The notes under the pieces: model-generated
What the model saw: the letters and a program-made list of their open reading frames with translations, nothing else
What the model was told of the DNA's origin: nothing
Databases searched by the model: none
In this document: in pieces, positions 1-64,000 of the stretch
How the letters are laid out: each line of letters begins with the position of its first letter
Position numbering within the stretch: the stretch's first letter is position 1
Made by a program: the position numbers and the translations under genes
Assembly: GCA_047495785.1 (NCBI GenBank)
Contig: JBLDXI010000028.1
Coordinates: 496,001-560,000 of the forward strand
Length of the DNA stretch: 64,000 nt
From: Lepidodermella squamata
Lineage: Eukaryota > Animalia > Gastrotricha
Direction: 5' to 3'

Positions 1-3000
1 CATCGAAATCTAATTCGTGTCAAATTCGTAATTTCTTCTGCTGCAATTATCGGTGCACCCGATGGAGCCCGTTTACTCGCGGGTAATTTCGCGATAGCTA
101 AGGTGAACAGAATTTCAAGTTTCGTTGGTTTTTCGATTTTTCCAATTTTTCATCTGAATAGCCTAGTGAATAGCCATGATTGAACTGGTATCTGGAAATT
201 CGCCGGAGCGTTGTGTTGATCGCCGATGATCACCTGCATTTTGTTATTTTATTTCAATTTTCCTGTATTTTTTTATATTTCCGCAATTTTTTGTTCTCAG
301 ACCGCTCGCGTCCTTAATTTGTAGCGTGCATGAAAATGTAAAAGGAGATCATTGTGGCTCGGAGATGACGCAAGATCAGATTGTTCTCGACTTAGTTTCA
401 TAAAACCCCTGTTACACAACAGAGGAAAGCGTTCCATATAAGCGATTTTATTCCTTCATTTCTCCATTATTTTCTATTTTCTATTAATTTCTCGAAATCG
501 TTAGGCAGCTTTTGATGCAACGTCTCTACGCTCACCTCTTTGCTGCAATGCAGTGCTGCAATGCGACTGCTACCTAATGCGGGTAACTTTTACCCACTCA
601 GATGACCCACCTCAATGAATTATTTTAGCTGCCGTTAATGCTGTTGCTCTAACCAGTCGCTCATCAACTTCGCCTCATCGCGACTACATGTCGGATTGCT
701 CGGATTGAATTAGTGGATAATTCCAACAATCGTGTTCAATCAAATTTCGGATTATTTTTGATATCAGTTCAGACTTGGCTTGCGTTAGAAATGAAATTTT
801 TGTGTGGCATGGTTAGTAAAATATTGCCCCATCATTGGGCGTCCAAAGGCTTTGACTTTTAATTTTGCAACCAGCATTGATGATACTTGATTAATTGCTC
901 GGAGCAGGTAAATTTAATTTGCGCATGATTTGCCTGATGGTAATCGAATCCGGAGGGACAGTATAGGCCACTAATTTTGAACGCCAACATTCCATAAATC
1001 ACGGTCTAGCATTTCAAGATTCGCCCATAAAATTTTCTCGAATTTTGCAGCAAAGAATCTAGGAGGGCAAAAATCTGAGAGCACATTTCAGTTGAGCTAT
1101 TGTTTATAGAATTCAAGAGAATAATCGCCACGTCTTGCTGTTTTTTGACACAAAATAGGAAAATCTCATTTGTTCCCGTCATGCTTCATCTAAGAAAAAT
1201 TCTTATCAAATCCAGGTAATGCCTAGGAATATTCGCGAATAAATATTGAGACTTCCCGATTGGTTATCACCGCTTTAATCATAAATTCACAAATCAGTAT
1301 CTCGTCATAATTGATACAGGCTTGTGCAGTGGACATTGATTTCAGTTTGAAAGGCTTAAGATATTGAAGATGTGAAACACAGCGTATCAGAAAACTCGTA
1401 AATTTGCGATTTCGGCGAAACTAGACCGGTTGATTAACTTCACTGGCTCAATGGCTTGAATGAAACAGGATAAACGGGCTGTCCGTATCTAATCCAAATC
1501 TAATCTGAATTTGCGGAAAAATAGGGAATATTTCATATTTTCGTTATTTGGTTCGGTATTTTTATTTTTCCGTTTCTGAGGCCGTTTACGAGTCAGAAAG
1601 AAATGAGTTGAAAAAGCAGGAGTTTTTGTAACTCCATGGGTAATTCAGCTAAAGCATTTAGTTTACATACCCTGGGATATATTTTTGCTAACCGGAATTA
1701 TTTCATTTTTTCTAACTTATAATTATTTTTTCATTTTTTATTAGATTCTTGAATCTGACGTCCTTCATGTTTCATTCCTTCATCCGGCTGTTGTTAAGGC
1801 GCCGCGGTTTTCACGCATCCGTCGCCTTGATGGAGTGATCATCAGTCCGAAAATCTGCTCCCCGAATCAAATATGCGTTCAAATTCCTGCTGAAAAATTT
1901 CGAATCGAACGGCTGGTATAGCCAGGATGCGCTGGCTACAACACTGTGCATCTGTTAAACTCAACTTGTTGCAATCGCTTATCGCGTACTTTGACGGCAT
2001 CTCATTTTCGAAAAAACGCCGGCCTGCCGATCGAATGCTATTGTCCCGATGTTTTGTCAGATCGGTCGCTATTTCGCATCTCGTTATCGCTGGAAAGAAA
2101 TGATTTGTTCTGGAATTCTCGAACTGATTCAGCTCAGAATGCCGCGATCACAAGCCGAATCACTCCTGAAACCATTCACAAAGGTTAGAAAAGTTAAAAA
2201 TATTTTCTCCTATATCGGGAAATTTTATAAAAAATTCGGGTTCGATTCGATGTCGATGTCGATGTCTAAGCGCGATTTCAGAAATTTGAGAAATTTTTGT
2301 AAACCTCTGCTGAGCATGGTTTCGCATTTTTACCGAAAATAAATTCCAACACTGTGATAATGATTTTCCTAAAATTTGAAAAATGCGAAAAATAAAAATA
2401 AAAATATAAGGTAATGGCTGCTGGCTGCTCATCCCAAATAGTAGCCCAGGGTTGAGAGGTCAAGTCGGTTTGACGACATTACAATTAACGATTCAACTGA
2501 CATTAGTTTTCGAATTTTTAAAATTTTATCGAAAATTTATGTTGAAACTGAAGCGCAGTTTCACCTAGCCTTGCAGTCCGAAATATTGAAACGATTTTTG
2601 TTCCGAAATCAGACAAAGTGTCAAGAGTATCACTGTTTTTCCGGAGCCATTTTTCAGCGTGAGATGCCCCCTCAAATTTAGAAAATTTAGTAAAAATGTC
2701 TTGTTTTCCTAATATTTGATTAGTTCCTTTATTATTCAAATTGCGGAAAAATATCACTGTGTTCCTCCTGAAGATATCTATCTGATGACATTTGGTTTTT
2801 TATACTCTGGCCATTATCGCCAATCGACGGTTGGAATTTTGATTTTTTCGATTTTAAGCCTTCAAGAAATAGATAAATCGGCAGACGATCTAGCGCCCAT
2901 GTTCAGAATTGATGAACGCCGAAAATATAATCTAGCCTAAAAAGTTTCGATTTTAGTTCCGATTTGAGGGATAATCAGGGCCGACAAAAATTTAATGAAA

Positions 3001-3039
3001 GACCAGTCATACCTTTGTGGCTTGTCCACAAAATTCGGA

Positions 3040-3460
3040 CGAAATTCCGGTTTCTTTGCCAGAAAATTATGGACATTTTCGTATGAGTCTCGAACTTCTC
3101 AATTAGTATTAATTCACGAAACAGCCTATATCATTTTATATATAGCTATTTTGACTTATTTTCAGATGATTTTTCGATTATTCGAGTCGATTGAAAAGTG
3201 GGACATTCTCGCGCTCAGCACCTGCGAGCGTGGCCTTCGCACCGTGCATCAATACGGCTACGGCGAGCGTGACATAACACCAGTGTCGACAACCACTGGC
3301 CCTTGCAACTCGAGAAAGACGAGAGCGTGTTATCCTAGTAACAAGGATTGCTTGGGTTGACGAGGGAACTGGCTCCGATGTCATGCGTCGAGATCCAATC
3401 AGCATGTCCCATCCATGAATCGGTAAGAATTTTCTTATTCGTTTTTCATCTGATTGGCAA
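3040..3460 (+). repeat. Dispersed exon-like repeat unit, copy 1
   Basis: Colinear with 5015-5455. Shared blocks include tcgattgaaaagtg, acattctcgcgctca, ctacggcgagcgtgaca, ggttgacgaggg and ggtaagaattt...ctgattggcaaaatta. The core 3166-3422 is bounded by tttcag and gtaaga. Confidence 0.8.
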
Positions 3461-3954
3461 AATTATAAGATTCAGAGGTAGATCCGCACGGTATATTCGT
3501 TCAGTGGAATTTTGCGCACGTATTATTTCCGCATGGAATAATGAGTGATGGGAATTTTGCGCGTAAATTCGTGCTAACGCCGGATGACTTGTCTAGGCGT
3601 TAAGGTCGCCCTGATCTAACGCTTAATTATAGCTATAATGTAGAGGAATTTTCCTAACGTCTCGTTAACGTGTAATAAATGCCTGGTTTTACGGTTGATA
3701 AGTCTTGGATGGGCTGAGTTTCAGGAATTATTTTGGCATTTTCCAAAAGCATTTCCAGGAATCTTTCGACTAAGGCTTGATAATTCTTGACTATTCAAAA
3801 ACCATGTATTTTCTGCCGTTATTCACGCATTTCCCCGTCAAAGTAACGTTATGTCTGAAGGCATTTGCAGGCGTTAAAATAGATCCACCTTCGCGTTAGC
3901 TTGCTTAGAGTGGTGTTGCGATGATTATAACAAACTATTTTTGTCTGTGATGTC

Positions 3955-4907
3955 CATAGAGCTATTTTTAAGATAGAGCTCCTACTCCTGACTTGTTGGA
4001 AAAGTAAACAAATCAGGCGATTTTTTGATTTCCGATGTCTCATTCATATGGTAATTTCCTTGACGAAAAATTTGGTGGTACCAGATAGCGCTTCAAATGG
4101 GGAACACTGCGATTATTTTTTCGAAATTTTCAGAGAAATTTAGAGCAGGTAAAGCAGAAATTTAGAGCAGGTAAAAAACAATTATTTGATTTCGAATAAA
4201 TGGAAATTAACTAATAATTAGATCGAAAATCGAAATTGAAGCATGTTTCGAATTTAGTGGGTTATATCCTGATCACACTCTACATTTTGATGCTTGGGGC
4301 GAGCTTGGACGATTTTTTTCTGATTTTCTATAATTTTATAAATTATTCTGCTTGGATTTTACATTATAAAAATCGAGATTGCCCGTTGGATTGAATGCAG
4401 AATCTTTCTTGACAGCTTGTGCGCCACGTGTGGCTGAGTTGAGTCCGGAGCTGGAACCATAGCTGGTACAGACTTCGAATGCAGTGAAAAACCATTCATT
4501 CAACGAATAAAAAAAATTCCAGAAAATCAGGAAAAATTCGTCCAAGCTCTCTAAGCACTGAAATGTGGAGCTTGATCAGAACTACCTGGTCCGTTAAAAA
4601 TACGCTTCAATTTCGCTGCCACATTGGCAGCTGTCATGTTTAATTATTGATTAATTTCCTTTTTATGCGATTTTTCCCATTTCAAAAAAATATTGAGAAA
4701 AATAATCAATGTGCTCGTCGTTTCAAGAGCCATCTCGAACCGCCGGGTATGATTGATTGTAATCAATCGTTTACGAATAACGAGCGATCGAAACTCAACT
4801 GATTTGTTTACTTTTCCAACCACTCGACGCTGATTCATCCATCCGGCGCCCATGGCGTTTACAGGCTTAGTCAGGAGTAGGACCTCTATCTTAAAACTAG
4901 CTCTATG
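3955..4907. mobile_element. Non-autonomous foldback DNA transposon with CATAGAG termini, possibly P superfamily
   Basis: Inverted repeat 3954-3993 / 4869-4908 matches 38/40. Inner inverted blocks: 3995-4016 / 4799-4820 (22/22) and ~4231-4337 / ~4510-4615 (imperfect). The 8-bp flanks gtgatgtc / gtgatccc match 6/8. No transposase ORF. Confidence 0.75.
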
Positions 4908-5014
4908 GTGATCCCTCGTGCGAAAAAATCCTCTCTAAAATAAAAGTTGTGCGGAACATTCCGCTTAAATAATATTTCAGGTATAAATTTAAAATTGTGG
5001 CTTCACGCGGAAAA

Positions 5015-5455
5015 TTCCACTCAATTTGCGAGAAAAATATGGAACTTTTCGTATGCATCTCGAACTTCGGACTTCTCGACTAAAATTCCATCATGAAAAA
5101 CCCCACGTAATTAAACCTATTTTCTTTTATTTTCAGATGCCGCATTTCAATTTTCCGACTCGATTGAAAAGTGTTACATTCTCGCGCTCAACACAGTGAA
5201 CAGCGAACGTTGCCTCCACAGAATGCGCCAGCATGACTACGGCGAGCGTGACAACAGCACCAGGGTCGCCAACCACCGGCGCCACCACCGGCCCAAGTAA
5301 CCCATGAAAGAGGATCGCGTGTTATTCGGGTGGCAGGAATGTTAATTGAATGATTGGTTGACGAGGGCGCTGGCTCTAGCATACGTCGAGATCTAGTCAA
5401 CATGCCTCATCGATGAATTGGTAAGAATTTGCTTATTTTTACTGATTGGCAAAAT
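5015..5455 (+). repeat. Dispersed exon-like repeat unit, copy 2
   Basis: Diverged copy of 3040-3460. The core 5137-5420 lies between tttcag and gtaaga. Confidence 0.8.
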
Positions 5456-5959
5456 TAGCAGCCGATAACCTTTTTAATTATCATTTATCATCGAAAAAAA
5501 TGTGCTAGATCTTTGCTTTGAGTTACCATTTGCATCGAAAACACTCATACCTTTTTAATGGTCTAATTTCAGCGGCATGCATGCCCGAAATTTCAGAATT
5601 TATTCATTGATAGCTTTAATGAAAATTTAGCGAAAATTCAGCTATTTATTATTAAAATTCCAGGATTACGGGCGTTTCTCCGATTGATTTCCGAAATTTG
5701 TGTATGGATCACCGAAGGTCGCCCAGAAAATTTTTACAGGAACAATCCGATGAAACCAGATTAAGTTAATTGAAAAACCATAGACGTAATTTCCGATTAA
5801 TTCCGATCGAGTTTTAGTCGCGGTTTCCTCAGTTGTCTTGTTTGTTTCCCCGGTAAATCATTGAGAACAGGTACTGAAGGCTATTATGCGTCAGTATTAG
5901 GAAAATGAGTTTATTCCGAATTTATCAATTGAGAAAAATCGCGGGTAGAGGTATGGCAT

Positions 5960-6290
5960 GCCGCTGTCTTTGCTATGAATTTTTCCAAAACATTAATCTA
6001 ACCCGTCACAAATCAAAAATCAAATATTCTGTGAACGAAGGCTTCTCATTTCGCTGGCTTCGGTACCCCTTTTTCAAGTTTTTTTCAAGTTTACCGCCCT
6101 CTCAATAAACTATACCGGGTCCAAAATCAGGAAAATTCGTGAATAAAGACATCCTCATTCGATCCCCTCGCTATCAATTTTTCACTTTTTTTCCGCCCGC
6201 TCAGAAATATAAAAAATATGAACGTCAAATAATCGGGAATAATTTACGGATTTTATGCTCACCTTTTTGCGGTCAATTTTCCCCTAATAA
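5960..6290 (+). repeat. Dispersed degenerate repeat, with a second copy at ~8300-8545
   Basis: Blocks gtccaaaatc(a/g)ggaaaattcgtgaataaa, tatcaatttttcactt, aacgtcaaa(t/a)aatcggg and tcaattttccc recur at 8300-8545. Confidence 0.65.
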
Positions 6291-6914
6291 TATGTTTTCA
6301 ATGCTAAATGCAACTTTCTGAACGCCTTGAAATCGAATTGTATTGTTATGAATTGAGACCGACTATTTTTGGACACCCTAAACTCCATTTTGCCCTATGT
6401 TACTCAGGATAAATAACCCCCGATTATTCCAAATAGTTTTCTGATATTTAGCAATTCGGAATTGTTGTAATTTTTATCCTAAATAACCGGCGGTGCTAAA
6501 TAGCGAACTTTTTTTTATATAGTGAAGCTTTTCCCCTGTTTTCCCTGGTAAATGTTGTTATTCCTTCGGTGAAATTGCGGATCAAGGACGTGGCTGGGGG
6601 TTAATGAGAGGTCGAATAATTTAGAAAAATATTCAAATTTCCAGCGAAACTTTGAAATATTGGAAAGCTACCAACTTCGCTATGAAAAAAGCCGTGAAGA
6701 GCTGCATACCTTAATTAGATCTTAGATGAAATCGAACTGTTTTTTTCCGCTCGCTGTTTTTTTAATAAGACTAGAGTTCAGAGGCCATCTAAGGTAGATT
6801 TTATACAATTTGAAGACCTAATGTTAGCCTTGGAGCATCGATACTCTGTCTACAATCACTTTAAATTAAGGACTATCTGTGTTGATTTTTCCAATTTATT
6901 GTTTTTCATCGTTC

Positions 6915-7180
6915 TTTATAGATGGCGGGTCGCTATCCGACGCCGCTGAAAATTGGGACTTGTCCACCTCAACATCGTTGCCATCTAGAGTGGGCACAAA
7001 TCGGCGAAGTGGGCACAAATCGCAGTGTGGCCTAGCAACGCAAAAGCAGAAGCAGGCCCCTATGTCCGCAAGTTTTCTACTCAGCCGGATTTGAAATCGA
7101 ATGGCGACCCGATCAAGATTCTGGCTGTGATATCAGACGCCAATTTTCGTCGGCATCGATCAATGACCCATCGGTAATTA
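6915..7180 (+). repeat. Probable third, more diverged exon-like unit
   Basis: Begins ag|atg, contains tgaaaattgggac...ctcaaca like copies 1-2, and ends atcg|gtaa. The core 6922-7173 has a similar length (252 nt). Confidence 0.45.
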
Positions 7181-7858
7181 TTTCCTCTGTTTTTTTCAGG
7201 CTTCTTGAATTTGAAAATTTTCATTTTGAATTTTCAAAGATCGCAAATTTGAAACAAATCGGTATTTCATTTTGTCATCGCTCGGTCGTTTTTAGGACAC
7301 ATTTCGAGAAAGGTGATCACTAATGATTAATAAAATTAGCCTTAGAATTATAATAATTGGAAGGTTTCGAGAATTTTTCCTTTAGAATTTTAGAATCATA
7401 TAGGCATGGCGTTAAACCCCTTTTCCCGTGAGTAGACAGTCTATACTAATATTATGTCGTATGTTAAGAATTAATGAACGTCGAAAAACTAATCTAGCCG
7501 CAATTAAATAATTCAGACCCATGAATATTTTTTCCCGGGTAGATTGGCTTGATCGGTTTACTTTCATTGGCACAAGTTGCCTAAAAATTGATATTCCCAT
7601 TCAAGTGATGAATTATGACTGACAAAAATTGAATGAAAGACCGATCATAATTTTTCGGCTAACATGAGAGGTTTCAAATTGTACAATGTCCACAACGTTG
7701 AACGAAATTCCGGCTTCTTTGCGAGATATTTATGAAAATTTTCGTATGGGCCTCCAACATGACGATTTATTTGTTAAAATTCCTGGGTTCCTGGACGTTG
7801 ACTCTGACTCTCCGAAAATTGCATGTAACAGGCGATGCCTTGCTTTAAACCAGGAATA

Positions 7859-8293
7859 CCGTATTTTACGAATTATAAGACACTGCCCTGTTTTTTTTTA
7901 AACGAGGTACAAGTCCTGCCCTGTATTTAGGGTCTGCCCTTTAATTTTTCGAACCTAATCAGCCATCTGAAGAGTACTTACATTAACTGTTAAAACAGCC
8001 GAGTAACAGCTATAGCTACTGCTTTCCACTTTCCACCTGTGACTACACGCGTGAAGTGTTTGCTCAAGTGGATTAAGGTGGATAAAGGACGATTAGTGCG
8101 CTTACTGACGAAAAATCGCAACCTATCCAACTTTAACCACTTACCCAGCAGGCGCTCATGTAAGCCACTTCATACAAGGCCCTGGCTATTAATACGGTTC
8201 TGCCCTTCATTATTTCAAATGACCATTACCCTCTGCCCTTTATTCCGGTTCTGCCCTATATTTGGGTCCTGCCTAATAATTCGTAAAATACGG
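7859..8293. mobile_element. MITE, Tc1/mariner superfamily (pogo/Tc2-like CCGTA termini)
   Basis: Perfect 18-bp TIR ccgtattttacgaattat / ataattcgtaaaatacgg with TA on both sides (7857-58, 8294-95). Repeated subterminal ctgccct motifs. 435 bp, non-coding. Confidence 0.9.
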
Positions 8294-8299
8294 TAGTAA

Positions 8300-8545
8300 T
8301 CGGGAAAAATTTACTCGTCACAATTTTGCATTTTTGCTATATCAATTTTTCACTTATTTCGCCCTCGCTAAATCAAATACAACCAGTCCAAAATCGGGAA
8401 AATTCGTGAATAAATAATTCTTTATTAGATGCCCTCGTTAGCGATTTTGTCAAATTTTTCCGCCTGCTCCTGAAACGTCAAAAAATCGGGTAAATTAACG
8501 GATGAAAGAATGTGCCTCGTCACATATTTTGCTCTCAATTTTCCC
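8300..8545 (+). repeat. Second copy of the 5960-6290 repeat
   Basis: Shares the sequence blocks listed for 5960-6290. Confidence 0.65.
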
Positions 8546-11500
8546 GAAATGATAACAGTTATTTCTTCAAATATTTGAATTGCATATTGCGAAAAAATTG
8601 AGAAAATATGGCAAATTTAGAGGCCTGGAAATTTTAGACAATTTTAGATTCAACTTCGAAAAATATCCTCCTCAGTTTCCTCTTAGAAGGTTCCGAAATT
8701 CCCATCTTTTCCTGTCATCCACTCGAATTTATTTCTATTCTAATATTTTGCGAATCAAATGTCAAATTATCGCATTTTTTATCCAATTTATTTCGTGTTT
8801 CAGCCTTTCCACGTGCCGAAATCTATCTGCGAGTCGATTGTCGATGTCGACAAGCTGCAAGTGTCGAGCTAGCTCAGCACATTCTACGCGTCGATCCAAT
8901 TGCTATAGGTCTGAATCTGTCCCTAAATTAGACATCCGTTCGTCGCTCATTTGTCAGCGGTCACTCGTGTTTTTCAAACTGCCCACGTCTTTAGCGGTGA
9001 TGGCCCAGGTCAACATGCGGGCCTAGATCTGGCGAAGATGCGGTATCGCCTGTTCTTCGAAAACAAATATTCGCCACTGAATGAGGTTTTCTACGCGTTA
9101 TGGATGAAGCATGGATAATATCACCATTTTTATGATGAGAACGTCAGACTTCCTTGACCCTTGTCCTATAGAGGCTCTTGACTCACCCGTTGTAAAAGAG
9201 CTAAGTTTGCCCATTTTATTTGGCTCTTAAATTTATATTTCCGTTTGCTGTTTTTCGTTGGAAATTAGTGTCTCTGTGTGTTGTATTTCAAAGGTAGCGC
9301 ATAAACACTGGCCTCGGTTTGTTCATTTTTCTACGTGTCTGCCGTCAAGATTTGCCTGTTTTGTGTGATTACTCTTCATTTAGGATAGAGCGTCTCATCC
9401 TTTTGATCTCCAATCATCCTTAATAATTTTGAAAGATCCTATTCATGTAATTACTTAGCACTCGAAACTATGGCTGTCACTGTGCGATTATGATATCTGT
9501 TTTTGTTCATTTGATGACTTCTTACTGCATATACCTGTTCTGAAATTTTAATAACATTATTTTATAAGGATTTTATTTTGATCACGTGTTGTTTGTTTCA
9601 GTTTCGTTCGAGGAATCGCTTCGACCCATTGGCGTGTTTGAGTTCTTGAATAGCTCGCCTATCGTTATTTCTGCTTACTCATTCCAGTTTGACTAAATCT
9701 TATTTGATTTTGTCTTTAACAGTATTGTCATTTGATGCGATGAGCCGCTGCTGATGAGTTTTCTCGATTAATAAGCGAACTCGAATGATAACTATCGGCT
9801 GATTGTTCTCCTTATAGCCTGATTCCCAATTCGTAAATTATGTTTATTACTTATCACAGTGACTCCTGGCTTCCCGCTACTCAGCGGGACAACTGAGACT
9901 ATATGTTATTCAAGCATTCCACGACCTTTGTAATACAGCAAACTTGAAGTTCCGATGGTCTAGATCTTTTCATTCAGATACTTATCATCTGCCGCAACTT
10001 AACTGCTCTGAGTTCTTCAGTTGAATGATGAGGTCTTTAACATTATTCAGTGCACTACTTGTCGATGTCTTGTTAGTATGGCTAATAAATGACTAATAAT
10101 AAACAAACAAGACTTCTAATAACTTGTTCGCTATCATTTGTGATGCAATTCAACTTCAGATGAGAGAGGAAGGGCCCACTCGTTTACTTTTTCGTAACAA
10201 TACCGCGAATAGCATCGAGATGGTCATATTGAGGCGTGCTGAACTCGGGACTTGGGTGGCTGTTAATTCAACTTGAGGGTTACAATCGTATATGCATCTA
10301 GCATCGCTAGCACAGATAAATTGGCCGATAACGCTCAGGAAATTTACTCGAGCCTTAACCCACTTCAAATTACTCACCTCACGCCTCAGCATGAGCAAAC
10401 GCGAGGCAACGCGAGACTACAACAGCTGATAAACAATTCCAATCGCCATAGAAACTCTAAATTTAATTATTTTCTTTATGAAATTAATAATAACTTTCAT
10501 TAATTAATTGATTTACAACAAATAAATTAGAAACAATTGATTTTGCCGCAGAATCCCGTTCCGCTTGGTTGAAAACGGCCACGCAAAGTTGGCGTCACTA
10601 TGCGGTCGACTCAATATCGACGTCGCTATGTGTCAAATTGTTTGCCAAAACGGCTTCATATGGGCTGGCTTATCAGCAATCTAATTGTCAAGCTTCTCTA
10701 CGGCAGTGATTCCTACACATCGTCTTACCGAAAGGAATCAGTAGTAGCTATCTGCGGCTCAAATGGCGCTCAAGACCATCTTAGTTCTGAGTCATCAAAT
10801 GGGGTCCGGGACTGTCCAGAATGCACTGAATCTAGCGCGTCTTCATCTGTCGAGCTCAGCGCTAACACGAACTGTAGCTTTCGCTTTGGTAAGTTCAAGA
10901 GTCCCTCCTGAATTTAATCAGTTGCCGATTAGTCTAAGATTTAGGTTCATCTACCAGGATCCGCGACGAGTCCACGACAAACGCACTCGTCTTTCCATAT
11001 CATGCGGCACGTTTTTCTGTTAAATTTTATAAATTTTATTTTATTATTTATTAAAATTTATTTTTAGCAAATAAAATTTGTGAAAATTTTGAGAGCGGTC
11101 AAAACTCCCCGAAAAATTTGAAAAATTGGGTAAGCTGCCGCTAGGTTTGTCGGCAAATGAATCAACCGCTCGTACTTCTCAATGGCATTTGGCGGCTGGT
11201 GTTAGATTGCTCTTGTTCTCATACACTTACATGTAGTACACAAGTCAAATGTAGAGATTAGGTATGTTGCAGCGATCCGCCTACGGAATTCTTTGTTCAA
11301 TGAAAGTGAAACATTCCGTTTTTGTTGCATTTTTGACGCCCTAATTGTGATTATTCATGTGTTTTGGCAATGATGGAGTGTGGATGAGCAGCCGGCATGT
11401 CCATTTAGGCTGTCATATTTATAAAAGTAGAGATCCTCTCGTCATGATTCATCCTGCGATAGAGTCTCTTCGCTATTTCATGGTGACCTGGCCGAAACCG

Positions 11501-11572
11501 AACATTTTTGATGACCACTGATCCTTTGTTATATCCGTTCATGCTTTTTTGTTTTATAGAGTAGCCTGTAAG

Positions 11573-14500
11573 ATGATTATATATTCTTTATTGTTATCTG
11601 TACTATTGCTCAGTCAATCGCTTGCCGAGTCTCCGGCTAGGGGTGAGTTTCATCACTCTGAAAAATCTAACATGCTGTCATGCTTAATGCTTTTCAGGCT
11701 TGGTCTACTATCCTCCATACAGCGATCCATTTGCTGATTCGGCGGATCCATGCTCTCAGCTTTTTGAATGGAAGGTGACAGAAGGGTTTGTTGACTTGGA
11801 CCTGACTTTTAATTGATTTTTAAACATGTTTTCGACATTTTAGAACTTTTGTTACTCCGAAACCTGATACAATGAAGGAGTGCCGTGGCTCCGTTAATAA
11901 TATTCCATTCATTGCTCCGAAAATTGCGAGCACAAGCATGGATCAGGAAGCCATCGAAGATTACTGGGTGGATCTGAGTCAAAACCCTCTTGGCAGTTTC
12001 AACATGGATTTTACATGTAAAGACCAGTCTGGCCGTGTTAAAACAGGCCTTTACTACTGGGTCTACATTTTCAAGAAGCAAGGTTTTACAAAGACCTACT
12101 CGTACCAAAGTATGATGTCTTGGGACACGGAGGGCAAGCTTTTATTCCAGCCCATCGAATCACAGACAGCTAACATCTCTTGCCGGTATTACGATTCAGC
12201 GAAAGGCTACATGACGCCAGTGCGAACCTGGCGCATCAGTTTTAAACAAACAAACTTCGTCCAGTCAAACAGTGTGCAAATACACAGCTGTTTGACTAAT
12301 AACCGACCAGTGCTGTCGTCGAATCGTGAAGTCAACGTTGTCGTCACATCGAATCGGCTCGAATTCTACCCATTTTGCCCGATTTACACGTGCAAAGTTA
12401 ACCCGACTAGCCCGTTCGAGCCGGTCATCTACACCCCGCAGCTTCCAAAATGTGAAATTAACAGCCGTGATCCGGCTAGTTACCAAACCTGCTACCTAGA
12501 CCCGCCGCAAGATCGCGAGGTCGCTTACTCCTGCAGATCTCCTGTTGGTGTGGGAGAAGGATCGGTTAAAATCAACGTGCAAAGTGGAGCGAGATTCGTT
12601 AACGACGAGGATTTCAAACCTCTTTACTTCAAAGAGGACGATCGAGATAGTGCGTTATACTGCACGGTAGACCCGAAAACTGCCCCCGATTCAGTACCTC
12701 AATGGGAGTTTTTGTCATCCAACTCTTACGGAGCGACTTATCAACCGTTGGTCTCAAGTTTGTACAAACAATTGAACGAAATTTCAACGGGCAGGCATCG
12801 GTTGATCATCACAACAGTTAAGCCTGAGCATGAGGGATCGTATCGTTGCGTTATCCCGCAATCATCGCGAGTTGTCGCGGGTGGTAAGCCAATTTACGGC
12901 TACTACTTCGTGAAAGTCTACGGAAAACCGCAATGTACCCCTTATGACGGTGCCTCAAGTCAGCCGTTGATGATCAACGGCGGTGCGGTTAATATCGATT
13001 TGAGGTTAATGTCTAGCTCATATATCACCATGCAATGTTCTCAATCTGTTGTGACAACGTGCCCAAATGATGACAAAACTTCAGATCGCGTGTGCGAGCC
13101 TGTTGCAGTGCTGAGGAAGGACGGCCAAGTTTGTGCCATGTCAAACGTGACGACTTCGAATTTCTGCGGCGGGACTCAAAATATCAAAACTTCACAGCCT
13201 AGTCCTGGTTTGTTGAGAATCGATGTTTCGCTGAATAATAACGGCGGCGCTGATGCGTCAGTTATCGAAAATATCCGCGGCTCTTACGTTGTCCAACTAG
13301 TCTACCCAGCGCCGGCTAATTTACACCAAGACGTGCCATTCACCATCAACGCAGCTCCGCCAACGCCGACAAACGCGGGCTCGCAGTCGGAGCGGCAGGC
13401 TGACGGCGGTCTGTGGTGGATTGTGTTAATCGTAGCCGGAGTGATTTTAATCGTGCTTATCCTGTTCGTCATTGGCTATTGCTTGCGGCAATCGGGCCAA
13501 ACTTACCCGGTTGACAAGAAGGAACGCGATGCTGGTCACGATCCGGTTAAAGAGCTCAAAGATGCGGGTTTCACCGACTTCTCAGCGCAACCGTAAGTCC
13601 TCCTGAAATTGTCTCATTTTTCTAGGTTTTAATCCTCGATATTTTTTGTCAATTTCTTCCCTCGGTTTTTCTAGACTTATACCTAGGTACGTAAAAGATA
13701 GGCTTATATTAAATTTATTAACTCTTGACAATTTCAACTCAACCATTGTTTCCGCCGTCTGTCGAGGAAATTCGCCAATATTCAGCCGTTAAATCGACCA
13801 AGTTATATTTTCTTTTAGGGCAAAGTTTTTGCGCTTTTTACACTTATGGCCTGGGGTGTGTAGTTTTTTTCGCGGTACCAGTCAGTACACAATTTGTATC
13901 GATTTTCGATTCAATAGCACTTGAAAAATTGTTTGTAGGCTGCTCGACCACTCAGAAATTCTATCCAATACAAAAGTGTTGGTTTAATTACTGCGATAAA
14001 AAAATCGACGGGAACACAATTAGAGTTACGGCATTTGAATAATTTAGCGACCACGTTTAATTTTCTGAAAAATATCTCGGATGATTTTTCGGGTGTTTAA
14101 TGGCGAATTTCCGTGGTGTCTATGCCACGACGACGACGGCGGCGGTTCAAAAGTTGAGAAAACTATAATGACCGCTTGCGCAAGTGTTGTTCATGTCGGT
14201 TTTGTGACCATTGTCGGCGCCAGACAGGTGTACTTCTTACTCTACTATCTACTATCATAACCACACACAACACAAAACACAAGAGCCAATAGGTATACCT
14301 ATTTCTGATGATGAAGCCTTTAATTGATATATCATTATCATCATCAATAACCACCGACCGACTGTTGTTTTCGTCGCCGCTGCTGCTGCTGCTGCAATAA
14401 TAATTTCTTACCCGCATGTGATATCTACGGCATCTAATCGTCACATACTACACGCAGAGAAATGCTAATATTATAACGTAAACAACAAAGCTATGCGAAG

Positions 14501-17500
14501 ATGTCTTGTTCTGCCTACTCTGTAACATCCTCATCACCACAAGCGCCGTTTGATCATCTACTACTCTCGCTCTCGGTGTCTGTCGTTGGTCTGTGTCGTC
14601 GTGTCTCTCTCTCTCGAGCCGGGGTCAGGCATCTCGCGCACTTCCGCGCCGTGTTTGCCTAACGTGGTTATCACATTGTTTACTCGTGTTTTGCGTGACA
14701 TTCCACGCGGTCCCTCAAAAACCAAAGGGCCACAAAAATTCCCGAAATTCATACAAAAATGAGGAAAATTATGAACAATAATAATTCAATTAAAATTTAT
14801 TAATTTTTCCTGGAATCAATCAAAATCAGCATTTACCATCTCTTAAAATTGTGTAGAATATTTCAAGGATTTTCAAAATTTTCAATCAACGATTTCAATT
14901 AAGCGTTTGAATATATTTTAATTAATTTTCGATGTTCTCTTGGATTTTTTGTTTTTCCAAATTTTCCTTGATATTTTTATAATTCCGCATCAGTGGGTGC
15001 AAAAACAAAATTGTAGAAAAATCCAGAACTGCCAATCATTGAATTGGTTTATTTTCGACCAGTCTAGCGCGTGATTATGCTAATTTTTGGAGTTGTACAA
15101 TGCGTAAATTTTTTTCGGAATTTTTGCGCGCAAGTTTCGGCTGCCTCTCCTCCGAAGTCGCGAGGCTGGGCCGCGGGCGCGCGTGTTCGCTCGAAAGGCC
15201 GCGTGTCGCGTCGCGTAATTGCGCTTGTTCGTTAATAGCGACTTGAATGAACGACGACCCACCCGCCTTAAGAACCGCAGCTGCTGTGCCTCGTTCGCTT
15301 AATTCGACGACAATAGAGGGCGAACGGCCGGGCGATGATAGCGACCCCACAAATTTGTTTTATTGTTGTTGTCTCTTGTATACTTATGCGCATATACAGC
15401 AGTATATACAGTATTCCAGGCTAAAGAAGACTCTGAAGAAGAAAGAAGATGATAAGCCATCGATCTGTTATTATCATAACAAGCGTCGCCGCTTGGGAAT
15501 TGACTGGTCCCTCTCGCCGCCAGCTGGTTATACATTACATACATTTATTTCATTATTATTTGCCGACATCAGCAGCGGGTCAGCGTCAGCACGTGTTTCA
15601 TAAACGTTTTCATTACGCAACAGCAGATGGTTTTCGATTTCAACTCTGCGCGCGCGCGCGAAGATTCGATTTCCGCCGCGACTATATATGTCATCATCGC
15701 CATCATCATGAATTCATAATTACTGGCCGTTCAAGAGCTTGTTTTTCAGGCCGCACTAATCCTCACGGGACATGCTACTAAAAACAACATTTTCAAAGGA
15801 AAAACATACTGTATTTTTTCGTGTATAGTCAAAAGGTGTGTAGATCTACGAATAATTAGTAGCCGTCGTCGGCACTAGCGGATTTGTTATTACGCTCTGA
15901 CCGGTCGTCGGTCCACGTCCCTTGTTATTTATATTGCGGCGGCTGCTGCTGATAAAAACGCCGGCGTTGCTAATCGACAACGTTTTGTAATCGAAAATTT
16001 TTCATTATCAAGAGTCGCGCGTTTGCTGATATGTCGAACAGGACGCTGAGTTGTTCCCGCGGCTAAAGCAATAAAAAAGGCGGGCTAGGCGTGGTGGTGG
16101 TTGAGAGGTAAACAGGCTGCGTTGTTCGACACATCAAGTGATGTGTTGTTTTTTCTCTTCTCTTCTTTCGAGGTGATTATGCGAGGCGTAGAAAAGTCAT
16201 ACACTGTTTGCATAATGCCAGCAACGCGATGAAAAGGCGGCGGCCGACTCTCGTAGAAGAAGAATATAAAAGGTCTGGCTGGCTGGCTACATGCTGTATA
16301 TGAATAATGGAACACGTGGAAGCGCAATAAACCGCCAACACGCGCTTTATTGCCCATTTTCCGCGCGATTATCCGCCGCCGTCGTCGTGACACGCGACTT
16401 GAGGCCGGCCATGTACAGTCGAGAGTGTCAGTACCTGTATGTGAACAGCTGTCTGACGCCCATTTACGATTTTTTCCGGCTCAGTCTCGAGAGATGACCA
16501 TAAAAATTGCTACAAACCGCTCGGCTATACCTAAACCTATTTTCCGCATTTCTTTCATAATACCTACTCATAATAATATACTGGCTTTGCTTGATATATA
16601 ATTCTGCTACGTAACAACGGCTTTTTCAAGCGTAAAAATGAGGAAGTTGATTTTCGACCGGGTCCGGTGAAACAGCTGAGGGAGGCATTAAAAAGGCAAT
16701 GCGCCGTTAAAATCCGGCATTTCCGTTTGATGAATGATATATTTAAAATGAACAAAAAATATTTTAATTTTCGAATCATCCAAAGTTTTATTCAATTTGC
16801 ACTGGAATGCGGATAGAAAATCGTCTACGTTTATTTGATATCATTTTTGTGTAAGAAAGTTTTTTGTATCGTTTTTATTACATTATTCCACCCGAGGGAT
16901 TTTTCCGAATTATTTTTGCGCGATTTTATTGCGCCCAACGTACCAATCGTGCGTTAACCCTGATTCTTTTTTTACGTGCCAAAAATTGTTGATCAATTTC
17001 TGCGATCAAGTACAAGATTTTTACATATATATCGCTGAGTCAATATTTGAATTTCAAATTCACAAGTCATGCCTAATCAGTGTGATTTGCGTGACAACAT
17101 ATGTCGCGGCCTCTCTGGACTAATTTTTCCTTTGCATTTGAATAAGAAGAAGACGGCGGAAAAAAAATCGGCGATGTGTCGCTAATTTGTGCGACGCGAG
17201 TCCCGGCGGGTGGCGTTTCTTTCTTTCTTTTGAAATGCCCGCAAAAATTAGTCACGCGAGACGAGTGACCAGGAAAAAGCAATTAAATTGCTGTGACGTC
17301 GCCTTTCTTGAATAAATACACACCATGAGGGCGCGGCGGGTTCTTGTTCGAGAAAACAAAAACAAACCAGCGCGGCCTGGAATTTGTTTTTACATCGCTC
17401 ACCCATCATCGCCAGTGCTAGTATTCAGTTATTCAATTAATGCGCGAAATATTGACGCGCACTCGATAATAAAGAGCAGGCGAAAAGAGCACCGGTCCCT

Positions 17501-19722
17501 TCTTTTAAGGTGTCACCTGTCAGCAGGCCGTGTTTGTGCGGCTTGAGGCGTTGAGATCAATTATTTGATTGTAGGGCCACACGCGACGCGTATTTATAAT
17601 TCAGGCTGAATTCAGCATTCAGTTCTGTAATCACAACTCGCCTTGTAAATAATAAGTTTCGAGGACGCAAAATTCGATTAACGACCGGCCGCCGGATGGC
17701 GAGCGAGCGAGCGAGCGAGCGAACGAACGAACGCTTGATACATTGGCCTGTTTTTGTTGTTTGCGCCCAGATAATGAGGCGCCTTTTTATTGTTGCTTAG
17801 TCATCATCACCACCAGGTATAATGCGAAAAGGGCGATCGCGCAATTCGATCGTTTCAGCTGTTGTTTTTGCGGCGATGAGGATGTGGCCACAAGGCAAAA
17901 TGCGCTCCAGATATTGTATGTTTAATGCGGATCAGAGCAGCCTTCTTCAATAATAGCAATAATAACAACAATGGTTAAGGCGGCTGTTGGCTTTTTGAGC
18001 GCACACACCTGTAAATAGGCGCTCGCTAGTGGTTTATTATGATATCGCTACACTTTTGTTGTGTGCGGCCCGTCGATTTTCGCCGATTGATAATGACTAC
18101 ACAGCTGGTAGCAATCGCGGCTCGTATTATAAGAGAACGAGCGAGAGAGAGATGAGGAAAAACGCCAATTTATCCACGCCGGCTAGAGTACGATGCTTAT
18201 CAAGCCGTACAGCGTACGAAAAGAATCCAACTACGCAAGAATGAACGAATAAAAAATTACGCGTACTACAACTCGACAACAAATATCAAGTGAAAAACGG
18301 ATTTTACGCCCAATTTTTACCTGATATCTAAATTGATCCACCTCAAAATTTCAAGTTGTTTGATATTCAACTCTTGTCACGTGAAATTTTTTTGAAAAAT
18401 GAAATTTCACCTGATTTGGAGGCGTCTAAATTGCATTGTACGACAGGTTAGAGGTGATACGTTCGATGAAAGGCGGAGATAGTGCGTAAAAAACACGCCG
18501 CGGGCTCGAGTTCATTATCTCCTTATCTCGTACACGACTCATCATCGTGATATTTTATTACTCGTAAACGGCTAGTTGAGTTTGTTGTTTTTTCTGGGTA
18601 GATGCATAACCTCGGAATGCATGCAAACGCAAAAAACACGGGCAGCAGCGGAGATATCATTAAAAGACGTTTTTTTGCCCCGTTGCCCTGACGGGAAAAT
18701 ATTATTTCTATTATTTAATGTATTATTTTTGTGTCGACCACTGCGTTGAAATAACAACATTATTGTACCCTGTTCTGGCGCTGTACAGTACATATGCGTA
18801 TGAGCTGAGGTCAGAAACCGACGTGAAATGAACTGAAATTGCATGGCTAAAGAGTTGATTGGCCAAGCTAAAAATTGATAATAACAGTAATAAAAAGTTG
18901 ATTTTAATTCTCAAATCGATGTAAGATGCGGAAAATGGTCGTTAAGAAATTTGCAATAATTGATATTATAGAGATTAAGGCTGCGAAATGACGCTATTAA
19001 GGGAAAATTCATGTAATTGACTTGGCGAAAGCGTCGTTGACTGCGAATAATTGCTATTTTAGAACAGAAAGACAGTAGTAATTGAAGAGCTAGAAAATAT
19101 GGATCAGCTTGCAATTTTTGAATTTGTATTATTCACAAAATTTTATTTTGCGAAATTTGGCGGATGTTTTTAAGCCGAGTCAAGAAAACATCGTGGAAAG
19201 ATATAAAACAAAACCTAATATTTACTGTCTCAAATTGTAATTTGTAACTGTTAACCTGGTTCGTAAATGGTATAGATCCGCATATAATTATGATAAAAAA
19301 GCTTGCTTTCCACGAATTATCGATTGAATTAAATGTTTGTTTTTCTTGCTTGCAGAGCTCACGGAGGCAGTGAACCATCGCTAACCGGCAGCGTGAAAGT
19401 GCCCGAAGACTCGGACAGTTTAGGCGAATACGGCGAAATCGACCCGACGAAATTCAACGAAGACGGCTCCTTCATCCACCAGTACGGCCCCGGCGGCCAC
19501 CCGGCCTCGGCCGTGGCGCCCGGCTCCGCGCTCGGCCCTCGCATTTCAAACTCGCAACAAGTGCCTCTGCAACAGGTGGTCGTGCCGCCTGTCATTCCCG
19601 GGCCGCCGTCCCATCACAGGAACGCGGGCCCGGCGCCACCGCCCCGGCCCGAACGGTCGGCAGCGTCGCGGCAAGCGCTACCCTCGCACCACCCGGTACC
19701 ATCAGGCGGTACCAACGTCTAG
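11573..19722 (+). CDS. Atypical L1/neuroglian-family type I membrane protein (receptor A), ~757 aa; exons 11573-11642, 11698-11785, 11844-13592, 19356-19722
   Basis: Signal peptide MIIYSLLLSVLLLSQSLA. One clear Ig signature (LYC..W..HRLIITTVKPEHEGSYRC). TM WWIVLIVAGVILIVLILFVIGYCL. Juxtamembrane GQTYPVDKKE resembles L1 GGKYSVKDKE. A phase-2 splice (CC|gtaagt ... tgcag|A) joins SLTGSVK..DSDSLGEYG..KFNEDGSFIHQY, the L1 ankyrin-binding region. Additional exons inside the long intron are not excluded. Confidence 0.88.
17699..17733. repeat. Compound microsatellite (GCGA)n(ACGA)n in the long intron
   Basis: Run of gcga repeats followed directly by acga repeats. Confidence 0.9.
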
Positions 19723-22700
19723 TCTCTAGTTGCTAAACAAAAAACTTCGTTAATTCGTAAAAAATCCTGAACTAAGGCGAGATTTCAAAATTCAACCTAG
19801 CGCTAAGCGGAACGAGTTTTTCACGATCGTTGCGGCTACATCTAACTGTTTCTTGTTTGTTAACGTTGTAAATTTTTTCGTCCGTTTAATCACGCAATTG
19901 ATTGCCTGGCACCACATGCGATCTTCAATCATTTTTTTCTGGTTTCCTCGCTTTGTTGTTGGTTGAGTGAGCGAAAATTCAGCTAGAAAAATTGAAATAA
20001 ATCAGGCTCAACATATTTTAATTTGGTTGAAAAATGATTTTTTCCAATTCATCTCGCTGGAATTTCGTAGTTCAAAGCGCTTGATGCAGATTTGTTTTTG
20101 AGACAAAAATTCTATGAGTACTCGAAATATTATATCATCGTTAAAAACTGGCAAAAATACTTCTTGTCCTCGAGCCCCATGTTTTGTGTACAAAAATTCC
20201 GAAAAATTCCTGTAAATAGTTGTTAGCTACTTGATACGTACCGGAAGCAGTTGTTGCGTCTCTAACATCATCTCTCTTTCTCTCTCTACAGATAAATAAA
20301 ATATATATTAATCAAATTATCAACAACTACCCTCGCTTTTTTTATACGCCGAAAATACAATTACAATTTGAATGAAATTTGAGCGATTTTTGTTTCACGA
20401 GAAAGAAAAAATTATGACAATTAATTGTTGACGTTGTTTTTGTGTCCCGCATGAGTGTGTTTTTCAGTTTGCTGTTCGAAACGTTGTTTCCGCCTCGGTC
20501 TGGCCTCGTTTTTTGCTCCTCCTCTCGCCGCCGTAGCCTAGGCCGTGTCTCTCGCTCTCTCTTTTCGTTTTTTTATACAACATTACTATGTAACATTTAA
20601 TCGTCAATCTTAGCTTGCTTTCACAGTGATCGTCCAGTCGATGATATATTAACGAGAAATGCGGCTGCGGCGGCGGGTGTTACAAATTTTGCGATGATTC
20701 AGCCAGTTTCGGGGTAACAAATGGATACCATGAGCGTTATATATTGCCTATTCTAATTATTACCGAATTATATATGAATATATATATATATGATAATAAT
20801 GTTATGTTTATGATGTGTATATATGTAATACCTGCGGAAAGAATGTTGCGCATAAAAAAACGGAGAAAAACTACATACATACACACATTTTGTGACTGCC
20901 TTTTGTTCGATGATGAAAAAAACGAGAATAAATACTGAAATTGAAGGATGGAATGAAAACCGAAAAAGAAATGTTGCGAAATACGAATAAAATTTTATCA
21001 ACATTTTTCAGTAGCGGTACTTTTGTAGCTGATTTTTTATTCCAACTCAAAGTTTGAGGGTTATTTTAGGATTTTGCAGACAAGGTATCGCAGCTCATTT
21101 GTTAGCTAAATTGAATTGAAATTTGGCAGTCAGATTTCGAAAACAATTAGGGGGCTATTTACACGATATGTTTAAAAATTTTGTTGATTTTTGCGGGGAA
21201 TATTTGATGAACCAAGTTTTATTGTCTATTTTTTCGTGGACGAGAGCTTTTTATCAGTGCATTATTTGTCCTGGTATTGCTAAATTTTGCCGCAAATGAC
21301 AGGTGATAACAGCGCGCGGACGCGAGTATAAGGTGTAATTTGCCACACATGTGCGCTTGTCGCCTTGTAAAAAAAGAAGCGTCTTATTCATGTTATTTGC
21401 GCGCATGTTTGTTGTTTCGCGTGACTTTGCGCGCGCTCAATTATTGCACCCGTGTTTGTTTCTGCGCGAGCCAATTGCAAAACCAACAAAAATTTGTCGT
21501 CGCACTTTTTTTTTCACGACGTGTGTGCGTCTCAATTATGTGGATTTTGCGAGCGAATTATTGCCGTCTATTATAATGACAGCAGCGGAAATATTTACTA
21601 ATAAATAATATGGCTGTTTACTAAACAGCTTCGCAAAGTATAGCTATCATGGTGATTAATTATTCGCGGCTAAGTCACGATGGACTATAATCCGCTGTAT
21701 TCAAGTGTTTTGCCTCTTTCTTAGAAAGCGCACGTTTTGCAAACTATATAGCGAAAGTGAAGTGTGTATGAAAGAGCCGTGTCTCGACTTGAAGGGTGAA
21801 CTCTTCTGAAATGAAGCTCGCCAGTTGCCAGGTTAAAACTTGAAAGGATGACCGACATGGCTGTAAAACGGCCACTCAACAAGGGTCACAAGTGCCACTT
21901 TAAGGCATAGATGCCGCAAAATACTATTACTTATTTGGTGTAATAATTTCGAGTCCCATATATCGCATGCAAATTAATTGTAACTTATTGGCTGGCACCG
22001 AGCCAAAAAGCAGCTCCATGTCAAAGTTTCTGATCGATTTCTTTGTGTTCGAAACTTGAAGCGGTATGAACAGCCCTTACAGGTAACCAACGAGAATAGC
22101 AATAATTAGATCAGTCCAAAACTCGGACAAATTGAGACACGATAGGTAGATGAAAAATCACCGAAACTCGTCTCACAGAAAGATGGAATTGAGCAAATGA
22201 TAAGATGAGTGTATACCTCAGTTACATCGATAGAGGCCAATGACCTATGTCGATTGGCTGACATTCAGTCTTTCATATCAAGTGAAATGGCTGATCTACC
22301 ATCTGCCCAGAACAGGATTTCAATCATTAACAGGCGTTCGTTTGAAAGAAACTGAGTTTAATGAATTGGCTGAAATGTATGCTGATATTATAAGTAAAAA
22401 GATTTCCCTTCTTCAAAGATTTGAATTCTCGGCTCCGATGCCAGTCTTATTTCTAGCTTCAAACGCAGTTGAAAATCGACGATCAACAAGGCGATTTCAT
22501 CTGTTGCATACGGCACCGGGCAAGTGATCGAGAGGTTTCAGACGTGATAGATATGTCACCGACTATTCCTTTTGGATTTCACCTGTTGGCTGAATCGAAA
22601 GGGGATGCCTAACTTTTGTCTACCTTGTCCTGCCTGCTTTGCTACTTCGGGCGGATGGTTCATCCTAGGCTAAGTAAGTAAGGGTGTACCAACAATCAGC

Positions 22701-23034
22701 ATAGGTTGGTTCGCAATTCGCAAATGGACTCGCCTTTGGTCAATTGTGAATCTACTTTGTCAAGTTCGTTTGACGATCCGGCGGGAATTTCGAGTCATTC
22801 GATCGACTTAATTAAAGAAAATACCGCCTACCCCTACTACGCCTACATAAAAATAATTCTAAAATTGATCAGGCATTCTGATGAATGTGTGAAATGAGAT
22901 GACATTCACAAGGGGTCCATTCAAGCGCTGATTCAAAAGTAGCCAAGGAATCTCCTATGAAAGGAAAAATAAAAAAGAGAATGCACTGAAGCTGCACCGA
23001 AATTCTTTATTCTTCCAATTTTGTTGTTGGGGAA

Positions 23035-24461
23035 ATGAGTTATTACCCTAATAATAACAGCTACCCGCCCTCAAACTACTCGAATAATTACAACAGCAAT
23101 AACAATACCAGCAATGAGCCCATTGATTTGACGAATCTCGACAATGAGTTCAACATCAAATGCAACTGCAGATTTTGCTGTGAGCATGTTGACGACGAAC
23201 AGCAGGAAGCTTACGCGACGAAATACGCTGATACAACATCGACCAAGTACAAAGTTGCTAAGGCTTTCGAATGGATTCTCCTCATTGCCGTCGCTGCAGA
23301 ACTCTTCATAGCCGTTGGATGCTTCATTTTCGGGGTGTATTTAGACTATCTACGAAAAGAAATGACAGTTTTACAGGTGAATTTTCGAAAATGTTTGTTG
23401 ATCCCGTAGTTTTTCGTTCTAATTCACAGCTTGCCGATGGGTCTTCAGCTCAAGCTACAGAAAATAATCGAATCATTACTCTGCTCAATAACATACCAGC
23501 CTTCCTAATCACAGTTGGCGTAGTCATGGTGGTTTTCGTTGGAATTGGAGCTGCCGGGGCTTTACGTCACTACATGCCATTTCTCGGGCTGTACTTGGGC
23601 TTTCTGCTCGCAGTCACCCTGGCCCAACTCATCATCATCCTAGCTTTCGTCGACAATAAAGACGCGATCGCGAAAACAGTCCGCGATGAATTCTCGACAA
23701 ATGGCATTAAAAACTACTTCGACGACTCTGACTTGAAGTACATCATCGATTCTATGCAAGTCAAATTCAACTGTTGCGGCAGCGGGGATACGGGTTATAA
23801 AGAGTGGAATGGTAATATGTACTACAACTGCACGGTGGACAATCCAAGCATTCAGAGGTGTGGGGTTCCGGCGACGTGTTGCATCAATGCTACGTCGGGC
23901 TATGACTACTCGCGGTCGACGTCGAGTGTTATCAACAATTTTTGCGGCGCTGAAACGCTGTCGCCAGCTGCTACAAATGTGCAGAATAAGATCAACACGG
24001 GCGGATGCTTCAAACCGGTTAGTTTTTCGAACCAAGGAAATCTAAAACCTTTAAAGCTAATCATTTCATTCCCAGGTTCTGGATTATTTGGACTCATACA
24101 CTTATGTAATCGTTCTGGTGGTGGGAGTTATAGCGTTCGTACCTATCATGGAGGTGAATTTTCAACCCGATCTGCTCTTTTACTGTAATTTTAGCATCTT
24201 ATCCAGGAGGTTTGTCTTTGCTACCTCATTCACATGATTCGCGGCGAGAGGCGAATCTATGAATACTGGAAGAAATATGGCGTTTACCCGCCTTCAACAC
24301 CACCACCCCCTGAAGCCATTGCGGCCCCAGATCCTATTGGAGGCGATAATTACGACTACTCTTCAGGTGGAGGTTATGGAGAACCACGTGGAGGCAACAT
24401 AAACAGAGCTTTCGATGGTAATCACAGCAACAATGTTGAGGAGATAAGACTAAACCGGTGA
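23035..24461 (+). CDS. Tetraspanin, TspanC8 subfamily (Tspan5/14/15/17/33-like), ~420 aa; exons 23035-23376, 23430-24017, 24076-24153, 24207-24461
   Basis: Four hydrophobic segments. The large loop has CCG, NMYYNC, RCGVPATCC, FCG and GGC, giving 8 cysteines. Three short GT-AG introns restore one frame. Confidence 0.9.
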
Positions 24462-24793
24462 TCTACCTAATTGTATTCCAACCAAAATCTGCTGCATTTA
24501 ACCGGTCTCATGAGCTTGCATTTGCAATTTGAACAAATCCGTTGTTATTTTATTAATAAAATCATGCGTCTCGATGACTTGGGCACGTGCTTTTCCAAAA
24601 AGGCGAAAGGCTGTATTTAAATAAGGAATTGAATTCCCTTCCTATCTCCTCTTGAATTAGGACGCATTAAAACCTGTCTTTCGTAAGACAGCTTATCTTT
24701 CAACCCCAGTTTCGAGGTCATAGATAAAGCCGACACAGGGTACATGGTCGACTGCTTGTTTTTTCTTAATAGCTAGTTTTTGAATTGCGAAAA

Positions 24794-26408
24794 ATGGCTG
24801 AAAAATCTGAATCTGTCTACGAGAAGCGAATCGATCGCATGCTGAGCCGCATGGCGGGTGTTCGCGATCCCAATGCGAGACGGCGAAATGTTAGCGGTGA
24901 AGGGGTTTTCAACCGATCAGAGGAAGCTCCACCCACTAATTTCTACTTGGAACCAGCTCGGGCGATCCCGATTCTAGCCGAATGCGACATTTTGGTGGTC
25001 GGGGGAGGTCCAGCTGGGATTTCAGCGGCTCTGGGCGCAAAACGAGCCGGGGCTGGGGATGTCATTCTAATGGAGCGATTCGGCTGTTTTGGTGGCGTCA
25101 TAACTACAGTTGGAATGGAAACGCTGGGTTGGTACCGCTATGAAGGCACAGTTGATTGCGAGGGCATCGGCACGGAAATGGAGCGATTGACGGCTGAAAT
25201 GGGCGGGACAATAAAATGGCCGTACAATGATAGCGAATGCTTAGATGCTGATTTCTTCAAACTGGTGGCAGATCATTTGATTCGCGAGGCTGGGATTCGA
25301 CCGATTCTTCACTGCCTTGCTGTTGAGGCCATTGTTGAGAATGGGGCAATAACTGGCGTTGTGACTGAGAGTAAATCAGGCAGGCAGGTGATTCGGGCGA
25401 AGCGGGTAATTGATTGCTCAGGTGACGCAGATATTGCGTATTTGGCCGGGGCTGACTACCGGAAAACGCCTCGGGACAAAATGATGGGCGTGACGACGGT
25501 TCTCAACTGTTCTGGTGTCGACAAACCGGCTTTCCTTGAATACACTAACAAGGTAATAAGAGTGGGGAAAGAAGGGCTTTCCAAAATCGAGGGGGATCTT
25601 AAAATTAGGAACTATTTCGGGACTCTTATGTTTTCTTCACTCAGTTTTGAATTCATTTTAGAATCCAGCGACTTACAAGGACTGGTCTCGAACTTGGAAG
25701 CAGGAAACAACTGGAAAGGAAGACACCCTATTAAGCCCATACTTGGAGGCTGAATTCGACAAAGCAAGCCAGATGGGAGTAATTCCTCCAGAAAGTACCC
25801 AATACCTAGCCGGTTCGTGGTCAGCGCTGTCAGATGCTGGCGAAGCTACAAACCTTAACTTGGTACATTTAATGGGCTACGACTGCACAGACGTCTTCGA
25901 TCTAACAGAGGCTGAGATGAAAGGCCGTATCGAAGCTATGCACGCGTTGATGGCCCTGAAAGCTGTAGTTCCAGGCTTCGAAAAAGCCAAGTTACGCAAT
26001 TTCGGCATGACCCTTGGCTGTCGGGATTCGAGAAAGATTATCGGCCGCTACAATCTAACAGAAGATGACGTGAGAAATCAAGCTCGCTTCGACGATTCAA
26101 TCGGAATTTTCCCTGAATTTATTGACGGCTATGCTGTTCTTGTGCTGCCGACGACAGGGCGGTATTTCCATGTGCCTTATGGTTGTTTAGTGCCGCAGAA
26201 TGTTGACAACTTGCTAGTTGGTGGGCGATGCGTGGCTGGGGATCGCGTTTCTCATGCTGCTATGCGAAATATGATGGCTTGTACAGTGACTGGGCAAGGT
26301 GCCGGTGTTGCTGCGGCCGTTTCAATTCGCGAGGGTGTAACAACCGGCAGTGTTGATGTTAGATTGATTCAAGATGAACTTTTACGGCAAAAAGTTCGAA
26401 TTCACTAG
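24794..26408 (+). CDS. FAD-dependent oxidoreductase (FAD_oxidored / PF12831-like, bacterial-type), ~501 aa; exons 24794-25552, 25662-26408
   Basis: Rossmann motif DILVVGGGPAGISAA, then ERFGCFGG, IDCSGDAD, RDSRKIIG and VPYGCLVP..DNLLVGGRC..RNMMAC..GQGAGVAAA. A 109-nt GT-AG intron joins the two ORFs in frame. Confidence 0.92.
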
Positions 26409-27459
26409 AGCTTATGTGCTTTTATAGCATATCAAAAAGTAAATAAAACTCAACAGCCATCCAGTTCGAAGCTAACAAGATGGATATCAGGCTTTTCTGA
26501 GTTGTAGTGTTGATTTTTCGGATAATCGCCTGTGTATTTCAAGCTCTCTAAGCAGAACAGCATTACCATATATAGTTCGTAGGATCAGACGTCAGATTCC
26601 GAATCTGAATATGCTTAATTCAGTCAATGGTTCATGGTTTAGACCATGGTTCAGACTTTTCAAATCCAACCGGGCAGGCGAATGAGAGAGTAATGCAGGA
26701 GATACTATCATTGTGTTGTTTGAGGTTTTAGTTGCAACAAATCAAAACAATACATTTCCGGTCAATCAACCCCGGGATCGGTAGAGAGTTCAAATTTCTC
26801 GCTTTTGTTCAATGGCTTACTTTCACTGCGAATTAAGTACCATGACAGCCAAAAATGCTCTATTCAGCACCAGAACTCTCCAGATCCGCCGATTGGCGTG
26901 GTTCAATTTGATTATGAGCGATATTTCTCGGTTATTGAAGCTGAGCTCTTTTTGATTATTACGTCACCTGCAGCTATTTTCGAAACGTTTTTATTAGCTA
27001 TTCTATCGATTTACTGTCTCGTTTGTAGAGCTCGCCGCCAACGTTAGGCGATAGGCGTACAGTCTAGATTTGAATTGCCAATATACTTTGAAATTATTCC
27101 TCGATCTATCAACGTTGGAACTAGTAGATTCTAAGACAAAGAATAAAACTGATGGAGGTAAACACTGAGCTACTCGGCGTTTCAATTTCTCAAATTTCAC
27201 GTTATCGAGCAAGTTTCAACCATGAGATAGGGGACCAGCTACCACATTAAAATATATTTATTTGTTGGTTTAAGATGTGGGTTCTCTTCACGTACATGAC
27301 TGAGATATCAACGTCGTGGGTGGAGAAGAAACGAAATGGGTTTTATGTTTAGAATTTAGGTTACAAGTTTTGTTACAGATAAGAAACTGGAGAAAAAGAT
27401 AAGAATAAACAAGAACTAGTAGCTTTGCGTTTTGAGAAATTTTGAATACAGTACGGGAG

Positions 27460-28632
27460 ATGGATCGACAAAACATCGAAAATGACACGCAGTTCATTGA
27501 TTCTATGTATTTGTACTTTAAGCAGATGGATGAGATTCGGTCTAATAGATCGGACACGGACGAAATGGGTCGTGTTCTACGGCACAAAGCTATGAAACAT
27601 TATTTAAATGCCCTCACTCGGTGCTTCCTTCAAGTAACGCAGCTGACTAATGAAGAATCACGCCGCACCTATCTTGACTGGTGCCGTTGGAATAGAACTC
27701 TGATTATGCATCGTCTACAGACGTTCGAAACTGAAGCGCAAGATCAAGATATCGCCGATATAGCTCGACGATCCGCGGAGAGCCTAAAAGCCATTACTGA
27801 CGTGTTTTTCTCATTATCGCCTGATGAGAAGTCTATTGCTAATCAGTATTTTCATGCGCTGCGCAGTGTTCATGCAAGCCCGAATATTTCCTCGAGAAAA
27901 GGGCAGCTTAAATTCCGCCATACTGCTCGCCTAATGGTGAATTACATCGACTGTCTCCGCAATCGATTCTACTTCAAGGAATTGGACCGAAAAGATGAGT
28001 ACACGTTCGAAAACTTGACTGCTGATGCTGATTTTATCAGTAGCAAGCTTAGAAACATCGACACCCAATCTATTGAGCTGGCAAATCAACTCAAGGAGAC
28101 AATGGAAATGTACAGCAGCTTACGGCATAGTGAGGAATCATTGCAAAGAGACCAAGAAACCCTTATTCAAAACTGTTTGCATGCAGCCCATCTGCGAGCG
28201 CAAAAGAACTTCTTGGACACGGCGCGCCATCGCATAAGAAAAACCGCTACTGAAATCAAGCAACAATTGAAGAGGAGAGTTGACAATGCTTTCCAGGGAG
28301 CCAAAATTATTGTCTTACAACCTATTCTGAATCTTCGAGATAGCTTCAATCGCTTCCAGTATGCAGTCGTCCATCGTAGTCGAACAGTTGCGGCGATTTG
28401 GGAATGGGCCAAAGGAAATCCGAGGAAAAGCTTTGGACTTGTGGTAATTGGCATCTCACTTGGCGCCATCATTCTCACCATCAGTGGGGAAACGGCAGCA
28501 AATATTGTCATTGCTGCACACGGGGAGAAAAGTCCAATAAATTCATCGTCCTGTTACACCGATTCAGAGTCGGCGCATGTGTTAATTTCAAATTTTTCGC
28601 GACATTTTCATGTCCATGAATTTTTTATTTAA
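27460..28632 (+). CDS. Orphan alpha-helical protein with internal duplication and C-terminal hydrophobic segment, ~390 aa
   Basis: Uninterrupted 1.17-kb ORF with helical, charged composition and hydrophobic FGLVVIGISLGAIILTI. No family recognised. Confidence 0.7.
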   Translation: MDRQNIENDTQFIDSMYLYFKQMDEIRSNRSDTDEMGRVLRHKAMKHYLNALTRCFLQVTQLTNEESRRTYLDWCRWNRTLIMHRLQTFETEAQDQDIADIARRSAESLKAITDVFFSLSPDEKSIANQYFHALRSVHASPNISSRKGQLKFRHTARLMVNYIDCLRNRFYFKELDRKDEYTFENLTADADFISSKLRNIDTQSIELANQLKETMEMYSSLRHSEESLQRDQETLIQNCLHAAHLRAQKNFLDTARHRIRKTATEIKQQLKRRVDNAFQGAKIIVLQPILNLRDSFNRFQYAVVHRSRTVAAIWEWAKGNPRKSFGLVVIGISLGAIILTISGETAANIVIAAHGEKSPINSSSCYTDSESAHVLISNFSRHFHVHEFFI

Positions 28633-29244
28633 ACATAAAATACTGAATTAATGGCGGTGTATTAAAAGCTCCAATTTGTTTTGCGTATTGCGTTTTTTGA
28701 ATTACCACAATTAATGGAAGACTTACTACCTGTCGAACAATCTATATAATTTTCATTTCGATTTTACTGATTCCACCAAATGAAACTGGCGACTTATAGC
28801 CTAAAACGAGAATATGTCGCACTTCGGGCAAAACTAAAAGATAACGCGGCTTATTGATGGAGAAAGGTTAGCAGATAATTGTTTCCTTCATTTTTTGAAA
28901 TGTATTGCGCCAGCAAGAATCCATGTTTTATGCTGCACGTCGAGTAAGGAAAGAATAAACGGGATGTTCCAAGTTCTATCCATGATTGAATCGGTGTTAC
29001 TTCACACAGGGTATTTCAAACAGTGATCATTTCATTCAGTGATCATTTCATACATTTTTACATTAAATCGTGACTTCGTAAATATCAGTGGAAATCGTGA
29101 TTATTTCGTACAAAACAAGGATTATTAATTTTAACTCATGAATAATTTCATACCGAAAAGGCGGCCCATGAGTAAGATTTGTAGCTAATAAGTCGTTGTG
29201 TAGCAGGAAATGCCACACCGGCGTCGACATCTTCTAAGTCGGCA

Positions 29245-29541
29245 ATGAGCCGCCAAACTTCAGTTGCAATGGAGTTCGAGGACTCTATTCCCATGGCCTC
29301 ATCCTTAGGTCCTTCATTCTCACAGAACGATGTCACCTTCAACATGAACAACTCGTTCATGCCAAGCGTCTCGTCTACCCCTGCCCGCCTCAACCGGGCT
29401 AACCGGGAATTTCAACGTAGTTTATCCCGATTTTCGTGCGGCCGAGCATGGGCAATGCGAATTGTCAGGACTAATAATATTGCTGATATAGAAATAATTC
29501 AGCAGCAAATAACCAATTATGCGACTGAAAGCAGCTTCTAG
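29245..29541 (+). CDS. Possible small protein (98 aa, Ser-rich N-terminal half), function unknown
   Basis: ATG-initiated ORF more GC-rich than its flanks. A possible upstream ATGA|gtaaga ... cag extends it in frame. No homology recognised. Confidence 0.3.
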   Translation: MSRQTSVAMEFEDSIPMASSLGPSFSQNDVTFNMNNSFMPSVSSTPARLNRANREFQRSLSRFSCGRAWAMRIVRTNNIADIEIIQQQITNYATESSF

Positions 29542-29589
29542 TTGATAAGTCGAGACTGATTGAGATTTGGTTATTCCAGTAGGTAGCTA

Positions 29590-29991
29590 CAGTGAAAGTT
29601 GTCTAAACCGGACTAAGGTCGTGCCAGGCAAAATCGTCCGGTTTAGAGAAAGTCCGAATTATTTTAAACCGGACGACGGAATCGACAATTTTAATATAAA
29701 TAATGAACATATTCAGCTATATTCGCAATAATTTGGAAGTTGAATTTTTTTCGAAATTTTGAGGCTACTCTTGTCAGGCAGGGGCTGACACTTTCTTCAA
29801 AATTATATAGAAAATTGGACTTTTTATTGCATAAACCGGACTTCGAGCCCCAAATCCGTCCGGTTTATACACCAGTCCGGTTTAGAGAGTCCGCTTTAGA
29901 CAATAAAATTATAATGTAAAGTCCACACTTTCGGATCGAGCCACCCGAAATCGTCCGGTTTAGACCGGTCCGGTTTAAACAACTTTCACTG
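29590..29991. mobile_element. MITE, Tc1/mariner superfamily (CAGTG termini, Tigger/pogo-like)
   Basis: 24-bp TIR cagtgaaagttgtctaaaccggac / gtccggtttaaacaactttcactg with one mismatch. TA flanks at 29588-89 and 29992-93. Multiple internal gtccggttta / taaaccggac repeats. Confidence 0.92.
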
Positions 29992-30097
29992 TATATAAGT
30001 CACAGCAGCATGTGAGCTTCCTTGTTTTATTTCGACGAAAAAACAAGCCATTTGGCAGCTAAATCATTCATAATCTAAATGCATGCACAATTGCGGA

Positions 30098-33000
30098 TTA
30101 CGGCGAACCATTTTCGCTGAAAACAGCGCCACTGTTATGCATATACCGGTTGGGCTGGTTGTTCGCCAGTCTCGCGCCCTGATGGCTCATCTTCGGAAAC
30201 AAGTCCGGCGAGCCAATCGGAGACGCGCCAGGCTGTTGTCGCGCCGGCAGGCTGTAGTGAACCCGTTTCGGGGTTGTAACCTGCCCTGAGCTGTAAATTG
30301 GATTGCTGCGGTAGGCAGGAGGCGACGGAATCCGCGCAGGGGGAGGCACTGTAACCAACATAGGCGCCCGGCTGCTTATCACCATCGCCGCATCGTCCTC
30401 ACGGAAGGCATCTTCCTCACTCTCGAAATCGTTCTGCATGTTAGGTTTCACTATGGCTTCTGGCTTCCGTTGATGCTGATGCCGCGCGTAGTATTCGGCG
30501 ATCTGCTTCTGGCGTTGGTTCCTGACTACGGCATACTCGCCGTGGTGGTATCGGTAGCAGCAGCAGCTTACGAAGATTGCGAATGTCAGGATTAGGACGA
30601 AGCAGACCAGCATAAGGATGATCCAGTTGAGCCATGACGACCAGTTCCAGTTTAGGCACATGGTCCATAACGATCGAGGCCGTTCGTCTAAAACAGATTT
30701 CAACAATACGGTTAGGAATTTGGACCAACATTTAAGGCTCGATTCTGAAACCAGAGTGAATTATTTCTATCTGCGAATCGCCACAGAGACACTTCAGCAA
30801 GGACAAATCAGCATAATTTTATAGGTCAAGTTAAATAGCTGCCCAACTTGCGAAATTCCAATTTTCTGGAGAATCGATGAAGCTTCTCAGCCCGATACAA
30901 TTTGGGCTCAAGTTTATTGAGCGACAATACAGCATACGACATTTCAGCCCTCGGCAACAAAAACAACAGAATAAAATTGCTTTCCAAGAGCTGAAATGTT
31001 GCTTCACGGGAATGTCCTTAACTTTCTCGGGCTGTAATGTTGTTTTTGTGCTCAACTGTCGCGAATGGAGGTTGCGAGCCAAAAACATGTTTCCAGGGCT
31101 CAAAGAGATTTAAGAATCAATTATGGACCCCAATACCTCCATTTACATTCTTTCCCTATTAAGCACACAAAATCACTCACCAACAATCGTATCATTAGTC
31201 GCGTTCATCGCAAAAGCACCCAAATCAATGGATGCCAAGTTCAAGATCGCAATATGAGCTGTCGTGGTCGTAGTTTCAGGCTCAGTAGTAGTCGTACTTG
31301 TCGATGTCGTAGTCGTCGAAGTCGTAGTGGTTGTCGGCGTTGTAGTCGTACTAGTCGTTGTTGTTGTCGTAGTCGACGTCGTCGTTGTCGTTGTAGTCGG
31401 TTTCGGCGGAGCTTTCGCCCGAATCTTAATCGGAATTTCCATTCTCAAATTAACAGGCGAGCTGTACATGATGTTAATGGCGTAATTCCCCGCGTCCTGA
31501 GCGATATTTTCGTGCCGGCGTAAGGCTTCGTCGTAGTCGAAGAGGGAGCCTAGAATGTCGAAGTCACCCTCGCCTGAGCCGAAACCGCTGCCCATACCGC
31601 TTCCTAATGGTAAGTCCATAGGGTCGGGTCTTCTAAGGCTGACGAACATTTCCAACGGTAATAAAGATCGCACTGAGACCCTCTGAGCAGAACCCTGAAA
31701 TTAAGCTCGAATTTAAATTTATTCCGAAAGATGACAAAAAACCCGAAACAGGAATAAAATTTCCCATTTCCAAAGTATTTCTGGAATTTTCGGTAATCGG
31801 AAATTTTCGAAATATCAGCAATTTTCCGATGATTTCCTAAATTGTGACCCGCGTCCAATTGAAGCAATCTTTCCCATTCCACACTTCAAAAGGATCCGGA
31901 TATTTTTCGGGTAATTTCGGAAATTTTCCATTTCTTCGGTTATTCCTGGGTTTTCGACTTACGCATGGTCCCAAGTTGTTTCCAATGACTTCCGGACTCG
32001 GCTCGGTAACATTAGTCATTGAACATAGGAACCCATTCTTGTATAGGCCAACAACAGGATCGCACAGTGGACTGCCAGGCTTGCAATTCGCCTCAACGCT
32101 GACCCCACGTGAGCATTTTATCAACAACTGGTTATTCCGAGTAACATCCAACGGCGTCGTAGTCGCATTTCGCGAGGCGTTGTGCTCGATCAGCAGCTGC
32201 CCTGTAACCGCGTCGTAGACCGAACACCGCGGCTGTGGGTAGACCTTGAGGAAGTAGTAGCCGTAAATAGGTGGCCCGCCTGGTTTCTCAGGGTCATCCG
32301 GTTCAGGACCGGGTAGAATTCGAGTGCTTTGGCGAACTACACACCGGTAACTGCCTTCGTGCTCCAGTTTGACCTGGCGAATTATGAGCCGGTGCCGGCC
32401 GGTTTGGATATCATCAACGGCCTGAAAATCCGGGTCACGGTCAGAAATTTCTAGGAAAAAATAGAAAAATATTCAACTTTCAAACAATTTAAAATTGTCA
32501 AAAAAGCGGGAATTGCGAGAATTTTGAAAGTTTTAAGAATTTGAAAAAATTCAAAAACGTGTGAAACCTTGATATAAGCCTGAAGTCGAGTCGTAGCGTT
32601 CCCATTTTGGTTCAACATCGGGTGATGAATCTGGGTCAACGTGGCAATTCATGCCTCGATTGACGTCGTACTCCTTGAAATAAATCGGCTTGAATTCATC
32701 GTCATGCTTGAACCTAGCTCCGCCTGAAAATTAAAATCAAAATCAGAAAAATATGGGAATTTGGGTAATTGGGACCAACTTTGGACTGAAATTTTGACGC
32801 TGCCTGGGTCTCTTTTAGCGACGCCTGACGAGCAGTTGTAGTAGACGAAATCGACTAGAAGCGGGTCAACAGAGCATGTCGAATAGCTGCCCGGGTCGTC
32901 ACGGTTCGGTTTGCAAAAGTAAGGTATCATCGGTTCGTATTTTATCCTATATAATAATTTCGAAAAATTAAATTAAAAAAATTAAATTTTTCGAAAACCT

Positions 33001-34471
33001 ACGCAGTTCGGGTGGCACTGGCAGGCGACGGTAGGCAGGTAGCCACCGGGCAATAGGCGGCGAATTCGAGCCGGTTTGAGGTGACTACAACGTCGATCTC
33101 GCGATTCGGCCACGATTGAAGTTTCGCTTTCTCCGATCCGCATGGAACAATCTCGACCGTTCGACTAGGATTTGTTGGCACTGAAATTATTAATGGAGTC
33201 GATTATAAAAAAATACCGAAAATACCGTTAACATCTGTTTTATGAAAAAACGCGACTAATTTCAAAAAAATCAAAATTTCAATTTTTAATTATTTAGAAT
33301 TTTTAATTTGAAAAATCTTTTGTACCTAAATGTTTCCCATTTCTTTAATTTTACATAATTTTTTATATTATTTCACTGAAAATTAATTTACATGGATTTC
33401 GTCCGAATTCGAGCCGCCACGTGCGAATGGGCACAAAATAGCCCCTTGACGCGTCGTAGTAATGGCACGTGATATTGGCCTTCCTGGGCTCCAACGGCTG
33501 AAACAGCATGCGGCCCTCGGTATCCCACGGCATCATAGTCTGATATGAATGCGTTTTAATCACCCTACGAAACCGGTAATGGTACGCCCAGAAGTAGAGC
33601 GACGACGGGCGAACAACGCCGTTACGGTCACGGCACGTGAACAGCAACAGGTGGTTGAAAAATCGATTCGTCTGATCGACATCCTCGCCATCGGCGTTGA
33701 CGTCAGTCCCGCCGGCGCCGATGGACAGATCGATGACGAAATCGTCGAAAATCTCTTCGGTAGTGTCGACTTCGAGGCGAGGGGCGACGAAGCGTAACCC
33801 GTTGACGGCGCCGCGGCAGTTCGACCGTGACCGGTCTAGGGCGGGCGGGCTGTAGGTTTCGTGGGGCGTGATCGACCACGCGTGGTATTGCGTGCATGCT
33901 TCATTGTCCGGGTCAGCGTAAGGTGGGTAGTAGACTAGACCTAAAAATATTGGAGAAACAGGTGCAAATCATATCAAAATTGAACACGTGGGAGACCCAG
34001 ATACCCGAAACCCGAAAATACCCGATTTTCGGTCATTTCCGGTATTTTTTGGTCATTTTTACCAGACAGCCCAAGAGACCAAAAAATCTGCACCGATTCG
34101 GAACCTATCGAAAATTACCGTTAAAGACTCTTTCGGGTATTAGCGGGATTTTCGGTAAATTTCCACGATTTTTTTTTAAATTCGATTAAAAAATTAGAAT
34201 TTTGAGAGACAATTGAATCAGGGGATGAAATAATATTAGCCTTTCTCTAAAAAATGAAAATCATCAAAAGAGGCTGAAGCCCATAATCAGTTTCAGATCT
34301 TCTCCAACCTGCCTCCGAATTTTGCCCATTTAATTCAAAATAAAATACTCATTAGGTTTATATAGACTCACCTTTTGCATTCGGATGATTGGCGTAAATT
34401 TCATAAATTGCAGTGATGAAAATGAAAAACGTAAAAAATATTCGGTTAAAACTGTAATAATATTCGCACAT
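30098..34471 (-). CDS. Paralog of receptor A (receptor B) with Ser-Gly cluster, Thr-rich stalk and divergent tail, ~930 aa; exons 34471-34372, 33940-33392, 33180-33003, 32946-32780, 32723-32568, 32450-31963, 31694-31181, 30744 (or 30687)-30098
   Basis: The spliced product aligns colinearly with receptor A: GLVYYPPY, SYQTMMPWDTEGRMLFQP, VVVTSNRLEF, SGARF..D.EFKPIYFKE, TGRHRLII..VK.EHEGSYRCV, PIYGYYF.KVY. It has a signal-peptide exon and TM WIILMLVCFVLILTFAIFVSCCC. All introns are GT-AG and the 2799-nt CDS closes in frame. Confidence 0.88.
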
Positions 34472-37400
34472 TATTCTTCATAATTTTTTATAAAATTCTA
34501 AAAAAGTTCAAAACTAATACATTACCAACATTTGAAATGCAAACGATTATTTTTCTTTTTGGCATTAATATAATGGTGGAATATTTAAAAATGGCTGTTT
34601 AAGTGTAAATTATTATAATAATGATGATGCAAAATTATAACTTCAGTGTACCCTATATATATTGACACCGTGTCAAAGGCGGAGTAGCGCCTGCCTTGAG
34701 ATTAGCATCATCGTCTAGGCGCGCAACGGGCTCGAGTCGCGCCACGCTCCATTGAATCGCGCGCGCCCGTTTTGTCGAGTCAATTATAGGTGCTGCGACT
34801 GTGCAAGTAAAAGGTCACTAAAATTAACCCGCCACCAGCTAGAGTTGAATAAACCCCGCATTCAACAATTCAAAGTCTACCTAGTCTATGCGTTTAATGA
34901 TGTGTAATTAATTAGTGGTTGGTAAAAAGGACCAACTATACGCACAGCCCAAAAGCACGCGACTGTCCTAAAACTCACGTATAGGTATATAATTTTTATT
35001 GAAATTACCGCTTTCTCGTGAATCATAAAAAAAAATACCTGGATATAATTTAGGAAAAATATCATTTTTCATTTCCGTCAATGAAGCAAAAATCGTAACG
35101 CTTACGAAAGAACATCGCACGAGGTGTTAAAATAACCATATATTACCCTATTTGGGATTAGAGGGAGGATTTGGTCAGCAATATAAGCTTCGTCTGTAAT
35201 AAGAGCCGCTCACTAGATTTCTGGTCTTACTGTACACATAGCCATTTATTGCATTGAGATTCAACCGCCTTAACGAGCACTGAGGCGAGCCTCATCTATC
35301 GGCAATAAAGATGATGAGCCGAAGCGGCTGAATCTCGAAATAAACGGTATTTCTACTAACGCGTCGTCAGATTACTTTATCTGTCGTTAGCATTGTCAAA
35401 ATATAAGGCAGGTGTTTCGGGCCGGTCAACAAATTGCGAGGCGCGGTGCTAATAAATTAGGTACTAACTAAAAGGGTATCCTAATAATTCACCCATATGT
35501 TAGGTCAATTTACCGTCATTTGCGAGGTCATCGCACTTTTCGCACCTGGCGATGAGTAATTACATTGATATCTTAATTTATTGCAACAAATTTACATCAG
35601 GTATGTCAAAATGTTTCCCACGCGGTAAAATGCAAGCGGCTATCAGCTTACTTCAAGAAAATTCCTAAAAAGCGAAAAGGTTATTTCGTTCTAAACTTAA
35701 ACAGATTTTAAGAATAAATGACCTTAACTTTCGATTACTCAAATTTAAGGAACCGGGGAGCGAGTCTACTACAAAGGTCCTTTTCAGCTGTTCCACCAAG
35801 AGATTTTTCGTACCAAAGAGAATGCCAGCTTATTCTCAATCGAAAAGAGATTCCTAGATTTGTTGCTTTTTTAAGGAATTTATCTATTAGGACATGCGAA
35901 ATTCGCAGTTGAAATTCACTCAAGGATGTTTGAAAAATGGAATAATGGGAATTAACGGATGGGAGTAGGTGTCATTGAAATTTTCAATTTTTGAAATAAA
36001 ATGTCCCAAAAGTGTAAAAATCTAAAATGTTGAAAATTCCTAAACAAAAGAGAGTTATAAAAATCCATAGAATAATTTTCACACATTTTTACGCATGAGT
36101 AATTCTGGCTTTTCGAGAAGACGAAAAACACGGGTTACTCCCGTCTTTACCTGGAGTCACAGATTTAATGATAATAATAATAATAATTATCCATTCTAGG
36201 TCACGCTATAGTGACGCGCCTGGCTCGTGCGCAGTGAAGCGTAATACCTAAATAAATGGTATAAAATTGTACAACAATTTAGGCGGTTAGTTTTTTCGCA
36301 ACCGGTCAAACGAAAGAAAGTTATATGCGTGCGGTCGGCCACGGTCGCGCGGTGTAGAATAATAATTAACATAATTTATTATTATATAGCCGTTTGTGTC
36401 GCCCGTCGCACGGCCAGCACCTGCAATAGTCAGTCTGCTATTAAATAAAATGCGTACCATATACCTGAAATATAGGAACGTCATTTGCCGCCCTGAAAAT
36501 TGCGACGATTTATTTGCTAAAACAGGTGGCCGTCAAATTATATCCTGATGAGAATTGAGCCCATCCACAAGTTTTAATTGATTTTGTATTGCATTACATG
36601 ACCCTTGGTCTTGACTAGGAATGTTTACTCAAGGACACGGGCAAGTAATGGACGAAAGGTACTTGCAAAATGCACCTGTCGCTTTTGGTAGCTTGAAAAA
36701 ATTTCAATTCTTCAAAAAACCAACTTCGGAATTTTTCAACGATTTTCTCTGTTTAAAGAAGGAGAAAATCGGGATGTTACCAATATAATTCTGGAAAAAA
36801 TCGGGCCTTTATTGAACATAATTTCCTATGACACCCTGGATTACAAAAAACGGTTACATTTTTATATGTGATAGGATAATGAGATATGATATGAGATGGG
36901 CACTAGCTAATTTTTTGGCGAGTGTCATGCTATACTTCGTGTCACTCAGTTGCGCGCTGCTACTTATAAAAAAGTGCGTTATAGCGGCGCCTTGTTTTTA
37001 TTGCGCGTGCGCATTCCACTCGAAAAAAATTGCGCGCTTGTCATAATAAATCAGCTAGATTTATTTATTTATTTATTTATTACTTGTTATTTATCACTGT
37101 CGTTATAATTTAAGACAGTGACATCTGAGTTGGTGAATCCTGGTGAAACTATCATTATTTCTGAAAATAACAAGAAATGAAAAAAATTGGAAATTTTATA
37201 AAATTGTTTTTTTTTAGACAGAACCGAATGGTATCAGAAGTCAGAAGTACAATGTGTGAGAGATTGTTTTGTGTTCGAAAAAAATATCGGCAGTTATCAC
37301 TTTGCGGAGAGGATAATTGGCGGCGCGCCAATTTATTAGCCAGCAAATGAGGCGAGCGCGCGCTTCATCAGCAGGCGGGCTATTTATCACTTGAAATCCG

Positions 37401-39384
37401 ATAATAAACATGGCCATCAGCAAACAGCAGCAGGTCAGTTAAGTGGCCGCGGCTATACCTCCACTGGGAATAAAACAACAAGCCGCGTTTTACTCACCAC
37501 CACCAGCAGCATCTACAACGGGACACGACTCAAAACACCCTTGAAACTTGAGGACATGTTGTAATAAATTACAATAAAAAATTATTGTTTAATGGTTTAT
37601 TAATATTTTCATATAAGCAAACTACTTCGGTATTCGGTTATATTCAATGCTACCAGTTTTCTCAGCCTTGAAATACCATTGTTTAAGACGGCTTTGCTGA
37701 TGACGTTTTCAAAAAAAGTCGAAAATATTCCAGCTAGATTTTTTTATTCGAATAATTTCCATTTAGGCAGACACAGAGCACACATAGCGAAATGGGAGCT
37801 GAAAGAAATGACCAGAAATTTCTTCGACTATAGCGATCATGTCTTGAAATAGTCAATAACGTGGGACCCCAGAAACGATCTCGGTCTTGAAGCCGAAGAT
37901 ATGCGAATTAGTACCGGGTGCAAGTCTAACGACTGACGATTTACGTCGTAGTCCGGAAAGCTTAGGAACCATTTTACGAAACCGGTTCGTTGTAAGGTGA
38001 TTCGTTCTAAAAATGGGAAAGAAGAAAATAATAATGCAAAATTTCGATAATCGGTATATAAAGCGAAAATTGGGTTTCATTAGAGCCAGTTTGCAGTGAA
38101 AAAGTTTACACATGTAGCCTTGGCATTACATTAAATCATCTCTTTCCGATCTTTTATACATCTTACAATATGGATTTCCGCTCGACACTTGTTTTAGCTC
38201 TTTCGGTTTACGTTGAAAAATGCCAAAAAGGACAAGGCGCATGATTGCGAGGTATTTGCCGTCGCATACCTGTGCGAAATCCTACTTAATGGCAATCCTT
38301 CAATTTTTCGAATGCGGCAACACTTGATCGTCTTTCGGAGACAACTTGACAACTTCAGAACTTGAATATCGACAAAGCTGAACATATTCATGTACGAATA
38401 GCAGAAATTTGAACCATGAAAATTCGAATGAAAATTGACACCCGATTTCGCTCCTGCACGATGGGTTTTGCTAGAATTGTATTGCTAGAATTTCCAAGCT
38501 AGAAATTCTGATTTTCATCAAAGAAATCGGATTTTTTCCCGAAGAAATAGCTGGTACTGGCCCTCAATAAGCATTGCTTTTATTCAAGATAGGCAATTGC
38601 CGAGACGCTGCAGAGTCAGAAAACACAGCCGGAAGCCAGGGAGATCGTTATCATTGCACCTGCTGGGGCTGTGACGGCAGATGCGGTTGTATGAAGCGCC
38701 GTCACGGCTGTGATGCTGACTACAAATTTCAAAAGCCTTGTCTGCAATACTGACTCGAAAAACGAAACGAAACTCACTAATGACTCACTACTGCCCCACT
38801 ATAATTTTTCATGATATTATTTGCTCAACAAGTTTTGGAAACTTGAAATTAGAAGTTTTCTTAATAATTTTGATACTGATGTTAGTGCTCTTGAATGTGT
38901 TCTTGTTCCAACTTGCCAATCACGGTGCCAATTAATTACTAATGATTATTTTATATCATTGAAATTTTTCGAAGAATGAGATTTCTCGTAACTTGCTGCG
39001 TCAATCATATGAAATAAAAATTCGAATGGTGGCACGATATTGTTTTCATTAACATTGCGTTGCGTTGCGTAGTAAGTTGTATCGATCGACGGTGACCGCT
39101 GTCGGATTTGTTTGAGGCGATGCGTTACTTGGTTTCTCTGCGGAGAATGCTCCAATTGAATGCAGGCTGCATGTGTCAAATTACAAAAGTTCAAAGGTTG
39201 CCCGCCGAACTTTATCGGCTCGAGCCGCTCGGCGTATTTATTGTGATTATTCCACGAAAAAACGCTTTTGCCACGATATACTTCAGAAAAACTGTTGAGG
39301 CTTGGGGAAACTGCTTATATCGTGAATGCGAAGTCGACCGGGCCATTGAAAGGCTAGCTGAGCTTTGCGGTTGAATAGATTGCA

Positions 39385-39637
39385 GGTTGGAAAATCGCGA
39401 TAATTGCGCCCGTTCTTACAAGGAAGGAAAAGCCGCTTGGCTGAATCACAACGCCCGATCTCTCTGCTACCAGCCTTCAGTAAATTATCGGAGCTGCTCG
39501 TCACGCTGTTGCTGCTGGATTACCTCGACCAAAATCGTCTGCTAACTTACTAGCGACGCAACCACGGCAAGCTGATCGCCGTATTTCTCGACTTCCGTGC
39601 CGCTTTTGAAACGGTATGGCACGCCGCCTTATTGCAG
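39385..39637 (+). mobile_element. Degenerate non-LTR retrotransposon (LINE) reverse transcriptase fragment
   Basis: Translates to WKIAIIAPVL, RPISLLPAFSKLSE and IAVFLDFRAAFETVWHAALL, which are characteristic LINE RT blocks, with a stop and an internal deletion. Confidence 0.85.
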
Positions 39638-39914
39638 ATTGAAGCTACAAACCTGATGGTTGCCGAAGTTTTATTTCCCCCGAAGACTTGCAATGAGGCC
39701 GCATGTGATGCACGATACGCTTCACATTACTTTTGCAATAAAAAAAGGTTAGCGAAAGACCTGTTGGACAGAGCGCTGAGAAGTTCGGGACCTGCATTAC
39801 TGAGCCATTCAGTTCCCAGAAACTTGCTTTTAAGCTCCTGGCAGAAACCATCGTGAAAAGTCGAAAAGAAACTGATGTCGAAAAAATCGAAACTCGATTA
39901 TCAGTGAGCAATTT

Positions 39915-40045
39915 CTCGAGAAACTACCTACTACGGCGATTCAACATGGAACTGTGCAGGAGCATTGGCACCCGATTTCGCACCCGAGACGTGCATGATA
40001 GACTTTGAGCAATCCGCTCGAAGAGCCTTTGCAGAAAATTGGGTT
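39915..40045 (+). mobile_element. Degenerate Mutator-like (MULE) transposase fragment
   Basis: Translates to ALAPDFAPETCMIDFEQSARRAFAENW, matching the MULE P..xxxDFE.A...AF block around the second catalytic Asp. No flanking ORF. Confidence 0.6.
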
Positions 40046-41401
40046 GGCTTCATTCCATTAAAGTCTAACATGTATTTTGGGACTGATAAAGTGTACTGAT
40101 CTTCATTTTTTGTATGCAGTGATATTACTAACATAGCTCAATCTTTCGTTCGCCAGATTAAAAAGATGCAACTGATGGTTGTCTGCAATGAGCACGAATC
40201 CCCCGCTGTCAAAGTGGCTATCAACAAAGAATTCGCCGCATCAGCATTAGACAGACGATCGACTATCCGTGCTATGACTATGCAATATACCCGTTCAGAT
40301 CGATCAAACCAGTGATCAGGGCGATATTTTTGCAATCGATATTAACAATCTCCAATCAATCATCTCTACCCGACTTTTGAAAGACCTTTGCCTCTTCACC
40401 TCGCAATTTTTATATTCCTATTATAGGACGCCACTCAATTCAGGTGATTTTTTCTGGTGTTGCACTCGCTTGCTTCCGTGAGTCAGATTTTCGATAAATT
40501 CGACATATCGTCGCATTCCACTGTGTCGCCTGGCTTATCATCCTTATCATTTTTTTATCATCCTACAAATCTAGCGTCGAGGCTACACACGCGTTATAAA
40601 AACACGCGAATTTGACCATTTCAGCCACCCAATAGTCAAACGAACGGCCCAATCGCCTGACATTATTACTTACATTTTAAACCTGCCGCAACCACTCAAT
40701 CGATCAGGATGTTCGAAGGCGCCGACACTTGCGTCATTCAACACCACAATGAAGGCAGCCGAATTGCACCCCTTTGACCATATCAACGCTCCGCATCATT
40801 TTGGGGTCGATATTCAGTCGCTAGCCGAAACTGAAATTCGCATTAAAATCCGCTTAGAAAATAAAAGAAATAAATAAGAAGTCGTTGTTATTAAAATTTC
40901 ATCAATAGCTCAATTTTTTATTTGTCTTAAATAGCACATCAGGCTTTCTTTCTTCACAAAATTTCGTTTAAATTTGCAATTTTTTCTGTACACAATAATA
41001 ATTATAATATTTTAGTTTCTCAACATGCCCCGGTTAATAAGGTAAACGGAAATGATAATGGTTCGAATGCGTCCGAGTCGGAGTATCAAAAACAACACAA
41101 GCAGCGCGAAATGAAAATTCGCAAAAAAAAATCGTGGAACGAGAGCAGAAAAAGCGGGAACGAAAATTAAATGGAAATATTATTCAATTTTACTGACGTT
41201 ACAATTCATCATCACCAAGCAACACCTCATTTCTCCAATCAATTTGACCAAATTTGAAAAGCAAAACGTTAACACCAAGAAATAGAAAAAACAGACGTGT
41301 GTTAAAAACCGCTCCGACTAGTGTCAATTGTTTCAAAGTCGTAAATTTCTGTTGCACAAAAACGGTTTTGAGCGGGTACGAATAGGAAGACAGCAATGCT
41401 T

Positions 41402-44400
41402 TCAAGCCAGAGAATTGGTATCCGATTTGATCGAATCGTTCAGGCGTAACGAAGCCCCGCCGTTCTGAGCGGCCGATTTCGACGGGACGAGCGCGAAAGA
41501 CGGCCGTTGTTCGAAATCGGCGTAAACATCGGCGTGCACGTGAGCCCGGCGGCAGAAAATCGCGGCGTCCGACGGCGGCCGGTCCCACGGCCGAATTTCG
41601 AGCGATAGCGGCTGTTTGCCTTGAGCGCGTAACGCAGCGTTATTCGCGGCTACGGTCGCTTTTATTTGACTGTAGATATTGAAATACGTGCGATCGAAGG
41701 CCTCTGAAAAATTCACAAAAAAATCATAAATTTTTGAAAAATATTCGGTATTCAATTAACAAAATTCGTAAGAAATTTGAAATTTCCCGAAAATATATAT
41801 CATTTTTCAAGAAATTTAAAATTTTAATATTAAAAAAATTCGAACATTCAATTAGAAAATTGAAATTTTTAGCTCACTTATGTCGATGTTGTATCGGCCG
41901 AGGGCGATCATGCACAGGTTGAGGAGTAGCCGGTACATGGACAAGTTTTTGACGAACACCTCGCTCGGCAACGCGCGCCGCCGAATCAGCAGTATCAACT
42001 TGATGGCCAGCAGCAGGTCCGAGCGCCGGATCGACGTCAAGAGTTTGGTCATGAGGCGGCGCGAGAAAGGCCGGAAATCGACGAGCGCGTTCGCTTGCGG
42101 GTAGTCACGCCCGAAAACTACCGCCCAGTGCCAGTAGTATGGCCGACCGGTAACGCTAAAATCGAGAGAAAAATATTAAATTGTGAAACTAACAGGCCTT
42201 CTTATGATAAAATAGGATTCTTACACCGGAAGATGTAACAAAGTTTTAGCGAATACGGGCTCTCAAGTTGAAAATATTTCAAATTTTGAGTGGAAAATCA
42301 ATTAAATCGATAGGTAATTTAAGCGTAGATATATTTTCGCATTTTGGTCCAGATCCCGTTTCGCTTATAACTCCTAAAAAATCGAAAAAAATTCAATTTT
42401 TATAATTAGCTGATTGTTTTGAAAAAATTTCAGGTCACTAGCTTGTCTTAGGAAAATCTCATAATCCCAAAAAATCCAACAGCCAAGTGTTCGGTAATTT
42501 TCGGCATATTCCGCCGATTTTTTCAGATTTTACTTTATTTTTCCGTTATTTTCCTTCATTTCTTTTCTCTCATTTGGAAACCTCCCAAATAATTTTTCCA
42601 TGTCTTCTTCCATTTTACCAAAATTTTCAAAATTCGGTTCCGCAATTGAGACCCAGACCTGATCGATTTTTACTGCAAACATTCTTTCGCCATTATTGGG
42701 GAGTTTGAGTGACAATCGGAGTAATGAATTTTCAAAGCAGTAACAAAATACCTGTATAGCATGAGGTTGTCCCACACGACCTGCACATTGACAAGACCAG
42801 CGGCCTCACGCAACTCGCCAACCGACGGCTTTCGCCCGCCCGTCTCACCATTCAACAACCGGCTGAACATGATCAGCGCCGGCAAATGCGAATGAAACTG
42901 CTGCCGCGCGTTGACAAACAACAAATTCCAATACAACGTGTCGTGGTTATCCACAAAACTGCCATCGGCAAACAGCGAAACGGAGGTGTTATTCCGCTCA
43001 GTCGCCTGCTCAATCTCCTTCCGCAGCGCGAGTGGGCTCAGAAAAATGCAGGAAATCGGGCCGATCAGATTCGCGCATTTCCGCTCCTTCGCAGTTTCGA
43101 CGTTGGAAAGACAGTCGAAATCGCCGGTTTCATACCGACCCAGCTCGGACGCCGACCATTTCGTCAACATCTCGCTGTTAGACCGGCGCAGCGGGCGGTA
43201 ACTCGGTTCGAGCGGCACCTCAGTCCCGCGGAAATCTTTCACGTAAATCTCGAGTTTCGGGATGAAACGGAAGCCACACATCGGGCAAACGGCGTTGAAC
43301 ACGGAGTCTGACGCCGACCACATGGCCATGATGTCCTCTTCGAACAGAATCTGGCCGCAGCGGACTGATGGGCATTTGTTAGCGGCGCATAGCGAGATTT
43401 GAACGGTGCAGTCGTCCTTACTCGGCGGCAGAGGCCAGAAATCGAGTTCGTCCAGCGGGGTTTCGCCGTAGTTGGCCGCCTGGTCTGACTCGTGGCCGAT
43501 CGACCCGGCGTAGTCCGGGTTCAGCGCCGGCTCGTCGAGTTGGCTGCCGATGACGAGGTTGCTTGGAGTTTTGTTTGCGTTGTTTTTCGATGTTGACGAT
43601 GAGATTGAGTTCTGGTGGAAATTCTGCAGGTTCAGCGTGGTTCGGTTGTACGAGTCGTTCGTCGCACTGTCACTTGTCACCTGAAATTCACAAAATAAAA
43701 TGAATTATAAACTCAATAAAAATGATCATAAAAATAATGGTGATGATCCAAAAATGATGACGAAAAATGATGCTACGTCTAGATCGGAATTGGCTGATGT
43801 CGAAACTTGATATAACTATAACTTAAAACGAATTCTTCTCAATTTTCTTGGAATTGAATGTAATGGCACATGGAATGTGACTGTTTGAAAGGTCCTATTT
43901 TTCTACTGATTTCAGATATTTCCATCTTCACCTATAGTCGAGAAATTTCTGTTCCTTTATCGATGGATAGCTCAGTTAAATTTCAAGATTTTCATGTCAT
44001 TTTCTGTTGTAAGTGACAAGATTCAGCGGCTATGGTGAACATTATTGGTCGCTTTTGAATACAATCGCCTTTTTTGCACGAATCTACCCCAAAATGCAAC
44101 AACAACAGCAGCATGAATAACAACTTCGCGAAGAGCAAAGACAGCCAGTAAACCAGACTTGACGTGACTTGACTTTAGCCGTTTTTCAAGGTTGTGACTT
44201 GACTAGTGACTCGAGGCCCAAACATCTGTGACTTGTTCTAGTTACGACCAAGTCACGAGAAACAAAAAATACGACAAATTTTGCTTCTTTCACAAATTTC
44301 ATGTTCAATTCGTTTAAAAATGGCTTCTAAACGTAAACTTCCAGAACACCCTCAGGCAGCACTTGATGTAACCCCGAAGAGGTCCAAAGCAATCAGCATT

Positions 44401-47400
44401 AATGATGCGTATATTTAGTACATCAGGGAAATTTGATCGGCAGGCGCCTTTCAAAAATGAGCAGACCATACGACGCTGCTAAATCGTAATTTTAAATATT
44501 CGATAAATTATTCGCCGTTTCCCTGAACTAAATTTTACCACGGAACCAATGAGGATGAAAATGAGGATACCAATAAAGAATCGCAATTTTAATCAATTGC
44601 GTTTTTCTGTTTTTTTATATTATGACTTGACAGACCTGAAAATAAATCAAGACTGAAACTTGTCAACAGCAGCAAACTCCCGAGAATTTCGGGCCAGCCG
44701 GGTGAAATGCCACTGAGTTTTCACGGGCTTCTCCAGAAAATTTTAAATCTAGCCCGTAAAATCGCGATGGAATATTTATTAGGTTTAACTTTAGAAAATT
44801 AGCCCCGAAACTTCGCAAACTCGAAAAAATAGAACTGGCAATCTTTCACGGCCGAGCCAAAAATACCAAATGTTTACGCAATTTATCGGATAATCGTCAA
44901 CCGAATGCTAAGGATCTCCAATAACTTTGTGATCAGCTACTGATGTAAAGTCCAAACCTGGACATTTTCCAACTTCAAATATTAGCTTACCTGTGATCCA
45001 ACGGAAGCGACATCCGGCTGCTGCGGTGTCGATTGCACCTGGTCGCCCGACCGCAGAGATGAAACTGAATGCTGCCGGTAGACAATAGGCGCGGGCAACG
45101 CCATAGCAGCCAGCGTCGAAAACACCTGCGACGACTCGGTGTGAAGATCGATAAGCGAATCGTCCGGAACTTGCGTAGTCGCCGCCGCAATTTGCGCCAC
45201 GGCCGAGCTCAACTTCGACCGCATCTGACTGAACCCGCTCGTCAGCTGCTTCGACGCGGATGAGAACAAAAATTGCGGGGTCGATCGCGATTCTTTCATC
45301 GCAGACCCGCCTAGCAAATCCCGTTGAGGCGACTCGGCCATTGTTTTATTCAAAATCTTCTTGAATAACCCGCCACCGGATGAGGTTGAAGTCGAGGTTG
45401 TATCCAACTGCCGTGGAGCCTGGTCAAATTCGGAATTATCCGACCCGGGTGAAGTAATATTGATCGGAGGCGGCGATTTCATGGTATTACCATTTGGCGG
45501 TTTCGGAATTTCCGCAATTTGCGACTCGTAATCCGAGACTATCAGCGACGACTGCGACTCAACCAGCCGACGACCGGCCTGGCCGACCGGACCCGCGGCG
45601 GCTTTTGAGATGAAATCAAACATTTTCCCCATTTTCTCTCGTAAATACGGCGAGGTGTAATTCGTAGCCGACGGCTCGACATTCAACGAATTCTGCGATG
45701 AATCAACGTTGTTTTGATTTTCAAGCCGTTGCGGCGCCATGAGCGGGGTTTCCGGGAACTTCCCGAACCCAGCCGGGCCGTTTTTGACCCGAGGCGAGTA
45801 GATCAGCGCACTCGCGTCATCCCGCGGCGGTTCTTTCAGCGCCAGCGTGGTCGGCGGCTGAATTTGCTGGTCATTCGCGCTCGACTGCGACCCGGAGACC
45901 AGCGACTGGTGCGATTTCGTCTTAAACCTCACCCCAGCGGCTTTGAACTGCGAAATCGCGCTTACGACGTCTCGCAGCAACCGCCACAACCGGGCTGGCC
46001 GGGATTGGCTCTCAGTTTGCCACGAAGTTTGGTACAAAACTTTATTGCACAGAGCTAAAGTCGCGGCATTTGGTTCGAAATTCAGCTTTCGAATTCTCAT
46101 CAGCAACTGAACTGCAACGGCTGGGTGCCGGTATAGATCAGCCATTGCGAAAATCACTCGATACGGGGTTTGGTCCGAGCCTAAAGCGTCGCTGTACCTC
46201 GCCCAGGCCCTCGCCTGCGTCACTGCATACGACAGCAATTTCCGCCTCGAATGAACCAGGCGGCAGAAGGCGGGTAAAACGCAGAACCAAACTGCGAATG
46301 CGTGGGCCTCGATGATTTTCGCCCATTCGTACGGAATCGACGACCGCTGTTGCACTAACGCGTTCGACGACTTCACCTCCTGCCGGGTTCGCTTGATTAT
46401 CGCCCAGTCAAACGCCTGCCTGTTCCACCTAACAGCCGGTTCGTCGATTTTAGACCCGTTTGTCAGCATTGAATCACTCGATAAATGTTGCGCCACTGCG
46501 ACTGGCTGTGGTCTTTGGTGGAATAAATCGTGATTTAACATCGGAAAATTTGTGTAGGAGTAAGCCACGCCCTCCTCTAGGCCCTGGCATGACGGGGGCG
46601 GCACAACCACTGTTCTTTCGTTATCGCAATCGCGTGATGTTTCAATCAGCCGATAACGATTTGTGTTGTTATTCGACATGATTTCGTCGACTTTCCGGCA
46701 GCAATCCGTGAAAAAATCGAAAACCTGCGGCTTCGAGCTGAACGTCAACTCCTCGACAAATTTCGCAAAATTCTGCAGCCCGCCCAAGTTGAGCAGCTCG
46801 AAAAATTTCGCCAGCGATTTATCGCGGGTTCGCACGAAATCTTTGATGCGGAACAACGAATCGACGTCGAGATTCGTCTTCGTTTTCACGTTAGTCGGCA
46901 CGATAAGGAACGCGTGGTAGCCGCGGAGAATTGTGGCCATGAAAAATAGGAACGCCTCGCGGCATTCGAGCTCCAGCGCGGTCTCACGCTGCTTTCGCAT
47001 CTCCTGTTTTTCGTGTGAAATATCGTTGTTCACATCGACTAGTTCCGAGAATAAACTACTCGTGCGTTGCAGCGTTTTATACACCTTTTCAAGGCGACTT
47101 TGCAACTGCTGCGCCGGCTTTTTCGGCAGCAATTTCCAATTTAAATGCTTTTTATCCTCCGGCAGCAAGATATTTCCCGTGTCTAAATCGATGCAAATAA
47201 CCTCGGGCGGGGGTTCGTATAGCTCGAAGTAGCTGGTATCGACTCCGATGATGAAGCCCATCGGGCACTGGACGATTTCACTCAGGGCTAACGGGCAGAA
47301 CGGGATGAATGGAAACGACCAGATGAAGGGAAATATCATAGTTTTGATGGCTTCGCAAGCCAGAGTTAATACCGAGGGTCGAACGCTGTGCACGAGCATC

Positions 47401-48831
47401 GATTGGCCGAGAATTGCGTATAAAAAGACGTCGAGCGTCTTTTCGACGCCAATGTCGCTGAGAAGTTGTGTGAAAGAAGCGCACGATGGCGGCAAGGGCA
47501 GGTCTTCGGGCCGAGTGAATAAAATCGACTCTTCGGGCGAGAGTTGGGCAAGAATTCGAGGCCTTTCCGCTGAAGGAACTGGCACTTCATGAAGTAAATG
47601 GCTGATAAATCTATTCGAAATATTTATATTTTAGAAATTCTATTTTAAACATCTAATTGCTTACCTTTCGATAGGAAGCCGATGATTCTCAGTGAAAGAC
47701 ATTTTGTAAATGTGCGTGAGATATTGTTTGAACTCGGAGAAGAAGGCGTACTGGGTAAGCAGGCAAATGGCTTTATTCGACGCCAATCGCTTGCCCTGGT
47801 CACTCAACGGAATGTCCGGGCACAGGCCGAGCCGGTTAATCTGCGTCGCACTCAACTGCTCCATCGAGCAAGACTCGTAAAACGTTACCACACAACCGTA
47901 ATATTGAATAAATTTCTGAAGGAAAAATGGTTATATTTTTTGAGCAATTTATGATGATTTTCTTACATCTTCAGAGGAATCACTCGCATCGTTTTGCGTG
48001 TGAGTTATCACAAAGGACGAGAAAACAGGCTGAGGGTCGCGAACATTTGCAGGCCAAGCTTCGATGGTAGCACCCAGTGGTAGACAAAACATGGGAATAT
48101 TGCAGTTGAGCGGGTAAGGCGCGGCCGTATCATCCAGCGGATATCGCGAAAGCACCTCTGAAAACAAAATAATTCAAAAGACATACAAGACATCCCTCGC
48201 AAAACAAACCTGGTTTGAAAGATATAACGTGGTCTCTTAACCTGGCTTTTCGGTAGCATAGATAAATATCAGCACCAACCAGTCCAGTGTTAATTTTCTG
48301 TTCGATTTTGCAGAACGTATGAGGTGGCTCCTCGCCCTTGCTAGCGATAATGACGCAAATGTCCATAACGACCAGCGTGTCCAATGTAGCATTAGGCGGT
48401 GAGCGAGAGTAGGTAACGTAAAGGCACGGGCTTGAAACGTTGTTAATGTTTGCAATACGGCCTGTTGGAGTTTGGAAGACTGCAGCTGCGTTTTCGAGCA
48501 AACGAGCGCCCTCTTGCATGACTCCCATGTCGGTGAGTGGAGCCCGGTCTCGGCCTCGCCTGTAGCATAGGTAAACTTCAGGCGTGCGAAAACTACCAAG
48601 ATTCAAATTGGCACTGTGGCCTGCAGGTGTTTTCTCGATGCATTCGTAACCTCTCGGCACAGGATCGCCAAGACCTTTAAAAATAATCGCTACATCAGTG
48701 ATGGGATCAAGAGGTCCAGAAGATCGCTTTGTTGGGCTCTCCGGGCCGGAGTAGTCTTGAAAGTTTTGAGGTTGTTCTGGTAATCCAACCACAACAAAAT
48801 AGTCGGCTATTTGCGATATGTTAGCAGACAT
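41402..48831 (-). CDS. DENND4: DENN domain-containing protein 4 / Crag (Rab GEF), ~1730 aa; exons 48831-48210, 48157-47967, 47915-47665, 47610-44991, 43680-42752, 42155-41878, 41703-41402
   Basis: N-terminal DYFVVVGL plus MABP region (PITDVAII..YECIEKTPAGHSANLN..YLCYRRGRDRAP). uDENN (RYP..PMFCLPLGATIEAW), DENN (IFPFIWSFPFIPFCP..PMGFIIGVD) and dDENN (REAFLFFMATILRGY). C-terminal Cys-rich block and DRPP. The model closes in frame. Confidence 0.95.
44145..44670. mobile_element. Possible DNA transposon remnant with GACTTG subterminal repeats (hAT-like) in a DENND4 intron
   Basis: Cluster of (gt)gacttg(a) motifs at 44157-44260, and again at 44623-44662. No clean TIR or TSD found. Confidence 0.35.
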
Positions 48832-49847
48832 ATTCAACGTTTATCATGATTAACGATGATTATACACAACATTTTTAATAGTTATCTAGAAATAAACACG
48901 TTCAATTTAATTGTAAGCTTCAACGAATAGAGTAGATTCCTGAGTCATTATTGGATTATCCGTTATCATTTGAAGTATATTCCTTGACGGTGACTTATAG
49001 TGCAAAGTCCATATATGGATTCCTCAGTTCATCAACGTATCGCTACCACCCACGCGCATGCCATGTTTATAGTTGTTTATCACCTGCTAGTTTACAAATG
49101 ACAAAATATCGAATAATTGCCTCCTTAACTTCAACTAGTCGATGTGGTTAACGACTCGAGATGTTCGCGAGTATAAGTATTCCATAAGTGGGGACTGATG
49201 GACAGATGCCGGAAGTGACTTGGAAGACCCCCACTTTTCCTGGAAAATGAATTCTCAAGTCAGAATCTTACGCAAAATAAACCATTTGAATTGAATCCGG
49301 TTACATCTGGTCAGACATATTTCAGGAGTCTGGGTTTGTGGCTCAAGAAGGGACAATTTTTTGGTGAAGGGTCAACGTTTTTTTGAACTTTTTTTTAAAA
49401 TAAAAATAACATTCCGGGCGCGCCGCGAATTTTGCGTCATAGTTTTTGAACGGTAATTATTGGGAAACAATAAAACATTTAAAAAAAATAGATTGAACTT
49501 TTTTGATTGTTTTGTGGAATAATATTCATAAAAATGCCCGCGTGAATTGGGTTTCATAGAGGGTAGCTGGGATATGAGGGTCTTTTTCAGCGGGTTACGT
49601 CTGCCTTCGTGCCTCCGCCTTCCTCCCTCCGCAGCCTCCCGCCTCCCGCTTATGCACGGCTATTAGCCAATAGCCAACTATTTAGACCCTGAATCCTAGC
49701 ATTTCCTAGATCCTAGAATTTTCGGGGCATTCTTAATCTTAAACTTATTACATTATACCTAGAGCGACGCTTTTTATTTTTATCTTGATTGTCTTTATAG
49801 ATTGTGGGTTTTCTAGATTTTACGCTCTATGAAAAGAAGCTTTCAAG

Positions 49848-51122
49848 ATGGTTTCGAGCGATTTAGTAAAGCGAGTGATCATGGGCTCTATCGCCATCAT
49901 CAGCACCATCTTCCTGCTGGTCATCCTGCCGATGTTTGCCATATTTACTTCCGCTGTTTTTCGCATAATATCGATAATGCTCAACAACCCGCGTATCTTT
50001 GAAGTTGTCGACGATCATATTCTCGACTTTTGCGAGCGTCTTATTGTATTTTGCTGCGAAACTGTTTGTCCCCATGAAATTGTCCTTCACGGTCACACTA
50101 AAGCGCTTGACTTCTTAGCGGAACGTAATTCGGACAGAGTTATCTACATTTCAAACCACACAGCTGCCGCAGATTGGATCATTGTTGAGTTTCTAGCATT
50201 ACGTGCGAAAGCTCTTGCCAGTTTACGATTCGTGATGAAGAATTCGTTGCGCTACTTTCCTCTCTACGGCTGGTTCTTGCGTCAACGCAATTGTATTTAC
50301 GTAAAGAGAGGTGGTGGCGAGGTTGAGTCAGTTCGGAAGCAGGTTAGCCGCTTGGGACCAGGCGGCATTTTCCGACCAGGGTCTTGGCTAGTTATTTTCC
50401 CGGAAGGCACTCGCATTCGGGATCCTGTTACTCATCCTAAATTGTTGGCTACTAATCGAAAATATGCAGCAAGTAAAGAATTGGATACTTACGAATACCT
50501 ACTTACACCCAAGCACCGTGGTGTCGCTTTATGCATCGAAGGACTTATGGGCAGTGACGCCTCATCAAAAGACGGCTGCTGGCTGCTAAATGCAACAGTA
50601 TTATACGAACCGGCGGGTGATAGTCGTTCCTGGAAGTGGGAGACGTGCAATTCAACGGATAACCCGATTAAACGACCGAGTGCTACCTCAATTTTTCAGT
50701 TGCTAACCGGCGGCGCTGCTCGTATTCACGTTCACCTAGATCTGATTTCATTGAGTGATAAGTACCCGAATGATAGGCCGAATTCTTACCACGTTAACGT
50801 TCCACCTCGTGATGATGCTGGTTTCTCGAAATGGCTCGCTGAGTTGTACGCGGAAAAAGATGCATTGCTAAACAAAGTCTTCTCTAGTCTCTGGGCGTCA
50901 GCGCAGAAAAATCAGCGCCCTGTTGTTAACTTCGGTGCTCAGCAGCGTGTTTTACCGCGGCCATTGGCTGACACGCTGCCTCACGCCCTGATTGCCTTCG
51001 CCTTCTTGTTTGTCTATTTTTCAAAAGTCACGTTTACGTTTTTCATGTTTCAATACCTTGGCGAATCTTTTATTGGATTGATTTTACTCGCGATTTTGGC
51101 CGACGAGTCAGCATTTTGGTGA
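49848..51122 (+). CDS. AGPAT5: 1-acylglycerol-3-phosphate acyltransferase epsilon-like, intronless, 424 aa
   Basis: Motif I NHTAAADW, LRFVMKNSLRYFPLYGW..IYVKR, motif III LVIFPEGTR and LTPK..G. N- and C-terminal TM segments. Confidence 0.85.
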   Translation: MVSSDLVKRVIMGSIAIISTIFLLVILPMFAIFTSAVFRIISIMLNNPRIFEVVDDHILDFCERLIVFCCETVCPHEIVLHGHTKALDFLAERNSDRVIYISNHTAAADWIIVEFLALRAKALASLRFVMKNSLRYFPLYGWFLRQRNCIYVKRGGGEVESVRKQVSRLGPGGIFRPGSWLVIFPEGTRIRDPVTHPKLLATNRKYAASKELDTYEYLLTPKHRGVALCIEGLMGSDASSKDGCWLLNATVLYEPAGDSRSWKWETCNSTDNPIKRPSATSIFQLLTGGAARIHVHLDLISLSDKYPNDRPNSYHVNVPPRDDAGFSKWLAELYAEKDALLNKVFSSLWASAQKNQRPVVNFGAQQRVLPRPLADTLPHALIAFAFLFVYFSKVTFTFFMFQYLGESFIGLILLAILADESAFW

Positions 51123-51379
51123 TCGAATACGTCAGCATTATTAGTGTTCAACGTTACAATTTCGGTTCTACTATTATTACAACTATCAATATCAAATTCT
51201 AGAAGACATATTCTTTCCTTCGTTTTTCTACTCAGACGTTCATTTTTTTCCTCGTCTTGTCTGTGAAAGAGTGCCATTCAAATGTAGAAAAAGTCACGTG
51301 AAAAATCGATAATAAATAAATATTGTTTTTGTTTTACTTATCACGGTTTTCAATTACGTTTAGATTTTTACTACGAATA

Positions 51380-51478
51380 ATGTGGTCGTTTTGGGAGGCG
51401 TTGGACGTCATCATCGTTTCAGCGATGTTTGCGGTTGGATTCTACGTTGTGTATCTCGAGGCGACGAAGCCGCAATGA
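51380..51478 (+). CDS. Candidate 32-aa single-pass membrane micropeptide MWSFWEALDVIIVSAMFAVGFYVVYLEATKPQ
   Basis: ATG-to-TGA ORF that coincides with a GC-richer island in AT-rich DNA. It has one hydrophobic helix and a tttag acceptor-like site 16 nt upstream. It is below the ORF-track cutoff. Confidence 0.45.
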   Translation: MWSFWEALDVIIVSAMFAVGFYVVYLEATKPQ

Positions 51479-52133
51479 TTTCGGAAAATAGGAGAAAATA
51501 TGCAATTTTATCTACTTCTTCAACCAAGTGCTGCTAAAACTTTCAACACTCACGCAATTCCATTTCTGCAAATGAACGTTCTCGTTTTTTCCAACTAATT
51601 AAAGATTATTATATGATGAATTAAATTCATAACAATACGGTTGTTATAAAAGACAGAGCTGAGAAGAAATGTTTATCTGGTGAAGCGTGCACAATTTCAG
51701 TGTTTTTTCTTTTTGAAAAATGTTAATTATTCTACTAACGTAAAGAATTTAAATGCTCTCGGAAAATTATAGTGCTGCAATTTAATATTATTAAATCCTA
51801 TTTATGACAATTTATACAGTTTACAACTTTGATAAGAGAGAAACATCGACCTTGACCAGGAAAAATATCAAAAATCGCCCTGAGAACGCGTGAAAAAAAT
51901 TATTCACTGGTTTGAAAAATGAAGCGAATCGAAATAATGAATTTCGTGACAAAGATCACCCGGGACTAATTTTATTAACGAAATTTCTGGTTTCTTGATC
52001 CACTTGAAGATCTTCGTGAATTTTTGATAATTTTTCTGGTTTTGAAGTTCTCTCGAAAATTAAACCTGCGTGATAAAGCGAATCTCATTATTTTTTAAAT
52101 TTGTTAGTGTTTTTATAATATTTATTTTTCGAA

Positions 52134-54512
52134 ATGGCTTCTGCGAAAAAGAAGCAAGACGAGAAGAATTTGCAGCTGCTCAAATCGCTAGTAGCCCTGT
52201 CGTTCAACAAGCAGTGCTTCGATTGCAGCCAGAAAGGCCCGACCTACGTCGATCTCACAATCGGCTCATTCATATGCATGAGCTGCAGCGGCATCCTACG
52301 CGGCCTCAACCCGCCCCACCGCGTTAAATCCATCACAATGTCAACATTCACCGATGACGAGATTGAATTCATCAAATCACGCGGCAATTTCTTCTGCCGC
52401 GAAGTCTGGCTCGGCAATTTCGGGTCGGACAACGCGGCGCCTACCGTTGATTTGCATAACGACCAGAATAAAAAAGACTACCTTTGCACGAAGTACGAGA
52501 GGCGGCGGTGGTACATTGAACCGTCGCCTGGGTTGTTTCAGGAGGCGAAAATTATGACTGACACGGGCCTGGCAGAGCTAGAACAGGCGAATCAGCCGGT
52601 GGCGCGGCCTGGGCGCAGTTATTCCGGGTCGGTCCCGGTTGCCCCGACTGCGCTAGGCCTTGCGAGTAATTTGCACGCGAATGGCACACAGTCAGCGACA
52701 AAAATGATTGGCCAGTTGCCGATGCCGTCGTCCGACGCGGTTGCGAGACCAGTTTCGCCGCTTCAAACGCCTTTTCAACAAATTGCAGCTCCAGCGCATC
52801 ATACACATCACACACAGCCTCAACAACCTCAACAGGTACGAATTTCTTGTAGCATTTCGGTCGTTCCGCAATTCATTCGAACGAAGACCCAACCCAAAAA
52901 TTCAAATCATCGTGAAACTTATTTTTCGGATAGAGCTCGAAAACGAAAAATTTAGGGGGTTTAGCAATCGCTGACCTATAACATTCAAAAACGAAAATCA
53001 CTGCAAAATCATAGCACCGTTGCTAAGGAGCGGAATCACCTTACCTGGTCATTTTTATCTGACCAGTCTTTTACCATAGTAAAACTCCATATTGCGAGCT
53101 CGTAGGACTCTTGTCTTGCCGAGAAAAGTCGCTATGTGGGGATTTTGTATCCCCAAATTACGAAAAATTGAAAAAAACGCGAAGATTTTTGACCATTCCA
53201 TGGCGTGTTTTGGCAAATCAAATGTAAAAAAACAGCCAATGATTAACACCTTTCACCATGGATCTTCTAAGCAAAATAAGAAATGACAGGATAGGTGTAT
53301 TTCAATTTAGGGACCCGCTAAAATTAATTATGAAATGCCTGATTTTGACTTCCCACTTTCATAACGTCAGCAATTTGTAATTCGAAGATTGCCATTTCTT
53401 AAGACGAAATTTTGATTGAAAATTTGAGAAAATTGAAATTAATTTATTTCTGATTTGTTTAGCCCGCGCAGTCTTCGCAGCAGCAAATAATATCGCTATT
53501 CGACGACGATTTAGAAACAGCGCTTCGAAAGCAGCAAATTCAACAGCAGCAACAACCAGCCCCAGCCGCTTTCTCACCCCCAATCGCCCAACAGCATCAA
53601 CCACCTGTTGAATCGAAACCGCAAACATCCTTCCCAGTCAATTTCTCCTCCATGGAGCCGACCCCTTTCACAAAAGCTGCCCAGTTACAGCAGCAGCAGC
53701 AACAACAACAACAACAACAACAAAATCATCACCACCAAGCAGCACCCCAACAACACCAACAACAACAGCAACACCAGCAACCTCCGAATCAGTTTTCACC
53801 CGGCCAACAAAATTCGGCGAATTTCGGCGGTTTCGCAGATTTTGACTCGGCATTTGGGAAAAGCGATGCCTTCAAGCCGCAAGCCGCACCTGTAATAGTC
53901 GCCCCGCCACCCGATCGGTACAAAGCCCTCGAAGAACTCGACGACCTGTTGACACTTACCGGGTCGACAGGCGTCGTATCAAGCGGCATCGATTGGGGCG
54001 CGGCTGCTCTTCGCGACCAAAAACCGGTTCAGCAGCAGGCGAGAATGCCGAGCTCACATCCTCAAACCGCGTTTTCGTCGAACGGCCACGGATTCACGGC
54101 TAATTTCTCGACGACGGGCGGTCTCGGCGCGGACCCTTTCAATACGTCGTCGACCTTTGCCGCGGCTGGAATGCCGCCTGCTTACTCTCCGGCCGCGCCT
54201 TATGGCCACGCGATACCCCAGCCGCAATTTCCAACCGCACAGCAACAACAACAACAGCAGCAGCATTTCGGCGGTTTCGGCGCGTTTCCACCGCAACAAC
54301 AGCAGCAGCAGCAATTTCCAGCGGCCTTCCCGCCGCATTCCGCCAGCAATCCGTTTTTATCGGCCGCGGCTGGGTTCGGCCAGCCGGCGATTCCGCCGTC
54401 CTTTTCGACTTCGAACGGCTTCGGAGCGCCGCCTGCGAACGGTTTTGGCGTGGCTGCCCAGCCGCAGATTCGGCCGTCGATTTCGGCGAATAATCCGTTT
54501 TTATTCAATTGA
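52134..54512 (+). CDS. AGFG1: ArfGAP with FG repeats (AGFG1/Hrb/drongo-like), ~583 aa; exons 52134-52835, 53463-54512
   Basis: NKQCFDCSQKGPTYVDLTIGSFICMSCSGILRGLNPPHRVKSITM ArfGAP zinc finger. FADF, DRY.AL..LD, FG repeats, NPF motifs including terminal NNPFL, and polyQ tracts. Confidence 0.95.
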
Positions 54513-55772
54513 GGCATTCAACGCATTGTTTTACTGTAGTCATGCATTTCTAGAAACAAAAACCTAACACTACACATTCTTGCGGTCAAGTGCAAATCTT
54601 TAGGATACAACACGCTGAAGCTGGTGAGGAGGAAATAATGGCTGAAAACAGCCGAAAAATTGATGAAATGGAACGTATTATTGGACATTTTAAGCCTTAT
54701 TATCACCTAGAAATTGAAATCAGGTCGGAAGTTTCGATTTTAATGTGACGGAGCTTTTTTGATCGATAGGTATCAAATTCGAAATGAAAAATTTCGGCAG
54801 TATTTTATGAAAGATTTATTTTTTCGGAATTTCTTCCGAAGTGTCAGATTTTTCTGGCGCTTTCGCCTTTATTTCCTCTTCCTGTAAAAGCACGCCTTAA
54901 GCTTGCAGCCATTTTCTCACCTAATTTTCATCACCATAGCCTAGAAATGCGCAAAATAACGTATTGTGGCGTCTTATCTGACTTGAAAAGCTAATAACGG
55001 AGAGCGAAAAATATTTGCACTGAATAATTGAGCTAGTGTTATCACTGTTTTTCTACGAAAAAATAATTGCCTGTATTTTGTTCGAAAATTACCTGAATTC
55101 AAATGAGCACCATCAATCCAGTTTCGTTGAAATTTTGAATTTCAACGTCGAAAATGATAACAATAATAATAATAAATGAAGTTGTGCTGTTCTTCCTGAG
55201 AATAAATATCGATTTAAGAATCGAAATGTTTCATGCTCAAATGATAGATTCCTTAAAGCACTTAACTGATTGCCAGCCTATTACTTGATAAAATGAAATT
55301 GATTTTTTTCCATTTCGTCCTTTTTCTACTGCGGATTTTTTAATGGATAACAAAAAATGTGGTGATGCGTGTTATGTAACCTGGTCTTGTTTACCTTCTG
55401 GTTTTCGAAACCCGACCTTATTCTAAAAATAATCATTATTATTATTACTATGATAATTATTGAAAGCCAAACTATCCGGTCTACTCGTTGTTGTTCTCTC
55501 TCGTTTCGTTTTCAAACTTTTTCCTCTAGAAATCTTTGCTCCGTAAATTACCGAAAAAATACCCGACGCTTGTAGAGCGAAGTTTGTTGCTTCAAAAATA
55601 TTCTTGTATATATTATTGCTACTATATTACCTGCGGAGAGATAAAGGGGATGAGTGCGCTTATCATATATTAAAATTATTAAAATATTTCGAGAGAAATT
55701 TCAGCATGCACAATGCTAGTAAAATTGATAACTGCAATTATATTTCATTTTATTTTAGATTTTTTAATTTTA

Positions 55773-58700
55773 ATGAATTCTGAGACGGTAGTTCGAAATT
55801 TTGTGGCGAGTTTGCGGCCTGATGCCCAGGAACCTTTTGAGACAGTGAAAATCTGCTTTCAAATGTTGGCGCATTTGCCGGCATGCCGACGCGCCGTTCT
55901 AGAACACATGGCTAGCATTTTTTTGCACAGCCGCCAGGAAATTGTGTTGTCAAAAGAGCGCGAGGATCAGCTGATGCGAATCGTTGGCGAGTTGAGCCTG
56001 AAAGACTGGTCGCATGTTCTGGGCGATTGGTGTTGCCACGTGCTGGGCAGGTCGCGGTATGAATCGGCGAACACGGCTTTCGTTGAAAAACTGCTCGTTG
56101 CTTGCTATAAAGCTGGCCTAGAATCTCAGGTGAATATTTTCCCTCAATATAGAATTTTCAAAAATCGATCGATAAATCAGAAATCATTCGAAAAATGTCC
56201 AGCCGCAGAAAATTCTTGATAGGAATAAAATTGGAAATATAAACATCTCGGCAATATTTTAAGCTGGATTTATGGCTAAAATTATCGATAAAAATCGGAA
56301 AAATTTGAAAATTTGACGGTGAAAATGTTGAATTTGTCAAATTCGAAGTCGAACCCAATTTTGCATTTTTAGCCAATTTCAATTTTTTAATTTTTCTTTA
56401 GCCCAAAGTCAGTCTGGACTGGCTATATCCAACGCTGTTGAACGTGCCTTTCGCATCTCGCAACATTTTCTCGGACCTACTGCGCCGTTTCGTCGCCAAT
56501 TTCTCGCAGCATTTCGTCGCTGGGCTCGTGCGATTCGCCCTCTCGATCTACCGCCAACAGGGCCAAGTCAACGCATTCGCAATCGGGCATACCTTAGACC
56601 ACTTGGGCCACGGATTCCCGAGCGAGCTGCAGCGAATTGTCGACGAGTTGCTGTCGACTGACCAATTTTCGATTCAGCTACTCGTCGACGTGGCGCAGAC
56701 CTATCCGCAGATTTGCGCCGTTTTTCAAGCCCGACTTGCGTTTCGAGTCGCCTCTGGCGCCGATTTGCGGGACATTGCGGCGCTGTTCAACCAGCCGCCC
56801 GGGCCGAAGCCGAATCTGCTGAAACGGTGCTTGGTAACGCGGCCGGGCAGCATCGCCCCGGCGGCGTGGTCGCAGCTGTTTCGAGCCGCTGTTTCGGCCT
56901 ATTGCGGCCAATCGCTCAACATTTCGACGCAAATGTTTGCAAGGTGAGGCGGGTTTTCTTGATTAAATTCAGCTTAAAACGCTTAAAACTGATGAATCTA
57001 ATTGAATCCTTTTTAATGGGTATTTCTAAGAGGAAGGGGTTCTTAAGTGTCCCATAGATTTATTCAGTTGTTTTCAAAGTTGACAAATTTTTACCTATGA
57101 AATTTTCATTTTATTCTCGCCTTTTTCCAAGATTTTCAAACATTGCGTCAAGCCAAGCTTGGTTGATGATAAAAGCCTCTGAAGTGTCCTAAAAAGGTCC
57201 GGTTGGGTCCAATAGTGGTGGAAGTCGAGGGTCCGAAATAATTTATTTATAATTCTATTCTTTCTGCGAACATATTAAGATTTCGTTTTCCTTTTAGGTG
57301 CTTTTTGGAAGAATTGGCTGCGCTGAATACTACCGAACAAGGTCTCTCAACCCTACTGATCGGCGTCTCGAATCAAGAGGCCGCTTTCCTACTCGAACAA
57401 GCGCTGACAGCCAGCTCAAACCGCAGTTTGGACTTCAAATTGCTGTCGCTACTCACTGTAACCTGCCTGAGCAACATCGCAAAACCAGGCGAGCTGATCG
57501 CCCAGGTTCTGTTCGACGAAAAGGGCCCGTTGAAGCCGGATTCAAGCCACGAATTCGCCGCGATGTACGCCATTCTAGTGTCGACCGCGGCCAGGCAACC
57601 GCCGAGCAGCCACATTTGCCGGCAATTTGTCGAGTCGATTCTAGACCACATCAATCTGCATCGGAAAATCAGCCGAATTTGGGCGGTTAAAACGCTGCTG
57701 CAAATCGAGAAGGAGCATCACAATTTGAGCGTCGACTGCGGTTCGAAGCTTTTTTCTATCTCGCGAAATTTCACGTTGAACGATTTCGCCGGGTTGCTGT
57801 CAAATGCGAGTGACGAGCCAGATGTTATTTCACTTATTGTCGATTTGATTCGCTCGGTCGACGTGAAAGACGATTCGATAACGTACTCGGAACGGGCTGG
57901 TCTTGCGATAATTCTGCAAATTTCTGCCATGGTTCGGGACGGTTTTTGCGAGCCGAATTTCGGTCAAAATCGGGTTAGATTCGAAAAGTTAATCTATCTG
58001 CTGTATACGTATATCAATTGCTGGCACGTTCGGCAGCCGCAATCGCGGTCTGGCGTTGCGTTGCTGATGCTGGACGCCCTAGTTCGCACGGTTTTTGACA
58101 GTTCGAGCCCGATTTCGGTGGGCAAATTGGGCGGGTCGGATAAATTGGGCCTGTCTATGTTCCTGCTGGTTGTCAAAATTCTGCTGTGTCCTAATACAAA
58201 TTCTAGCCAATTGGTTCCTCCGCCTTTTGGATCAGGTAATTAACATTTGAAGTCGTTAGAACTTTGATAAACTAGTGAGGAAAATTTTAGTTAGGTGAAA
58301 ACTTGAATTAACTAAGTAATTTACGTCTAAAATATTGTGAATTCGGCAGGTTTTTTTGGTGTGGCATTTATTACTAATTTTTTGGGACATTCAATTTTGT
58401 AGCTTTATGAAAATGTTGAAATCACATTTTTTAGAATTACGTAAAAATAGGATCGCATGTTTTTTTATTCCTAATCCTCTTAAGCAACATTAAAAATTCT
58501 GAATAGATTATTTATTTTTAATTTCTGAAACTTGAAAAGTTTAGTCTGAATCTTTTAAAGTGTTAGGTGGAAAAGTAGAATTTCAAGCGAGACAATTTTA
58601 AAAAGATTGGCAACAATATCTGAATTTTCATTTTTCCGTTTTAGCCAGCATTTGGAGGCTTCCAATAGGCGCTCCCGACCAACAAGCCCTCGTTTTTCTA

Positions 58701-59342
58701 GCAAAACTGCTCGTCCAAACCATCTCACCTGACGTTATCCACGTAGTGGCTTCAAGCGGCTTCGATTGGTCCTTCGACTCGGCCATCGAAAACAGCACCC
58801 CTCTGCCAGTCGACTACCGCGAATACTGCTTGAAAATCCGCAGTCTAGTCACTACGAGCTGCCCTTTCCTACTCGATTTCCTGTCTTTCCACATCGCCCT
58901 CTGGAACTCCAGCTCCAGTCAAAATCCATCGCCCCAAAACGCGATGGTCATTCTGCTGCCGATTTTCCGCGCTTTGCTACACGCAGCCCTGTGCTGTGTA
59001 ACAGCCTCGGCGAAATCGCTCGACGACACGAACAAGCGATTTTTAGTCCGAATCCTGGCGCTGCTGCAACAGGCGAAACTCCTCGCAGCCCCGCTGTGCC
59101 ATTTGCCGTCGATTTTAACGCAAATCGAACCCAGCCAGTTGGGCGTTATCATTCGAGCGGCTTGGCCGATGCTGATCAACGTCAAAGTGCTGAACGAAGA
59201 ACCGTCTTCAAGCCCGGCGAGTCCGATAGCGTCGCCTAGCTCGGGCAATAACACGAATATTGCGCCACTGCTCACGATTCTCAAGTCGAAATTGCCGCAA
59301 TTTGCCGATATTTTGCCACTTTTCGAATCGGCGGTCAATTAA
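55773..59342 (+). CDS. INTS5: Integrator complex subunit 5-like, divergent, ~844 aa; exons 55773-56129, 56402-56943, 57298-58235, 58645-59342
   Basis: N-terminal LPACRRAVLEHMASIF resembles INTS5 LPPARAAVLDHLRGVF. Also W...LG and C-terminal ISPDV..W. Leucine-rich solenoid composition. Four exons join in frame. Confidence 0.65.
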
Positions 59343-59454
59343 ATCGTCTCTTATGTTAATAAATTTTTCTCATTTTTTAAGCCTAATTTTCAGCCATATT
59401 TTCAAGCCTTAGTTTTGTTAAGTTTTTGTATTGTTGTGGTTTTACGCTGTTGGA

Positions 59455-60705
59455 ATGAGTATTTTGGGCGAAAAACGTAAGAATCTGCTTGAATCCGAGG
59501 CCGCTGGCGAGAAGCGCCGCAGTCTCGATCCTGAAAATCCGCCCGGTTCTGGCGACGGCGACGCAGCTGCGGCTGAGCAATCGGATGACGTTCAAGTTGT
59601 TGGCCAGGAGCATGACGGGCAGGACGAGAATCAGCCGGGCGAAAACGAGCCGCCCAGTGAGTCGAGAGATGCGATGATGGCGGCGTTGAAGTCGATCCAC
59701 GACCGAGTGTTGGAAAAGCGAGAGCGCGACGGGCAAATGCTGGCTGATCTCAAGGCTCGCATGATCAAAATGGTTAGTTTAAGGGGCTTATTAACCCACC
59801 GCCTTTTGATGGTTGCCGGGCCTTGTCAACAGATATTCTCTAAAAATACTTCGATTTCAAATTTCTCATTGTATTTTGTATGTAGTTGTATTTTTCTGGA
59901 TTTTTATTTTTATTTTTCATAATAAAAGCAACCTCAAATATCCATCCTTGTGGGCTCGAACGAAGAAGCAGAAAAATGATAGACGGTAATATTCGGGTTC
60001 ACTGAATTTTCTGATTTTTTAGATGGAGAATCGATTTTCGAATATCCGCTAAATATCGGTATATGGGTATAAAGCTTAAAATAGAGCTCAGAATAGAGCT
60101 CAGAAATGCTTTGTAATGCTGACAGGCTCAAACTCCAAAAAATTGCCCCAGACCCCCGAAATGACGTAATTTAAGGTTTAAGGGACCTTTTTCGCCGACA
60201 AACCAGTTTTTTAAAATATTTGTCTCTAAAAGTCGTTTTCTCACCGAGAAATCAAAATTAATTCTCGCCACACCGAGTATGAAAAAATTCGTAAAAATTG
60301 AGTAAATTAAGGAAAAATAGGTAAAAATTGTCGAAAAAGTTATACTTGAATTTCTTCCTGTTTTCTTCAGCAATCCGGACGAAGTGCTTATGGCTTTTAA
60401 TTTAGACAAATTAGGAGAGTTGAGAAGTGAGAAAATTGAAAAATATGAGAAGGCTCTGCAACTTTTGAGAAGCTTCGCAGTGACATTTTTATTACGATAC
60501 AAGTATCTCACTCTTTCAATTTCAGGTTGACGAATTTACGGAATCGATGGCGCAGCACTTGGCCGAGACGCACAACACCTTCACTGGCAGCTTCGATTCG
60601 GCGATTCAGGAAGTTTACAGCCTCATCGAACGCATTGTCGCCCACGAACAGGACCTGACCAACTTCAAACGCGTCATGATCGGCGGCGTCCTCGAAAAGA
60701 TCTGA
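59455..60705 (+). CDS. SYCE2: Synaptonemal complex central element protein 2-like, 165 aa; exons 59455-59772, 60526-60705
   Basis: Acidic disordered N-terminus, then helical core IHDRVLEKRERDGQMLADLKARMIKM|VDEFTESM...IQEVYSLIERIVAHEQDLTNFK. This aligns without gaps to the recalled SYCE2 core pattern (R..D, V...E, QE, I..E..L). Confidence 0.7.
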
Positions 60706-60863
60706 AAGCCAATTAAAATAACGATAATTCTCGCCAAAATCTGAGCTCAAAAACTCGAGTGATTATTTCTACCTGATTATACCCTTTTTATCTCTTTCAA
60801 TTCGACTTGCATAACGGCAATTTTCCCACGTTTTTGTGTAGAGATTTATTTCGAAATTGAAAG

Positions 60864-61205
60864 ATGAACTTTCAACGTGCGACCTCACTGGTGTTGGCCC
60901 AACAGCGCCGCATGATGTCCGCGGAAGCCGGCCACGCCAACCACCACGCTGCGTCGTCGCGCCTGTGGAAAATCCTGACGTTCGTCGCGGCCGTTCCGGC
61001 GGTCGCCGTTGCGTGGTGGAACGCGGAGCAGCGCGAGCACGAGCTTCACCAGAAGCCGCGGCCCGAATTCGTGCCCTACGACCACCTGCGCATCCGCAAC
61101 AAGCCGTTCCCGTGGGGCGACGGCAACCACACGCTGTTCCACAACCCGCAGTTCAACGCACTGCCGTCTGGCTACGAAGTTGAGGATAGCCACCACCACC
61201 ACTGA
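60864..61205 (+). CDS. COX6A: Cytochrome c oxidase subunit 6A, mitochondrial, intronless, 113 aa
   Basis: Presequence, WKILTF TM helix, and [36 protein letters not shown] signature. AATAAA follows the stop immediately. Confidence 0.98.
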
Positions 61206-62100
61206 ATAAAAATGATACAACATACACCGGATAATAAAAAAACATTTTAGTGAAATTGAAAACCAAAAGCAAGGCACTTACAGAAAAACCTGTGACTCCT
61301 GGAATAAGAGTAAGATACGCTTCCCCTCTGACGTTGTTTAGCCTCCACTCATTACGTAACAAATAGGGCTAGTCCGAGTTTCAAATCCTCTTCTGCGCAC
61401 GGTTTCCTCGTAATTCATGATCGATTAATTTTGCAGTTGTGTGAATACAGGCGGTAGTAATTGTATTATATCATTGAGAAATAAAATCGAGAAAAAACTG
61501 CCATTGTGTTTATCGTGTTTTTAACAACTTGAAGCTGAAAGCGTTGAACTTCAAGAAAGATTTGACATTTGACGCTGAAGAACAACACCAATGCCGGTAA
61601 TTTGTTGTCTCCTCCGATTTAGTGTAATCCAAATCGGTTTTAGGGACAGAAAAACCCCGTTCAGACCATGGTTAACCGAAGCTGGCAGCGGCTTGAAAAC
61701 CTCTTGAGTGAAGTACCTATCGTCGAATTTGCAGTGGGATCACGTTGACAGTTGACATGCCAAAAGTCGAAGGCGGTAAAAGGCTTTGGATAGCCCAAGA
61801 AAAGGCAAGCATGAGTGTGTATGTAAAGGTAAAGTTACAGGCATATAGTCTAACGTTGAAGCTTTCAGCGAAATCGTCATCTTTATTTGTCGAAGTCAAC
61901 GCCTTTCATTGAAAAGATAGTCGATCGGTTAGCGAAGCTTAGTATCAGGAATCTTGCTGATCAAAACGTGGAATCAAAAAAAATAATGTGGCTATTTCAT
62001 TCATGATCACTCGCCCAGGAAGACGGGCACGTGCCGTCAATTCAACTGCTACTAAAATTTTCGGCCTGAGCCAATTTCAAATCGAACAAGTTTGAATAAT

Positions 62101-63352
62101 ATGTTTCATCCTCAACGCGGCATCAGACTGAAATCCTTGCTCTGTTTCGCCATCGTCATCGTGATACTGTGCTTGTGGAAATTACAAAGAAGCAATGTCG
62201 ATGAGCCGTTTTCAAATACATTGTCGCTAACTGGGTGCCCGGTAAGAAAAACTGAGAAACTTTATATTTTTACACCTTTGATTTGCCAGCCAGATGAAGT
62301 CATCAGAAGTCGGATGAACGAACGCAAAAACAGAATTCGCGAAGTTTGCAAGCAGCTGAGGGATTCTCCTCCGGCATTCAAGCCTCGCTTCAATCTCAAA
62401 TCTAAGATGTGGGAAGATACGCGCTACAAAACACAGTAAACATTCAATGTTTCATCGTTATTCATCAATTATGTTGAATTGTATAGCTCTAAAATAGCGT
62501 GGTGGAACGATCTTTTCGTCAATGAGAAATACAAAACTGTGTACTGCGGGTTGGATTTGCAGGAAATATGATGAAAACCCTCTCATTTTACCTGTGTAAC
62601 TAGTGTGCCTAAAGTTGGGACTCGAAACGTCATGCATTATCTGTGGCATTTGAGCGAAAATCCGGAAATTACAAGCTACAACTACGATCGGAAGCAGCAA
62701 ATGGTGGATTGCAGGTATCCGGACAAGTTTGAGACACACCTTCGGCCGCTGAATCGGTACTCTCACAAAGAGGCGATGGCGATAATGGGTAATTTCTCAA
62801 AATTCGCTTTCGTACGAGAGCCCGTTGATCGGATTCTATCGGCATGGCGCGACAAATTTTCTACAAATAGCAGCGACAGCGTTGGCCGGCATTACTGGGC
62901 TGTAAGTCTAGCTCTCATGTGACCTTAAAGCGTTTTATTTTGCGTAATTGAAGAGGTATGCTTCGAAGATGAGAGGGTTGATCACCAACACAACCGAATC
63001 GAAAGACCCGTTGCCGCTTGATTTGGAGATCTTCCTCCAGCAAGTTTACCAGATGAATTCGCCGCTCACCATGGAAGTTCATTGGCGGCCTCAAATCCAC
63101 GTGTGCAGCTTTTGCGCCATTGATTACGACTACATCGGCAAGTTCGAAGATTTCGGCTGCGAAATTGAATTTATTGCTCGGCAGTTGACTGGCAGAACAA
63201 TAGTTCCGCGAATGCCTTCACCAGATCGAAAGCACAGCAGTGGGCATGGCATCTCAAATACCAGCCGGTCATTTCTCAGACAGATTGTAGATAGACATTA
63301 TTACGCTGATTATCAGATGTTCGTTTACCAAACTCCGATTTCCTTGACATGA
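62101..63352 (+). CDS. Golgi carbohydrate sulfotransferase (Sulfotransfer_2; CHST8-14/HNK-1ST family), ~348 aa; exons 62101-62241, 62290-62435, 62487-62549, 62604-62901, 62954-63352
   Basis: Type II TM anchor. 5'-PSB motif YCGVPKVGTRN, 3'-PB motif KFAFVREPVDRILSAWRDKF, and HWRPQ..CS.C.IDYDYIGKFE. Confidence 0.9.
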
Positions 63353-63719
63353 GATGCAATGCCATCGTTAAATGCAATAAAATGGGCCGAGCCGGTTTTT
63401 ATTTGTGAAATTATGTAGCCTTTAATTTGATATTTGATCCTCGAATGAGCAACAGATTTTGTGCTATTGTCGACCTCGATTGATTATTTTTGTTGATTTT
63501 GCCCATTTACCTGATTTAAATATATTGCCGATAGCGCAGATCGTTCTTCTTGAAGTTATGTCAACACAATATTGGAAGCACTCGATCCAATCATGCTGTA
63601 TCCACGGATGGCACGTGCTCTCATGTAAAATTTTTAATTAATTTTTAATTGCGCTCGTCTTGGCGCCGTACACGCGTCAACGAAATGGCGGGAAAAGTTC
63701 GCCAATGTTCCCAGGCCGG

Positions 63720-63726
63720 TATAAAA
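63720..63726 (+). promoter_or_regulatory. TATA box of the CAP-domain gene
   Basis: TATAAAA lies 73 nt before the ATG at 63793, with TCA-type initiator-like sequence 20-30 nt downstream. Confidence 0.5.
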
Positions 63727-63792
63727 TACCGACGACAGCGTCATACTTCATCAATTCTCTCTTTTCCAATTCGCTCTGAACACATTAACAGA

Positions 63793-63950
63793 ATGGCGGG
63801 ATTAACAGTGTTTGCCGTCAGTTGCATCCTATTATTCTTTGTTCAAACTGAAGTCAGTGAAGCTCAATGTCCGATTTGGCAAAACCGTATGTTGGGCTAC
63901 GTCAACCAAGCGCGAGCGATGTACGGCCTTCAGCCGCTCTGCGTCAACGC
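63793..63950 (+). CDS. First exon of a secreted CAP/SCP-domain protein; continues beyond the window
   Basis: Signal peptide MAGLTVFAVSCILLFFVQTEVSEA, then MLGYVNQARAMYGLQPLCVN (CAP helix 1 motif), then a gtgagt donor at 63951. Confidence 0.7.
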
Positions 63951-64000
63951 GTGAGTTATTGTTTCTATCTCGATCGTGAATACATAAATAGTTTCTATCA

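Follow-up and report, generated by a model that had tools for sequence, protein, structure and literature searches.

A spliced, selectively maintained Ig-type surface-protein gene of Lepidodermella squamata that shares the ectodomain plan of its L1CAM-tailed paralog and lacks the ankyrin-binding tail

The 64-kb stretch of gastrotrich DNA analysed in this study (hereafter the window) contains two related genes, A and B. Our results show that gene B (34471-30098, minus strand), which codes for an Ig-type cell-surface protein, is genuine, spliced and expressed, and is maintained by selection. The evidence supports true paralogy of B and A, which share one ectodomain plan, and B is without the ankyrin-binding tail. 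Its product is probably a 913-residue type I membrane glycoprotein of an ankyrin-less, B-type branch, which would serve in adhesion or recognition at the cell surface and would be turned over through motifs in its tail. The predicted order is a signal peptide, a YYPPY segment, four Ig-like domains with 17 cysteines, a Thr-rich stalk, a single transmembrane helix and a tail of 152 residues that is probably disordered.

The coding sequence of B is intact and comprises eight exons, all on the minus strand, with a total of 2742 nt (913 codons plus stop), GT-AG borders throughout and consistent phases. Exon 1 (34372-34471) opens with the ATG at 34471, and its first residues, MCEYYYSFNRIFFTFFIFITAIY, are hydrophobic and resemble a signal peptide. 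The exon was delimited from the sequence and the homologous junction in A, and it ends in phase 1 within the Gly codon preceding LVYYPPY, at the same place as the first intron of A. Exon 2 (33392-33940) encodes the YYPPY segment and the Ig-like domain D1, including an insert of ~15 aa relative to A that is common to the B-type gene of a related organism; this exon is covered by RNA contigs, and RNA depth is ~0 in the introns that flank it. The start of D2 is encoded by exon 3 (33003-33180), the Cys-rich part of D2 by exon 4 (32780-32946), and the start of D3, a canonical Ig domain, by exon 5 (32568-32723), which was placed from the sequence and homology to A. Exon 6 (31963-32450) holds the remainder of D3 (EHEGSYRC) and the first half of the membrane-proximal domain D4. 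The second half of D4, with a Ser-Gly loop, and the Thr stalk follow in exon 7 (31181-31694), and exon 8 (30098-30687) supplies a Trp-rich juxtamembrane segment, the transmembrane helix, the tail and the stop codon. An AATAAA polyadenylation-type signal (30026-30031, minus strand) lies ~70 nt past the stop.

A preliminary description of this DNA had called for an RNA check of the eight-exon model. Four of the seven introns (33002-32947, 32779-32724, 31962-31695 and 31180-30688, those following exons 3, 4, 6 and 7) are confirmed exactly by spliced cDNA contigs, and RNA depth in the introns is ~0 (run X1). Exon 1 is weakly covered, by one 60-nt contig match (34392-34451); the flanks of this contig do not match, one of them being a SMART-type oligo in an odd orientation, and the 5' end of B was not placed from it. 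The allelic variants in B comprise 28 synonymous and 2 non-synonymous changes, and all 15 variants listed for exon 6 are synonymous. Hence, B is under purifying selection, and it is neither silent nor pseudogenised.

The 5' part of gene A occupies 11573-13592 on the plus strand, with exon borders deduced from frame and homology. It consists of a signal-peptide exon (11573-11642), an exon with the YYPPY segment (11698-11785) and a large exon (11844-13592) for four Ig-like domains, the transmembrane helix and the juxtamembrane segment. The tail exon of A, with the motif FNEDGSFIHQY, lies inside a plus-strand ORF (19333-19722). In tblastn, the 574-aa exon of A (11872-13593, plus strand) matched the minus strand at 33818-33399, 33166-33017, 32945-32733, 32724-32005 and 31490-31398, in that order, at 36-48% identity and with E down to 1e-36. 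This bears out the earlier proposal that B is a colinear ectodomain paralog of A. Aligned block by block, the two ectodomains are colinear at 33-51% identity and all 17 cysteines are conserved. The two genes are convergent, as had been described, with the stop of A at 19722 and that of B at 30098, 10.4 kb apart, and three unrelated genes sit between them.

A search of related genomes, also suggested previously, found both types in one related organism. There, the B-type gene (L007 6449-9077) and the A-type gene are on different contigs, 14-16 kb in length, and the same four samples yielded both types of contig. None of the neighbours of these genes has a homolog in the window. The B-type gene shares introns 3, 5 and 6 of B, which are B-specific positions, in both position and phase, and it forms a split with B in all six block trees. 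It belongs to the same subfamily as B and is a candidate one-to-one ortholog; we refer to it as the B-type ortholog for brevity. The A copies of the two species are 62% identical, whereas the identity of B to the B-type ortholog (38-62%) is lower. Since the B-type ortholog shares three introns with B and groups with it in every block tree, the A/B duplication is, judged from these comparisons, an old one that predates the split of the two species. B-type genes are set apart by introns that A-type genes do not share, by specific inserts in D1 and the final D4 loop, and by a tail that evolves fast.

The ectodomain of B is predicted to form four divergent Ig-like beta-sandwiches; this fold is assigned by proxy, as the model is of A and B is joined to it through the colinear alignment. 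The AlphaFold (AF2) model of the A ectodomain is all-beta with four beta-sandwich domains, at a mean pLDDT of 61.7 and with a poor N-terminal domain. Its best Foldseek matches are multi-Ig proteins, namely pIgR, titin, Dscam, contactin and neurofascin (E down to 3.6e-11, probability 1.0), and look-alikes from the language-model Atlas are Ig families throughout. D3 (EHEGSYRC) is the part that multi-Ig proteins match in a profile search. D4 can be called Ig-like only loosely, because VIA-align of a D4-only model gave Z<=6.5, mostly to V-set Ig domains and within generic beta-sandwich resemblance, and because an ESM Atlas shape search with D4 returned generic bacterial beta-sandwiches only, at TM ~0.5. 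Pfam detected no FN3 in A and one sub-threshold Ig domain (Ig_3, 21 bits vs a cut-off of 30). For B, the Pfam scan covered exons 2, 7 and 8 whole and part of exon 6, and found no domain. A weak match to 'Comm' (E=0.13) on the transmembrane region was dismissed as hydrophobic noise.

The family of A and B is small and lineage-restricted, and it is probably from gastrotrichs. A profile search of 1.84 billion proteins found only four family members, all of them exon ORFs from metagenomes, and all remaining matches covered the single canonical Ig domain alone. Word-index protein searches returned only P0001 and P0002 for the big exon of A, and no match for exon 6 or exon 2 of B. A scan of JGI metagenomes with the conserved D1 block gave no match either.

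The transmembrane helix of B, WLNWIILMLVCFVLILTFAIFVSCCC (30557-30634, minus strand; hydrophobicity read from the sequence), ends in a Cys triplet. The tail fits its earlier description, in that HHGEYAV and PPAY are present and an ankyrin-type motif is not: Bravo_FIGEY had no match in the B tail even at E<=10, while it matched the tail exon of A at E=2.3e-11, the 38-aa juxtamembrane segment of A at E=0.022 and the A ortholog at E=1.8e-12. This domain is likewise absent from the B-type ortholog. HHGEYAV (30527-30547, minus strand) appears to retain the G-x-Y-x-V of KGGKYSV, a juxtamembrane motif of L1; motifs of the KGGKYSV type bind ERM proteins (PMC3737756). Its counterparts are SGQTYPV in A and RGQYNAV in the B-type ortholog, and G-x-Y-x-V alone is common. 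In the A-type branch, the cytoplasmic domain is that of L1CAM, with its FIGQY ankyrin-binding site; the B-type branch may have kept just the ERM-type remnant and would have no ankyrin coupling. A protein of this kind would not be pinned to the ankyrin-spectrin skeleton and might be mobile. Two further short motifs, PPAY (30311-30322, a PPxY) and, six residues past it, NPIY (30293-30304, an NPxY), both on the minus strand, may recruit WW/Nedd4-type ligases and PTB/endocytic adaptors, respectively, perhaps together with an acidic cluster. PPAY is the same in all listed alleles. Yet, the suggestion of trafficking is weak, because both motifs are short, the tail around them is rich in Pro, and neither occurs in the tail of the ortholog.

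The Ser-Gly cluster reported for the last Ig-like domain, GSGMGSGFGSGEGD, lies exactly at 31563-31604 (minus strand), in what the A model places as the loop preceding the D.G.Y strand of D4. It contains three Ser-Gly as (GSGx)3, at exon-7 residues 32, 36 and 40, with D24, D27, E42, D44 and D46 nearby. When the letters of the ectodomain were shuffled 20000 times at constant composition, 22 shuffles placed three Ser-Gly within 12 residues. The cluster, in a protein with a signal peptide, agrees with the sequence rule for xylosylation, which specifies Ser-Gly with acidic residues within ~8 aa (PMC2063922), and attachment of a glycosaminoglycan is plausible on these sequence grounds. The Thr stalk, previously estimated at ~45 residues, has 46 and runs exactly from 31260 to 31397 (minus strand); it is 91% Thr/Ser and forms a degenerate tandem array of mixed codons. 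As a long Thr/Ser/Pro-rich segment adjoining the membrane, it resembles the stalks of mucin-stalked proteins, with putative O-glycosylation.

The claim that B had been rebuilt as a proteoglycan or mucin is not supported, since the B-type ortholog has no Ser-Gly cluster, no long Thr run, and neither PPxY nor NPxY in its tail. At the Ser-Gly position it reads IPIGNVSNLTTIE, with two N-glycosylation sequons in the D4 loop, and at the position of the stalk it has only PPKPTTT and a short mixed segment instead of the 46-residue Thr run. We aligned the D4 loop by eye across A, B and the ortholog, as MAFFT scattered the exon-7 fragments. The absence of the cluster, the long Thr run and the PPxY from the ortholog argues that they are embellishments at the species level, lineage-specific additions that do not belong to the basic plan of B-type genes. 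In this species, more glycan was probably added by two expansions: that of the stalk, which would carry O-glycans, and a slippage-type (GSGx)3 expansion in the exposed loop of D4, which may bear a glycosaminoglycan chain.

We give roughly even chances to the explanation that neutral slippage produced both the Ser-Gly cluster and the Thr run, which would act only as a flexible loop and a spacer, and that B bears no glycosaminoglycan. The cluster can be read as three 12-nt units (GGAAGCGGTATG, GGCAGCGGTTTC and GGCTCAGGCGAG), the Thr run consists of degenerate tandem repeats, and both are absent from an ortholog whose loop offers N-glycosylation sequons instead. However, the three units differ from one another, and their Ser codons come from two families (AGC and TCA), which speaks against recent slippage; TRF did not flag the cluster as a repeat, and by hand count the units match at 9/12 and 5/12. 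The cluster is also free of allelic variants while synonymous ones flank it, and its flanks are acidic and hydrophobic, as is typical of real attachment sites (PMC2063922). Moreover, a Thr/Ser stalk in the secretory pathway is very likely O-glycosylated whatever its origin. Another explanation regards B as a whole as a copy of A that is in decay or has no function; it might appeal to a tail that cannot be aligned with that of A past the first seven residues, and to the faster evolution of B. It is nevertheless hardly credible, and we rejected it: the 913-codon frame is intact over eight exons, the gene is transcribed and spliced, the variants are overwhelmingly synonymous, all cysteines are kept, and a second organism retains a B-type gene.

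The preliminary description had further proposed a paired system with a shared recognition module and different outputs, A being anchored to the cytoskeleton and B a glycan-decorated co-receptor or decoy. Spelled out, A would be anchored through ankyrin, and B, decorated with glycosaminoglycan and mucin-type glycans, would be a co-receptor or decoy either for a ligand common to both or for A. Ig-superfamily paired receptors of the KIR, SIRP and PILR type have near-identical ectodomains and opposed signalling, through an ITIM in one member and a charged transmembrane segment in the other. As in such pairs, A and B are linked paralogs that share the plan of their ectodomains but not their tails. 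They differ in that their ectodomains are only 33-51% identical, and in that the helix of B has no charged residue and its tail no ITIM-type motif. Points in favour of the proposal are the shared domain plan with its conserved cysteines, the convergent arrangement at 10.4 kb, the retention of both types in a second organism, the agreement of the cluster with the xylosylation rule, and the example of C. elegans LAD-2, a non-canonical L1CAM without ankyrin motif that acts as co-receptor (PMC2213605). Conversely, besides the low identity, the B-type ortholog lacks the Ser-Gly cluster, the long Thr stalk and the PPxY, three unrelated genes separate A from B, the split is old, and the genes next to the A-type and B-type copies on the related contigs are without homologs in the window. 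We therefore consider a functional pair unlikely. The specific version in which B is an Ig-superfamily membrane proteoglycan that binds A or the ligand of A, as half of a two-part adhesion system, seems to us quite improbable. If it were true, an ankyrin-anchored partner and a glycan-bearing, endocytosed partner would have arisen, separately from the classical L1CAM ectodomain, in a phylum that has been little studied.

Our preferred reading, an ankyrin-less surface protein of the B-type branch, has parallels in known systems. Like the L1CAM family (L1, neurofascin, NrCAM, CHL1, neuroglian, SAX-7), A and B are type I Ig-superfamily proteins, A has the Bravo_FIGEY cytoplasmic domain, and B has a G-x-Y-x-V that may correspond to KGGKYSV. 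Unlike this family, B has no FIGQY region, and in place of six Ig and three to five FN3 domains there are four divergent Ig-like domains with FN3 not detected and with no detectable sequence similarity to L1CAM ectodomains outside one Ig domain. The closest precedent is the canonical and non-canonical L1CAM pair of C. elegans, SAX-7 and LAD-2. The tail of LAD-2 is 'completely divergent' and without an ankyrin-binding motif, and the protein functions as a co-receptor (PMC2213605). In both cases, one genome holds a canonical ankyrin-binding member and an ankyrin-less paralog. LAD-2, however, keeps the ectodomain of 6 Ig and 5 FN3 domains and has a tail of 40 aa, whereas the tail of B has 152 aa with PPAY and NPIY, and its ectodomain comes from a different, lineage-restricted family. 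The resemblance between B and LAD-2 is one of analogy.

The decorations of B have parallels as well. Neurofascin NF186, a protein that binds ankyrin, contains a mucin-like domain inserted by alternative splicing (PMC2121080). B likewise has a Thr/Pro-rich, presumably O-glycosylated segment between folded ectodomain and membrane, but its stalk is constitutive as far as visible, sits in an ankyrin-less paralog and is expanded in this species only. Similar to syndecan- and perlecan-type clusters, B, a protein of the secretory pathway, has several Ser-Gly with Asp/Glu no more than eight residues away. It differs in the position of the cluster, in a loop of a folded Ig-like domain, in its lack of conservation in the ortholog, and in a glycan that is putative.

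B thus appears ordinary in kind, an old diverged adhesion paralog without cytoskeletal coupling, as LAD-2 is beside SAX-7. Its value is evolutionary: a lineage-restricted Ig-superfamily family, represented among 1.84 billion proteins by metagenome fragments only, has one branch, the A-type, that wears an L1CAM tail. The expansions of loop and stalk may illustrate a way to add candidate glycan sites to the copy of one species. Should the Ser-Gly loop truly bear a glycosaminoglycan, B would offer a convenient natural case of an Ig-like domain that has recently gained a proteoglycan site. As to the window itself, Rfam gave no match within its 64 kb, and its GC content is ~42%, compared to 43% in the published L. 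squamata genome (PMC11660948).

The best-supported reading of our results is that gene B belongs to a lineage-restricted family of four-domain Ig-superfamily adhesion proteins and represents its ankyrin-less branch, while the A-type branch bears an L1CAM tail. The window is eukaryotic (short GT-AG introns, TTTTCAG-type acceptors, GC content ~42%), and an Rfam scan of it gave no match. Its GC content is compatible with the 43% published for the genome of the gastrotrich Lepidodermella squamata (PMC11660948). According to the frame and splice model, gene B occupies 34471–30098 on the minus strand and consists of eight exons (34471–34372, 33940–33392, 33180–33003, 32946–32780, 32723–32568, 32450–31963, 31694–31181 and 30687–30098), with GT-AG at every border and consistent phases. 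The coding length is 2742 nt, or 913 codons plus stop, and an AATAAA signal lies ~70 nt past the stop.

Gene B is transcribed, is spliced as modelled at four of its seven introns and is under purifying selection, as is apparent from the two public sequencing runs that contain this stretch. Run X1 is cDNA-like, with contigs over the exons and depth zero or near zero in all intron bins. Four joints in these contigs, with CT..AC ends, skip introns 3 (33002–32947), 4 (32779–32724), 6 (31962–31695) and 7 (31180–30688) exactly as the eight-exon model has them. Run X2 is genomic DNA from a slightly different allele or strain; 30 of its 40 listed differences from the window fall in whole codons of the B model, and 28 of these are synonymous (the other two are D-to-E and R-to-P). 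RNA support is weak for exon 1, which was placed by its ATG, by a hydrophobic core and because its intron interrupts the codon that is also split in gene A. Over 60 nt (34392–34451) this exon is matched by one short cDNA contig, but both flanks of the contig run into unlike sequence: a SMART-type cDNA oligo on one side and, on the other, sequence similar but not identical to the remainder of exon 1. The contig could be chimeric, or transcribed from another locus with a similar signal-peptide exon.

B had been described as a paralog of gene A, the L1-tailed plus-strand neighbour (11573–19722), with a colinear ectodomain but without the ankyrin tail, and our comparison bears this out. The 574-aa exon of A (11872–13593) is colinear with B exons 2–7 at 36–48% identity, and B retains every one of the 17 cysteines in the A ectodomain. 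The last exon of A matches the Pfam family Bravo_FIGEY (E=2.3e-11, FNEDGSFIHQY included), and the first positions of this profile are matched by the 38-residue juxtamembrane segment of A. In contrast, the B tail matched neither Bravo_FIGEY nor any other Pfam profile, even with the cut-off relaxed to E<=10. What it has in common with A and with KGGKYSV of L1, a putative ezrin-binding motif (PMC3737756), is G-x-Y-x-V only. HHGEYAV and PPAY, previously quoted without coordinates, were located at 30527–30547 and 30311–30322, and an NPIY motif follows six residues past PPAY. The two genes are convergent, with stops 10.4 kb apart, and are separated by a tetraspanin gene, a PF12831 FAD oxidoreductase gene and a 396-aa ORF without assignment. 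The four ectodomain domains of A lie on a single 1.75-kb exon (within 11573–13592), and A has an extra intron (11786–11843) inside its YYPPY segment that B lacks. In B and its ortholog, the same ectodomain region (B 33940–31181) is cut by introns missing from A-type genes; either the A branch has lost introns or the B branch has acquired them.

Pfam recognized a single, sub-threshold Ig domain in the ectodomain. AlphaFold modelled the A ectodomain as four domains of all-beta structure, with a mean pLDDT of 61.7 that is good at residues 210–480 and poor at the N-terminus. The best Foldseek matches of this model in the PDB are multi-Ig chains (pIgR, titin, Dscam, Sidekick, contactin, neurofascin), and the language-model look-alikes of the ectodomain are Ig families without exception. 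Modelled alone, the membrane-proximal domain D4 reached pLDDT 73; since it resembles V-set Ig at Z<=6.5 only, 'Ig-like' would be a loose label for it. All statements on the fold of B are by proxy, as the models are of the A sequence. By this proxy, the Ser-Gly cluster of B would lie in the loop that connects the final two D4 strands, immediately ahead of the D.G.Y motif (DAGNYAINIMY).

A family profile run against 1.84 billion proteins retrieved four members only (P0002, P0003, P0005 and P0017), each of them an ORF of exon size on a metagenome contig; the remaining matches cover the canonical Ig domain only. Word-index searches and a scan of JGI metagenomes added P0001 alone. Thin sampling of the source phylum may lie behind much of this scarcity of relatives. 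One organism, present in four ENA samples, has both an A-type gene (P0001; 62% identity to A; its tail exon matches Bravo_FIGEY at E=1.8e-12) and, on another contig, a B-type gene (L007, 6449–9077). The A/B duplication is older than the divergence of the two organisms, because this B-type gene shares the introns, tree grouping and inserts of B. Its introns lie at the codons and phases of B introns 3, 5 and 6, which are absent from A, P0001 and P0002. In all six exon-block trees it falls with B on one side of the split, with support of 81–100% in five blocks and 60/55 in one. Both genes also have an insert in the first domain, one of ~21 aa in the D4 loop (Y-D/E-x-A-L..H..I.QD.GNY), a stalk that starts with PPKPTTT, and the motif G-x-Y-x-AV. 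P0002 (L005, 1053–2501) and P0017 (L011, 473–1081) have a hydrophobic C-terminus and no cytoplasmic tail. This C-terminus may represent either a signal for GPI anchoring or a reading frame that continues into an intron; the family may include lipid-anchored forms. P0017 has GGSGSSADGS directly past its last domain.

The features on which B had been called proteoglycan- or mucin-like are present in this species, and the coordinates reported for the Ser-Gly cluster GSGMGSGFGSGEGDFDILGSLFD (31563–31604) and the Thr stalk (31260–31397) were exact. The cluster consists of three diverged 12-nt units using two Ser codon families, none of the 40 listed X2 differences falls inside it, and a degenerate tandem array encodes the Thr run. 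Glycosaminoglycan attachment on the B protein of this species is a fair hypothesis, because three Ser-Gly within 12 residues arose in only 22 of 20000 composition shuffles and the cluster satisfies the published sequence rule for xylosylation (PMC2063922). Yet, these features do not extend to the B-type ortholog. At the position of the cluster it has no Ser-Gly but GNVSNLTTIE, with two N-glycosylation sequons; in its stalk, three Thr precede a stretch of ~25 mixed residues, and its tail has neither PPxY nor NPxY. Judged from the ortholog's lack of Ser-Gly, glycosaminoglycan attachment would not be a feature of the B lineage.

Hence, the preliminary observation is confirmed, while its interpretation is supported in part. 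The proposal that A and B act as paired receptors seems improbable on present sequence comparisons, as their ectodomains are only 33–51% identical and the A-type and B-type genes of the related organism show no visible linkage or common neighbours. For B as the ankyrin-less branch of an adhesion family, the nearest precedent is the SAX-7/LAD-2 pair of C. elegans. Like B, its non-canonical paralog lacks the ankyrin-binding motif; its tail is 'completely divergent' and it has a co-receptor role (PMC2213605). The stalk of B can be compared with the mucin-like membrane-proximal segment known in neurofascin (PMC2121080).

Just downstream of the 3' end of B lies a MITE-like element (29588–29993) with 26-nt terminal inverted repeats, 96% complementary and 354 nt apart. 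It probably has dozens of genome copies, because contig depth in the DNA run is ~1500–4200 on the element versus ~90 in B. The FAD-dependent oxidoreductase gene (24785–26405, plus strand), flanked by the tetraspanin and the ORF without assignment, is split in two ORFs covering Pfam profile positions 1–192 (E=1e-36) and 237–416 (E=5e-46); it may contain a short intron, and may have been acquired horizontally. Housekeeping-type neighbours are a DENN-domain protein (44985–47585, minus strand), a PF01553 acyltransferase (49848–51119, plus strand) and an ArfGAP with a Gln/Pro/Phe-Gly-rich region after it (52134–52952, plus strand).
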